From NCBI GenBank assembly GCA_030648135.1, contig JAUSIF010000034.1, positions 1 to 43,382 of the forward strand: a stretch of DNA of 43,382 nt, read 5' to 3'. Positions 1 to 43,382 of the stretch are shown here, one piece after another. A program made the position numbers and the translations under genes. The notes beneath the pieces were generated by a model, which was not told the DNA's origin, ran no database searches, and saw nothing but the letters and a program-made list of their open reading frames with translations. Source of the DNA: Xanthobacteraceae bacterium (GTDB lineage Bacteria > Pseudomonadota > Alphaproteobacteria > Rhizobiales > Xanthobacteraceae). The stretch's first letter is position 1, and every line of letters starts with the position of its first letter.

Positions 1-1
1 C

Positions 2-115
2 GCGATCGACCCCAAGGTCATCGCGCCGCTTGCGGTCGCCATCAACGTCGCTCCCAAGCTTTATGAACCGGCGGCCAGGTTCTGGCAGTCGATTTGGCGG
101 GCTGACTCCGAGTAA
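2..115 (+). CDS. 3' end of an unidentified gene entering from the left edge (partial)
   Basis: Frame open from the window edge to TAA at 113-115 (..AIDPKVIAPLAVAINVAPKLYEPAARFWQSIWRADSE*). Too short to identify and not in the ORF track. Confidence 0.3.
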   Translation, partial: AIDPKVIAPLAVAINVAPKLYEPAARFWQSIWRADSE

Positions 116-354
116 AGAGCCCAGGGCCGGCGTCAACTCACACTGCTAAACTGACATTTCGCACGGACCTATCTACGGATGCCGGCAGCTGCGCCGGCCC
201 TAACCGTGCTTTGATCTTGCCTTCATGTCGGCTAAACAAAGGCATTGCTCGATGCCGACGCCGCTCTCGCCCGTTTGATATGTACGAACGGCGTTAGTAC
301 AGGGCTGCATGAGCGACCAAAATTACGGCGAATGCTTTGGGCAAGTGAGAATTC

Positions 355-1119
355 ATGTCGGCCCGAGAAATTTACCGGCAGCTGATGGCGCTGTCCGCCA
401 GCCAGTGGCTGATCAGCGGCCTGGGCGCGGCCTATGTGCTGCTGGTGAAATGGACGAGCAAACTCGATCGCCCGCAGCCGCCGCTGCCGGCTCCTTTCAT
501 TCTCGCCATGTGGCACGGCCGCTTGGCCCTGTTGCACTATTTGCGGCACGGCAACCGCTCGCTCGTCGCGCTCATTAGCCCGCACCGGGACGGGCAGCTC
601 ATCAGCAAGGCGGGCTGGTATTTCGACATGCAAACCGTTTCGGGCTCCAGCAGCCGCGACAGCATCCATGCGGTGAGAGAGCTGGTGCGGCACGCGCGCG
701 AAGGTCACAGCCTGTTCATCACCCCGGACGGCCCGCGCGGTCCGCGCATGCGCGTAAGCGAAGGCATCATCGGCATTGCGCGCCTGACCCAGCTGCCGAT
801 CGTGCCGGCCAGCATCGGCGTCAGCCGGGGCGTATTGATGAATACGTGGGATCGCTTTCTGTTTCCGTGGCCCTGTTCACGCATCGTCATCCGTTGGGGC
901 GAGGCGCTCCGCGTCGGTCCCGATAGCGATACCGATGGCGCGCGGGTTCAACTCGAAAAAGCCCTCACCGCACTTCAGAATCAGGTGGATCAAGAGACCG
1001 GCCGCGAGCCGGTGGACGCTAACGATGCGGGCGGTCGCCCTGCCGTTCGATCCCGCCGTGCTTCGCCAGGCCAAAAGCCAGATCGAGCAGCGCCTCGTCG
1101 CCACCGCTCCAGGCGATGA
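355..1119 (+). CDS. DUF374 / lysophospholipid acyltransferase-like protein
   Basis: 254-aa ORF with ILAMWHGRL..LISPHRDGQLIS..ITPDGPRGP motifs typical of DUF374 proteins. The Arg-rich C-terminal tail overlaps the convergent amidase by about 100 nt, so the last ~35 codons are doubtful as functional sequence. Confidence 0.7.
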   Translation: MSAREIYRQLMALSASQWLISGLGAAYVLLVKWTSKLDRPQPPLPAPFILAMWHGRLALLHYLRHGNRSLVALISPHRDGQLISKAGWYFDMQTVSGSSSRDSIHAVRELVRHAREGHSLFITPDGPRGPRMRVSEGIIGIARLTQLPIVPASIGVSRGVLMNTWDRFLFPWPCSRIVIRWGEALRVGPDSDTDGARVQLEKALTALQNQVDQETGREPVDANDAGGRPAVRSRRASPGQKPDRAAPRRHRSRR

Positions 1120-2251
1120 AGGAAAGCCCAACCGGGCAGCCGTCGATGGTGCCGGCCGGCAGCGTGATCTGGGGCAGACCGCTCAGTCCCGCGATCGAGG
1201 TGAGCCGCATGACGCGGCTGCGAAAGGAGTCGAGCGCTTCGGTGGACGCATCGATGAGCGGCGCGATCGAGGGCGCGGTCGGCAAGGCGAGGATCGTGCC
1301 CGGCGCGGCCATCTCGCGCACCTGCTCGCGCGCGCGCATTTGTTCACGCCGCGCCGTCTCGGCCTCGCGCTCCGATACCTTGGCGGCGTATTCCATCCGC
1401 TCCTTGATGCCGGGACCGAGCCGCGGCCGCTGGCGCGTGATGAACTCGCCATAGATGCTCCAGATTTCTCTGCCCTGAATGACCCGGAAGCATTCGCGCC
1501 AGGGGTCGAGCCCTTGGGGCGCGATGCGCGCATGCTCCGGCTTCGGCAAATGATCGGCCGCATCCGCGAGAAAGGCCTGCAGCAAGGCTGCGACCTCGGA
1601 ATCGGCCTCGGCCAAGGCATCGTCCAACAGGATCATGCGACTGATCGGCGCGGCGCGGCGGTCGCCCTCGAGCAGCACTTGGCCAATGCTGCGAAAGACG
1701 CCCGGCCCGCTTGCGAACCATCCGGCCACGTCGAAGGAAGGCGCCATCGGCATTGCGCCCGAAAGATCGACCCGGCCGTGGGTCGGCCGGATGCCATAGA
1801 GCCCGCACAAGGCCGCCGGCACGCGCACCGATCCGCCGGTGTCGCTGCCGAGCGCGAAATCGCAGGCGCCCGAAGCCGTGGCTGACGCCGATCCGCTCGA
1901 AGAGCCGCCGGGCAGCCGTCCGGGCGCGCGCGGATTGAGCGGCGTGCCGTAATGGGCATTGGCGCCGGTCACGCTGAAGAAGAATTCGTCGCACACGGTC
2001 TTGCCGATGACGGTGGCGCCGGCATCGAGGATTTTCTGGACCGCGCGGGCATTGGCCGCCGCCGGCGGATGCGCCAGAAGCCACTCGGGATTGCCGCCGC
2101 CGGTGCGGGCGCCGGCGATGTCGTACATATCCTTGACCGCGGCGGTGAGACCGGCAAGCGGCCCGCTCGCGGCGCCCTTAAGCGGGCCCACGAGATCGTG
2201 CGGCACGAAAGCCGCCCGCGGCCGGCGCGATTTTGCGGCCACAGAATTCAC
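1019..2251 (-). CDS. amidase-signature family amidase (GatA-like)
   Basis: Motifs LAGLTAAVKDMYDIAG, GGSSSGSASA and GSDTGGSVRVPAA match the amidase signature. Start placed at the GTG at 2251-2249, which overlaps the TGA of the upstream deacetylase gene (GTGA coupling). The longer track ORF to 2440 would run through that gene. Confidence 0.85.
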   Translation of the reverse strand: MNSVAAKSRRPRAAFVPHDLVGPLKGAASGPLAGLTAAVKDMYDIAGARTGGGNPEWLLAHPPAAANARAVQKILDAGATVIGKTVCDEFFFSVTGANAHYGTPLNPRAPGRLPGGSSSGSASATASGACDFALGSDTGGSVRVPAALCGLYGIRPTHGRVDLSGAMPMAPSFDVAGWFASGPGVFRSIGQVLLEGDRRAAPISRMILLDDALAEADSEVAALLQAFLADAADHLPKPEHARIAPQGLDPWRECFRVIQGREIWSIYGEFITRQRPRLGPGIKERMEYAAKVSEREAETARREQMRAREQVREMAAPGTILALPTAPSIAPLIDASTEALDSFRSRVMRLTSIAGLSGLPQITLPAGTIDGCPVGLSFIAWSGGDEALLDLAFGLAKHGGIERQGDRPHR

Positions 2252-3129
2252 GGCCGTCTCCGCTGCGCCAGATACCAGTCGAGGATGCGGGCGCCGTCCC
2301 AGGCCACCACCCCGTCCCGGCTCAGGATTTCCTCGAACGTGCGCCGCACATGCGCGATCCGGTGCGGCACTCCCGAAAGATAGGGATGGCAGGCGATGGC
2401 CATGATTTTCGCGCGCTCGGCGGATTCCTCGTACAGACATTCGAAATGGTCGAGCGAGCGCCGGTACATCATGTCCGATGGCTGGTGCTGCAGCGCCATC
2501 AACACGATGTCGTGCAGCTCGAAATTATAGGGCAGCGCCACGATCGGCTTGGTCTTGGTGCGCAAGGTTACCGGCTCGTCGTCGAGCACCCAGTCGCCGA
2601 TATATTCGACCCCGGCCTCGGCGAGATAATCCAGGGTATCGAAAGTCTGGGTGAGGCCCGGGCCGAACCAGCCGCGCGGCCGCTTGCCGCAGAATTTTTC
2701 GATCACGTCCATGCTCTTCGCGATCACGGCGCGCTGGTCGTCGAGCTTGTGCATGGGGATCTGCTCGTAACCGTGCGCATTGAGTTCCCAGCCGTTCTCG
2801 ACGCAGGCCGCTACCACCTGCGGATAGGTCTCGCAGACCTTGGCATTGAGCGTCACGGTCGGCGCGGCGCCCACTTGTTCGAGCATTTTCTTGAGCCGCC
2901 AGAAGCCGACCCGCATGCCGTATTCGTGCCAGCTCCAGTTCGGATGGTCGGGCAGCATCGGTTGGCCCTGGGGCGGGGAAATCACCATGCGCGCCATCGG
3001 CCGCGAAATGTCCCAGTCCTCGAGCGCCAACACCGGCCAGACCACCAGCCGCACGCCTTTGGGAAAGCGCAATGGCGGCCGTTGAGTGATGGGAGAGAAA
3101 TCGAGGCGTTCGCGCGGATGCATGATCAT
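2248..3129 (-). CDS. polysaccharide deacetylase family protein (paralogue 1)
   Basis: Roughly half of aligned positions are identical by eye to the next gene (PRER.D.S.I..RPPL, WHEYGMRVG.WR, GKRP.GW.GPGLTQT, YIGDWV.DDEP, HPY.SG.PHRI). Start taken at MIMHPRE (3129), leaving a 37-nt gap to the upstream paralogue. Confidence 0.8.
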   Translation of the reverse strand: MIMHPRERLDFSPITQRPPLRFPKGVRLVVWPVLALEDWDISRPMARMVISPPQGQPMLPDHPNWSWHEYGMRVGFWRLKKMLEQVGAAPTVTLNAKVCETYPQVVAACVENGWELNAHGYEQIPMHKLDDQRAVIAKSMDVIEKFCGKRPRGWFGPGLTQTFDTLDYLAEAGVEYIGDWVLDDEPVTLRTKTKPIVALPYNFELHDIVLMALQHQPSDMMYRRSLDHFECLYEESAERAKIMAIACHPYLSGVPHRIAHVRRTFEEILSRDGVVAWDGARILDWYLAQRRRP

Positions 3130-3166
3130 TCGCCGCCGGGTTCCGGATGCGCACGAGCCGGCATGT

Positions 3167-4072
3167 TCACTCCGCGGCCTCGCGCTTCGTGCGGGTGGAG
3201 ACGGAGCGGTACCACTCGAGGATTTGCTCGCCATTCCAATGCAGCACGCCGTCGAAGCGTCTCACATAGTCGTAGATCGCCTCCAGATATTTGATCCGGT
3301 GCGGCTGGCCGCTGATGTAGGGGTGGATCGCGAGCGCCATGATCTTGGCGCGATCCTTGCCCTCGGCATAGAGCCGGTCGAACTGGTCGATGGCGCGCTG
3401 TTGCAGATAGTCGCTCTGGTGGTGCTGGACCAGCATCATCGGAATGTCGTTGAGCTCCACCGAATAGGGCAGCGTCACCAGCGGGCCCTTGGCGGTGCGG
3501 ATGACGGTGGGTTCGTCGTCATAGACCCAGTCGCCGATATATTTCACGCCGGCGTCGACCAGGAGTTCCGGCGTCTCCAGGGTCTGCGTCAGGCCGGGTC
3601 CGAGCCAGCCGACCGGGCGCTTGCCGGTGAATTTCTGCATGATGTCCATGGTGCGCTTGATCATGCCGGCTTGGTCGGTCTCCTTGTGGATCGGGCCCTG
3701 CTCGTAGGCATGGCCCATGAACTCCCAGCCGTCGCGCTTGGCCTGTTCGGCGACGCGCGGATAGTCCTCGCAGATGCGCGCGTTGGCGGCGAGCGTCGGC
3801 TTGATTTTGAGGCGCTCGAACAATTCGAAGAACCGCCAGCAGCCCACCCGCATGCCATATTCGTGCCAGGCCCAGTGCACGACGTCGGGCAACAGCGGCA
3901 CGCCGGTCGGCGCCGGCAGGACCTGGCGCGCCATTGGTCGTCCGATGTCCCAAACCTCGTAATTGACGATGGTCCAGAACACGAGGCGCGCGCCGCCCGG
4001 CAATTTCAGCGGCGGACGATCAACGATCGCCGAATAATCGGCGCGCTCGCGGGGGATCATGGGATTGGGCAT
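3167..4072 (-). CDS. polysaccharide deacetylase family protein (paralogue 2)
   Basis: 301-aa ORF, tandem paralogue of 2248-3129 with the same conserved blocks. First gene of a minus-strand deacetylase-deacetylase-amidase unit. Confidence 0.85.
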   Translation of the reverse strand: MPNPMIPRERADYSAIVDRPPLKLPGGARLVFWTIVNYEVWDIGRPMARQVLPAPTGVPLLPDVVHWAWHEYGMRVGCWRFFELFERLKIKPTLAANARICEDYPRVAEQAKRDGWEFMGHAYEQGPIHKETDQAGMIKRTMDIMQKFTGKRPVGWLGPGLTQTLETPELLVDAGVKYIGDWVYDDEPTVIRTAKGPLVTLPYSVELNDIPMMLVQHHQSDYLQQRAIDQFDRLYAEGKDRAKIMALAIHPYISGQPHRIKYLEAIYDYVRRFDGVLHWNGEQILEWYRSVSTRTKREAAE

Positions 4073-4292
4073 GGGGCTCGGTGCTCCGTTCGGTCAGGCG
4101 CGCGGGCGCCAATCAAGGCATCTCTGTTGCCATCCTTCAAGCAGGAAACCGGCCCGGCGGCTGCCTCATTCCCGGATTTCGCCTGCCGAACAAGGGACAG
4201 AAAAATGAGCCTCGACCGTGATCGGCCGCTCAATTAGAGTTCACGATCAATCAATTCGAGCCGTGTCGCAACGGCCAATACGGGAGGTAGTC

Positions 4293-5528
4293 GTGTCCAT
4301 CAAATCCACCTTCAGAACGCATCGAACCGGCCTGGTGGCGCTTGCCGCAGGACTGTTCGCCTTCGCCAACGCCGCGCTCGCGGCCGACCCCATCAAGGTG
4401 GGCGTCACCATCGCCCAGTCACCGCCCGGCTCGGTCTCGCAAGGGACCCAGGTCAAGGACGGGGTCGAGGTCGCCGCCAAGATCATCAATGACGCCGGCG
4501 GCGTGCTCGGCCGGAAGATCGAGCTCGTGTTCGAGGATACCCAAGGCATCCCCGAGAAGACGCGCGCCGCGGTCGAGAAGCTCATCACCAGCGACAAGGT
4601 CGTGGCCATCGTCGGAGAGCACCAGAGTTCGGGCGCGCTCGCCGCCATCGAAGTCGCGCACCGCTATCATGTGCCCTACATCAACACCAACGGCTGGTCC
4701 GACGCGATCCGCGAGAAGGGCTATGCCGAGGTATTCAATCCCGGCAATTACAACAGCCGGGTCGCGATCGCGATGGCGGAGACGATGAAGGCGCTCGGCG
4801 CCAAGCGCGTCGTCGCCTTCTGCGAGAATACCGACTACGGCGTCGGCCTCGCCAAGCTCTTGGGCGCACAGCTCGCCGAGCGGGCGCCCGGCGTCGAATA
4901 CAAGTACGAGACGCTCGATCGCGCGGGCAAGGACTTCCTGCCGGCGTTATTGCCGCTCAAGGCCAATCCGCCCGACGCGGTCATTGAAATCATGCTGCCG
5001 CCGGCCGCCTATATCGTGCTCAACCAACTCTACGAGCAGGGCATCGCGCCGTCCGCCAAGACCTATCTCTACGATGCGTCGGGCATCGCCGATTATCCCG
5101 ACTTCTGGACCAACGTGAGCGATGCCGCGAAGAACATGCTGGTCTTCGGCCTCTATCATCCGAAGATGACGTTGCCCGATCTCGGCAAGAAGGTCGCCGC
5201 CGACTACACCGCCAAGACCAAGAACCAACCGAGCCGGCTCCTGTTCCAGGCCGCCGACAGTTTGTTCGTGGTCACCGAGGCGATCAAGGCGGCGAAATCG
5301 ACCGAGCCGGACGCCATGATCAAGGCGCTCGAGGGCCTGAAATGGACCGGCACGCGCGGCGGGGTTTCGTTCTCGACCGAGAAGGCCGGCTACCGCTATC
5401 ACCAATGGCTCGACATCCCCTATCTCACGTTTCAGATCACGGCGGTGAAGCAGCCGATCGCGGATACCAAGATCGTGCAGGATCCGGGTCAAAAGCTCGA
5501 TCCCGCGCGGATCGAGAAAGCGAAGTGA
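4293..5528 (+). CDS. ABC transporter substrate-binding protein, LivK/Peripla_BP_6 type
   Basis: GTG at 4293 is preceded by GGGAGG (4282-4287). Signal peptide ..LAAGLFAFANAALA|ADPIKVGV. GVLGRKIELVFEDTQG and VVAIVGEHQSSG resemble branched-chain amino acid/amide binding proteins. Followed by livHMGF-type genes. Confidence 0.85.
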   Translation: MSIKSTFRTHRTGLVALAAGLFAFANAALAADPIKVGVTIAQSPPGSVSQGTQVKDGVEVAAKIINDAGGVLGRKIELVFEDTQGIPEKTRAAVEKLITSDKVVAIVGEHQSSGALAAIEVAHRYHVPYINTNGWSDAIREKGYAEVFNPGNYNSRVAIAMAETMKALGAKRVVAFCENTDYGVGLAKLLGAQLAERAPGVEYKYETLDRAGKDFLPALLPLKANPPDAVIEIMLPPAAYIVLNQLYEQGIAPSAKTYLYDASGIADYPDFWTNVSDAAKNMLVFGLYHPKMTLPDLGKKVAADYTAKTKNQPSRLLFQAADSLFVVTEAIKAAKSTEPDAMIKALEGLKWTGTRGGVSFSTEKAGYRYHQWLDIPYLTFQITAVKQPIADTKIVQDPGQKLDPARIEKAK

Positions 5529-5555
5529 ATCGACGCCTGGTTTCTGCCTGAACCT

Positions 5556-5586
5556 GCGGGAGGCGCGGAGTTCGCGCGCCTCCCGC
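5556..5586 (+). terminator. GC-rich intercistronic hairpin after the binding-protein gene (attenuator or mRNA stabiliser candidate)
   Basis: gcgggaggcgcg / cgcgcctcccgc forms a 12-bp perfect stem with a 7-nt loop, 28 nt after the stop. The T tract is weak (ttcgtc). Confidence 0.4.
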
Positions 5587-5611
5587 TTCGTCATCCGCGT
5601 ATTCCTTCCCC

Positions 5612-6502
5612 ATGCTCACTCTCGACCTCGCCATCAACGGCCTGATCATCGGCGTGTTCTACGCCCTGATGGCGATCGGGCTGTCGTTGATCTTCGGCAT
5701 CCTCAAGGTGGTGAACTTCGCCCACGGCGAATTCTACATGTTGGGCGCCTATGCCTATACGCTGGCGGGGCTCTTGCTCGGCATCTCGCCCTGGATCTCG
5801 CTCCCGTTCGCGTTCCTGGTCGGAATGATCGTCGGATTGATCGTCGAGCGGCTGCTGATGCGCCCGCTCTACTCGGGCTACACCTCCTGGGCCGTGATGC
5901 GCGACGAGTACGCGGTGATCGTGACCTTCGGATTGTCGCTGTTGCTCATCAATCTCGTCGACAAGATCGTCGGGCCTTATGCCTATAAGGGGCCCGCGCT
6001 CGTCGATGTCACCCGCATCGCTCTCGGGCCCGTCCTGATCAGCGGCCATCGCCTGATCGCGGCGTTGGCCGGCATCGGCGTGATCATCGCCACCGGCTTG
6101 ATCGTGCGCTATTCCTACTGGGGTCGGCAGATCCAGGCGGTGGCGCAAAACCGGCTCGGCGCCTCGCTCGCCGGCATTGACACGGCGAAGGCGAGCGCCA
6201 TCGTGTTCGCGCTCGCCGGCGGCCTGGCGGCGGTCTCGGGCGCGTTGCTCGCCAATATCTTCAATCCCACTCCCGATGTCGGCGTGTTTCCGGCGATCAA
6301 GTCCTACGTGATCGTGGTGCTCGGCGGCATGGGTTCGGTGCCGGGCAGCATCGTCGCCAGCCTGATCCTCGGCGTGCTGGAGAGCTTCGGCGGCGTATAT
6401 ATTTCCTATCAGTACCGCGACACCTTCGGGCTGGTGATCCTGATCTTGGTCCTGATGTTCCGGCCGCAAGGCCTGTTCGGCGAACGGGCGCGCGACGTAT
6501 GA
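5612..6502 (+). CDS. branched-chain amino acid-type ABC permease (LivH-like)
   Basis: 296-aa polytopic ORF with typical LivH N-terminus (NGLIIGVFYALMAIGLSLIFGILKVVNFAHGEFYMLGAY). ATGA overlap with the next gene. Confidence 0.9.
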   Translation: MLTLDLAINGLIIGVFYALMAIGLSLIFGILKVVNFAHGEFYMLGAYAYTLAGLLLGISPWISLPFAFLVGMIVGLIVERLLMRPLYSGYTSWAVMRDEYAVIVTFGLSLLLINLVDKIVGPYAYKGPALVDVTRIALGPVLISGHRLIAALAGIGVIIATGLIVRYSYWGRQIQAVAQNRLGASLAGIDTAKASAIVFALAGGLAAVSGALLANIFNPTPDVGVFPAIKSYVIVVLGGMGSVPGSIVASLILGVLESFGGVYISYQYRDTFGLVILILVLMFRPQGLFGERARDV

Positions 6503-7479
6503 AAGCCGAGGACGTACAAGGCGGCACGCGCGCGCGCATGCGAACCGAGCTCTTGGTTTCGCTCGGCATTCTCGCCGCCGTGGCGTTGCTGCCGGCGATC
6601 GTGGCCAACGAATATTGGCGCGGCGTCTTCATCGTCTCGATGTATTTCGCCATGCTGGCAGCGGCCTGGAACCTGCTCGCGGGCTATACCGGGCAGCTCT
6701 CGCTGGCGCCCGCCGCCTTCGGCATGATCGGCGGCTATGTCACCGGGCTCCTGTCCTATCACTACAACGCGCCCCCCATGGTCGGCATTCCGGCCGCGAT
6801 CGTCGTCTCCGGTTTGATCGGTTTCGTGCTCGGCCGGATCGTGTTGCGCCTGCGCGGACCCTATCTCGCGCTCACGACGCTTTCGTTCGCCGAGATCGTC
6901 AGGCTCATCATCAGCAATTCGATCGAAATCACCCGCGGCGACCTCGGCCTGAACGTGCCCGGCATCTTCGATCACCGGCTGGCTTATTACTACGCCATGC
7001 TCGCGGTGCTCTTGGCCGTGCAGCTCGGCCTCTATTTCCTGCTGCGGACGCCGGCCGGGCTGTATCTGCGGGCGATCCGCGACGACGAAATCGCGGCCGC
7101 GAGCCGCGGCGTGAAGATCGTGCTGTGGAAGACCAACGCCTTCACCTTGAGCGCCGCGATCAGCGGGCTCGCCGGTGCGCTCTACGGCCATTTCGCGCAG
7201 TTCGTCAGCCCCGAGCTCGGGCTGATCTCGCAGACCGGCATCATCATCAGCATGGTGGTGATCGGCGGTCTCGGCACCCTCCCCGGTCCGATCGGCGCGG
7301 CCTTCCTGGTCTATATCGCATCGGAATTCCTGCGCGGCTTCGGCGGCTATCAGCTGATCGTCTTCGCTTTGCTGGTCATCATTTTCAGCCGTTTCTTCCG
7401 CGAGGGGCTGTGGGGCCTGTTGCGCCGCGCCTTCGAGCGTGCCCGCGCGCGCCCGGCCACGGCGCAAGCGGCGGAGTGA
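6499..7479 (+). CDS. branched-chain amino acid-type ABC permease (LivM-like)
   Basis: 326-aa polytopic ORF with NLLAGYTGQLSLAPAAFGMIGGY and LRAIRDDEIAAAS.G motifs. Confidence 0.9.
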   Translation: MKAEDVQGGTRARMRTELLVSLGILAAVALLPAIVANEYWRGVFIVSMYFAMLAAAWNLLAGYTGQLSLAPAAFGMIGGYVTGLLSYHYNAPPMVGIPAAIVVSGLIGFVLGRIVLRLRGPYLALTTLSFAEIVRLIISNSIEITRGDLGLNVPGIFDHRLAYYYAMLAVLLAVQLGLYFLLRTPAGLYLRAIRDDEIAAASRGVKIVLWKTNAFTLSAAISGLAGALYGHFAQFVSPELGLISQTGIIISMVVIGGLGTLPGPIGAAFLVYIASEFLRGFGGYQLIVFALLVIIFSRFFREGLWGLLRRAFERARARPATAQAAE

Positions 7480-7482
7480 GCG

Positions 7483-8202
7483 ATGCCTTGTCTCTTGATT
7501 GATCGCGTCAGCAAATCCTTCGGCGGCATCAAGGCGCTGGACCGGACGAGCTTCACGGTGGACGCGGGCGAGCTCGTGGGGCTCATCGGCCCGAACGGCT
7601 CCGGCAAGACCACGCTGATCAATATCCTGAGCGGGTACCTCGCCGCCGACGCGGGCCGGGTCGATCTCGACGGCCGCCCGACCGGCGGACTGCGGCCCGA
7701 GACGCTGGCGGCGCTCGGAGTTCAGCGTACGTTTCAGCTCACGCGCTCGTTTCCGCGCATGAGCACGCTCGACAATTTGCTGGTCGCGGGCTCAGCGCTC
7801 GGGCTATCGCAGGAGGCGGCCGAGACGCGGGCACTAGAATTGCTCGAGGATCTCGCGCTCGTCCGGCTGATGCATCTCGACGCCGGCCATCTCTCGGGCG
7901 GGCAGCTCAAGCTTTTGGAGTTCGGCGCCTGCTTCATGGTGCCGCCGCGCATCGCGCTGCTGGACGAGCCATTCGCCGCCGTCCACCCGACCATGAAGGA
8001 GATCATGGCGGGTTTCATCCGCCGCCGCCACGCGGCCGGCCAGACCTTCATTCTGGTCAGCCATGACATGCCGGTGATCGTCGAGCTTTGCCCGCGCACG
8101 ATCTGCATGAATGCGGGCGCCGTGATCGCGGACGAGAACACACGGGCCGTGCTCACCGATCCGGTGGTGATCGAAGCCTATCTCGGCGAGGCCGCCGCAT
8201 GA
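7483..8202 (+). CDS. ABC transporter ATP-binding protein (LivG-like)
   Basis: Walker A GPNGSGKTT, signature LSGGQLKLLEF, Walker B IALLDEP. Confidence 0.9.
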   Translation: MPCLLIDRVSKSFGGIKALDRTSFTVDAGELVGLIGPNGSGKTTLINILSGYLAADAGRVDLDGRPTGGLRPETLAALGVQRTFQLTRSFPRMSTLDNLLVAGSALGLSQEAAETRALELLEDLALVRLMHLDAGHLSGGQLKLLEFGACFMVPPRIALLDEPFAAVHPTMKEIMAGFIRRRHAAGQTFILVSHDMPVIVELCPRTICMNAGAVIADENTRAVLTDPVVIEAYLGEAAA

Positions 8203-8939
8203 CCGCGCTCTTGCGCCTCAAGGACGTGAGCGCGGGCTATGTCGCCGACATCGACATCGTGCGCGGCGTCAATGTGTCGGTCGCGGCCGCCGCGATCACC
8301 GGCCTCGTCGGCCTCAACGGCGCCGGCAAGTCCACCCTGATGAAGGCGATCTGCGGCTTCCTGCGGCCGAAAGCGGGTGCGATCGAGTTCGACGGCGTCG
8401 ACATCACCGGCATCGCGCCGCATCACGTGATCGATCGCGGGATCTGGTACATCCCGCAGGAGTCGAGCCTGTTCAATTACATGAGCGTCGAAGACAATCT
8501 GTCGCTGCCGCTCGAGCACCTGACGCGGCGGGGCGACGTTTCGCGGGCGGAATTTTACCGCCGCATCGCGGACATGTTCGAAAAATTTCCGCTGCTGAAA
8601 CCCCGCCGCCAGGCCAAGGCCGGCGATCTTTCCGGCGGGCAGCAGAAGATGGTCGAGTTCGCCAAGGCCTATCTGGTGCGCCCGCGGCTCTGCCTGATCG
8701 ACGAGCCCGGCATCGGGCTCGCGCCCAAGGTGGCCGAGGAGGTCTATCAGTGGATCGATTTATTCGCCGCCGAGCGGATGGCGATCTTGCTGGTCGACCA
8801 CAATGTGCGCCGGGTGGTGAAGATGTCGGCCTATATCTACGTGCTGAGCCTCGGCCAGATCACCGCCGAGGGGCGGCCGCAGGCGTTCGAGGGCGACCTG
8901 CACGAGCAGGTCAAGGCCTGGCTCGGCATCAATTTTTGA
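8199..8939 (+). CDS. ABC transporter ATP-binding protein (LivF-like)
   Basis: ATG at 8199 overlaps the TGA of the previous gene (ATGA). Walker A GLNGAGKST, signature LSGGQQKMVEF, Walker B LCLIDEP. The track ORF from 8088 is an upstream extension. Confidence 0.9.
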   Translation: MTALLRLKDVSAGYVADIDIVRGVNVSVAAAAITGLVGLNGAGKSTLMKAICGFLRPKAGAIEFDGVDITGIAPHHVIDRGIWYIPQESSLFNYMSVEDNLSLPLEHLTRRGDVSRAEFYRRIADMFEKFPLLKPRRQAKAGDLSGGQQKMVEFAKAYLVRPRLCLIDEPGIGLAPKVAEEVYQWIDLFAAERMAILLVDHNVRRVVKMSAYIYVLSLGQITAEGRPQAFEGDLHEQVKAWLGINF

Positions 8940-9063
8940 CCGCCGGGCCGCAGCGGGCCGTGCCTAGATAAAACGTCATTCCGTATGGTCAGAGCCGCTG
9001 GATCGGCTAATCTGTCCAGGGGGTGGAGACGTTATCGTCAGCACCCGATGAAGGAGACCGTAA

Positions 9064-9468
9064 ATGGCCAGCCAGCAAGCCGTCGCGCGAACGCCCGGTG
9101 CCAAGCGCGCCGGCGCCGGCGAGTATCTATTCGAGCTTGCCAAGGTAAACCGCATCAAGGGCGGGCCGGCCTATTCCACGGCCGAGGGCGCCTGCATCGA
9201 GGGCGACCGCATGATCGTGGCGCTGATGCGCATGCCGGCGGGCACCGGGGCGGAGCCGCATTCGCACCCGAACGAGCAATGGATCTATATTCTGGAGGGG
9301 ACGTTCAAGGCGAAGATCGGCGGCAAGGAGGTCGAGGCCAAGCCCGGATCGGTTCTCTACATTCCGTCCAATACCGTTCATTCGGGCAAGGCGACGGCCG
9401 AGGCCGACGTGCTGTTCTTCACCGTGAAGGATGCCTCGCATAGTCTGCACGGCATCAAGGCCGCCTGA
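9064..9468 (+). CDS. cupin domain protein
   Basis: 134-aa ORF with cupin motifs G.GAEPHSHPNEQWIYILEG ... GSVLYIPSNTVHSG. Confidence 0.75.
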   Translation: MASQQAVARTPGAKRAGAGEYLFELAKVNRIKGGPAYSTAEGACIEGDRMIVALMRMPAGTGAEPHSHPNEQWIYILEGTFKAKIGGKEVEAKPGSVLYIPSNTVHSGKATAEADVLFFTVKDASHSLHGIKAA

Positions 9469-9542
9469 GGCCGGGCGGCGAGCCAAATCGAGCGAGGCCC
9501 GGACCAAAACGCGGGCCGACAGGAAACAAAAGGGAGGATGAA

Positions 9543-10535
9543 ATGAAGCGACTGACCTTGCTGTTATTGGCGATCTTCTGCCTTGCCCTCGGCGGCATGG
9601 AGGCGGGCGCGCAGGACAAATATCCGTCGAAGCCGGTGAAGATCATCGTGCCGTATGCGCCCGGCGGCGCCACCGACATCGTCGCGCGCATTCTCGGGGA
9701 GCAGATGCGGCAGATTCTCGGCCAGTCGTTCGTGGTGGAGAACAAGCCGGGCGCGTTCGGCATTATCGCGATCGAGGAAATGGCCCGCTCGAAGCCCGAC
9801 GGTTACACGCTGATGATCGGTAACGTCACCACCAACGCGATCACCCCGGTGATCGTGCCGAAGAAGTTCTCGATCAATTACGACAAGGACGTGGTGCCGG
9901 TGACGCGGCTGGTCGACATTCCGGAATTCCTGCTCGTCACGACCACGAACTTCGCGCCCAAGACGGTGCAGGAGTTCATCGACAATGCCAAGAAGAACCC
10001 GGGCAAGGTCCGCTACGGGCATGTCGGCGTGGGAAGTTACCCGCATTACGACATGGCGTTCTTCGCCAAGCGCGCCGGCGATCTCGACATGATCGCCATT
10101 CCCAACAAGGCGGGCGCCTCCGGTGTGATCAACGACATGGTGACCGGCGACACCCAGGCCTCGTTCCTCAACGTCGCCAGCACCGCCGCGATGATCAAGG
10201 CCGGCAAGCTCAGGCCGCTGGCGCTCGTCAATCACGCGCGCCTGCCCGACTATCCCGACGTGCCCACGATGAAGGAAGTCGGATTTGCCGACGTCGGCAC
10301 GCTCGCCTGGCAAGCGCTGTTCGCGCCGGGCGGCACGCCGAAACAGGTACTGGAGACGCTCCACAAGGCCGCCGTCCAGGGCATGCAGGCGCCGGCCGCG
10401 CAGGAAGCGTTCAAGAAGCAGAACTTTAACATCGTTCCCAACAAGTCGGCGGATGAGGCCAAGACCTGGCTGGCGGGAGAAATTTCCGCCTGGAAGAAGA
10501 TCACCAGCCAGGTGAAGATCGAAGTCGCCGAATAG
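9543..10535 (+). CDS. tripartite tricarboxylate transporter substrate-binding protein (Bug/TctC family)
   Basis: Signal peptide followed by the hallmark YPSKPVKIIVPYAPGGATDIVARIL. The 330-aa length is typical of the Bug family. Confidence 0.9.
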   Translation: MKRLTLLLLAIFCLALGGMEAGAQDKYPSKPVKIIVPYAPGGATDIVARILGEQMRQILGQSFVVENKPGAFGIIAIEEMARSKPDGYTLMIGNVTTNAITPVIVPKKFSINYDKDVVPVTRLVDIPEFLLVTTTNFAPKTVQEFIDNAKKNPGKVRYGHVGVGSYPHYDMAFFAKRAGDLDMIAIPNKAGASGVINDMVTGDTQASFLNVASTAAMIKAGKLRPLALVNHARLPDYPDVPTMKEVGFADVGTLAWQALFAPGGTPKQVLETLHKAAVQGMQAPAAQEAFKKQNFNIVPNKSADEAKTWLAGEISAWKKITSQVKIEVAE

Positions 10536-10564
10536 CGCGGTTCGATTCCTGCGGTACGACATGC

Positions 10565-10588
10565 GGGCGGGATCGGTCGATCCCGCCC
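10565..10588 (+). terminator. palindromic hairpin between tctC-like and hydrolase genes
   Basis: gggcgggatcg-gt-cgatcccgccc is a near-perfect palindrome (9-11 bp stem) followed by ttgttc. Confidence 0.4.
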
Positions 10589-10615
10589 TTGTTCGAGGCA
10601 AAGCCGGTCGCATCA

Positions 10616-12334
10616 ATGAACCTGCAACCCGCTCCGTCCGTTTCCGGCTATCGCATTCTGGTCGAGAAGGACGTCGACATCCCGATGCGGGACGGCGCCC
10701 GGTTGAAAGCCGACATCCTGCGGCCTGACGATGGCGGAAAATTCCCCGCCATCCTGAATCTCGGCCCCTACCAGAAGGACAAGCTCTGGATCCCGCCGGA
10801 CAATCTGGAGGAGAAGCCGAACCCGCTGATGAACTGGGAGACCATCAATCCGCAATGGTGGGTGCCCAAAGGTTACGCCGCCGTCCGGGTCGATGCGCGC
10901 GGGACCGGCAAGTCGCCTGGCCAGGGCGATCCGTGGTCGTATGAGGAATCGCTCGATTTTTATGACGCGATCGAATGGGCGGCGAAGCAGCCCTGGTGCT
11001 CGGGCCAGATCGGCCTTTCCGGCATTTCCTATTTCGCCATCAACCAGTGGTTCGTCGCCAACCACCGGCCGCCGGCGCTGAAGGCGATCATTCCCTGGGA
11101 GGGCTTCGCCGACCTCTATCGCGATGCGCTGTTCCACGGCGGCATTCTCTGCCAGTTCATGACCAACTGGTTCGTCACCCACCTTTCCCATCATCTGGTG
11201 GGCCGCGCCTCGCGCGACAATCCGGATACTTTCCAGATCAACACGCTGTGGAAATGGCTGCGCAACAATCTCGACGACGGCACCTGCAAAGGCTCGCAGG
11301 CTGAGTGGGACAAGATCACGCTGCCGATGCTCTCCGCCGGCAACTGGTCGGGCATGGGCCTGCATCTGCGCGGCAATACCGAAGCTTTCATGCGCGCCGC
11401 CTCGCCGTACAAGAAGCTACGCATCCATTCCGGCACGCACGTGCATCCCTTCTACACCGAGGACGGCCGCCGCGAGCAGCTGCGCTTCTTCGACTGCTGG
11501 CTCAAGGGCATCGACAACGGCGTGATGGACGAGCCGCCGGTGAAGCTCGCAATCCGCAAGGGTGGCGGCGAGGTCGAATGGCGCTTCGAGAACGAATGGC
11601 CGCTCGCCCGCACGCAATGGACGAGGTTCTATCTCGATCTGTCCGAACCGGCCGCCGGCAAGGCCGCGAATACCGGAACCTTGGCTGCGGCCAATCCCGC
11701 CAAGGCCGGCGCCCGCACTTATTTCGCCAGCGGCTTGAGCAAAGTCGGCTCCGCCTCCGCGTCATCGACGCAATTGAACGCGGGCGCCATGCAGTCCGGC
11801 ATGGGGATTTCGCTCGACACGGCACCATTCCCGCAGGACACCGAGATCACCGGCCCGGTGGCGGCGGTGCTGTGGGTATCGAGCAGCACCGAGGACATGG
11901 ACATCTTCCTCACCATCCGCAACATCGATCCCGGCAGCAACGACGTCTGGGAAGTGGGACAGCAGGGCCATCAAGTACCGGTCGCCAAAGGCTGGCTGCG
12001 GGTGTCGCACCGGGAGCTCGATCCGGAGCTTTCGCTGCCCTATCGGCCCTATCACAGGCACAAGCGCCGGCTTTACCTCTCAGCTGGAGAAATCGTTCAG
12101 GTGCAGGTGGAGATCTGGCCGACTTGCATGGTGTTCCAGCAAGGCCATCGCCTCCGGCTCGACATCCAGCCGCGCGACGGCGTCGGCAGCGTGCACTACA
12201 CGCACTATCACGCGGACTACAATACCGGCAGCAATACGATCTATGCTGGTGGGAACAAAGAATCCTATCTGCTCCTGCCGGTCATTCCGGCGGCAAGCCC
12301 TGGCTCCAGGCCAAGCGCACGCGTGAACCGATGA
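10616..12334 (+). CDS. CocE/NonD family (X-Pro dipeptidyl-peptidase S15-like) alpha/beta hydrolase
   Basis: GYAAVRVDARGTGKSPG and the nucleophile-elbow-like GLSGISYFAINQW, plus a long C-terminal beta domain. ATG at 10616 preferred because TTG at 10589 abuts the upstream hairpin; either is possible. Confidence 0.85.
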   Translation: MNLQPAPSVSGYRILVEKDVDIPMRDGARLKADILRPDDGGKFPAILNLGPYQKDKLWIPPDNLEEKPNPLMNWETINPQWWVPKGYAAVRVDARGTGKSPGQGDPWSYEESLDFYDAIEWAAKQPWCSGQIGLSGISYFAINQWFVANHRPPALKAIIPWEGFADLYRDALFHGGILCQFMTNWFVTHLSHHLVGRASRDNPDTFQINTLWKWLRNNLDDGTCKGSQAEWDKITLPMLSAGNWSGMGLHLRGNTEAFMRAASPYKKLRIHSGTHVHPFYTEDGRREQLRFFDCWLKGIDNGVMDEPPVKLAIRKGGGEVEWRFENEWPLARTQWTRFYLDLSEPAAGKAANTGTLAAANPAKAGARTYFASGLSKVGSASASSTQLNAGAMQSGMGISLDTAPFPQDTEITGPVAAVLWVSSSTEDMDIFLTIRNIDPGSNDVWEVGQQGHQVPVAKGWLRVSHRELDPELSLPYRPYHRHKRRLYLSAGEIVQVQVEIWPTCMVFQQGHRLRLDIQPRDGVGSVHYTHYHADYNTGSNTIYAGGNKESYLLLPVIPAASPGSRPSARVNR

Positions 12335-12840
12335 CGATCCACGACCCAAAAGATTCGCTCCACCCTCGTCCAAGCTGGGTTGCGATGCTGCAGCGAAAAA
12401 ACGTGCTCTCCGGCCTGTTATTTATTGCCGTTGCGGCGGCGGGGCTTTGGGTTTCCCGCAATTACCCGATTGGCACCGCGCTGCGCATGGGCACCGGCTA
12501 TGTTCCCCGGCTGCTGCTTTGGATTTTGCTGTTGCTCGGGGTCATCGTCATGGTGATGGGGCTTCGCGCCGGCGCGGGCAAGACACAAGCTGATTCCGAG
12601 ACCACCTCGGTCTGGCGTCCGCTCATCTTCGTCACAGCGAGCCTTGTCACCTTCAGCCTCACCATCGAGCGGCTCGGATTGGTGATATCGATCCTGCTTC
12701 TCATCGGTATCGGCAGCCTCGCCACACGCGAGTTACGATTGATCGAGATGGTGTTGGCGACCTTCCTGCTTATTGTCCTTTCGGTCGGAATCTTCATCAT
12801 CGGCCTTGGTTTAACGATTCCGGTCTGGCCGGAGTGGTAG
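12331..12840 (+). CDS. tripartite tricarboxylate transporter small permease (TctB family)
   Basis: Four hydrophobic helices (LLFIAVAAAGLWV.., LLLWILLLLGVIV..). ATG at 12331 overlaps the hydrolase TGA (ATGA); alternative ATG at 12385. This is only the 3' part of track ORF 11305-12840. Confidence 0.75.
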   Translation: MTIHDPKDSLHPRPSWVAMLQRKNVLSGLLFIAVAAAGLWVSRNYPIGTALRMGTGYVPRLLLWILLLLGVIVMVMGLRAGAGKTQADSETTSVWRPLIFVTASLVTFSLTIERLGLVISILLLIGIGSLATRELRLIEMVLATFLLIVLSVGIFIIGLGLTIPVWPEW

Positions 12841-12843
12841 CCG

Positions 12844-14349
12844 ATGGACCTCTTTCATGATCTTGCGATCGGTTTCAGCGTCGCCCTGACGCCGGCCAAT
12901 CTCGCGTTCGCATTCGCCGGCGTGCTCGTCGGCACGCTCATCGGGGTGCTTCCCGGTATCGGTCCGATCGCGACCATCGCCTTGCTGTTGCCGCTCACCT
13001 TCCATCTCGAACCGGTGTCCGGCCTCATCATGCTCGCCGGCATCTTCTATGGCGCGCAATACGGCGGCTCGACCACGGCGATTCTGGTGAATTTGCCGGG
13101 CGAAACTTCTTCGGTCGTGACCTGCATCGACGGCCACCAGATGGCTCGGCAAGGCCGAGCGGGAGCGGCGCTGGCGGTGGCGGCGCTCGGCTCGTTCTTT
13201 GCCGGAACCGTGGCCACCCTCACCATCGCGACCCTGGCGCCGCCGCTCGCCAAGGTTGGGCAGTCGTTCGGGGCGCCGGAATATTTCTCCCTGCTGGTGC
13301 TCGGCCTCATCGCCGCGGTCGTGCTCGCGCACGGCTCCGTCATCAAGGCGATCGCGATGATCATTCTGGGTCTGGTGCTGGGATTGATCGGCACCGACGG
13401 CAATACCGGCGGGTCCCGCTTCACGTTTGGAATGACTCGCCTTGCCGATGGCCTCGATTTCGTCCCGCTGGTGATCGGTCTATTCGGCCTGGGCGAGATC
13501 ATGGTCAATCTGACCCAGCCGGGCCACACCCGCTCCGTCGTCGCCAAGAAGGTGACAGGCCTGTGGCTGACCATGCAGGAATTCCGGCAGGCCTGGCCCG
13601 CCGTGCTGCGCGGTACGACTCTAGGCTCTGTCCTCGGCGTGCTTCCCGGCGGCGGCGCCACGCTCTCCGCGTTCGCCGCCTATGTGCTCGAGAAAAAGGT
13701 GGCGAGGGATCCGTCGCGTTTCGGCCGCGGCGCGATCGAGGGCGTGGCAGGGCCGGAATCCGCCAACAACGCCGGCGCCCAGACCTCGTTCATTCCGATG
13801 CTGACATTGGGCATACCCGGGAATGCGGTCATGGCGCTCATGATCGGCGCGCTCACCATCCACGGCATCCAGCCCGGCCCGCAAATCATGACCGAGCGCC
13901 CGGAAATGTTCTGGGGCATGGTCGCGAGCATGTGGATCGGCAATCTGATGCTGGTCATCATCAATCTGCCGCTGATCGGCATCTGGGTGCAGTTGCTGAA
14001 AGTGCCGTATCGCCTGCTGTATTTGTCGATCCTGCTGTTCTCCGCCATCGGCGTCTACACCGTGAACAACAGTACGTTCGATGTATTGATGGCGGCGCTG
14101 TTCGGATTTGTGGGTTACGTTTTCATCCGGCTGGAATGCGAACCGGCGCCGCTGATCCTCGGCTTCGTCCTCGGTCCGTTGATGGAGGACAACCTACGCC
14201 GCGCCATGCGGATTTCCAGCGGCGACCCGATGATTTTCCTCGATCGGCCCATCAGCCTGTGCTTGTTGATCGCGGCATTGCTGTTGCTCATCGTCGTTGC
14301 GTTGCCGGCAATCCGTTCGAAGCGCGAGGAGGCGTTCCAGGAAAGCTGA
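12844..14349 (+). CDS. tripartite tricarboxylate transporter large permease (TctA family)
   Basis: 501-aa polytopic ORF with the TctA-like N-terminus LLGVLPGIGPIATIALLLP and GAQYGGSTTAILVN.PGE. Confidence 0.9.
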   Translation: MDLFHDLAIGFSVALTPANLAFAFAGVLVGTLIGVLPGIGPIATIALLLPLTFHLEPVSGLIMLAGIFYGAQYGGSTTAILVNLPGETSSVVTCIDGHQMARQGRAGAALAVAALGSFFAGTVATLTIATLAPPLAKVGQSFGAPEYFSLLVLGLIAAVVLAHGSVIKAIAMIILGLVLGLIGTDGNTGGSRFTFGMTRLADGLDFVPLVIGLFGLGEIMVNLTQPGHTRSVVAKKVTGLWLTMQEFRQAWPAVLRGTTLGSVLGVLPGGGATLSAFAAYVLEKKVARDPSRFGRGAIEGVAGPESANNAGAQTSFIPMLTLGIPGNAVMALMIGALTIHGIQPGPQIMTERPEMFWGMVASMWIGNLMLVIINLPLIGIWVQLLKVPYRLLYLSILLFSAIGVYTVNNSTFDVLMAALFGFVGYVFIRLECEPAPLILGFVLGPLMEDNLRRAMRISSGDPMIFLDRPISLCLLIAALLLLIVVALPAIRSKREEAFQES

Positions 14350-14383
14350 GCTTGCGCCTGCCAAATCCACAGTTTTACGGTTC

Positions 14384-14806
14384 ATGATGGTTGCGATGAT
14401 CGACTTGTCGAAATTAAAGATCGGAATAAAAGGTTCCGCGGAATTGCTGGTGGGCGAAGAACATACCGCGCCGCGCATCGGCAGCGGCCGCGTGCATGTG
14501 CTGGCAACCCCGGTGATGATCAATCTGATCGAGGCGGCGGCACTCGACGCGGTGGAGAACCTGCTGCCGAAAGGGCACCAGAGCCTCGGCATCCGGCTGG
14601 ACATCCGCCATTACGCGGCCACGCCGGTGGGCATGCGCATCCGCGCGACCGCCGAACTCACCAAGATCGACGGCCGCACGCTCGAATTTCGCGTCGAGGC
14701 GCATGACGAGAAGGAGCCGATCGGCGACGGCTCGCACCAGCGCGTCGTCGTCAATGTCGACCGCTTCGACCAGCGGGTGCAGAAGAAGATCGGCGGAACC
14801 GGCTGA
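14384..14806 (+). CDS. hotdog-fold thioesterase (FlK-like, COG5496-type)
   Basis: VGEEHTAPRIGSGRVHVLATPVMINLIEAAA matches the predicted-thioesterase family pattern. Start at 14384 or 14396; the track ORF from 14297 overlaps tctA. Confidence 0.75.
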   Translation: MMVAMIDLSKLKIGIKGSAELLVGEEHTAPRIGSGRVHVLATPVMINLIEAAALDAVENLLPKGHQSLGIRLDIRHYAATPVGMRIRATAELTKIDGRTLEFRVEAHDEKEPIGDGSHQRVVVNVDRFDQRVQKKIGGTG

Positions 14807-14826
14807 TCGGCGAGCGCGCAGGTGTC

Positions 14827-15336
14827 ATGACATTTCGTTACTGGCTGAAACGGATATTGAAGGGAGTCGTGCTCACCGTCGCCGTCCTCTATTTCCTGAT
14901 CGATGTCCTGTTCCTGTCGATCATCAAATTCATATTCAAACACTTGGCGAATATTCCGGTCATCATCCGCGTGTCGGCGTGGATCGCTTCGCTCGGCCCC
15001 TACCCCACGCTGGCGCTTTTTCTGATCCCCATCATCCTTCTGGAGCCGGTGAAGCCGGTCGCCGCCTATCTCGTTGCCACCGGTCATGCCGTCTATGGCG
15101 TGCTTATCATCATCGTCGGCGAAGCGATCAAGATCGCCGTGGTCGAGCGGATGTTCCAGATGAACCGCGACAAGCTCATGTCGATTCCGGCCTTCGCCTG
15201 GGCTTACAATCTGGTCATGCCGTGGCTCGACTATCTTCGAGCCTTGCCCGCCTGGCAAGCGGTGTTGCAGCGGTATGAAGCGGCCAAGGCGGCCGTGCGT
15301 GAAATCATCGCAAGCTGGCGGAAAAGATCTCCGTAA
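14827..15336 (+). CDS. hypothetical integral membrane protein
   Basis: 169-aa ORF with 3-4 hydrophobic helices and coding-like composition. No family recognised. Confidence 0.6.
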   Translation: MTFRYWLKRILKGVVLTVAVLYFLIDVLFLSIIKFIFKHLANIPVIIRVSAWIASLGPYPTLALFLIPIILLEPVKPVAAYLVATGHAVYGVLIIIVGEAIKIAVVERMFQMNRDKLMSIPAFAWAYNLVMPWLDYLRALPAWQAVLQRYEAAKAAVREIIASWRKRSP

Positions 15337-15339
15337 CGC

Positions 15340-16410
15340 TCAGCGCCGCTCGTGCGCAAAAGCATCGGCTGGATCGAGGGCGGGCTCGGGCGAGTGGGGG
15401 AAGTCGCCGACTTGAAAGGCGCGCAGTGTGGCGAGGTTGATCTCATCCATGAAATCGGCAAGCTTCGAATAGGTCACGCAGCGCACCTCGGGCAGTCCGC
15501 AGACCATGCGGGCGAAAGCCTTGAGCGCCTGATTATAGACCCCGCCCTGATAGCCGAAGAAATGATGGCCGATGTGGATCGGCGCACGGTTGCCGGTGTA
15601 GTTCGATTTAAAATACTGGATATAGGTGCGGAGCATCTGTTCGCGGTAAAGCTCTTGATTCCTGGGATTGGGCGCGATGCCGGACTGGGCGATCAGGAAG
15701 TTGTAGTCCATCGACAACGTGTATTTTCCCGAGCCCGCGATCCGGAGGCTCGCGAGATTGAATCGCCAGATGCCGCCTTTTTGCTCCGGCCAGTCATTCG
15801 GATTGCCGGTGCCGCTGGCGTCGTAGCGGAAGTGATTGTCCCTGAGTGCGGTGTAGAGGCCCGGATTTCGGCTGAGATAGGGCGCACGGAAACCCACGAC
15901 CTCGCCGAGCGGGAAAGCGAGCTTCACCGCATCCGGAAAACCATTGTGCGCCGTCACATGGTTGAAGAGGTCGGCGTAGCTTCGGAACTCCTGCGCCCAA
16001 TCGGCCGCCGACCAGCCGCGGCCGTCGAAATGACCCACCGCATGGGAGCCGATGTCATTGCCGCTCGCCTTCAGCGCGTTGATGAAACCGATCCGGCGCT
16101 GGACGTCCTCAGGCGAGCCGCCGAAATTGATATTGGAAGCCCCGCGCCCTTGGCCCGGCGCCTGATAGGCATTCTTTTTTGCATTGGTCAGATAATTGAT
16201 CCCGCTGACAAAGAAAGTAAAATGAACGCGGTCGCCGGACTTGTTCATTTCATCGAGAAAATCCGACAGCTCCTGCCAGCGCTCCAATTCGGTGCAGTTG
16301 TCGAAGGAGAACACGACGAACTGCGGCGGACGCTCGACCGCGGCATGGGCGTAATCAAGCAAGCCGCCAGCGATCAGCGCGGTCAGGAAAATCGCGATCC
16401 GTGTCTTCAT
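15340..16410 (-). CDS. secreted polysaccharide deacetylase (NodB-homology) family protein
   Basis: Signal peptide MKTRIAIFLTALIAGGLLDYAHA, then FVVFSFDNC.., HFTFFVSG.., IGSHAVGHFDG. The stop lies 3 nt from the convergent stop of the membrane-protein gene. Confidence 0.8.
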   Translation of the reverse strand: MKTRIAIFLTALIAGGLLDYAHAAVERPPQFVVFSFDNCTELERWQELSDFLDEMNKSGDRVHFTFFVSGINYLTNAKKNAYQAPGQGRGASNINFGGSPEDVQRRIGFINALKASGNDIGSHAVGHFDGRGWSAADWAQEFRSYADLFNHVTAHNGFPDAVKLAFPLGEVVGFRAPYLSRNPGLYTALRDNHFRYDASGTGNPNDWPEQKGGIWRFNLASLRIAGSGKYTLSMDYNFLIAQSGIAPNPRNQELYREQMLRTYIQYFKSNYTGNRAPIHIGHHFFGYQGGVYNQALKAFARMVCGLPEVRCVTYSKLADFMDEINLATLRAFQVGDFPHSPEPALDPADAFAHERR

Positions 16411-16419
16411 GGCCAGAGA

Positions 16420-16812
16420 CTATATACCGTCGCCTTCAGGACCGGCGCGGCCGCTCAAGTCAGCGCCGTTGACCGACGGGCCGCGGTGGCGGGCGATCTG
16501 CACCGCCAGCCAGAAGCCGAGCACCATCAACGCGCACTGGATGGTGAACATGACCTCGTCTGGAAGCAGTGGAGCCATCATCTGCTCGTGCCGTTCGGCC
16601 ATCGACAGTGGTTCGGCGCCAATGCCGAGCGGATTGAGAAACAAGGAGAGCAGATCCCCGGTCTCCCGCATCAGATGGTCCATGTTGTGCGACAGATGAT
16701 AGGCAAAAGCCAACGGCAACGCGGTAAAAGAGAACACCGCAAACAGCGATTTGTAAGAGACCCCGCGCGCGTTCACGTTTGCCCGTTGGCTGCAGCCACA
16801 ATGACCGGCCAT
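16420..16812 (-). pseudogene. short membrane-protein ORF resembling the distal helices of the membrane domain of gene 29262-31967 (possible gene remnant)
   Basis: FSFTALPLAFAYHLSHN ... LNPLGIGAEP aligns with FAFTLIPITIGYHLAHY ... SDPFGYGWNL of the 901-aa protein. The ORF lacks the other ~8 helices and any soluble domain. Start (MAGHCGCS.. at 16812) is uncertain. Confidence 0.4.
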
Positions 16813-16986
16813 GGAACACCCCCTCCCAACACCAATCTGATGGGACCACCGTATGCTGGCTTTGACCTGTATCAATTTGGAAGCATACCGGTGGACGGAG
16901 CTTTCATTGTGCGCTGTCGATGTCCGGTCAGATCAGAAGCGTACATGACGCAAACGATCAAAATCAGGTTGAGTAAAAAACAGCCA

Positions 16987-18060
16987 CTAGCTCCGGTAGC
17001 GTTTCACCGCCTCCCTAATGGTGACAAATCCACCTGCGATTCCGCGCGGAAAAGCAAAGACGACGAGGATAAGCAGCAGGCCGAACATCGCGTAGCGCCC
17101 AACGGTCCACTGCGATGCAATCTCTTCCAGACCCACGAATGCAAACGCTCCCATAACTGGCCCAAGGAAGTGCCGCGTGCCGCCCAGCACGGTGGCAAGA
17201 ACCAATTGCATGGAGAAAATCCAATGCAGTTGTTCAGGCGTAATTTGCCGAACCAACTGGCCGTACAGTCCCCCGGCGAGACCCGTGAAGAAGCCGGAGA
17301 TAATGAACGCGGACCACCGGTACTGCCACACCGGAATGCCAATGAAGGCAGCGCGCGTCTCATTGTCCCTAATCGCCCTGAGGGCTTGCCCGAACGGTGA
17401 TTGGCTGATCCTCCATAAGACGAGCACGGTCGCGATGAACGCGGCAACAATCACGTAATAGAACGCGGCAACGAAGTCGGCGGGGCCATAATTGACACCA
17501 AGAATGGTGAGGCGAGGAATATACATTGCGCCTTCTCCGAGGAGATACAGCGCCCATCCAAGCCCGCCGAATAACCGGAACACCGCTCCGTTGATGACTA
17601 GGGAATACACCACCATGGAAAATACGAGCGTAAGGATGGCGAAAAATATCTTCGTGGTGCGGACGCTAAAGAATCCAATCACGGCGGCAAAGACGGTCGA
17701 GGCGAGCACGCCGGACGCCAAATATGGTTCGAAGGATTCGACGGGGGAAAACCGGACCAGAAATGCGCCGGTATATGCCGCTACGCCGAAATAAGTGGCA
17801 TGGCCGAGCGAGAACGATCCGGCAGTTCCGTAGAGGAGGTTCAAGCCCAGACATGCGATGGAAAATACCAGCATGTGGGACAGAATGATGAGCGGATAGG
17901 CGGCGAGGACCGACGGCATGAGCATGAGCACGAAGCCCGCAGCTCCGGCGAAAAGGAGCATACGAACCCGCCCGACGCGCCATGCGCCTGTATCTTGCGC
18001 CCTGTACTCGTCTTGACCCGCGAACGGCCTGACTGAGTCAGGCTCTGATTCATATGCCAT
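16987..18060 (-). CDS. orphan LivM-like ABC permease
   Basis: 357-aa polytopic ORF. SPFGQALRAIRDNETRAAFIG..YRWSAFIISGFFTGLAGGLYG closely parallels the LivM of 25126-26133. No adjacent LivH, ATPase or binding-protein gene. Confidence 0.8.
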   Translation of the reverse strand: MAYESEPDSVRPFAGQDEYRAQDTGAWRVGRVRMLLFAGAAGFVLMLMPSVLAAYPLIILSHMLVFSIACLGLNLLYGTAGSFSLGHATYFGVAAYTGAFLVRFSPVESFEPYLASGVLASTVFAAVIGFFSVRTTKIFFAILTLVFSMVVYSLVINGAVFRLFGGLGWALYLLGEGAMYIPRLTILGVNYGPADFVAAFYYVIVAAFIATVLVLWRISQSPFGQALRAIRDNETRAAFIGIPVWQYRWSAFIISGFFTGLAGGLYGQLVRQITPEQLHWIFSMQLVLATVLGGTRHFLGPVMGAFAFVGLEEIASQWTVGRYAMFGLLLILVVFAFPRGIAGGFVTIREAVKRYRS

Positions 18061-18262
18061 TTCTGCTGGATCTCATGGCGAGCACGGATTGAACTGACCG
18101 GCCAAATCCTCAGGCCAGACGCTGCCTATCATCTTCCAAAAAGAGCCATAAGACGAGACTGAATATCCGCCCTTGGGTCAGCTGCGCTTCACGGAGCGAG
18201 AGTTACGGTATCTTTTTTTCCGGAAACCCTCAGCTGACGGACAATCCGCCCCGCAAGAAAAT

Positions 18263-19909
18263 TCACGTATTCGCGTCTTCGCGAACCATGGCAGCACCCT
18301 TCTCCGCGATCATTATCGTCGGCGAATTGGTGTTGCCCGAGACAATGGTCGGCATCACCGAGGCGTCGATTACCCGCAGGCGATCGATACCGATGACACG
18401 CAGCCGCTCGTCGACGACCGCCATCGGGTCGCTCGCGAGCCCCATCTTGGCGGTGCCGACGGGATGGAAAATTGTGGTGCCGATCTCGCCGGCGGCCTTG
18501 ACCAGCGCCGCCTCGTCCGTGTCGGGGAAGGCATTTCCCGGCAGATGCTCTTGCGGGTGAAACGGCTGCAATGTCGGCTGGCGGACGATCCGGCGCGTGA
18601 TCCGGATTGAATCCGCCGCCACCCTACGATCCTCATCAGTCGAGAGATAGTTCAGCTTGATGACCGGCTTATCGCTCGGATCGGTGGAGCGCAGGCGCAC
18701 GTAGCCGCGGCTCGTTGGCTGCAAATTGCAGACACTCGCGGTGAAGGCCGGGAAGGAGTGCAGCGGCTCACCGAATTTCTCGAGCGAGAGCGGTTGGATA
18801 TGGAATTGGATGTTGGCGCGCTCCCTCTTCGGATCGGACTTAGTGAAAATGCCGAGCTGTGAGGGCGCCATGGTCAGAGGCCCCCTGCGAAAGAGAGCGT
18901 ATTGAATGCCCATGCCGGCGCGTTCGAGGATGCGCCGGTAGCTTTCGTTGAGGGTCTTCACGCCCGACACCTTATAGATGAGACGCAGCTGCACATGGTC
19001 CTGCAGGTTCTCGCCCACGCCCGGTTTGTCCAGCACGACGGGGATGCCAAAGTTTTTTAGCTGCACAGCCGGACCGATTCCCGAGAGAAGAAGAATTTGG
19101 GTCGAGCCGATCGATCCGCCGGCGAGGATAACCTCGCCGCGACAGCGAGCCACCTTGGTTGCGTCATGCTGCCGGTAGCGCACGCCGACGGCGCGTCTTC
19201 CCTCGAACATAATGCCTTCGACCAGACAATGGGTCTCCAACTGCAAGTTCTGCCGGCCGAGCACCGGCTTTAAAAAGCCGCGCGCGGCCGACCAACGCCG
19301 GCCGCGCTTCTGGTTGACGTGGAAATAGCAGGATCCCTCATTATCGCCGGTATTGAAATCGGAAATCGGCGCAATACCGGCTTCGGCCGCCGCCTCGCGG
19401 AAGCGGTCTAGCAATTCCCAGCGCACCCGCGGCGGTTCGATCCGCCATTCGCCGCCGACAGAATGATAGGCACTCGGTCCGAGAAAATGGTCTTCATGCT
19501 TCTTGAAAGCCGTGAGCACGTCATCCCAGCCCCAGCCGCGTAGACCGAGCTGGCGCCAGTGGTCATAGTCGGCCGCCTGCCCGCGCATACAGATCATGGC
19601 ATTGATGGTGGAGGAACCACCGATCACCTTGCCGCGCGGATAGGAAAGGCTGCGGCCGTTCAGACCTTCCTCGGGCTCGGTGCGGAAGCACCAGTCGGCG
19701 CGCGGATTGCCGATGGCGAAGAGATAGCCGACGGGAACGTGGAACCAGATCCAGTTGTCGCGTCCGCCGGCCTCGAGCAGCAGCACACGAGTGTTCGGAT
19801 CGGCGGATAGACGGTTTGCGAGCACGCAACCGGCCGATCCGGCTCCGACGATGACGTAGTCGAATTCGTCAGGGCTTTTCGGCTCAAGTTTTTTTTGAGT
19901 CATCGACAT
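18263..19909 (-). CDS. GMC family FAD-dependent oxidoreductase (choline/alcohol dehydrogenase-like)
   Basis: N-terminal FAD fold [28 protein letters not shown] and C-terminal HPVGTAKMG motifs. Confidence 0.9.
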
Positions 19910-20265
19910 GATGGTAGCTGCTTAAGATCGGTTGATCACCTTTCGTTGCGAGGATTGCTTAGAGCGCACTTGCAGCGCAATGGCATGATATTCCGTTCGC
20001 TCCGCACCACTTGCGGTAGCATGAGGGCAAGTGATGGAATGACGATATTGGTCTGATAAACATGACAAAATCAGCTGTAGAGCCTCGCTCTGCTCGCAAG
20101 GCGGTCCGAACGATCACAATGCTTTTGCTGTCCATCATCACCAGACTAGCCCACCAACGGCTTATAGGCATAGACTATCTCGATGAGTTCAAGAACAAGC
20201 TTCAAAATCGAGCTCTGAATCAAACCACTCTTTCCACGCCTCACACACTGTAGGGGAGGAATTTC
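19910..20265. promoter_or_regulatory. divergent non-coding control region upstream of the 11.7 kb operon
   Basis: 356 bp, AT-richer than its surroundings, lying between divergent genes. AGGGGAGGA Shine-Dalgarno sits 5 nt before ATG 20266. No operator motif identified. Confidence 0.35.
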
Positions 20266-21648
20266 ATGGAAAACCAGGTTTCACGCAGGAACTTTCTGAA
20301 CCGGCTGGGCGTCACGGTGGGCGCTGCCGCTGCCGCGACCGCGGTGCCGGCCACCTATTTCGCCGGACCGCGGCCAGCGCATGCGGCTATCAAGGTCAAG
20401 GGAAACATCCCAGACAAGCCGTTCAAGACCGGCCACATCACGTTCCTGACCGGCCCCGCCAATCTTCTGGGCGAGCCCGGCCGGAAAGGGCATCTGCTGG
20501 CAGCCGAGGAGATCAACGCCGAAGGCGGGTTCCTTGGCAAGCGGAAGATCGAAACCATTGTCGCCGACGAGGCCGCAGGTACCGACGCCAACGTCAAGGA
20601 GCTTCGCCGCATGAAGCTCTCCGAGAAGATCGACCTGTTCACCGGCGTCATCTCCAGCGGCAACACGCCGGCCCTCGGCCCGGTCGCCGAGGAACTCGGG
20701 GTGCTGACGATGTTCAACGACGGCTGCACCGACTTCCTGTTCGATAAGGCGGTGCCCAAGCCGAAATACGTCTTCCGGGTAACCAACATCCAGTCGGCGG
20801 ACGGCGTCACTTCAGCGGTCGGAGCGGCGAAGGCCTGGCCTCAAGCAAAGAAGGTCGGCTCCATCCAGCCGGACTACAGCTACGGCCGCAACGTGCATGA
20901 GCATTTCATGCTGGCGTTCCAGAAGCTGGTTCCCGGCGCTGCGTCCGTCTCCGAGGCGTGGCCGAAGCTCGGCACCACCGACTTCACCCCGCACATCACC
21001 AAGCTCTTGTCCGACAAGCCGGACGCCCTGATCTGCGGCCTGTGGGGCGGCGACTACGTGGCGTTCTACAAGCAGGCCCTGCGCTACGGCCTGTTCGATA
21101 AGATGAAAGTCGCCACCACGCTGGCCTTCGGCGGACAGCCGCACGCCATCGGTAAGGATCACCCCGAGGGCGTTCTGGCCGGTGCACACGCCAACTACTT
21201 CTTCACGCATCCGGCCAAAGGGCGCTGGCCGATCAACGACTCGTTCGTCGAGCGTTACTACAAGCGCTGGAACGAATATCCGAGCTTCGAGTCGGACGGC
21301 GCTTATGTGTCGCTTTACCTGCTCAAGGCCGCCATCGAGAAAGCCAACCTGCTTGTCGGCGGCTGGCCGGAGGACGACGTCATCATCAGCCTGCTTGAAG
21401 GCATGGGGATGGATACGCCGGCCGGTTATCTCTACATCCGGCCCGACAACCACCAGGGCTACAAGGACACCGTGATCGGGATGACCAAGAACGATCCCAA
21501 GTACGACTTCCCCATTTGGGATCCGAAGTCGATCATCACGATTCCGATCCGCGACATCACGGCGCCGCCCAATTGGCCGAAGCCCGGCACGTCGCATAAC
21601 GAGTCGACGGCAGCGGCCAACTGGCTCAAGACCACCTGGCTGACCTGA
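20266..21648 (+). CDS. Tat-signal ABC substrate-binding protein, LivK/Peripla_BP_6 type
   Basis: Canonical twin-arginine leader MENQVSRRNFLNRLGVTVGAAAAATAV..AHA. The body has LivK-family features (GFLGRKIETIVADEA, ISSGNTPALGPVAEE). Confidence 0.85.
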   Translation: MENQVSRRNFLNRLGVTVGAAAAATAVPATYFAGPRPAHAAIKVKGNIPDKPFKTGHITFLTGPANLLGEPGRKGHLLAAEEINAEGGFLGKRKIETIVADEAAGTDANVKELRRMKLSEKIDLFTGVISSGNTPALGPVAEELGVLTMFNDGCTDFLFDKAVPKPKYVFRVTNIQSADGVTSAVGAAKAWPQAKKVGSIQPDYSYGRNVHEHFMLAFQKLVPGAASVSEAWPKLGTTDFTPHITKLLSDKPDALICGLWGGDYVAFYKQALRYGLFDKMKVATTLAFGGQPHAIGKDHPEGVLAGAHANYFFTHPAKGRWPINDSFVERYYKRWNEYPSFESDGAYVSLYLLKAAIEKANLLVGGWPEDDVIISLLEGMGMDTPAGYLYIRPDNHQGYKDTVIGMTKNDPKYDFPIWDPKSIITIPIRDITAPPNWPKPGTSHNESTAAANWLKTTWLT

Positions 21649-21667
21649 GTGCAACCCTGATCGGACG

Positions 21668-21708
21668 GGGAGCGGTCGTGTTTCACCGACACGGCCGCTC
21701 CCTTTTCC
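21668..21708 (+). terminator. intercistronic stem-loop with T tract after the binding-protein gene (partial terminator/attenuator candidate)
   Basis: gggagcggtcgtgt / acacggccgctccc forms a 14-bp stem (one G-U) with a 7-nt loop, followed by ttttcc. Confidence 0.5.
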
Positions 21709-21730
21709 GGGTTGAAGGAAGATTCTTACG

Positions 21731-24124
21731 ATGCATCGGGGCTTTGATGGGCCGGCCGTGCGGCGGATGCGTCACGGCCGCCTTGCTTCCCGCGATCCCA
21801 TCCGGCGCGGGGTCGTAAAGCGCGTCGCCGGTGTAGCCATGACTGCTGGCCTACTTGTCGCCGGCGGCCAAAGCGGCGCCGGTCATTCGGTCGGCCACTA
21901 TCCCTCCTATTACCCCGATGAGATCCGCATCGACGCCGTCGATCCGGCGGCGGCCGCCAAGGGTCTCGGCGACGAAACGCTGCATGCGTACGTCAGCGGG
22001 ACGCCGGCCTTCGCGGGGCCCGTGCCGGGGCACGTGAAGTCGGTGAGGTCGCTGGGATCATTTCTGGTCCTCTCCTTTAATACGGCCTCCGCACGCTTCG
22101 CGTCCGCCGACGGCCGTTGCACCGCCGCCCGCGGCATCCTGGCGGCGCTCAGCGAGGAAAAAGCGGCCGGCTTCATCTTCCACCCCTATCCAGTGACGCC
22201 TTATCACGCCGACTACCTGCATCATCTGGACCGCATCGATGCGGTCACGGCCGTCATCGGCGGTGGATCCACGCCGGCATCGTCCCTGAAGGTCGGCGCC
22301 AAAGGCGGGCTCGCGGAGGCGATGGTCAAGGCGCGATGGGGGCTCGCGGCCGATGGCGCGGATGCCGTCCTCGAGGAGGTGCCGGTGGACGAGCTGATTG
22401 CCGCCGCCGGCGTGCGGTTCGACGGTTGGTCGGGGCCGCCCTGGGCGAAGGAAGGTTGGTTCCAGGCGCATCAGCTGCTGGCACCGGGCCTCGACGCCGC
22501 ATCGCGGCGGGCAGTGGACGAAGACTATGCGCGCCTGATCCACGGCGAAACCGTCGGCCTGACGGAGCGGGTGAATCTGGAGCGGCGCCTGGTGGAGGCA
22601 CTTAACAATGGCTGCCAGCGCACGGTCGTGGGTTACGCGCCGAAGGAAGAAAACGTCAACGAGGCGTACCCGGCGGGAATCGAGAACGTCGCCTATGATT
22701 CACTCAGCGGCCTCAACAGCCCCGTCTTCTTCCGCACCGTGAAGCTCAAGGACTATCCGTGGAACGGCAAGCTGCACCTTGGGGTGCGCGAGCGCTCCGA
22801 CGCGGCCTGGAATCCGGTGGCCGGATTCACTGACGTGATGGGAAGGCTGATCTGGTCGGCCATCGGCGATCCCGCCATGATTCAGTTTCCGTTCAACGCG
22901 AGCTGGATGCCCAACCGCCTGCAATCGGTCGTCACCAAGGTGGAAGGTCAGTCCGGTGGCATCAGAGTGCCGGCCGACGCGGTCCGCCCGCAGTCGGGAA
23001 CGGGGGCGCTGCAACGCGTGGACGCCAGGACGTTTGCCTCGGCGAAGGTGACCTATGAAGTTCTTGCCTCGCCTTTCGAGGACGGCACCGAGATGGGGGT
23101 GGCGGACCTGATCTATCCGTTCGTTTTCGCCTATCGCTGGGGCGCCAAGACGGATACCGGCGACAATACCAGCGAGCCACGCCTGGCGGCGACGTTGGCC
23201 TCCATGCAGGAGCGCCTGGCCGGGCTCAAGTTCGTGCGCATGGAAAGGACGACCCATGCCATCGCCGAGGGCATGAATATTGTTCAGAAAACGCCCGTGC
23301 TGGAGGTCTATCTCAGGAACGTCCCCGGGGACGAGCAGCAGATGGCTGCCCTGGCGCCACCGTGGAGCACGGTGCCCTGGCATCTACTGGCGCTGATGGA
23401 AGAAGCGGTGATCCGGGGATATGCGGCCTTTTCGGAGGAAGAATCCAAGAGGCGGCGGGTCCCTTGGCTGGATCTCGTTCGCGATCCGGCGCTCAGAGCG
23501 AAATTGCAGGACCTGATCGTGCAGTTCGAGCGGGAGCGCTATCGCCCCGAGACGCTGAAAGACCTCGTCACCGCCGACGAGGCGCAGGCGCGCTGGCGGT
23601 CGCTCGGAGCCTTCGCCGAAAAGAACGGCCATTTCCTGGTCGCCAACGGCCCCTATCGGCTGAAGGAATGGACGCCCGACTCGGTCGTGCTGCAGGCCGT
23701 CCGCGAAGCCACTTATCCGTTGGGATTCGGCACTTTCGACCGCTTCGTCAACCCGCCGAGGGCGGTAATCGAAGCGGTGACGCAGGACTCCGGCGAGATC
23801 GCGGTGCGCGCCAGCGCTGAAATGATTTTGAAGATGGGGCGCAAATACCAGGCTGTGAAGGAACCGCTCTTGCGAAAGACAATGCGGGGGACCCTTGGGC
23901 TGCTCGTCGTTTCCCGCTATCTCCTGATCGGTCCCGACGGCACGGTTCTCAACGTCGACAAGATGCAGTGGAGGGAGGACGGGCGCTTCACAATCAATCT
24001 TCCGGAGCGCCTGCCGCCGGGCCCTTACACGATAATCCTAGCCATTTTCCTCGACGGAAATTCCATGTTGCCGTCGGCCAAGATGTTGCGCTTCCGCGTC
24101 GGCGGGGCGGCTTCTCCGGGCTAG
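21731..24124 (+). CDS. large exported protein of unassigned family (full-length paralogue), with family-5 solute-binding-protein-like motifs
   Basis: 797-aa ORF with GAAGGAAG 9 nt upstream of the ATG. Arg-rich N-terminus with RRGVVK plus a hydrophobic stretch. The N-half is paralogous to 27750-28901 and the C-half to the C-terminus of 29262-31967. Motifs KVTYEVLASPFEDGTEMGVADLIY and ANGPYRLKEWTPDSVVL recall SBP_bac_5 proteins. Confidence 0.8.
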   Translation: MHRGFDGPAVRRMRHGRLASRDPIRRGVVKRVAGVAMTAGLLVAGGQSGAGHSVGHYPSYYPDEIRIDAVDPAAAAKGLGDETLHAYVSGTPAFAGPVPGHVKSVRSLGSFLVLSFNTASARFASADGRCTAARGILAALSEEKAAGFIFHPYPVTPYHADYLHHLDRIDAVTAVIGGGSTPASSLKVGAKGGLAEAMVKARWGLAADGADAVLEEVPVDELIAAAGVRFDGWSGPPWAKEGWFQAHQLLAPGLDAASRRAVDEDYARLIHGETVGLTERVNLERRLVEALNNGCQRTVVGYAPKEENVNEAYPAGIENVAYDSLSGLNSPVFFRTVKLKDYPWNGKLHLGVRERSDAAWNPVAGFTDVMGRLIWSAIGDPAMIQFPFNASWMPNRLQSVVTKVEGQSGGIRVPADAVRPQSGTGALQRVDARTFASAKVTYEVLASPFEDGTEMGVADLIYPFVFAYRWGAKTDTGDNTSEPRLAATLASMQERLAGLKFVRMERTTHAIAEGMNIVQKTPVLEVYLRNVPGDEQQMAALAPPWSTVPWHLLALMEEAVIRGYAAFSEEESKRRRVPWLDLVRDPALRAKLQDLIVQFERERYRPETLKDLVTADEAQARWRSLGAFAEKNGHFLVANGPYRLKEWTPDSVVLQAVREATYPLGFGTFDRFVNPPRAVIEAVTQDSGEIAVRASAEMILKMGRKYQAVKEPLLRKTMRGTLGLLVVSRYLLIGPDGTVLNVDKMQWREDGRFTINLPERLPPGPYTIILAIFLDGNSMLPSAKMLRFRVGGAASPG

Positions 24125-24253
24125 TTGGAACATGCTGTCGGCGGCGGCAAAGCATGTGAACTCGCCGCTCATACCTGGGGTGTCCGCGCCGGGCCGTCAG
24201 CTTCTTGCAAGGCAAACCGTGGCGTCCTAGCCTTAACAATCGGCGGGGGGAAA

Positions 24254-25129
24254 ATGGATATCCTAATCATTCAAATCCTGAATTCCATTTTCTACGCCTG
24301 CATCCTGTTCCTCATTGCCGCCGGCCTCAGCCTGATTTACGGGGTCATGCGGATCATCAACCTGGCGCATGGCAGCCTCTATGCGCTAGGCGCCTACGTC
24401 ACGGCCTGGGCCATCGGCACCTTTGCCGCCGGCGCCCCGCTCTGGGTGTCGTTCCTGCTTCTGCCGGCGGGAGCTGTGGTCGTGGCCGCGGTCGGCGCCG
24501 CCATCGAGCCGACGCTGTTGCGGCCGCTTTACAATCGGCCGGAGGAATATCAACTCCTAATCACCTTCGCCCTGCTGCTGATCCTCGAGGACGCGATGCA
24601 CTTCCTGTTCGGGGGTACGCCGCTCACGGCGGGCGCGGTCATAGACAGCATGGGCACCATGCCAATTATGAACCTGCGATATCCCGTCTATAACCTCCTG
24701 GTCATCGCTATCGGCATCGCGGCCGCCGTCTTCCTCTGGGCCTTCATCTACCGCACCAAGTTCGGGGTCATCCTCAGGGCCACGTCGCAGAATATGCGCA
24801 TGGCCTCGGCGCTTGGCTTGAACGTCAAGCGGGTATACGTGCAGGCATTCGCCCTTGGCTGCTTCATGGCCGGCCTCGGAGGCGCGGTTGTCGTACCTGC
24901 TCAGGCCGCCGTGCTCGGCATGGGTATCGAGGCGCTCATTTTGGCATTTGTCGTCGTCGTCATCGGCGGGCTCGGCAGCCTCGAGGGAGCATTGATCGGC
25001 GCGCTGATCGTCAGCTTTGTGCGCACGGCCGGCATCCAGTTCTTTCCCGAAATCGAACTCGCGGTGCTCTACCTGATTGCGGCCGTCGTCCTGCTGGTAA
25101 GGCCGACCGGCTTATCCGGGAGGGCGTGA
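24254..25129 (+). CDS. LivH-like ABC permease
   Basis: MDILIIQILNSIFYACILFLIAAGLSLIYGVMRIINLAHGSLYALGAY is a LivH-type N-terminus. ATG at 24254 follows GGGGGGAAA. The track ORF from 24125 is an upstream extension. Confidence 0.9.
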   Translation: MDILIIQILNSIFYACILFLIAAGLSLIYGVMRIINLAHGSLYALGAYVTAWAIGTFAAGAPLWVSFLLLPAGAVVVAAVGAAIEPTLLRPLYNRPEEYQLLITFALLLILEDAMHFLFGGTPLTAGAVIDSMGTMPIMNLRYPVYNLLVIAIGIAAAVFLWAFIYRTKFGVILRATSQNMRMASALGLNVKRVYVQAFALGCFMAGLGGAVVVPAQAAVLGMGIEALILAFVVVVIGGLGSLEGALIGALIVSFVRTAGIQFFPEIELAVLYLIAAVVLLVRPTGLSGRA

Positions 25130-26133
25130 CGATGCAGAACGACGCCTCCCGCACCGGACCCTCGATGCTGTTGATCCTCGCCTGCGTGATACCGATTCTC
25201 GTTGTGCTCGTGGCGCTGCCGAAATTCGTCGATACGTATCAGATACAGTTGCTCACCTACGGACTGATTTATGCCATCGCGGGGCTCGGTTTCAATTTAT
25301 TGCTCGGCTATACGGGACTGCTTTCCTTCGGCCATTCCGCCTATTTTGGCCTTGGCGCCTATTCCGCGGCCTTCATGGCCAAGTATTTCGGCGTCGGCTC
25401 CATGGAGATCTACATCCTGGGCGGGCTCCTCATCACCGGCCTCGTTAGCGCGGCGTTCGGCTACATCTGTGTCCGCCACACCCGTATTTTCTTCGGCATC
25501 CTGACGCTTGCGTTGTCGCAGGTGTTGTGGACGCTGGCTTACAAATTCTTCTGGGTAACCGGCGGCACCGATGGCCTTCGCGTGCCCTTCGCCAATTTGA
25601 CGCTGCTTGGCGGGTTGATCGACTTCAAAGGCCGCGACACCTATCAGGCGTTCACGCAAAGTTATTATTATTACGTGCTGTTCCTGTTTTGCATTTGCAC
25701 GGTTTTCATGTGGGTGATCGTACATTCGCCCTTCGGCAAGGCGCTACAGGCGATTCGCGATAACGAGACGCGGGCGCAGTTCCTGGGCGTGCGGATCAGG
25801 CACTACCGCTGGTTCGCGTTTCTGCTGTCCGGCAGCTTCACGGGCCTCGCTGGCATCCTGTGGGTGCCGCTGAACGGCCTGGTCACGCCCGATATCCTGT
25901 ATTGGCCGTTCTCCGGCGAGATCGTGTTCATGACCGTACTCGGCGGCTTCCGTACGTTCACCGGACCGATCGTCGGCGCCGTGGTGTTCAATTATCTCAA
26001 GGTCTACGCCGTCGCCAGTACCGCGTACTGGCAATTGCTGCTCGGTGTCGTACTCGTGGTGCTGGTGTTGGCATTACCGACGGGCATCGTCGGAACGCTG
26101 TCTCGCCTCTTTGGCAAGTTCAGGAAGAGGTGA
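25126..26133 (+). CDS. LivM-like ABC permease
   Basis: GTG at 25126 overlaps the previous TGA (GTGA); alternative ATG at 25132. Motifs NLLLGYTGLLSFGHSAYFGLGAY and ALQAIRDNETRAQFLG. Confidence 0.9.
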   Translation: MTMQNDASRTGPSMLLILACVIPILVVLVALPKFVDTYQIQLLTYGLIYAIAGLGFNLLLGYTGLLSFGHSAYFGLGAYSAAFMAKYFGVGSMEIYILGGLLITGLVSAAFGYICVRHTRIFFGILTLALSQVLWTLAYKFFWVTGGTDGLRVPFANLTLLGGLIDFKGRDTYQAFTQSYYYYVLFLFCICTVFMWVIVHSPFGKALQAIRDNETRAQFLGVRIRHYRWFAFLLSGSFTGLAGILWVPLNGLVTPDILYWPFSGEIVFMTVLGGFRTFTGPIVGAVVFNYLKVYAVASTAYWQLLLGVVLVVLVLALPTGIVGTLSRLFGKFRKR

Positions 26134-26137
26134 TGAC

Positions 26138-26911
26138 ATGAATCTCCTCGAAACTATCAATCTCAAGAAATATTTCGGCGAGACGCATGCGGTCGACAAT
26201 GTCAGCCTGACCATCGCCGAGCGCGAGTTCGTCTCACTGGTAGGCCCAAATGGCGCCGGCAAGACCACGCTCGTCAACGTGGTCAGCGCCTTATTTCGTT
26301 CGGACTCGGGGAAAATCCTGTTCAAGGGCGATGACATCACCCATACCTCCGTGACCGAGCGCGTCAAAGCGGGAATTGCACGCAGCTTTCAGATCGTGAA
26401 CCTGTTCGACGATCTCACCGCATTCGACAACGTGACACTTGCGATCTTTTCCCGTCAGGGTAAGACCGGCAATCCGGCGACGCTTGCCCACCTGGATCAC
26501 GAGGTGAGCGCCGAAGCGGATGCCGTGCTCGCCCAATTCAACCTTACGAGCAAACGCAAAGAGCACGCGCGCGATCTCGCCCAAGGCGAGCGGAAGCTGC
26601 TCGACGTGGCGCTCGCCTACGCGCTGAAACCGAAGCTCCTATTCCTCGATGAACCGACGAGTGGCGTGAGCACCCGCGACAAGGGCCAGATCATGGATAC
26701 GATTGCCTCGGTCGTGCGGGGCGAAGGCATCACCGCCGTCATCATCGAGCACGACATGGATGTCGTGTTCAAATATTCCGATCGGATCGTGGTTATGCAA
26801 CAGGGCGCAATTCTCGCCCAGGGTACGCCCGATGCGATCAGGAATAACGATCAGGTCGCGATGATCCTGCTCGGCACTTCCGGACCGGACGCTTTCACAC
26901 GAAAGGATTGA
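26138..26911 (+). CDS. LivG-like ABC ATPase
   Basis: ATG at 26138 after GAGGTGATGAC. Walker A GPNGAGKTT, signature-like AQGERKLLDVA, Walker B LLFLDEP. Confidence 0.9.
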   Translation: MNLLETINLKKYFGETHAVDNVSLTIAEREFVSLVGPNGAGKTTLVNVVSALFRSDSGKILFKGDDITHTSVTERVKAGIARSFQIVNLFDDLTAFDNVTLAIFSRQGKTGNPATLAHLDHEVSAEADAVLAQFNLTSKRKEHARDLAQGERKLLDVALAYALKPKLLFLDEPTSGVSTRDKGQIMDTIASVVRGEGITAVIIEHDMDVVFKYSDRIVVMQQGAILAQGTPDAIRNNDQVAMILLGTSGPDAFTRKD

Positions 26912-27636
26912 TCGACGTGCTCGAGATCAAGGCGATCGATACCTACCGCGGCCCCGCCCATATCCTGTACGGCTTGTCCTTGCGCGTCGAAAAACAGGAG
27001 GTGGTGTGTCTGGTCGGACGCAACGGCGCCGGCAAGACCACCACGATCGAAAGCATCATGGGATTTCTGCCGGTTAGGACCGGGCAAATCCTCTTCGACG
27101 ACGAGGATTTGACGAATCTTCCGCCGCACGAACGGGCCAAACGCGGCATCGGCTACTCGCCGGACGACTGCGGCGTCTTTCCCGAACTTTCTGTGGGCGA
27201 GAATTTGATGATCAGCCGCTGGCTGGGGGACGAGGTCGCCCGCCGACGCGACGGCAAGGAGCGTGCAAACCCGGAAGCGCAGGCCTTTGACATTTTTCCC
27301 GAAGTCAAAACGCTGTTGCAGCGCCAGGGGCTGCACCTGAGCGGCGGCCAGCGCAAGATGGTGGCGATCGCGCGCGCCATGATGCTGTCGCCCACGCTGC
27401 TCTTGCTCGATGAGGCGTTCGAGGGGCTGGCTCCGGTCGTGGTCAACCGCTTCATCGAAGCGGTGATGAAGATCAAGGCCATGGGCGTCTCCATCCTGAT
27501 GGCGGAGTCGCATCTGGCCGCGGCGACGCGGATCGGCGACCGGCTCTACGCCATCGATCGCGGTGAGATCATCTTCCATGGGCCGCCGAAGGAAGCGCTT
27601 GCCAATGAGAAGGTTGTGAAGGCATTGCGGGGGTGA
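26908..27636 (+). CDS. LivF-like ABC ATPase
   Basis: TTG at 26908 overlaps the previous TGA (alternative GTG at 26917). Walker A GRNGAGKTT, signature LSGGQRKMVAI, Walker B LLLLDEA. Confidence 0.9.
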   Translation: MIDVLEIKAIDTYRGPAHILYGLSLRVEKQEVVCLVGRNGAGKTTTIESIMGFLPVRTGQILFDDEDLTNLPPHERAKRGIGYSPDDCGVFPELSVGENLMISRWLGDEVARRRDGKERANPEAQAFDIFPEVKTLLQRQGLHLSGGQRKMVAIARAMMLSPTLLLLDEAFEGLAPVVVNRFIEAVMKIKAMGVSILMAESHLAAATRIGDRLYAIDRGEIIFHGPPKEALANEKVVKALRG

Positions 27637-27749
27637 GGCCGCCGCATATTTGGGTGGCTTGTGCGGTGGAAAATCGTCATCCTGAGGTGACGGCGCGAAG
27701 CAAACCCCCCGAAGGGTGACGGCGTCGACCTAGCATCCTGGATGCCACA

Positions 27750-28901
27750 ATGAATCGTCGCAGCGCGTTCATCATGTTCGCGATGGCAGTTACCATCGCC
27801 ACCGCGGCCAGGAGCGGCCACGAGCTGCCGGTCTATCCCTCCTATTATCCTCACGAGATTGAAATTACGACTGTCGCGCCAAAACGCGCGGAAGGCCTAT
27901 TGCTCGCGGGCAAGATCCAGGCCTATGTCGGCGGCGCGCTACGTTTCGCCGGCGCACCGCCGGCTTCGATCGGCAACGTCGAGTCGCTCGGCTCCTTCGT
28001 GATCGTCCGCGTCAACCCGTCCTCGCCCCTGGCCAAGGACGGCCGGTCCGCCTGCACCGTCGCAGAACTCGTCATCCAAGATCTAGCCGGGAAGGGCGGG
28101 GGTCTGATCCTTCATCCCTATCCGGTCACGCCCTTTCACGGCGATTATCTGTACCACGTCGATCTCGCCGAGGCCGCGAAGGCGCGCATTCTGGGCGGCC
28201 GTGCCGATTCATCAGGTTCTGACACCCAATACTTGAAATTGAAGGCCGGCAGCGAATTCGCGCAAACCATCGTGCGTCCCGAATGGCGCACCCAGGGTTC
28301 GGACTGGGATGTGGAAGTGGCAGAAGTCGGCGCCGCGGAGCTCGTTGCCAGCGCGAGCGTTGCGATGAACGGTTGGCTTGGTCCCGCTTGGATAAGAACA
28401 GGGTGGTTTCAAGCTTATCTTTTTCTGAACGAGCACGCCAGCGACGAAAATCTGAAACAACGCATCGAAACCCTATTCCAGCGCTTGCAGACGTCTGCCT
28501 ATGACGATGCAGTCGAACGCATCAATCTGGAGCGGTCGCTCGTTACGGCGCTGGCTAGTGGCTGTCACGCACTCGTCGCCGGCTACACCGTGAAACGCGA
28601 GTACTTCAATGTCGACTCCTCTGCCGGGATCGAAAACATCGCTTACGATTCGCTTAATGGTCTAAATTCGCCGATGTTCATCCGCACCGTGAAGCTGAAA
28701 GATTTTCCCTGGAACGGCTCGCTTGCGCTCGGGATCGGCGCACCGCCAGCAGCCGTTTGGAATCCGGTTGCAGGCTTTACCGACGAATACGGACGACTGA
28801 TGTGGTCCGCGGTGGGCGACCCGGCTTTGATTCCATCGCCCTACGAGTCGGCCTGGATGCTCAATCGCATCTCCGACGTTCAGTCAAGCGCTAAGCAATG
28901 A
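27750..28901 (+). CDS. exported protein, N-half-only paralogue of the 797-aa protein
   Basis: 383 aa. Leader MNRRSAFIMFAMAVTIATAA. Colinear with residues ~50-430 of 21731-24124 (YPSYYP.EI.I, LGSF.V, HPYPVTP.H.DYL.H, IEN.AYDSL.GLNSP.F.RTVKLKD.PWNG, WNPVAGFTD..GRL.WSA.GDPA). It stops where the full-length copy continues. Confidence 0.8.
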   Translation: MNRRSAFIMFAMAVTIATAARSGHELPVYPSYYPHEIEITTVAPKRAEGLLLAGKIQAYVGGALRFAGAPPASIGNVESLGSFVIVRVNPSSPLAKDGRSACTVAELVIQDLAGKGGGLILHPYPVTPFHGDYLYHVDLAEAAKARILGGRADSSGSDTQYLKLKAGSEFAQTIVRPEWRTQGSDWDVEVAEVGAAELVASASVAMNGWLGPAWIRTGWFQAYLFLNEHASDENLKQRIETLFQRLQTSAYDDAVERINLERSLVTALASGCHALVAGYTVKREYFNVDSSAGIENIAYDSLNGLNSPMFIRTVKLKDFPWNGSLALGIGAPPAAVWNPVAGFTDEYGRLMWSAVGDPALIPSPYESAWMLNRISDVQSSAKQ

Positions 28902-29302
28902 ACCAAATGAGGCGTGTCGTTGGCGTGATCCCTGCTTCATTCGCTGGATGTTTTCTGGCGCTTTCTCTGCTCTTGGCACCGTGCCTAACCGTCACCTGCG
29001 CCAAGGCCGAAGAAGTCACGTTCGATCTGCGGGTCGAGCGTGGGCGCGTGCCCGTCAACATGCGGCTGATCCGCGTCGAGCAAGGCGACGTCGTCAAGCT
29101 GCGGTGGAGCACCGATCAGACAACGATCCTGCATCTCCATGGCTACGACATCGAAATGAAGATCGAGCCCGGTGCCATGGTGGAGATGAGTTTCACCGCG
29201 CGCGCCACCGGAAGGTTTCCAGTTTCCGCCCACAAGCCCAAGCAGGGCAGCGGTCACACTCATGATCCGCCTCTGGTCCATGTCGAAGTTCATCCGCGTT
29301 AG
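28898..29302 (+). CDS. small exported cupredoxin-like protein lacking the type-1 Cu cysteine
   Basis: ATGA overlap with the previous gene. Hydrophobic leader. IRVEQGDVVKLRWSTDQTTILHLHGYDIEMKIEPGAMVEMSFTARATGRFPVSAH follows the cupredoxin strand pattern, but the position normally holding C..H..M reads SAHKPKQGSGHTHD. Confidence 0.65.
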   Translation: MNQMRRVVGVIPASFAGCFLALSLLLAPCLTVTCAKAEEVTFDLRVERGRVPVNMRLIRVEQGDVVKLRWSTDQTTILHLHGYDIEMKIEPGAMVEMSFTARATGRFPVSAHKPKQGSGHTHDPPLVHVEVHPR

Positions 29303-31967
29303 CGCGATCGCGTGGTGCCGGTCAGCCGGGACGATTCTTCCGCTCGTAGTGGCTGCATCGGCGGCTTGCGCACTTGCGACCCCCGCGAGCGCCCACGGCT
29401 TCGGCCAGCGCTACGATCTTCCTCTGCCACTCTCGCTCTATCTTCTTGGGGCGGCGGCCGTTGTCGTGTTTTCGTTCGTCATCGTCGGCCTCTTCGTTCG
29501 CCAAGCAACGCACGCCCGCGAATATCCGCGTTTCAATCTGCTTGCTCATTCTGCCGGCAGATTGATCGCGCATCCCGGTCTCGTTCTTGTTCTCAAGCTT
29601 GTCTCGCTCGTTTTGTTCGTCGTCACCGTGACGGCGGGTTTCCTCGGCGACCAGAACCCGTACCGAAACATCGCGCCGACCATGGTGTGGATCATCGTAT
29701 GGGTCGGCCTCGCGTACGCTTCGGCTTTCGTGGGCGACATCTGGGCGCTGATCAATCCATGGCGAACGATCTTCGAAGGAGCGGAGTCGCTTTACGGACG
29801 GATCGCCGGTGGGCGTGATCTTTCTCGTCGCCTGCACTATCCCGAAGCGCTCGGTGTCTGGCTCGCAGTCGTCCTGCTGCTGGCCTTCTCCTGGTTCGAG
29901 CTCGTCTATCCCACTCCCGCGATTCCAGCGCAGATCGCGTGTCTGGCAGTCGGTTATTCCATCCTCACCTGGACCGGCATGGCGGTGTTCGGCCGCGAGA
30001 CCTGGCTGCGGCACGGTGAGGTCTTTTCCGTCGTCTTCGGCACCTTCGCCCGTTTTGCGCCGACGGAGGCGCGCGCCGACCTGCGGCGGCAGGAATTGAT
30101 TCTGCGGCCCTTCGGCGCCGGGCTCCTCGATAGCCGGCCCGCTTCGCCGTCGATGGCGGCCTTCGTGCTCCTGCTGCTTTCCACTGTCCTTTATGACGGC
30201 CTACTGAACACTCCGGAATGGTCGAACCTGGAGAACGTTGTCGGCGCCCTCCTGCGCGATCCCGGTGAACTCGGATTGATCGCGATCAGGAGCATCGGTC
30301 TCGTCGCGTTCTGGCTCTTGTTCCTCGGCGCCTATATGGCGGTGAGCGCGATCATGAGCGCGGCGGAGGCAGGACGCCGCTCGCCGCTCGAGATCGCGCA
30401 GAGCTTCGCCTTCACCTTGATTCCAATCACCATCGGCTATCACCTGGCGCATTATCTCGTGTTCCTGCTGATCCAGGGGCAGTACATCGTTCCCCTGATT
30501 TCCGATCCTTTCGGCTACGGCTGGAATCTCTTCGGTACCGCCGGATATCGGGTCGACATCGCAATCGTCGGTGCCCGCTTTGCCTGGTACGCGGCGGTTA
30601 CCGCGATCGTCGTTGGGCATATCGCCGCCGTCTATCTCGCCCATGTGAAGGCGATGCAGGTATTCGAATCTCGCCAAGCGGCGCTGCGATCCCAGGTTCC
30701 GCTCACTGCGCTGATGGTGGTCTATACCTTCGTCAGCCTCTCAATTCTCGCCGAGCCGATCGTCGAACGCCGCGCGCCCGCGCAGCCGACCGCTATCGCA
30801 GCCGCCGAGATCGCTATTCCCGCCGACGCGGTGCTGCCCGAGCCGGGGAGCGGTCGTCTGCAGCCGATCGGGCCGGGCAAGCTCGCCCGGGTGAAATTGA
30901 CCTACCGCGTGCTCGGTTCCGCCTTCCATGACGGCACCCGGACGAATGTCGCCGATCTGCTCTACGCCTATATGTTCGCCTATCGCTGGGGCGTCCGAAG
31001 CGAGGGAAGCGATGCTCACTACGACCCCTTCATCGACTCTGCGACCGCTACCATGCGCCGGCAGCTTGCTGGATTACGCGCCGCGGGGAGTGACGCGGTG
31101 TCCAAGTCCTTCCGGATCGGAGACGTCAATTTCCTTCGCGAGCTATTCACAGTCGAAGTCTATGCGACGGTCGTGCCCGAGGACCCGGAGCGAGACGCGG
31201 TCGTGGCGCCACCCTGGAGCACGCTTCCCTGGCATCTGATCGTCTTGATGGAGGAAGCCGTCGATCGGGGTTGGGTCGCGTTTTCGAAGGACGAAGCGGC
31301 GCGCCGCGGCGTCGAATGGCTCGATCTTGTCCGTTCCGAGCGAATGAACGTACGACTGGCGTCGCTGATCGAGACGTTCGAACGTGAAGGCTATCGTCCC
31401 ACCGCTCTTCAGTCCCTGGTGAGCGCCGAGGAGGCTCGCAAGCGTTGGGCGGCGCTTGCTACCTTCTACAAGGCTCGCGGCCACTTCCTGGTCACCAACG
31501 GGCCGTACCGGTTGAAGCGCTGGTCGAAGGAAAGCGTCACGCTCGAGGCATTCAGGGACCTGACCTATCCGCTCGGCGTGGGCTCCTATGACGCCTACGC
31601 GATACCGCGCAGAGCCTACGTCACCAAGATCGAGCGGGAAAAAAACCGCATCAGGCTTTTCGCCGACATCGAGACGATCATGAAATTTCAACGGAGCTAC
31701 CGGATTGACCGGGGACCGATGCAATCCATCTCGCGCGATATCCTGAAACGGGCAGCACCGGAATGCCGGTATGTGGTGATGGACGATGAAGGCCGCGTCG
31801 TGCTGGCGGGTACCGCTCCTCTGGCTGATGATTTGACTTTTCAAGCGGACCTGAACGGCAAACTCGCGGCTGGCCGTTACATCATGGCTGCCTTGATCGC
31901 CGTCAACGGCAATGTCATGAACGCGGACATCCACCGTATCCCCTTGCTAATTTCGTCCAATCCATGA
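29262..31967 (+). CDS. fusion protein: signal peptide + ~10-11-helix membrane domain + C-half paralogue of the 797-aa protein
   Basis: 901 aa (alternative ATG at 29280); overlaps the previous gene by 23-41 nt. Predicted cleavage ..ATPASA|HGFGQRYDLPLPL. Polytopic to about residue 500. From IAIPADAVLPEPGSG (about nt 30810) it is colinear with residues ~410-797 of 21731-24124 (K.TY.VL.S.F.DGT...VADL.Y...FAYRWG, APPWST.PWHL..LMEEAV.RG, GHFLV.NGPYRLK.W). Confidence 0.8.
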   Translation: MIRLWSMSKFIRVSAIAWCRSAGTILPLVVAASAACALATPASAHGFGQRYDLPLPLSLYLLGAAAVVVFSFVIVGLFVRQATHAREYPRFNLLAHSAGRLIAHPGLVLVLKLVSLVLFVVTVTAGFLGDQNPYRNIAPTMVWIIVWVGLAYASAFVGDIWALINPWRTIFEGAESLYGRIAGGRDLSRRLHYPEALGVWLAVVLLLAFSWFELVYPTPAIPAQIACLAVGYSILTWTGMAVFGRETWLRHGEVFSVVFGTFARFAPTEARADLRRQELILRPFGAGLLDSRPASPSMAAFVLLLLSTVLYDGLLNTPEWSNLENVVGALLRDPGELGLIAIRSIGLVAFWLLFLGAYMAVSAIMSAAEAGRRSPLEIAQSFAFTLIPITIGYHLAHYLVFLLIQGQYIVPLISDPFGYGWNLFGTAGYRVDIAIVGARFAWYAAVTAIVVGHIAAVYLAHVKAMQVFESRQAALRSQVPLTALMVVYTFVSLSILAEPIVERRAPAQPTAIAAAEIAIPADAVLPEPGSGRLQPIGPGKLARVKLTYRVLGSAFHDGTRTNVADLLYAYMFAYRWGVRSEGSDAHYDPFIDSATATMRRQLAGLRAAGSDAVSKSFRIGDVNFLRELFTVEVYATVVPEDPERDAVVAPPWSTLPWHLIVLMEEAVDRGWVAFSKDEAARRGVEWLDLVRSERMNVRLASLIETFEREGYRPTALQSLVSAEEARKRWAALATFYKARGHFLVTNGPYRLKRWSKESVTLEAFRDLTYPLGVGSYDAYAIPRRAYVTKIEREKNRIRLFADIETIMKFQRSYRIDRGPMQSISRDILKRAAPECRYVVMDDEGRVVLAGTAPLADDLTFQADLNGKLAAGRYIMAALIAVNGNVMNADIHRIPLLISSNP

Positions 31968-32201
31968 AAATCACGTCGTCGTTGCGCTTCACCGCAGTCT
32001 TCTCCCTGGCTGGTCGGAAAAGACAAGGAAGGCTATTGGATCGTTCTCGATCAGTCGGGGCTGAACGGCGGCATCTTCATCGATTGCGCCGAGGCACTAC
32101 GTTTCGCGTTGTCCGAGAACGGTCGACGTCCAAGGGCAATCGTCCTGGTTCCCGGGATTCTCGAACTCGATCTCAATCTGCGGATTGAGTACGCAGCTTG
32201 A
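31964..32201 (+). pseudogene. small ORF, apparently frameshifted in an A-run
   Basis: ATG at 31964 overlaps the TGA of the 901-aa gene (ATGA). Frame A reads MKITSSLRFTAVFSLAGRK, then turns into Arg-rich off-frame-like sequence. The +1 frame from 32019 reads KDKEGYWIVLDQSGLNGGIFIDCAEALRFALSENGRRPRAIVLVPGILELDLNLRIEYAA*. The switch point is gaaaag at 32017-32022. Confidence 0.3.
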
Positions 32202-32378
32202 GCACTCATTAGAATTTCTCCCGACGGGTCCGAGGGAGAATCTTCCTTTCTTCTTCGCGCCAACTTGTTGATTCACTTACGATTGCGTGTCCTCATACTT
32301 CCACAGTGCTTCCAGAATACGATCAAAACATAAGCGCCGAAAGTCGGAGCCTGCCAACTCTTTAAGATGACGGGTTAC

Positions 32379-32429
<51 letters not shown>

Positions 32430-32798
32430 AGGTCCGCTTCGCGTCAGAACCAGTAATCAGATAGCACCGGGCTAATCGTCCGCTTTGCCGCCCATAGCAG
32501 AACTGGACTTCGGCAGATCGAGTTCTCGTGCACTCATTTTGGATATGGCGTCACTTGCAGAAGCGATGCAATTTCCAACTTTGGGACCGCAGCATGCGTC
32601 CAAGCTCCTGATTAATTACAATTTTAAAACCCGTACTAATTCCACATAGTCCAGAACTTTGGAGAAAAGAAGGCCTGGGAGACAACGAGCGGGCGTTGTA
32701 CACCTCGGCGCAGTCCACAGCCATGTCCGGAGAATCTCGCCACAACTCGAGATCTTCGCCGCAATGACCGGTCGGAGAATACGTGGGCTGAGAGATGC

Positions 32799-32872
32799 TG
32801 GCTGGGGGACTAGGATTCGAACCTAGATTAACGGAGTCAGAGTCCGCTGTTCTACCATTGAACTATCCCCCA
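32799..32872 (-). tRNA. tRNA-Gln (anticodon CUG)
   Basis: The minus strand reads TGGGGGATAGTTCAATGGTAGAACAGCGGACTCTGACTCCGTTAATCTAGGTTCGAATCCTAGTCCCCCAGCCA. It has a 7-bp acceptor stem (TGGGGGA/TCCCCCA), anticodon loop CTCTGAC, T loop GGTTCGAATCC and encoded CCA. Confidence 0.9.
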
Positions 32873-33133
32873 TCACGGCGATCGGGTCGCGGCGCGGGCG
32901 CCGAAGCGCGAACAGCGCGGAGTGAAGCCAGATCAGTTTCCTATCCGAGGCACCCCGGTGAGGCAAGTTTCGGCCCGGCCGGAAAATTCGGCGGCGCCGG
33001 TACCGGATGACCTGCATTTTTCGTCATATTGCCATGCAGCAGACACATTGCTGTCATGCGGTAAGTCTAAGTAGTAACGCTGGAATACCAGCCTATATTG
33101 GGCTCGGAATTAAGCCAAAGATTGGGGATCACT

Positions 33134-33352
33134 ATGACTGCTCTCACCCTTACGACCCTGTCCCGCGAAGCCCCGTGGCTCAGGGCCATCACGCGCTTCT
33201 TCGCCGACGTCGTCGCCGGCATCCGCGAGGCTCGCGAGATGCAGCAGCGTTACGAGACGCTGTCGCGCCTTTCGGACGCGGCGCTTGCTCGGCATGGGCT
33301 CACCCGCGCCGACATTCCGCACGCCGCGGTGACCGGGCGCATCGGCCGCTGA
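33134..33352 (+). CDS. DUF1127 domain small protein
   Basis: 72 aa from ATG 33134 (GGGGAT upstream). The C-terminal LSRLSDAALARHGLTRADI matches the DUF1127 signature. Confidence 0.7.
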   Translation: MTALTLTTLSREAPWLRAITRFFADVVAGIREAREMQQRYETLSRLSDAALARHGLTRADIPHAAVTGRIGR

Positions 33353-33432
33353 CCTGGTTACATAGATCGATTCAACAAGTTCATGAATCGATTGATTGGC
33401 GCTTCGCGCATCGCTTGAAACGCCGGGGATTT

Positions 33433-33471
33433 GCGAATCGCGCTCGCCGCTTGGCGGGCGCGATTGCTTTT
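33433..33471. terminator. bidirectional rho-independent terminator candidate between convergent genes
   Basis: gcgaatcgcgctcgcc-gctt-ggcgggcgcgattgc is an imperfect ~14-bp GC stem followed by tttt on the plus strand. It lies between the DUF1127 stop and the TPP-enzyme stop. Confidence 0.5.
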
Positions 33472-33482
33472 CCGGTTCAGGT

Positions 33483-35207
33483 TCAGGTGCGGTTCTTGTC
33501 CTTCCCGCCGAGCGCCTTGGCGCGGATCGCCGATAAGGTGGTCGTGGGCAGAATCGCGTCGATATCGAGCTTCACATGCACGACCGCGGCACCCTTCGCC
33601 GCGAAGGCGGCTGCGAGCGCGGGTATGGCTTCCTCGTCGCGCGCGACCGTGAAGCCCTCCGCGCCATAGGCGCGCGCGAGCGCCGCGAAATCCGGATTCC
33701 TGAGGTCGGTGCCGAACACGCGGCCGGGGTAATGGCGCTCCTGATGCATGCGGATGGTGCCATAGCTGCCGTTGTCGATGACGAGAATGCGGATGGCGAG
33801 GCCGTATTGGACCGCGGTCGCCAATTCCTGCCCGGTCATCAGGAAATCTCCATCACCGGAAAATGCGACCACGGTGCGGTCCGGCGCGAGCCGTTTCGCC
33901 GCGATCGCCGCCGGCACGCCATAGCCCATGGAGCCCGAGACCGGCCCGAGCTGGGTGCCGTATTTCCGGTAGCGATGGAAGCGGTGGACCCAGACCGAAA
34001 AATTGCCGGCGCCGTTGCACACGATCGTATCGGCCGGGAGCCGCTCGCGCAGGAAGCGGACAAGCGTGCCCATCTGCACGCTGCCCGGATGCGCCGGGAT
34101 TTCCTCCGACCAGGCGAGATAGTCGGCGCGCGCGCGTTCGCGCCATTCTCGCCACTTGATCTCGTTGATCTCGCGCGGCGGCTCGAGCCGTTCGAGCGCC
34201 GCGGTGAATGCCGGCGGGCTCGCATGAATCGCGAGCGCGGGCCGATAGACGCGGCCGAGCTCGTCGGCCGAAACATGCACATGGACGAGCGCCACGCCGG
34301 GATCGGGCACGCCGAGCAGCTTGTAGCCCTGGCTCGGCACCTCCCCCAGCCTGCCGCCCAGGAGCAGCACGAGGTCGGCCGCCTTGATGCGCTCGGCGAG
34401 CTTCGGGTTCGGCCCGAGCCCCAGCTCGCCGGCATAGCAATCGTGATCGGCCGGAAACAGCATCTGGCGGCGGAAGCTCGCCACCACCGGCAGATCGAAG
34501 CGCGCGGCGAAGCGTGTGAGCGCCGCCACCGCCTGCTCCGACCAGCGGCTCCCGCCCACGATCGCGAGCGGGCGCTCGGCGGTGCCGAGCATCTGCTGCA
34601 GCCGGATCATGTCGGCAGGTTTCGGACTGATTTCGTCGGACTCGACCGCGGGCGCGTCGGCGACCGCGGCTTCCTCGGTGAGCATGTCCTCGGGGATCGA
34701 AACCACCACCGGTCCCGGCCGCCCATGCGTCGCGGCGCGCAGCGCTTCGGCGACCAGCTCCGGTACGCGCGCGGCCGCGTCGATCTCCACCACCCATTTT
34801 GCGAGCGTCCCGAACACAGCCTTGCAGTCGATTTCCTGAAACGCCTCGCGGCCGCGGAAGCCGCGCGCGACATTGCCGACGAACAGAAGCATGGGCGTGG
34901 AATCCTGTCGCGCCACGTGCACGCCGGAGCTCGCATTGGTGGCGCCGGGACCGCGGGTGACGAAGCAGAGGCCGGGTTTGCCGGTGAGCTTGCCGGCGGC
35001 TTCCGCCATCATAGCGGCGCCGCCCTCCTGCCGGCACACCACGAAGTCGATCGGGCTGTCGGACAAGGCATCGAGCACGGCGAGAAAACTCTCGCCCGGC
35101 ACGCTGAAGGCATGGCGGAGCCCATGTCCGGCGAGCGCATCAACGAGCAACCGCGCGCCGGTGCGCGGCCGGAGCGAGGCTGAAGCTTGGGTTGCGGGCT
35201 TGTGCAT
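33483..35207 (-). CDS. thiamine-pyrophosphate-dependent enzyme (acetolactate synthase large-subunit-like)
   Basis: 574 aa with three-domain TPP-enzyme layout: N-terminal GARLLVDAL..HG..HAFSVPGESFL, and the TPP-binding GSMGYGVPAAIAAK..VVAFSGDGDFLM... Confidence 0.85.
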   Translation of the reverse strand: MHKPATQASASLRPRTGARLLVDALAGHGLRHAFSVPGESFLAVLDALSDSPIDFVVCRQEGGAAMMAEAAGKLTGKPGLCFVTRGPGATNASSGVHVARQDSTPMLLFVGNVARGFRGREAFQEIDCKAVFGTLAKWVVEIDAAARVPELVAEALRAATHGRPGPVVVSIPEDMLTEEAAVADAPAVESDEISPKPADMIRLQQMLGTAERPLAIVGGSRWSEQAVAALTRFAARFDLPVVASFRRQMLFPADHDCYAGELGLGPNPKLAERIKAADLVLLLGGRLGEVPSQGYKLLGVPDPGVALVHVHVSADELGRVYRPALAIHASPPAFTAALERLEPPREINEIKWREWRERARADYLAWSEEIPAHPGSVQMGTLVRFLRERLPADTIVCNGAGNFSVWVHRFHRYRKYGTQLGPVSGSMGYGVPAAIAAKRLAPDRTVVAFSGDGDFLMTGQELATAVQYGLAIRILVIDNGSYGTIRMHQERHYPGRVFGTDLRNPDFAALARAYGAEGFTVARDEEAIPALAAAFAAKGAAVVHVKLDIDAILPTTTLSAIRAKALGGKDKNRT

Positions 35208-35265
35208 CAGAATTCCTCGATCGCCGGCATTATATCCGCCATTTCGGTTTCAGACTGGCCTTCGT

Positions 35266-36570
35266 TCATTTCGCCTGCTTCGCCTTCTTGACCTTCTGCT
35301 CCATCCTCCCGCCGAGCACCTTCACGATCGCTCCGGTGAGCCGCGCCAAATCCTCCGCCTCGATGGTAAAGGCGGGGGTGAGATAGACGATCGAGCCGAA
35401 CGGCCGCACGAACACGCCGGCCTTGACGAAGCGGCGGCGGAGATCCGCGAGATCGTCGATGCGTTTGAGCTCGACCACTCCGATCGCGCCCTTCGTCCGC
35501 ACGTCCACGACGCCCGGCAGATCGCGGCAGAGCGCGAGATCGCGCGCAAGGGTCTTCTCAATGGCGGCGATTTGCTCCAGGCGCGGCTCGTGCTCGAACA
35601 GATCGAGCGAGGCGTTCGCCGCGGCGCAGGCGAGCGCATTGCCCGCATAGGTCGGCCCGTGCATCAGCGCGTGCAGGGGGTCGTCGGACCAAAAGGCGTC
35701 GAACACCTTGGCGCGCGCGATGGTGGCCGCGAGCGGCAGCGTGCCGCCGGTGAGTGCCTTGGACAACGTCACGATATCGGGGACGACGCCCGCCTCCACG
35801 CAGGCGAACATTTTTCCGGTACGCCCGAAGCCGGTGAAAATTTCATCAAAGATCAAGAGTAGCTCGTAGCGATCGGCGGCGGCGCGCAGGCGGCGCAACA
35901 CCTCCGCATCATGAAAGCGCATGCCGCCCGCGCCCTGCGCCAGCGGCTCGACGATGATGCCAGCGAGCTCGTCGGCGCGATCCTCCAATAATCGTTCGAA
36001 CGCCGCCGTACTCTCCTCGTCCCGCGGTAGATCGACGACGAATTGATCGGGCAGCAATCCCTTGAACTCGGCGTGAAAGCCGATTGCCGGATCGCCCACC
36101 GCCATGGCGCCGGTGGTGTCGCCGTGATAGCCGCCCTTGAAGGCAACGAACTTCTTACGGCCGCGCACACCCCGATTGAGCCAATATTGCACCGCCATCT
36201 TCAACGCGATCTCGACCGAGACCGAGCCCGACTCGGAGAAAAAAACATGATCGAGATCGCCAGGCAGGAGCGCCGCGAGCCGGCGCGCGAGCGTCATCGC
36301 CTGCTCGTGCACGAGACCGCCCAGCATCACATGCGGCATTTTTTCGAGCTGGCGCGCGATCGCCATGCCGATGTGCGGATGATTGTAGCCGTGGCAGGCG
36401 GTCCACCACGACGCGATGCCGTCGACGAGCTCGCGCCCGTCGGCGAGCATGATGCGGGTGCCGTGGGTCGCAGCGACCGCGAGCGGCGGCGCCGCGGTCT
36501 TCATCTGCGCGTAGGGCAGCCAGATATGCGAAAGACCGGCGTCGTACCAGCCGGGCCGCGGGTTACGCAC
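35266..36570 (-). CDS. bioA: adenosylmethionine-8-amino-7-oxononanoate aminotransferase
   Basis: HIWLPYAQMK, WWTACHGYNHP, FFSESGSVSVEIALKMA, IFDEI.TGFGRTG and TLSKALTGG are BioA-type class III aminotransferase motifs. GTG start lies 12 nt after the bioB stop. Confidence 0.9.
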   Translation of the reverse strand: MRNPRPGWYDAGLSHIWLPYAQMKTAAPPLAVAATHGTRIMLADGRELVDGIASWWTACHGYNHPHIGMAIARQLEKMPHVMLGGLVHEQAMTLARRLAALLPGDLDHVFFSESGSVSVEIALKMAVQYWLNRGVRGRKKFVAFKGGYHGDTTGAMAVGDPAIGFHAEFKGLLPDQFVVDLPRDEESTAAFERLLEDRADELAGIIVEPLAQGAGGMRFHDAEVLRRLRAAADRYELLLIFDEIFTGFGRTGKMFACVEAGVVPDIVTLSKALTGGTLPLAATIARAKVFDAFWSDDPLHALMHGPTYAGNALACAAANASLDLFEHEPRLEQIAAIEKTLARDLALCRDLPGVVDVRTKGAIGVVELKRIDDLADLRRRFVKAGVFVRPFGSIVYLTPAFTIEAEDLARLTGAIVKVLGGRMEQKVKKAKQAK

Positions 36571-36582
36571 GCGAGCGCCCCC

Positions 36583-37581
36583 TCAGTCCGACATCGGGAT
36601 GAGGCCGAGCCGGTCAAGCAACGCCATATCGCGGTCGCGCTCCGGATTGGGCGTGGTGAGCAACTTCGGCCCGTAGAAGATCGAATTCGCGCCGGCGAGG
36701 AAGGCAAGCGCCTGGGTTTCGTCGCTCATGTCCTCGCGGCCGGCCGAGAGCCGCACCACCGAGGCCGGCATGGTGATGCGCGCGGCCGCGATCACGCGCA
36801 CGAAGTCGAGCGGAGCGAGCGTCTTCCCGGCCGCGAGCGGTGTACCCTCGACCTGCACCAAAAGATTGATCGGCACGCTCTCGGGATGGACCGGGAGGCT
36901 TGCAAGCGTGGCGATCATGCCGATGCGATCCTCCTCGCCTTCGCCCATGCCGACGATGCCGCCGCAGCAGACGTGGATGCCGGCATCGCGCACGTGCGTG
37001 AGCGTATCGAGCCGATCCTGATAGGTGCGGGTGGTGATGATTTGGCTGTAATATTCGGGTGAGGTGTCGAGGTTGTGATTGTAATAATCGAGGCCCGCCT
37101 GTTTCAGGCGCGACGCTTGCGGCGCGGTCAACATGCCGAGCGTGGCGCAGGTCTCGAGCCCCATGGCTTTGACGCCCGCGACCATCAAGCAGACCTGATC
37201 GAGGTCGCGGTCCTTGGGCTCGCGCCAGGCCGCACCCATGCAGAAGCGTTGGGCGCCGGCCGTCTTGGCGGCGCGGGCTTCCGCCAACACCGCATCGAGG
37301 CGCATGATTTTTTCGGCCTTCACACCGGTCTTGTAATGGATGCTTTGCGGGCAATAGGCGCAGTCTTCCGGGCAGCCGCCGGTCTTGATCGATAGCAGCG
37401 TCGAAATCTGCACCTCGCAGGAGTCGAAATGCAGCCGATGGATGCGTTGGGCCTCGTACATGAGTTCCGGGAAAGGCATGGCGAACAGCGCGCGTACCTG
37501 TTCGCGGGTCCAGTCGTGGCGGATGGCGCCGCTCTGGCTGGCCCGCCCGGAATCGGCCGCTTTCACTGCAATCTTGGACAT
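36583..37581 (-). CDS. bioB: biotin synthase
   Basis: Radical-SAM cluster motif [13 protein letters not shown], plus [12 protein letters not shown] and GGIVGMGE. Confidence 0.95.
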
Positions 37582-37645
37582 GGGTTATTCTACTGCGGTC
37601 TCAATCGTTTTGCATTGGAGGAAAGGTCCGGGTAACGCTAGGCCC
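37582..37645. promoter_or_regulatory. 64-bp divergent bioB / bioF control region
   Basis: This is the only non-coding DNA between the divergent bioB and bioF starts, so it must carry both promoters. No operator recognised. Confidence 0.4.
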
Positions 37646-38839
37646 ATGAGCCGTCAAGCCAAAGCACCGGCCTCCGACGCTGCCCTTCCCTCGCTCGATC
37701 AGTTCGCGGCCGGGAAGCTCACGCAACTGGAGGCCCAGCACCTCCGCCGCACGCTCATCGACAGCGCGCGCGAGGGCGGTATCTATATCGTACGCAACGG
37801 GCGTCGGCTCATCTCCTTCTCCTGCAACGATTATCTCAATCTCACCCAGCATCCGAGGATAAAAGCGGCGGCGATCGAGGCGATCCGGCTGCATGGCGTG
37901 GGCGCGGGCGCCTCACGGCTCGTCACCGGCAATCATCCGCTGTTCGCGGAGTTGGAGGTGCGGCTCGCCCGCCTCAAGGACACGGAGGCCTGTTGCGTGT
38001 TCGGCTCCGGCTATCTCGCGAACAGCGGGATCATCCCGGCTTTGACTGGGCACGAGGATCTGGTGCTGATCGACGAGCTTGCGCACGCCTGTATCTGGGC
38101 CGGCGCGCAACTCGCCAAGGGCACGGTCATCGCCTTCCGCCACAACGATACGAGCGATGCCGAGCGGCTGCTCAGGCTGCATCGCGCCAGGCATCCGCAT
38201 GTGTTGATCGCGACCGACGGGGTCTTCTCCATGGACGGGGACCTCGCGCCGCTGCATGAACTCGCCGCGCTCGCGCGCCGCCACGACGCCTGGCTCCTCT
38301 CCGACGACGCCCACGGCATCGGCGTCATCGGCGGCGGGCGCGGCTCGAACTTCGCGAACGGCCGCAAGGCCGACGTGCCGTTGCAAATGGGCACGCTGTC
38401 GAAGGCGATCGGTGGCTATGGCGGCTATCTGTGCGCCTCCGCTCCGGTCATCGATCTTGTCCGCAACCGCGCCCGCACCCTGATCTATTCGACCGGGCTT
38501 CCGCCAGCAACCGTCGCCGCCGCCATCGCCGCCATCGACTTGATCGAGCGCGAGCCCGATTACGCGGCGCTGCCGCTCCGAAAAGCCAAAGCCTTCACCC
38601 GGCAAGTCGGTCTGCCGGAGGCGCAAAGCCCGATCGTTCCGGTGCTGATCGGAGAATCCGAAGCCGCACTCGCCGCCTCGCGTCTCTTGCAGGAGGAAGG
38701 TTTCCTCGCCGTCGCCATCCGGCCGCCGACCGTGCCCGAGGGCACCGCGCGCCTGCGCCTCACCTTTAGCGCCGCGCATCCGGACGAGGAGATCGCGCGG
38801 CTCGCCGGCATCGTGCGCACCCGCATCCTCAAAAGCTGA
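37646..38839 (+). CDS. bioF: 8-amino-7-oxononanoate synthase
   Basis: NDYLNL, HG.GAGASRLV.GN and the PLP lysine context GTLSKAIGGYGGY. ATG at 37646 chosen because the track ORF from 37385 overlaps bioB. Confidence 0.9.
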   Translation: MSRQAKAPASDAALPSLDQFAAGKLTQLEAQHLRRTLIDSAREGGIYIVRNGRRLISFSCNDYLNLTQHPRIKAAAIEAIRLHGVGAGASRLVTGNHPLFAELEVRLARLKDTEACCVFGSGYLANSGIIPALTGHEDLVLIDELAHACIWAGAQLAKGTVIAFRHNDTSDAERLLRLHRARHPHVLIATDGVFSMDGDLAPLHELAALARRHDAWLLSDDAHGIGVIGGGRGSNFANGRKADVPLQMGTLSKAIGGYGGYLCASAPVIDLVRNRARTLIYSTGLPPATVAAAIAAIDLIEREPDYAALPLRKAKAFTRQVGLPEAQSPIVPVLIGESEAALAASRLLQEEGFLAVAIRPPTVPEGTARLRLTFSAAHPDEEIARLAGIVRTRILKS

Positions 38840-38843
38840 AGCC

Positions 38844-39521
38844 GTGAGCGCGATCTTCGTCACCGCGACCGGCACCGACATCGGCAAGACCTTCGTCACC
38901 GCTGGCCTGATCCGTCACTTGCGCGGCGAAGGAAAGACGGTGGCGGCGCTGAAGCCGCTGGTGAGCGGCTTCGATCCCGCCAACGCGGTGGTCAGCGATC
39001 CGGCGCATCTTCTCGCGGCACTCGGGCGGCCGGCAAACCTGGACGAGATCGCGCGCATCGCCCCCTGGCGTTTTCGCGCTCCCCTCTCGCCGGTCATGGC
39101 GGCGAAGAAAGAGGGAAGCAGCGTCAATTTCAACGCCGTAGTTGATTTCTGCCGCCGCGCCGTTGACGCCCATCGCGGCACGCTCTTCATCGAAGGTATT
39201 GGTGGCGTGATGGTGCCGCTCGGCGAGGGCCGCACGGTACTCGACCTGATCGAGGCGCTCGCGCTCCCAGTCGTCCTCGTCGCCGGCAGCTATCTCGGCA
39301 CGCTCAGCCACACGCTCAGCGCCCTCGACGTGCTCAAGCGGCGCGGCTTGCAGATTGTGGCCGTGGTGGTGAGCGAGACTCCGGAGAGCCCGGTACCGCT
39401 CGCCGAGACGGCCGCGTCGATTGCGCCTTTCGCACTGCCGGCCGGCGTCGTCGCCATCCCTCGGCTGGAAAGCGCGATCGCCGAGCATCCGGCCTTCGCC
39501 AAAATCGCCGCTCTCCTCTGA
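38844..39521 (+). CDS. bioD: dethiobiotin synthetase
   Basis: P-loop-like FVTATGTDIGKTFVT and EG.GG..VPL. GTG start 4 nt after the bioF stop. Confidence 0.9.
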   Translation: MSAIFVTATGTDIGKTFVTAGLIRHLRGEGKTVAALKPLVSGFDPANAVVSDPAHLLAALGRPANLDEIARIAPWRFRAPLSPVMAAKKEGSSVNFNAVVDFCRRAVDAHRGTLFIEGIGGVMVPLGEGRTVLDLIEALALPVVLVAGSYLGTLSHTLSALDVLKRRGLQIVAVVVSETPESPVPLAETAASIAPFALPAGVVAIPRLESAIAEHPAFAKIAALL

Positions 39522-39932
39522 TCAGAGCGCGGCGACGGCCTGCACCTCGATCCGAAACGCCGGGTTCGCCAGCCGGCTGATGATCATCAGGGTGTTGGGC
39601 GGATAGGCGCCGTTCGGGAACAGCTGGGGGAATTCGCGCTGCCGGTAGGCGCCGAATTTCTCGATATCCTCGGCGCGCACCAGAATGCTGGTGAGCTGGA
39701 CCACGTGTTTCCACTCCGCTCCCGCCGCCTTGAGCGCCGTTTCGATATTGGCATAGACCTGCGTGCATTGTTTCTCGAAGTCGTCAGCGCCCACCACGTT
39801 TCCCGCCTGGTCCAACGGAACCTGCCCGGCGAGGAAGACGAGCTTCGAGGCTCCCTTCACCTCATTGACGTGGCAATAGGGCGAACGCGGTTTGGCGATG
39901 CCGTCCGGATTATATTTTTTGAATTCGACCAT
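39522..39932 (-). CDS. RidA/YjgF/UK114 family protein
   Basis: 136 aa from ATG 39932 (GGGAAGGAACA upstream). Motifs LVFLAGQVP.D..GN.VG, QVYANIETALKAAGA and IEVQAVA. The track ORF to 40133 is an extension into gcdH. Confidence 0.85.
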   Translation of the reverse strand: MVEFKKYNPDGIAKPRSPYCHVNEVKGASKLVFLAGQVPLDQAGNVVGADDFEKQCTQVYANIETALKAAGAEWKHVVQLTSILVRAEDIEKFGAYRQREFPQLFPNGAYPPNTLMIISRLANPAFRIEVQAVAAL

Positions 39933-39946
39933 TGTTCCTTCCCGCA

Positions 39947-41164
<1,218 letters not shown>

Positions 41165-41285
41165 CTTGTGCTCCCGAGGTTCAGCAAGCCTATAGCCTTC
41201 CCATCTATTTCCCGCCAGCGCTCGGCCAAGCATGGCTTGCCACCGCCCGCATACCCCTTAGATTGCTCTTTTCTGGGAGGACGCC

Positions 41286-42662
41286 ATGAACCTCGCTCGT
41301 CTATTGCGCAAACGTGCCGAGGAAGGCCGTCCGGTCCGCGTCGGCCTGATCGGAGCCGGCAAGTTCGGTTCCATGTTCCTCGCCCAGGCGCGTACCACCG
41401 TCGGGCTGCATCTGCTCGGCGTCGCCGACCTTTCGGGCGCGCGCGCCCGCGCCGCCCTCGAGCGCACCGGCTGGGATCTCTCCTCCCAGATCGCGAAGGA
41501 TTTTAGCAGCGCGCTGAAAACCGGGCGCACCGTCGTCACCGAGGATGCGATGGCGCTGATCGCCGCCGATCTCGACGTGATCATCGATGCGACCGGCAGC
41601 CCCGCCGCCGCCATTCGCCATGCGCTCGCCGCGGTCGAGCACGGTCGCCATATCGTGCTGGTCACGGTCGAGGCCGACGTGCTGGCGGGTCCGCTGTTGG
41701 CCGAGCGCGCGCGCAAGGCCGGACTGGTCTATTCCATGGCCTATGGCGACCAGCCGGCGCTGGTGTGCGAGATGGTGGACTGGGCCGGGGCCGCAGGCTT
41801 CCGCGTGGTCGCCGCCGGCAAGGGTACGAAATATCTGCCGGGCTACGAGCGCTCGACGCCCGACACGGTGTGGGAACATTACGGCATGACGGCGGAGGCC
41901 GCCGCTGCCGGCGGCATGAACGCGCAGATGTTCAACAGCTTCCTCGACGGCACCAAGTCGGCGATCGAAATGGCCGCGATCTCCAATGCGACCGGCCTCA
42001 AGGCGCCGCGCGACGGCCTCGCCTTTCCGCCCTGCGGCGCCGAGGATCTCGCGCGCGTACTGATTCCGCGCGCGGCCGGCGGCGTGCTGCAAGAGTCCGG
42101 GCTGGTCGAAGTCATCTCCTGCATCGAGCGCGATGGCAAGCCGGTCGCCCGCGATCTGCGCTGGGGCGTTTATGTGGTGTTCGAGGCGGGCAGCGAGGAT
42201 GCGCGCGCCGCCTATACCCGGCGCTGCTTTTCCGAATACGGCATGGCGACCGACGCTTCCGGCCGCTACTGCGCGCTCTACCGGCCCTATCACTTGATCG
42301 GGCTTGAGCTCGGCATTTCGGTCGCGGCGGCGGCACTGCGCAACGAGCCGACGGGCACGCCGGACGCCTTCCGCTCCGACGTGGTCGCGATCGCCAAGAA
42401 GGCGCTCAAGGCCGGCGATATGCTCGACGGTGAAGGCGGCTATACGGTGTGGGGAAAGCTCCTACGCGCCGAGGATTCGCTCGCGCGGCGCGCGTTGCCC
42501 ATCGGTCTCGCCCATAAGGTCAAATTGCTGAAGCCGGTCGCCGCCGGCGCGGTCGTCGGCTGGGACGACGTCGCCATCGCCGAAGACGAGACCGTGCGCG
42601 TGCGCCGGGAGATGGAACGCACTTTCGCGCCGAAATCCGTGGGCAACTTCGCCGCGGCCTGA
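41286..42662 (+). CDS. NAD(P)-binding oxidoreductase with C-terminal SAF-like domain (COG4091-type, 'predicted homoserine dehydrogenase')
   Basis: N-terminal Rossmann VRVGLIGAGKFGSMF. The 458-aa length and C-terminal GDMLDGEGGYTVWGKL pattern fit SAF-domain dehydrogenases. Confidence 0.7.
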   Translation: MNLARLLRKRAEEGRPVRVGLIGAGKFGSMFLAQARTTVGLHLLGVADLSGARARAALERTGWDLSSQIAKDFSSALKTGRTVVTEDAMALIAADLDVIIDATGSPAAAIRHALAAVEHGRHIVLVTVEADVLAGPLLAERARKAGLVYSMAYGDQPALVCEMVDWAGAAGFRVVAAGKGTKYLPGYERSTPDTVWEHYGMTAEAAAAGGMNAQMFNSFLDGTKSAIEMAAISNATGLKAPRDGLAFPPCGAEDLARVLIPRAAGGVLQESGLVEVISCIERDGKPVARDLRWGVYVVFEAGSEDARAAYTRRCFSEYGMATDASGRYCALYRPYHLIGLELGISVAAAALRNEPTGTPDAFRSDVVAIAKKALKAGDMLDGEGGYTVWGKLLRAEDSLARRALPIGLAHKVKLLKPVAAGAVVGWDDVAIAEDETVRVRREMERTFAPKSVGNFAAA

Positions 42663-42670
42663 TCGCGACA

Positions 42671-43264
42671 TTGGAACGCAGCTTGGGACACCTCGCCCCT
42701 CTCCTCGCCTGCGTCCTCGGCGCCGTCATCGCGCTTGCACCTCCGGCGCGCGCCGACGAAGCCGGCCTCAAGGCGCTCGCGGCCGGCGGGCACGTGGCGA
42801 TCGTCAGGCATGGATTGACCACGCCAGGGGTCGGCGATCCGCAAGGCTTCCAACTCGAGCAATGCGCGACCCAGCGCAATCTCGTCGAGGAAGGCCACGA
42901 ACAGGCACGCGCGCTCGGCCGCCTGTTGCGCGAGCGCCAAGTCGAGATCGAACGGGTGCTATCCTCGCAATGGTGCCGTTGTCGGGAGACCGCGGAGCTG
43001 ATGCAGGTTGGCGAAGCCGGGACGTTGCCCGCGCTCAATAATCTATTCGGGCGTCCCGAGCGGAGCGAGGCGCAGGTGCGCGAATTGCGCGCGGTCATCG
43101 CGGCCTGGAAGGGGAGCGGCACGCTCCTGCTCGTCTCCCACGGCTCGACCATCTTCGCGCTCAGCGGAGTCAGCCCACGCGAGGCGGAAGGCGTGGTGCT
43201 CGCGCCCGCGCCGGAAACGGCGGAAGGATTCCGCCTGGTGGGGAAGATCGGCCCGTCCGGCTAG
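42671..43264 (+). CDS. exported histidine phosphatase (phosphoglycerate mutase-like) family protein
   Basis: TTG start, signal-like LLACVLGAVIALAPPARA, catalytic RHG motif (VAIVRHGLT) and distal SHGS. Confidence 0.7.
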   Translation: MERSLGHLAPLLACVLGAVIALAPPARADEAGLKALAAGGHVAIVRHGLTTPGVGDPQGFQLEQCATQRNLVEEGHEQARALGRLLRERQVEIERVLSSQWCRCRETAELMQVGEAGTLPALNNLFGRPERSEAQVRELRAVIAAWKGSGTLLLVSHGSTIFALSGVSPREAEGVVLAPAPETAEGFRLVGKIGPSG

Positions 43265-43274
43265 ACCGCCGGTA

Positions 43275-43382
43275 TCACTCGGCGGCGATAGGCCGCTCCT
43301 TGGGCCGGGCGGGTCCGCGCTCCGGCTCCTCCTCGTTCACCGCCTTGGCGATGCGGCGATCGAACCGGTCGAGGTACAAATA
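43275..43382 (-). CDS. 3' end of an unidentified minus-strand gene leaving the right edge (partial)
   Basis: The minus frame reads YLYLDRFDRRIAKAVNEEEPERGPARPKERPIAAE* with TGA at 43277-43275. Too short to identify. Confidence 0.3.
   Translation of the reverse strand, partial: YLYLDRFDRRIAKAVNEEEPERGPARPKERPIAAE

Follow-up and report, generated by a model that had tools for sequence, protein, structure and literature searches.

Among the described importers, the urea transporter UrtABCDE and the LivJ/K-HMGF systems have the same subunit set and domain families as five genes (g1 and g3-g6) of a nine-gene operon, g1 to g9 in order, which was located on the plus strand at 20266-31967 of the window, the whole 43,382-nt stretch of Xanthobacteraceae DNA analysed here. 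UrtA to UrtE were the top-scoring NCBIfam models for these five genes, but each gene scored well under the Urt equivalog cut-off (for g1, 90 bits against a UrtA cut-off of 493). To our knowledge, no HAAT operon with the four extra genes has been described.

For g2 and the C-terminal part of g9, the closest described proteins were the cluster C/family 5 binding proteins (OppA, DppA, MppA and NikA, the closest being archaeal OppA 7FI3), to which both C-halves were alike in sequence and fold, sharing the FHDG..A.D and GPY.LK.W motifs of ordinary family-5 proteins. However, PF00496 was not matched by g2 or g9 and merely about 300 residues could be aligned. The N-half of g2 and g7 sits ahead of the N-terminal lobe of OppA and matches nothing, an Ig-like domain stands where the usual C-terminal part would be, one copy is divided between two polypeptides and joined to a membrane protein outside the ABC class, and an Opp-type (BPD_transp_1) permease was absent in the operon.

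For g8 and the membrane domain of g9, likeness was seen to three copper or iron systems. CopC/CopD (YcnJ, YcnI) comprises a small periplasmic beta-sandwich metal-binding protein and a multi-TM membrane protein bearing His, as g8 and g9 would if their inferred metal binding is right; an N-terminal His after signal cleavage is common to both systems, both adjoin CuMMO and other copper enzymes, and one g9 homologue adjoins a CopC-CopD fusion and DUF1775/YcnI together with its g8 partner. Yet there was no sequence relationship (PF04234 and PF05425 were unmatched even at E 10), the g9 domain has 10 TM segments instead of 8, and the g8 site is HxH...H, not the CopC site. In the oxidase-permease iron pairs Fet3/Ftr1, EfeUOB and FtrABCD (with cupredoxin-like FtrB), a periplasmic cupredoxin-type protein is coupled genetically to a permease, as in g8/g9, and g8 bears a multicopper-oxidase-like HxHG motif; but g9 had neither an FTR1 family match nor REXXE motifs, and the P19 and EfeO/EfeB partners were absent. 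The CuB site of PmoB/AmoB, and PmoD, likewise have an N-terminal His and an HxH motif on a cupredoxin fold, and a g8/g9-type pair physically adjoins hmoCAB in mycobacteria, whereas in the window these two features lie on separate proteins (g9 and g8, respectively), profile search gave no homology to PmoB or PmoD, and there was no monooxygenase.

Operon structure and the ABC importer

The nine genes form one operon, with all ORFs confirmed in the ORF table (Table 1). The public gene call (P0121, 895 aa) places the start of g9 at 29280. An initial annotation had claimed nine uninterrupted genes with several overlaps and gaps of 4 to 129 nt, and this layout held, although it had missed a conserved hairpin behind g1, which made strictly uninterrupted transcription doubtful. 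The hairpin had an MFE of -42.9 kcal/mol (z = -3.94; none of 200 shuffles was equally stable), and a hairpin with differing stem sequence followed g1 in 50 of 51 loci. It is likely to be a partial terminator or an mRNA stabiliser; since a conserved hairpin is followed by a short U run, transcription is probably attenuated after g1, or the g1 message stabilised. Terminator-like sites within the operon were in no excess over shuffle expectation. The leader 5' of g1 had no Rfam match. Both the window and its closest relatives conserve a promoter-like element there, preceded by a CTAGCC/CTGGCC box some 19 nt upstream; the function of the element is inferred from sequence alone.

Table 1. Positions in the window of the operon genes, domains, junctions and candidate transcript signals
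Feature	Position	Strand	Basis or remark
Promoter-like element GGCATAGACTA, probable -10 region	20167..20177	+	about 85 nt 5' of g1 ATG
g1, LivK/UrtA-like (Peripla_BP_6) substrate-binding protein, Tat-exported, 460 aa	20266..21648	+	PF13458 E 1e-56
16-bp G+C-rich hairpin with UUUU	21667..21709	+	immediately 3' of g1 stop
g1/g2 junction	g1 end 21648, g2 start 21731	+	82-nt gap
g2, remote OppA-type binding protein, unsplit, exported, 797 aa, with C-terminal Ig-like beta-sandwich	21731..24124	+	optional operon member
g2/LivH junction	g2 end 24124, LivH ATG 24254	+	129-nt gap
g3, LivH/UrtB-type permease	24254..25129	+	PF02653 E 1e-39; UrtB 165 bits, cut-off 250
LivH/LivM junction	25126	+	overlap in GTGA
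g4, LivM/UrtC-type permease	25126..26133	+	PF02653 E 2e-39; UrtC 156 bits, cut-off 296
LivM/LivG junction	LivM end 26133, LivG ATG 26138	+	4-nt gap
g5, LivG/UrtD-type ATPase	26138..26911	+	PF00005 E 3e-29; UrtD 189 bits, cut-off 304
LivG/LivF junction	26908	+	overlap in TTGA
g6, LivF/UrtE-type ATPase	26908..27636	+	PF00005 E 1e-29; UrtE 201 bits, cut-off 286
LivF/g7 junction	LivF end 27636, g7 start 27750	+	113-nt gap
g7, 383-aa exported protein, N-half of g2; predicted mature N-terminus Gly-His	27750..28901	+	paralogy to g2
g7/g8 junction	28898	+	overlap in ATGA
g8, 134-aa exported Cys-less cupredoxin-like protein, three-His site (H79, H81, H112)	28898..29302	+	conservation and weak profile matches
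g8/g9 junction	g8 end 29302, g9 start 29262 or 29280	+	41- or 23-nt overlap
g9 N-terminal domain, signal peptide and 10-TM domain, unannotated family	29280..30794	+	hydropathy/charge, invariants
g9 C-terminal domain, periplasmic OppA-like C-half with Ig-like beta-sandwich, fused to membrane domain	30795..31967	+	paralogy to g2

Pfam and NCBIfam searches of the operon revealed Peripla_BP_6 and a TAT signal (TIGR01409, 19.2 bits, cut-off 16.7), two BPD_transp_2 and two ABC_tran domains. Thus g1 and g3-g6 compose a complete, ordinary amino-acid-type HAAT system, and the claim of a Tat-signal LivK-type protein with LivHMGF, complete by itself, was borne out. Among 48 orthologues of g1 the RR pair was invariant, and 213 of 460 positions were at least 95% conserved. 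The solved structures nearest to g1 were 3i45, 8tg1, 3n0x and 4ey3, Tat-signal HAAT binding proteins whose specificity is either unknown or for aromatic acids.

Relatives of g9 were found in 280 GTDB species. Among 80 loci of other species, about 50 had the nine-gene order; these came from Xanthobacteraceae/Bradyrhizobium, Stellaceae, Hyphomicrobiaceae, Casimicrobiaceae, Acidiferrobacterales and Vineibacter, and their flanks were unrelated (at one locus the operon lies between rpoBC and rpsL). A chance juxtaposition, with an ABC operon lying beside unrelated hypothetical genes, could draw support from the very high frequency of HAAT operons in this genome, but it is contradicted by the synteny data: the same order and overlapping junctions were kept at about 50 loci in several orders while the flanks varied, so it can be all but excluded. 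In many genera, homologues of the four non-ABC proteins showed tight linkage both among themselves and with HAAT ABC genes.

A split OppA-like protein

By phmmer, residues 359-658 of g2 aligned to residues 22-302 of 7fi3_A (E 9e-14), and the AF2 model of g2 (pLDDT 70) retrieved 7fi3 by Foldseek (E 5e-12), followed by MppA, OppA and DppE. The family-5-like motifs FEDGT..ADL and NGPYRLKEW were present in g2, and FHDGT..ADL and NGPYRLKRW in the C-terminal domain of g9, for which the match to 7fi3_A was weaker (E 6e-6 by sequence, 1e-7 by fold). The g2-type family, earlier described as unassigned, is therefore an OppA-type (family 5) binding protein, though a very remote and probably rearranged one. 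The g7-type N-half had no Pfam or PDB sequence relative, and no link between it and any binding-protein lobe was found.

The earlier claim that g7 and g9 carry the two halves of g2 was confirmed by alignment: residues 22-377 of g7 matched residues 50-400 of g2 (45% identity, E 2e-97), and residues 511-880 of g9 matched residues 411-779 of g2 (41% identity, E 3e-88). This homology shows that g7 and the C-terminal 390 aa of g9 are an OppA-type binding protein split across two polypeptides. The invariant residues of g7 were G23, H24, H122, D138, C102 and C272, and its cleavage context was A-R-S|G-H-E or A-E-A|G-H-E in all 36 orthologues; a mature N-terminal Gly-His was invariant in both g7 and g2. 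As a precedent, the family-5/cluster-C class counts NikA, CntA and MbnE, which bind metal chelates, among its members.

The g8/g9 core pair

The initial annotation called g8 cupredoxin-like, which held at a sub-threshold level. PF13473 was matched weakly by 32 of 38 orthologues and Cu-oxidase_2 by 29, and profile matches in PDB were to nitrite reductase, multicopper oxidases, nitrosocyanin and CuA domains. LHLHGYD was invariant and H112 was conserved in at least 90%, with no conserved Cys or Met in the orthologues; in other lineages g8-type proteins carried His-rich tails (HDHDHDHDH).

Hydropathy and charge gave the g9 membrane domain, the first 500 residues of a 901-aa protein, 10 TM segments, with 22 K+R inside and 4 outside. 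The N-terminal His (ASA|HGFGQRYDLP) and the intramembrane His of TM8 and TM9 were invariant, and across 42 family proteins at 33-48% identity a D-G in TM6 and three intramembrane His were invariant. A CxxCxxxC..CxxCxxC insert in a cytoplasmic loop was seen in 9 of 34 homologues. The domain had no Pfam match even at E 10, and no sequence or fold match in PDB. Since the AF2 model was poor (pLDDT below 50 across much of TM1-3) and revealed no structural relative, the label "permease" rests only on topology and conserved polar residues.

The membrane family comprised 5,613 clusters at 50% identity. In metagenome loci, an ORF with the H[LVI]HGY[DE] motif ended at the membrane-gene start in 49 of 67 and was frameshifted in several more; at all six individually inspected places a cupredoxin-like ORF preceded the membrane gene. 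Away from the nine-gene operon, a cupredoxin-like gene was nearly always found in front of the membrane gene. Thus g8 and the g9 membrane domain are an ancient, very widespread two-gene core (over 5,600 clusters), no member of which has been studied experimentally. The ABC genes and g2 are more variable additions, since g2 was absent from about 17 otherwise syntenic loci and in Methylomirabilota the ABC genes were merely distant relatives or not adjacent. The earlier view of the four non-ABC genes as additional cargo was therefore not upheld. The rest of that reading was supported: profile search matched none of the four proteins to a Pfam/NCBIfam or characterised family and revealed no recognisable enzyme, the conserved cassette had no regulator, and the observation of an unmatched ABC-plus-extra-gene operon was confirmed.

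Possible function and gene neighbourhoods

The nine genes would be one conserved, self-contained uptake operon with two linked machines. The first (g1 with LivHMGF) would import a small organic solute whose identity cannot be named from sequence. The second would be built on the core of periplasmic g8 and the g9 membrane domain, its mature N-terminal His facing the periplasm, to which this lineage would have added the split OppA-like protein and its soluble unsplit paralogue g2. Periplasmic metal, most likely Cu(II), free or chelated, would be bound by the OppA-like proteins with Gly-His N-termini, handed on via g8 and the g9 N-terminal His, and passed across the membrane along a His-lined path, while the ABC importer would take in the organic ligand, the whole complex, or else a nutrient that depends on that metal for its use. 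This composite system, whose non-ABC half would bind a metal, probably copper, and carry it across the membrane, is proposed only tentatively and may well be wrong: the data show the operon structure, its conservation, the homologies, conserved residues, topology and neighbourhoods, whereas metal binding, transport direction and hand-off to the ABC importer are all inferred. The HxH and third His of g8, the invariant N-terminal and TM His of g9 and the Gly-His of g7 and g2 speak for a metal. Against copper, Ni(II) would suit the N-terminal His motifs equally well, and metal transport is not known for HAAT importers.

The membrane protein of Rhodobacterales and Rhizobiaceae was encoded in operons with other HAAT importers, within nicotinate or aromatic catabolic clusters, and a cupredoxin or copper gene was mostly absent; these loci fit an organic-solute or redox role at least equally well. 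A metal-independent accessory role is unlikely. Here the 10-TM domain would act on an organic solute, as a binding-protein-dependent secondary transporter or a HAAT accessory subunit, with the split OppA-like domain as its tethered receptor and g8 as a structural beta-sandwich partner. The family shares operons with HAAT genes in three or more architectures (window type, nicotinate clusters and Sagittula), a binding-protein half fused to a membrane domain is a typical transporter feature, and aromatic acids are ligands of the nearest solved relatives of g1. However, this reading does not account for the three mature N-termini with an invariant His, the cupredoxin with its three His, the His-rich tails or the repeated siting by CuMMO/SigC, oxidase, CopCD and PCuAC genes, and most family members have no ABC neighbour. 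HAAT systems are also very abundant in these genomes, with a second complete system and a lone permease in the window, so some chance adjacency is expected.

A sensor is very unlikely. The tethered OppA-like domain would detect a periplasmic ligand and the membrane domain would signal to the ABC importer or to gene expression; binding-protein-like domains are common sensor inputs, and histidine kinase genes come after the core pair at locus L085 and in Pseudonocardia. But g9 has no cytoplasmic output domain and only short cytoplasmic loops, the conserved cassette lacks a regulator, and it moves as a unit among unrelated contexts.

A periplasmic redox module is possible but less likely than copper uptake. 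Here g8 and the g9 membrane domain would be a membrane-anchored copper oxidase or electron-transfer complex, with g8 alone or as an oligomer whose HxH copper sites lie between subunits, in the manner of multicopper oxidases. This complex would chemically modify the compound bound by the split OppA-like domain, and the HAAT system would import the product. The HLHG motif and Cu-oxidase_2 matches of g8 resemble the T2/T3 ligand motifs found in multicopper oxidases, and g9 has an N-terminal His reminiscent of histidine-brace oxidases. A GMC oxidoreductase lies near the family in the window, Variovorax and Sagittula, nicotinate dehydrogenase, CuMMO and aa3 oxidases also adjoin it (at two loci the core pair was embedded within aa3-type oxidase operons), and a Urt/amide-like importer after an oxidative step is chemically plausible. 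Against this, the Cys or Met that a type-1 electron-transfer site would need is missing, the three conserved His of g8 do not suffice for a trinuclear cluster without sharing of ligands by subunits, the TM His spacing (i, i+3 and i, i+8) does not resemble that of bis-His heme b sites, neither a quinone nor a heme motif was present, and no oxidase family was matched.

For the copper uptake reading, a concrete clue to what the non-ABC proteins do comes from their conserved His sites and from neighbourhoods linked to copper. It counts against this reading that at pair-only metagenome loci the neighbours were mostly unrelated housekeeping genes, with copper-related ones in the minority. The core pair adjoined a PCuAC fusion, and was also found in a metal island that has a plastocyanin-like gene as well as genes for a P-type ATPase and a CDF transporter. 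On two mycobacterial plasmids SigC, the core pair and an anti-sigma factor adjoined the CuMMO genes hmoCAB; in M. tuberculosis, SigC protects against copper starvation (PMC7924339).

Operon layout and the HAAT importer

Nine plus-strand ORFs (g1 to g9) were read from the ORF table of the window, which has 62% G+C and whose closest relatives were MAGs of Xanthobacteraceae/Hyphomicrobiales. All long ORFs were supported as coding by codon-position G+C. The initial annotation had listed the overlapping junctions and the range of the other gaps between the genes, and its entries held exactly when read from the ORFs. With the exception of a hairpin after the stop codon of g1, terminator-like sites inside the operon showed no excess over shuffle expectation. 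A hairpin was found at the equivalent place 3' of g1 in 50 of 51 related loci, with differing stem sequences. In ABC operons a partial terminator or stabiliser is often placed after the binding-protein gene; since the hairpin resembles such an element, the operon is probably read through with attenuation, and the hairpin probably increases expression of the binding protein, either by terminating transcription in part or by stabilising the mRNA. A promoter-like element was located upstream of g1, and the leader downstream of it held small GAGCT/AGCTC hairpins. Two other signals upstream of g1 were rejected: a riboswitch, for which no Rfam match was obtained (best E 1.5), and a sigma-54 promoter, whose TGGCAC-N5-TTGC site was absent from 44 upstream regions.

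Features of the window and of loci fetched from other genomes
Feature	Sequence	Coordinates	Strand	Remark
Nine-gene operon g1-g9	window	20266-31967	+	
Promoter-like element	window	20140-20180		CTAGCC ... GGCATAGACTA, ~85 nt upstream of g1 start; conserved in the window's clade
Hairpin after g1 stop	window	21667-21709		16-bp G+C-rich stem, then UUUU; z = -3.9
Overlapping junction	window	25126	+	GTGA
Overlapping junction	window	26908	+	TTGA
Overlapping junction	window	28898	+	ATGA
Overlapping junction	window	29262/29280	+	23 or 41 nt
Remaining junction gaps	window		+	4, 82, 113, 129 nt
Second complete HAAT ABC operon	window	4218-8939		Peripla_BP_6, 2x BPD_transp_2, 2x ABC_tran
TctC, TctA, S15 X-Pro dipeptidyl-peptidase-like and FlK-type thioesterase genes	window	9543-15336		
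Lone BPD_transp_2 permease gene	window	16987-18060	-	
GMC-family FAD oxidoreductase gene	window	18263-19909	-	divergent from the operon
Lower-G+C stretch	window	32001-33000		55% G+C
tRNA gene	window	32802-32872	-	Rfam 71 bits; ~0.8 kb downstream of the operon
Mycobacterial plasmid locus	L169, M. chubuense NBB4 pMYCCH.01	6473-9095		
Mycobacterial plasmid locus	L170, M. dioxanotrophicus PH-06 plasmid	4241-8911		
Single ORF of g8 + g9	L026	9413-12586		1,057 aa
GxGHAH repeat domain	L084	6871-8004		
GxGHAH repeat domain	L085	6194-6988		
GxGHAH repeat domain	L087	6200-6994		
GxGHAH repeat domain	L171	5904-6662		
Cys-rich insert	P0170, P0173, P0178, P0181, P0184, P0188, P0199, P0205, P0238			g9 homologue proteins

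The ABC half was composed of a Peripla_BP_6 protein (g1, PF13458), two BPD_transp_2 permeases (g3 and g4, 2x PF02653) and two ABC ATPases (g5 and g6, 2x PF00005), all scoring far above the Pfam gathering scores. With a binding protein, two permeases and two ATPases in one operon, the criterion for a HAAT ABC importer (TC 3.A.1.4) was met. The g1 protein carried a twin-arginine signal (TIGR01409, 19.2 bits against a cut-off of 16.7), which met the criterion for Tat export, and R7, R8, F10 and L11 of its RRNFL motif were at least 95% conserved among 48 orthologues. The whole protein was unusually conserved, with 213 of 460 positions, RR pair included, reaching this level in the 48 orthologues. 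Its closest solved relatives were HAAT binding proteins with Tat signals from structural genomics (3i45, 8tg1, 3n0x and 4ey3), and its substrate cannot be named. The best NCBIfam models for the ABC subunits were UrtA-E (TIGR03407-03411). Identity with the urea transporter UrtABCDE was rejected, since every subunit fell below the equivalog cut-off (bits/cut-off: UrtA 90/493, UrtB 165/250, UrtC 156/296, UrtD 189/304, UrtE 201/286) and the cassette, that is the whole operon, had no urease genes. The ABC half is thus a HAAT member forming a sister group of Urt, outside the Urt equivalogs.

A second complete HAAT operon and a lone permease gene were also present in the window (see the table). Because HAAT systems are abundant here, chance adjacency of the importer and the other genes had to be weighed.

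Conservation of the operon and its core pair

At 90% identity the family of g2 (797 aa) comprised at least 802 clusters and that of g9 (901 aa) at least 1,895, all labelled hypothetical. Relatives of g9 were found in 280 species when one genome per GTDB species was scanned. In a tblastn survey of 80 fetched loci, the order g1-g2-...-g9 was observed in about 35 and the identical order without g2 in about 17. Cultured carriers were Bradyrhizobium erythrophlei, B. murdochi, B. centrolobii, B. iriomotense, strains Pha-3 and LMG 9283, and Vineibacter terrae; carriers known as MAGs include Pseudolabrys, Stellaceae, Hyphomicrobiaceae, Casimicrobiaceae and Acidiferrobacterales. The flanks of the cassette varied between loci, one of which (L001) had rpoBC on one side and rpsL on the other, and when the flanks of the 80 loci were clustered no enzyme or regulator proved conserved, the neighbours (UbiD, AMP-binding and TctC among them) being confined to particular lineages. 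Since the order recurs while the flanks differ, the cassette is a self-contained unit, and chance juxtaposition of unrelated genes is all but excluded. A sensor is held to be very unlikely as well.

The linkage retained in Methylomirabilota/Rokubacteria was that of g8, g7 and g9 only; some of these loci had distant HAAT genes in the vicinity. A homologue of g8, the 134-aa cupredoxin-like protein, was found directly upstream of the g9-type membrane gene in all six places inspected (marine Chloroflexota, probable archaea, Bauldia and others); depending on the place it stood alone, bore an HDHDHDHDH tail or was joined to repeat domains of the type GxGHAHxYVDG. Among the 67 metagenome loci with enough upstream DNA, an ORF with the motif H[LVI]HGY[DE] ended at the membrane gene in 49 and was frameshifted in several more. 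Because this core is far wider than the full operon and a g8 homologue usually lies upstream, the pair of the cupredoxin-like protein and the membrane protein with ten transmembrane segments (10-TM) is taken as the ancestral module (core pair), to which the split OppA-like protein, the ABC importer and g2 were later additions.

The non-ABC proteins

The four non-ABC proteins (g2, g7, g8 and g9) had been called unassigned in the initial annotation, and this held for profiles, as Pfam and NCBIfam gave no family. At E 0.01 no Pfam match was obtained for g2, g7 (383 aa) or g9, so that membership of PF00496 (SBP_bac_5) was not met. Residues 359-658 of g2 could be aligned to the archaeal OppA 7FI3 (7fi3_A; phmmer E 9e-14), and in Foldseek the AF2 model of g2 (pLDDT 70) gave the same chain as the best match (E 5e-12), followed by MppA, OppA and DppE. 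For g9 the values against 7fi3_A were E 6e-6 with phmmer and E 1e-7 with Foldseek. The criterion of likeness in sequence and fold to a solved family 5 / cluster C member was met in both proteins, covering the C-half only. Both AF2 models were built on shallow alignments (66-100% identity). The final ~110 residues of g2 formed an Ig-like beta-sandwich. Set against ordinary family-5 proteins flanking related loci, g2 showed the family-5-type motifs FxDG..A.D and GPY.LK.W, and hhalign against three ordinary family-5 proteins aligned only the region of the GPY motif (E 0.078). Identity as an ordinary Opp/Dpp peptide system was rejected, with PF00496 unmatched and no BPD_transp_1 (Opp/Dpp-type) permease detected in the operon by Pfam. 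The OppA-like parts show remote ancestry, and are not family members by profile.

The g7 protein matched the N-half of g2, with 45% identity across 357 residues, and residues 511-880 of g9 matched the C-half of g2 (41% identity), with the split point at g2 residues 400/411. Therefore one copy of a binding-protein-like fold is encoded as two polypeptides, one of which is fused to the membrane domain of g9. A substrate-binding protein divided in this way, half of it joined to a membrane protein that is not of the ABC type, is apparently undescribed in Pfam, NCBIfam, PDB and the literature searched. For the N-half of g2 and g7, profile searches against PDB and hhalign detected no relative among binding-protein lobes beyond a weak PBGD-like motif (E 0.4). 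A circular permutation of OppA, with the N-half as domain III, remained unsupported and is not excluded, this motif being the only match. The predicted mature N-termini of g7 and g2 were Gly-His (A-R-S/G-H-E, A-E-A/G-H-E, S-G-A/G-H-S, the slash preceding the mature residue). The GHK peptide is an example of such an N-terminal Gly-His, a classical site for Cu(II)/Ni(II).

For g8, 32 of 38 orthologues matched PF13473 (best E 3e-5) and 29 of the 38 matched PF07731 (Cu-oxidase_2), all below the gathering scores, and profile matches to nitrite reductase, multicopper oxidases/laccases, nitrosocyanin and CuA domains had E values from 1e-4 to 0.1. The protein is accordingly cupredoxin-like at a sub-threshold level, which is inferred from sequence alone. 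Its conserved set was LHLHGYD (H79 and H81), H112 and E130; no conserved Cys or Met was present, so the type-1/CuA ligand set with Cys was not met. A periplasmic copper oxidase or redox module that would feed the importer is considered unlikely.

In one fetched locus (L026) a single ORF covered g8 and g9. Either the two genes are naturally fused there or a frameshift arose in sequencing; a genuine fusion would support a physical interaction of the two proteins. In the loci of the table the cupredoxin-like protein, or PCuAC in the case of Sulfitobacter, carried a fused repeated domain with the motif GxGHAH-[IV]-Y-[VL]-[DN]-G. The precomputed matches gave this domain no Pfam family, and it is likely another periplasmic metal-binding module, metal binding being inferred.

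The N-terminal domain of g9 comprised ~500 residues, with a signal peptide and ten hydrophobic segments. Its charge bias (K+R 22 inside against 4 outside) predicts that the mature N-terminus (ASA/HGFGQRYDLP) and the C-terminal OppA-like half are periplasmic. A profile of the membrane domain only retrieved 5,613 clusters at 50% identity, 1,376 of them at E 1e-30 or better, and the members were mostly free-standing proteins of 460-530 aa. No Pfam match at E up to 10 was obtained for 42 diverse members, no sequence relative was found in PDB, and no source gave the family a name. Positions invariant among these 42 proteins (33-48% identity) included the His that directly follows the signal peptide, the D-G pair of TM6, and three intramembrane His, of which TM8 holds one and TM9 two; in g9 the His of these two segments were placed at mid-membrane level and on the way to the cytoplasmic side. 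A Cys-rich insert of ~30 residues (CxxCxxxC-x6-CxxCxxC) was present in 9 of 34 aligned g9 homologues (see the table), where it occupied the predicted cytoplasmic TM5-TM6 loop after the equivalent of window g9 residue ~265. It might be a zinc-ribbon or metal-receiving knuckle, and is absent from the g9 of the window.

Three identities were rejected for the membrane domain, as profiles stayed silent to E 10 and PDB gave no match by sequence: CopCD; FTR1/EfeU, where PF03239 was unmatched and REXXE absent from g9; and a HupE/UreJ-type permease. Foldseek on its weak AF2 model returned spurious helical matches only. The domain thus fails every permease family tested, and its family has no known relative.

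Copper-related neighbourhoods and proposed function

On plasmids of Mycolicibacterium chubuense NBB4 and Mycobacterium dioxanotrophicus PH-06 the core pair is flanked by genes for SigC and for a zf-HC2 anti-sigma factor, and adjoins the copper membrane monooxygenase hmoCAB. In the two loci concerned (L169 and L170, see the table) the cluster sits between or beside hmoCAB and a soluble di-iron monooxygenase, and the zf-HC2 anti-sigma gene was noted for PH-06. In M. tuberculosis SigC prevents copper starvation (PMC7924339). A published review of these mycobacterial clusters reportedly considers that SigC could be a hydrocarbon regulator; a role in supplying copper is inferred and seems the likelier of the two. 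Same-strand operons of aa3-type oxidase (COX1, COX2, COX3, COX4 and cytochrome c) enclosed the pair or the membrane gene in two further loci (L156 and L116). In Bauldia a CopC-CopD fusion and DUF1775/YcnI adjoin the pair, in Sulfitobacter the gene of a PCuAC fusion protein adjoins the membrane gene, and in Haloprofundus the core lies in an island that also encodes a P-type ATPase, a CDF transporter and a plastocyanin-like protein. Copper-related neighbourhoods thus recur in unrelated lineages. A blind count of 148 neighbour ORFs of pair-only loci was heterogeneous (COX3 5, pentapeptide repeats 5, cytochrome c 3, NnrS 2), so the copper link rests on several selected, independent cases and not on a strong enrichment.

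Association with other HAAT systems was observed too. In Sulfitobacter (L171), Fuscovulum (L175) and Neorhizobium (L173) the membrane gene was co-operonic with or divergent from another HAAT system, whose proteins had 31-40% identity to those of the window, inside nicotinate-catabolism clusters (6-hydroxynicotinate reductase, Mo hydroxylase, UPF0280). In Sagittula (L174) it was the last gene of an operon encoding a GMC oxidoreductase, an aldehyde dehydrogenase and a tannase besides HAAT proteins. These four membrane-family genes had no cupredoxin partner. The repeated genetic partnership of the membrane family with HAAT importers is apparently undescribed in Pfam, NCBIfam, PDB and the literature searched.

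Every non-ABC protein bears invariant His at positions suited to metal handling, which in g8 make up a three-His site on the cupredoxin-like scaffold. On account of these sites in g2, g7, g8 and g9 and of the copper-related neighbourhoods, a composite metal-uptake operon is the best-supported reading, held with a confidence that falls slightly short of an even chance; which metal is moved, in which direction, and what the ABC importer contributes are all inferences. Under it, g7, g8 and g9 would capture periplasmic metal, most likely copper, and then carry it across the membrane, with g2 as a soluble scout for them. The HAAT importer may take up a metal chelate whole, or the organic ligand that such a chelate releases, or a nutrient that requires the metal for its metabolism. 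Should this reading hold, g7-g8-g9 would be analogous to CopC/CopD by function and not by descent, PF04234 and PF05425 being unmatched by g8 and g9. The operon is built from parts of known kinds, namely a binding-protein-dependent uptake system, and a membrane permease paired with a periplasmic metal-binding protein. A metal-independent transport accessory is unlikely and ranks below the redox module.

A bolder and less probable form of the metal-uptake reading is possible, in which the pair of the cupredoxin-like and His-lined 10-TM proteins is a new, very widespread copper (or nickel) importer or metallation machine of bacteria and archaea, the window operon being its most elaborate, two-channel 'strip and import' form. 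A Venus-flytrap binding protein, one piece of it a free polypeptide and the other built into the transporter, would capture a metal-ligand complex, the metal would pass through the new permease, and the co-transcribed HAAT importer would salvage the released organic ligand. Copper entry across the inner membrane of most bacteria is still poorly understood, and copper importers with experimental support are, to our knowledge, not known beyond a few (CcoA, CopD/YcnJ). The core-pair module, with more than 5,600 clusters, had no Pfam or PDB record and no description in the literature searched. As it comprises thousands of protein clusters and adjoins copper monooxygenases, cytochrome oxidases and copper chaperones, the core pair is a strong candidate for a missing copper route, and the operon, being present in cultured Bradyrhizobium strains and Vineibacter, is a genetically tractable version. 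If the metal idea is wrong, three sizeable unannotated protein families still gain testable context.

Several other genes of the window were recorded (see the table). The tRNA gene downstream of the operon sits in a stretch of lower G+C, and might be an insertion boundary of the cassette. Nothing in the region pointed to a phage or defence origin. The TctC and TctA tricarboxylate transporter genes, the dipeptidyl-peptidase-like gene and the FlK-type (fluoroacetyl-CoA-like) thioesterase gene are unrelated to the operon, yet mark a transporter-rich catabolic region. Membrane-family homologues of Variovorax paradoxus (L168) and of the Sagittula operon likewise have GMC oxidoreductases nearby, as the window operon has in its divergent neighbour.

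Follow-up and report, generated by a model that had tools for sequence, protein, structure and literature searches.

Copper acquisition of the CopC/CopD and YcnI/YcnJ type draws on histidine-brace chemistry at an N-terminal histidine. In both systems, a small extracytoplasmic copper-binding beta-sandwich protein is accompanied by a polytopic membrane protein with histidines in its helices. A comparable arrangement is found in the 43,382-nucleotide stretch of Xanthobacteraceae DNA analysed here (the window), where a gene for a secreted cupredoxin-like protein of 134 residues (Cup) is followed by an ORF encoding a 901-aa protein that begins with a ten-helix membrane domain (Memb), predicted to carry histidine at its mature N-terminus. 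The likeness does not extend to homology, with neither Cup nor Memb matching CopC, CopD or DUF1775 in Pfam. Moreover, the N-terminal histidine lies on the membrane protein here and on the soluble one in the known systems, while the soluble partner is here a cupredoxin with an HxH...H set. The assignment of Memb as CopD was also rejected by hhalign comparison with a CopD alignment (probability 0.14%). To our knowledge, the family that the pair represents, though widespread, has not been the subject of any study.

A second comparison is offered by FtrB and FtrD of the FtrABCD iron uptake system. FtrB, a periplasmic cupredoxin without Cys, has been reported to bind Cu(II) and to act as a ferrous oxidase in vitro (PMC11966278), and is encoded together with FtrD, described as a membrane polyferredoxin (PMC7415376). 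The sister group of Memb, treated below, is of the NapH-like polyferredoxin kind. The present pair differs in that neither an FTR1 permease nor a P19 gene lies beside it, in that Memb lacks Fe-S motifs, and in that the ligands proposed for FtrB are an Asp and a His near the C-terminus rather than HxH...H. Nitrosocyanin, CuA domains and small laccases share the fold of Cup, and the HxH and H-x-H of laccases are matched in alignment by its HxH and later His. Cup, however, consists of one domain only and lacks a Cys or Met ligand set, so that it has no type-1, red or CuA site and cannot form a trinuclear cluster alone. Finally, the periplasmic copper chaperones PCuAC and Sco1/SenC, although of other folds and ligands and not encoded in the window, are elsewhere fused to the Cup domain or encoded beside Memb, which implies that the pair takes part in the same copper traffic of the periplasm.

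The features of the locus considered here are as follows:

20266-21648, + strand: LivK-like binding protein (Pfam)
21731-24124, + strand: unsplit 797-aa paralogue, upstream in the same gene string
24125-27636, + strand: LivH, LivM, LivG and LivF (Pfam)
27750..28901, + strand: 383-aa secreted N-half, paralogous to part of the 797-aa protein (residues 50-400)
28898..29302, + strand: cup gene (ORF and translation); leader, residues 1-38; beta-sandwich, residues 39-134
29129..29143, + strand: LHLHG of Cup, with H79 and H81 (conservation, laccase alignment)
29231..29272, + strand: H112 and the His-bearing loop 113-125 of Cup, HKPKQGSGHTHDPP (conservation)
29262..29393, + strand: predicted signal peptide (last residues P-A-S-A) at the start of the 901-aa protein (-3/-1 rule)
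29394..29432, + strand: predicted mature N-terminus of Memb, HGFGQRYDLPLPL, with H45 (-3/-1 rule, conservation)
29394..30776, + strand: Memb, predicted ten-helix domain, residues 45-505 of the 901-aa ORF (AF2 model, charge bias)
29898..29900, + strand: codon of invariant E213, at the predicted periplasmic end of TM4
30195-30197, + strand: codon of invariant D312, predicted to face the periplasm
30435..30455, + strand: GYHLAHY in TM8, with Y393, H394, H397 and Y398 (conservation)
30504-30506, + strand: codon of invariant D415, predicted to face the periplasm
30615..30644, + strand: GHIAAVYLAH in TM9, with H453 and H461 (conservation)
30807..31967, + strand: predicted C-terminal periplasmic domain fused to Memb (likeness to the 797-aa paralogue and to family-5 binding proteins)

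The motifs on which the original prediction was built, namely LHLHG, the His-bearing loop of Cup, the ASA| junction preceding H45 (codon from 29394), GYHLAHY and GHIAAVYLAH, were all located where it had placed them, and the position at which it ended, 30770, corresponds to about residue 503 of the 901-aa ORF, where the membrane domain ends. The ATG of cup overlaps the stop codon of the upstream gene (ATGA), and the 901-aa ORF shares its first 41 nt with the 3' end of cup, or 23 nt if translation begins at the residue-7 ATG, as it does in the protein collection's copy. Upstream, the gene order of the string spanning 20266..27636 recurs in most related loci.

The pair is flanked by the two halves of a binding-protein-like sequence. 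The 383-aa N-half shares 45% identity with residues 50-400 of the 797-aa protein, while the C-terminal domain of the 901-aa protein is a paralogue of residues 418-779 (41% identity) and resembles family-5 binding proteins (PDB 7fi3_A, E 4e-6). Both soluble paralogues had been said to carry GH just after their leaders, and this was borne out: the histidine of the motif following the N-half leader, GHExx(V/I)YPS(Y/F)YP, is present in all 62 copies, as is that of the 797-aa protein in 23 of the 27 copies in which the motif was found.

In considering Cup, the cupredoxin pattern read from its strands was supported by an AF2 model (pLDDT 86.9) comprising a cupredoxin sandwich with strands from 39 to 132. 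Foldseek searches with this model returned 260 PDB matches at E<=1e-3, CuA domains leading, and structure comparison (VIA) gave Z-scores of 12.1 for nitrosocyanin (rmsd 1.8, 86 aligned) and 11.4 for the copper chaperone CupA. When the Cup profile was compared with the PDB, designed Ig-like proteins were among the best matches, with E-values equal to those of copper proteins. Relatives number 1884 cluster representatives at E<=1e-3, some being annotated by JGI as 'FtsP/CotA-like multicopper oxidase with cupredoxin domain'. Conservation was assessed in 117 relatives sharing 33-69% identity, of which 41 match Cupredoxin_1 and 36 Cu-oxidase_2 in Pfam. H79 is kept in all 117, H81 in 113 and H112 in 110, while loop 113-125 contains at least one His in 106. 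The mature part lacks Cys in 111/117, in line with the description of the protein as Cys-less.

The further claim that histidines had replaced the type-1 copper segment stood only in part. In a profile alignment with a two-domain laccase, A111 occupies the position of the type-1 Cys, yet H79, H81 and H112 fall at the HxH...H positions of the trinuclear cluster; thus, the site is not simply a His-substituted type-1 site. Nor are the histidines of the quoted Cup tail conserved, H128 being found in 10/117 relatives (Tyr is usual) and H132 in 54/117.

For Memb, 65 relatives of 44-85% identity were compared. H45 is present in all, together with invariant R50, Y51, P54 and P56, and Ala is found at -3 in 60 and at -1 in 63, such that cleavage after A-S-A is predicted by the -3/-1 rule. 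AHG is likewise seen at the N-terminus of Variovorax-type, actinobacterial and haloarchaeal homologues. In the actinobacterial proteins, the His is kept, although, as annotated, only 5-10 residues and no signal peptide precede it, so that there it need not be residue 1. The AF2 model (pLDDT 84.5, pTM 0.84) contains ten helices, with confidence falling below pLDDT 50 at residues 39-51 of the 901-aa protein. Counts of K+R in successive loops alternate (1/4/1/5/0/8/1/2/1/0), and this charge bias, with the model, places both termini in the periplasm. By the same predicted topology, H45, E213, D312, D415 and H394/H397 face the periplasm.

The helix histidines that had looked conserved proved to be so: H394 is kept in 62/65 relatives, H397 and H453 in 65/65, and H461 in 57/65, with D in the other eight; E213, D312 and D415 are each kept in 65/65. 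With the histidines thus conserved among aligned homologues, far more than chance would give, the reading of a metal-handling pair is not refuted on this count. The A-x-A|H junction, H397, H453, H461, E213, D312 and D415 persist in homologues at 30-41% identity, and the histidines of GHIAAVYLAH are kept in distant forms, while H394 is lost from the actinobacterial forms examined. Memb has no match in Pfam or NCBIfam and no fold match in the PDB.

The ancestry of Memb was approached through a sister group, with which hhalign gave an alignment of 423 columns (probability 99.9%, E 2e-32). Common to both are TM2-TM10, a G..WxxxxPW helix end, TWLELG and YHLAH, as well as E213, H394 and H397; as such, H394 and H397 are not specific to the Memb branch. 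In the sister group, the TM5-TM6 loop carries CxxCP and two 4Fe-4S motifs, and each of the 11 sister proteins tested has a match to Pfam Fer4_5 and a weak one to NapH/MauN. Some are encoded in NapA/NapG/NapH-like clusters (loci L142 and L144), and one is fused to c-type cytochromes and adjoined by SCO1/SenC. Memb, by contrast, has A-L-I-N-P in place of CxxCP and a short hairpin in place of the two-cluster insertion, features that also set it apart from the NapH/MauN-type ferredoxins to which it is linked through this group. It has, in addition, a signal peptide with the N-terminal His motif, while the sister group has His at the D312 position and Phe at that of H453. Judged from these alignments, Memb is the Fe-S-less sister of a group of NapH-like polyferredoxins, and the shared H394, H397 and E213 suggest a redox ancestry.

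This relationship underlies the main rival explanation, namely that Memb, as a descendant of NapH-like polyferredoxins, is a metallo-redox protein facing the periplasm, with Cup, or cytochrome c in other lineages, as its electron partner, and that the module oxidises, reduces or in some other way transforms a compound captured by the binding proteins and imported by the Liv-type ABC system, an arrangement that would be analogous to FtrB and FtrD. The cytochrome fusions of one sister protein and of one Cup relative (E 6e-14) point in this direction, as does the recurrence of Fe-S-less Memb relatives beside genes for Liv-type ABC components (6/9 loci) and molybdenum dehydrogenases of the xanthine dehydrogenase family (2/9 loci). 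The fold of Cup also matches that of FtrB (Z 11.0, rmsd 2.0, 85 aligned), but dozens of other cupredoxins tie at this score, and BLASTP detected no similarity between Cup and an FtrB-like Cupredoxin_1 protein of the same genome. Nor were Memb and NapH-like proteins similar when compared directly (probability 0.09%). Furthermore, Memb and all of its Fe-S-less relatives lack the Cys motifs and ferredoxin insertion, such that no cytoplasmic electron input is evident, and Cup is missing the Cys on which fast electron transfer by cupredoxins depends. A redox or enzymatic role is considered unlikely, though still deserving of weight.

Gene linkage and context give recurring, though indirect, evidence for copper. 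Memb lies directly downstream of cup in 79 of the 80 genome loci fetched, and adjoins it in all five plasmid records with a Cup match. The pair is also found in Variovorax (39% identity) and in the actinobacteria Pseudonocardia, M. dioxanotrophicus, M. chubuense and M. rufum. Among the best 150 Cup representatives, fusion to PCuAC was seen in two (E about 1e-39), to SCO1/SenC in one (5e-25) and to cytochrome c in one (6e-14). Locus L077 holds a PCuAC-Cup fusion. A divergently oriented PCuAC gene adjoins a Sulfitobacter Memb homologue, and two mycobacterial plasmids carry the pair behind sigC, with genes for a copper membrane monooxygenase nearby. SigC of M. tuberculosis has been reported to prevent copper starvation (PMC7924339). 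On the other side, copper genes were seen neither near the pair in the window nor in the 69 loci sharing the operon, neighbours were mixed and mostly non-copper in nine stand-alone pairs scanned, and copper genes were not seen in the haloarchaeal Memb contexts. In 20 diverse Pseudomonadota loci with a Memb relative, the Cup profile was matched once, some 3 kb off, and a copper-chaperone neighbour was seen once. Hence, while the proposal of a metal-handling pair gains from the conserved histidines and the copper-chaperone fusions and neighbours, it is weakened by the finding that most Memb relatives lack Cup and sit beside Liv-type importers rather than copper genes, and by the wider occurrence of H394 and H397. 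Liv-type genes also recur beside Sulfitobacter and Neorhizobium homologues.

A conserved His-based metal-handling pair, with copper the most likely metal, is nonetheless the best-supported reading, in part and by indirect evidence. In its specific form, in which Cup and Memb constitute a two-part, periplasm-facing module for copper relay or uptake, it is held tentatively, as somewhat short of an even chance. Exported Cup would bind copper at a His-only site formed by H79, H81, H112 and a loop His. Because these residues occupy multicopper-oxidase interface-ligand positions, the site may be exposed, to be completed by, or emptied into, a docking partner. Cleavage by signal peptidase behind A-S-A would give Memb a new N-terminus with His45 as its first residue or close to it, immediately outside TM1. 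There, His45 could combine with H394/H397, E213, D312 and D415 into a metal site where the ten-helix bundle faces the periplasm. In TM9, H453 (mid-membrane) and H461 (cytoplasmic half) may serve as a His ladder along which an ion passes inward; for this reason, the module is proposed to take up copper or pass it on to a target, rather than to act as an electron carrier of the blue-copper type. In this lineage, a split copy of a binding-protein-like gene, neighbouring a Liv-type ABC importer, would have received the module by insertion; the module may therefore act on a copper chelate or with the importer.

The same architecture could serve iron, nickel, zinc, cobalt or a metal chelate instead, the His sites not being copper-specific. 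Sites of His and carboxylate free of Cys and Met suit several divalent metals, and the C-terminal domain is related to the family-5 class, some members of which bind nickel or metallophores. One haloarchaeal homologue is followed by a DyP peroxidase gene, the M. rufum pair has a CbtA-family gene in its vicinity, and one cupredoxin_1 structure was deposited with both Cu and Zn (4hcf, 4hcg). Yet all of the metal-specific fusions and neighbours found (PCuAC, SCO1/SenC and copper monooxygenases) concern copper, the nearest folds of Cup are copper proteins, and Fur-, Nik- or Znu-type genes were not seen beside the pair, making another metal improbable. Least probable is a metal-free role, in which Memb is a structural or regulatory accessory anchoring the split binding protein by the ABC importer, Cup a binding module and the histidines devoted to proton relay, helix packing or ligand contacts: although metal binding of the pair is itself a prediction, Memb is fused to one half of the binding-protein-like fold with the other encoded just upstream, and it lies beside Liv-type importers in three separate lineages, the pair occurs without binding-protein halves or Liv genes in 10 of the 80 loci and in actinobacteria, and the A-x-A|His junction, the HxH...H of the cupredoxin and the PCuAC and Sco fusions are hard to explain without a metal.

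The original prediction concerned two adjacent genes, its coordinates being those of a small secreted cupredoxin-like protein (cup) and of the membrane domain (memb) that opens a 901-aa protein. These lie in the following string of genes:

20266-21648 (+): LivK-like binding protein, upstream member of the string
21731-24124 (+): 797-aa secreted protein with no Pfam family, in the string
24125-27636 (+): LivH, LivM, LivG and LivF, in the string
27750-28901 (+): 383-aa secreted protein (N-half)
28898-29302 (+): cup, 134 aa
29262-31967 (+): 901-aa protein (memb and C-half)
30807-31967 (+): C-half of the 901-aa protein

The start codon of cup shares bases with the stop codon of the gene before it (ATGA), and the 3' end of cup is in turn overlapped by the 901-aa ORF. 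The 383-aa protein shares 45% identity with residues 50-400 of the 797-aa protein, and residues 524-886 of the 901-aa protein share 41% identity with residues 418-779 of the same protein. Because the N-half and C-half align to successive parts of the 797-aa protein, its gene is present in a second copy that is, as judged from these alignments, split, with cup and memb (residues 1 to about 505 of the 901-aa protein) at the break. The C-half scored 12.7 bits against Pfam SBP_bac_5, under the threshold of 32.4, and matched PDB 7fi3_A ('ABC-type dipeptide/oligopeptide transport system') with an E-value of 4e-6, the corresponding value for the 797-aa paralogue being 8.7e-14. Residues 22-302 of 7fi3_A align with residues 359-658 of the 797-aa protein, and the C-half begins at about residue 69 of the 7fi3_A chain; the separate 383-aa protein would therefore carry the opening strands of this fold. 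With a binding-protein-like fold split over two proteins, the pieces would thus have to reassemble in the periplasm.

The distribution of the pair was considered in a pattern scan built on a 16-sequence cup alignment and covering one genome per species. This returned 332 species with a cup relative, from which 80 loci were kept. In 79 of the 80, memb lies downstream of cup on the same strand, and memb is missing from L077, where PCuAC and cup are fused. The N-half gene is found upstream, together with the whole Liv operon as far as the contigs reach, at 69 loci, and ten (L067-L070, L072-L074, L076, L078 and L081) hold cup and memb without N-half or Liv genes. Gaps of 0.9-5 kb interrupt the N-half-cup-memb string in L040 (7354-8984), L055 (7351-12445) and L023 (5902-8275), and may be insertions. 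When a plasmid collection was considered, memb homologues were detected in 66 records, including those of rhizobia, Sulfitobacter, mycobacteria, Pseudonocardia and haloarchaea, with cup being detectable in five of these, each time adjoining memb. In such distant pairs, cup retains HxHG(Y)D, and memb retains AHG, AHY and GHxxxxxxxH. Relatives of cup and memb carry no label beyond 'hypothetical' or a generic COG, and no paper on the pair was found in a literature search, subscription journals being outside its reach. The pair comprises two tightly linked uncharacterised families, each present in thousands in metagenomes. No Pfam or NCBIfam model scores at threshold for either, and memb is without a solved relative.

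Searches for relatives of cup yielded 1466 proteins in 90% clusters and 1884 representatives at 50% identity, and conservation was counted over 117 relatives sharing 33-69% identity with cup. The sequence strings quoted in the original prediction are all present in the window, and its expectation that the histidines of cup would be conserved was borne out for H79 (117/117), H81 (113/117) and H112 (110/117), as well as for the loop spanning residues 113-125, which holds at least one His in 106 of the 117. The tail residues H128 (10/117) and H132 (54/117) are not conserved. The description of cup as Cys-less also held, as the mature part is free of Cys in 111 of the relatives. The same conservation picture was seen in a broader set of 148 representatives. 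The predicted cupredoxin strand pattern was recovered in the AF2 model of cup, an eight-strand Greek-key beta-sandwich (pLDDT 86.9). In a Foldseek search of the PDB, 260 matches reached E≤1e-3, the best being CuA domains from nitrous oxide reductase and ba3 oxidase, and in a VIA comparison Z scores of 10.4-12.1 were obtained among the 50 cupredoxin entries listed. Here, nitrosocyanin was best (Z 12.1, rmsd 1.8, 86 aligned), followed within about one Z unit by two S. pneumoniae proteins, the metal-binding domain of CopA (Z 11.5) and the chaperone CupA (Z 11.4), and by NosZ (Z 11.4), a Cupredoxin_1 protein with bound copper (Z 11.3) and FtrB (Z 11.0), with which cup has only the fold in common. 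By its modelled fold, cup is a member of the cupredoxin superfamily. In Pfam, cup itself gave no match at E≤0.1; among the 117 relatives, Cupredoxin_1 was recognized in 41 (best 8e-7) and, weakly (E≤0.01), Cu-oxidase_2 in 36.

In type-1 (blue) and CuA sites, the loop joining the last two strands supplies one or more Cys ligands as well as His and Met, and multicopper oxidases rely on at least two cupredoxin domains, giving four HxH motifs for the trinuclear cluster. A type-1 or CuA site was ruled out for cup, given the general absence of Cys from the mature domain and the variable, hydrophobic nature of A111, the residue aligned with Cys. The assignment of cup as a multicopper oxidase was likewise ruled out, since cup comprises just one domain of 96 residues, in which a lone HxH is followed by one further His. 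In a PDB profile search, a two-domain laccase was aligned such that its HxH falls on H79 and H81, and the D and H of its H-D-H on A111 and H112. On this alignment, the cup histidines would match oxidase positions binding interface (trinuclear) copper and not those of the type-1 site, weak evidence by itself because designed Ig-like proteins matched at equal E-values.

The membrane domain was addressed in an alignment of the window protein and 64 homologues cut from fetched genomes (n = 65). His is found at position 45 in all 65, preceded by Ala at -3 in 60 and at -1 in 63, and the HGFGQRYDLPLPL motif contains the further invariant residues R50, Y51, P54 and P56. In actinobacterial homologues, as annotated, only 5-10 residues come before this His. 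The helix histidines that had looked conserved in the single sequence proved to be so, namely, H394 (62/65), H397 (65/65), H453 (65/65) and H461 (57/65), and the acidic residues E213, D312 and D415 are each present in every sequence. The AF2 model of memb (pLDDT 84.5, pTM 0.84) comprises a signal helix and ten membrane helices, with residues 39-51 being uncertain (pLDDT <50). Successive loops contain 1/4/1/5/0/8/1/2/1/0 Lys and Arg residues, and memb fits a predicted N-out, C-out topology; H45, E213, D312, D415 and H394/H397 would therefore be found at the periplasmic face, with helix limits placing H453 in mid-membrane and H461 toward the cytoplasm. In histidine-brace proteins of the CopC, YcnI, LPMO and PmoB types, signal-peptide cleavage leaves His as the first mature residue, and copper is held by the N-terminal amine, the imidazole of the same residue and a second His. 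A histidine brace in memb is plausible. Conservation extends to the GH noted behind the leader in both soluble paralogues, with His being present in 62 of 62 N-half copies and in 23 of 27 copies of the 797-aa type. In both, the leader is followed by GHExx(V/I)YPS(Y/F)YP, the His lying six residues before YPS(Y/F)YP (window positions 27750-27870 and 21731-21910), and the -3/-1 rule would place this His first or second in the mature chain. Together with the 901-aa protein, three proteins of one operon are thus predicted to start with His.

The reading that we favour, tentatively and at somewhat less than even confidence, is that cup and memb form a periplasm-facing copper relay or uptake module. 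In such a module, cup would bind copper at an exposed HxH...H site and memb would take the metal at a site formed by the N-terminal His and periplasmic His and carboxylates, from where the TM9 histidines could lead copper inward.

Assigning memb to a known family met with little success. No Pfam or NCBIfam match was found, nor any match in a PDB sequence profile search, and a Foldseek search of the PDB with the modelled fold gave none at E≤1e-3 (TM ~0.1). In a wide VIA search, the best score was Z 7.0 to helical bundles (talin, Sla2), which is noise level for helical models. An internal repeat was rejected, as hhalign of TM1-5 against TM6-10 gave a probability of 0.2%. The same is true of identity with CopD (PF05425), since there was no Pfam match and hhalign against four CopD proteins gave a probability of 0.14%; a PF05425 search of the window's own genome, a metagenome bin that is 69% complete, also gave no match. 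The label 'Fenitrothion hydrolase family' was returned by the ESM Atlas with scores of 0.77-0.78, under the trust level, and nothing was found in the literature on a membrane protein so named. Stand-alone memb homologues, all 120 among the matches listed, are unnamed or 'hypothetical'.

Closer kin were recognized by a profile search that placed memb relatives in 51 of 401 sampled Pseudomonadota genomes, about one in eight. Twenty of the 51 loci, fetched with flanks, fall into two groups. Nine relatives, like the window protein, match no Pfam family, and CxxCP and two [4Fe-4S] motifs are absent from all nine. The remaining 11 (L142-L152, e.g., L142:4440-5951 and L144:4998-6626), uncharacterised membrane proteins of 500-880 aa, show Fer4_5, weak NapH/MauN matches and a Cys-rich two-cluster insertion located exactly in the TM5-TM6 loop. 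The two groups were joined by hhalign over 423 columns (probability 99.9%, E 2e-32); W-C-A-I-C-P-W of the Fe-S group reads W-A-L-I-N-P-W in the window protein, and TWLELG and YH(L)AH are common to both. The Fe-S group has His at the position of D312, Phe at that of H453 and no N-terminal His motif. Because hhalign and common motifs join the two groups, memb is, by sequence kinship, an iron-sulphur-less sister of a NapH-like polyferredoxin group. Compared directly with NapH-like proteins, memb gave an hhalign probability of 0.09%. Membership of memb in the NapH/MauN polyferredoxins themselves was ruled out, as CxxCP and the two cytoplasmic [4Fe-4S] motifs are absent, though found in 11/11 sister proteins. 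Five of the 11 Fe-S-group loci lie among NapG/NapH-like genes, two of these with a NapA-like gene. One member of the group, L150, carries a fusion to three c-type cytochrome domains and has SCO1/SenC and Ccm genes beside it.

The main rival to the copper module, in which memb would have kept a redox or enzymatic role from its polyferredoxin ancestry, is considered unlikely, memb being without an Fe-S domain and cup without Cys. Such a role could act on the substrate of the neighboring ABC system and would be analogous to that of FtrB, reportedly a Cys-less cupredoxin (PMC11966278), together with FtrD, reportedly a polyferredoxin (PMC7415376). The assignment of cup as FtrB (Cup-II cupredoxin) was itself ruled out, with no FTR1/P19 gene adjoining cup in the window or in related loci. 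The window's own genome does encode, at 1720-2909 on the minus strand of contig C369 (L174), a 117-aa Cupredoxin_1 protein (E 1.9e-30) whose gene directly precedes that of an FTR1 permease, a pair that is FtrB-FtrC-like; no BLASTP similarity was found between this protein and cup. The five best loci of an FTR1 profile search, along with L175, are of the EfeUOB type, with no FtrD among them, and in L175, FTR1 is fused to a cupredoxin domain and followed by a DyP peroxidase. The pair can be classed with the known arrangement in which a metal-binding protein of the periplasm has a partner in the membrane, an arrangement that would here be built from unrelated parts. Functionally, CopC/CopD, YcnI/YcnJ and FtrB/FtrD are nearest; by descent it is cupredoxin and multicopper-oxidase domains for cup and the NapH-like polyferredoxin group for memb.

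Genomic context was next considered. Among the best 150 cup representatives, the fusion partner is PCuAC in two cases, SCO1/SenC in one and cytochrome c in another, and one more bears an N-terminal His/Asp run. The memb gene of Sulfitobacter has a divergently oriented PCuAC gene as its neighbor. In M. dioxanotrophicus and M. chubuense NBB4, the pair is plasmid-borne: sigC is followed by a lipoprotein-type cup and memb, and copper membrane monooxygenase genes lie 1-5 kb from the pair. A review mentions an unexplained SigC-like gene at this copper monooxygenase locus (PMC8784404), and SigC reportedly prevents copper starvation in M. tuberculosis (PMC7924339). The pair bears hallmarks of copper chemistry and accompanies copper chaperones and copper monooxygenases.

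How bacteria import copper and deliver it to enzymes of the periplasm and membrane is still poorly mapped, the few known routes being CopCD/YcnJ, CcoA, chalkophores and PCuAC/Sco. A more ambitious version of the copper reading, rather doubtful as a whole, is that the pair is the founding member of a hitherto undescribed system for copper uptake or insertion, without kinship to CopCD, CcoA or P-type ATPases. Here, a His-only cupredoxin would pass copper to memb, in which an N-terminal His made by signal peptidase and an intramembrane His ladder (H397, H453 and H461) would move it across the membrane or to a target. The family, also found in actinobacteria and haloarchaea, would have arisen from NapH-like polyferredoxins by loss of the iron-sulphur domain, would in mycobacteria provide SigC-linked copper supply for copper membrane monooxygenases, and would in Xanthobacteraceae have been spliced into a split binding protein, suggesting copper-chelate capture. 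Should the pair indeed supply or relay copper, the copper homeostasis of soil bacteria, Bradyrhizobium among them, would have a new component, there would be a candidate for the metal supply of actinobacterial hydrocarbon monooxygenases, and memb would illustrate the conversion of a redox membrane scaffold by loss of its iron-sulphur domain. With clear point mutants and cultured hosts, the role of the pair is directly testable.

No copper-related genes flank cup and memb in the window or in the 69 operon-type loci, stand-alone pairs have mixed neighbors with no consistent theme, and neighborhoods of three haloarchaeal memb homologues are likewise without one. That the pair serves a metal other than copper is improbable, and that it serves no metal at all very improbable. 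Of the nine Fe-S-less relatives across Pseudomonadota, cup is adjacent in none and about 3 kb away in one; Liv-type ABC components lie within about 3 kb of six, xanthine-dehydrogenase-family genes are near two and a nicotinate phosphoribosyltransferase gene is near one. An ABC and nicotinate-type context was again seen at the Sulfitobacter and Neorhizobium memb loci. There are hints that in cupredoxin-less lineages the Fe-S-less family serves N-heterocycle uptake or catabolism. Because Fe-S-less loci carry Liv genes and Fe-S loci carry Nap-like genes, the wider memb family is tied to ABC importers and redox modules, with the cupredoxin-linked branch being one part of it.

Several minor observations can be added. 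Cupredoxin-less, Fe-S-less relatives were seen directly beside Liv-type ABC genes in L086, L088, L134, L137 and L139-L141, some of these being near xanthine-dehydrogenase-family or nicotinate-related genes (nicAB, 6-hydroxynicotinate reductase, NAPRTase). Large secreted proteins with no clear family are encoded beside stand-alone memb homologues at L133:6480-7664, L136:3397-4980 and L076:5680-7197, the last of which gave a sub-threshold match to the SBP56 selenium-binding/methanethiol-oxidase family (E 1.5e-6, 27.7 bits, cutoff 34). Finally, a tRNA-Gln (CTG) gene lies at 32799-32872 on the minus strand, about 0.8 kb downstream of the operon, and the 71-aa ORF listed at 32795-33010 is a mere opposite-strand reading of this gene.
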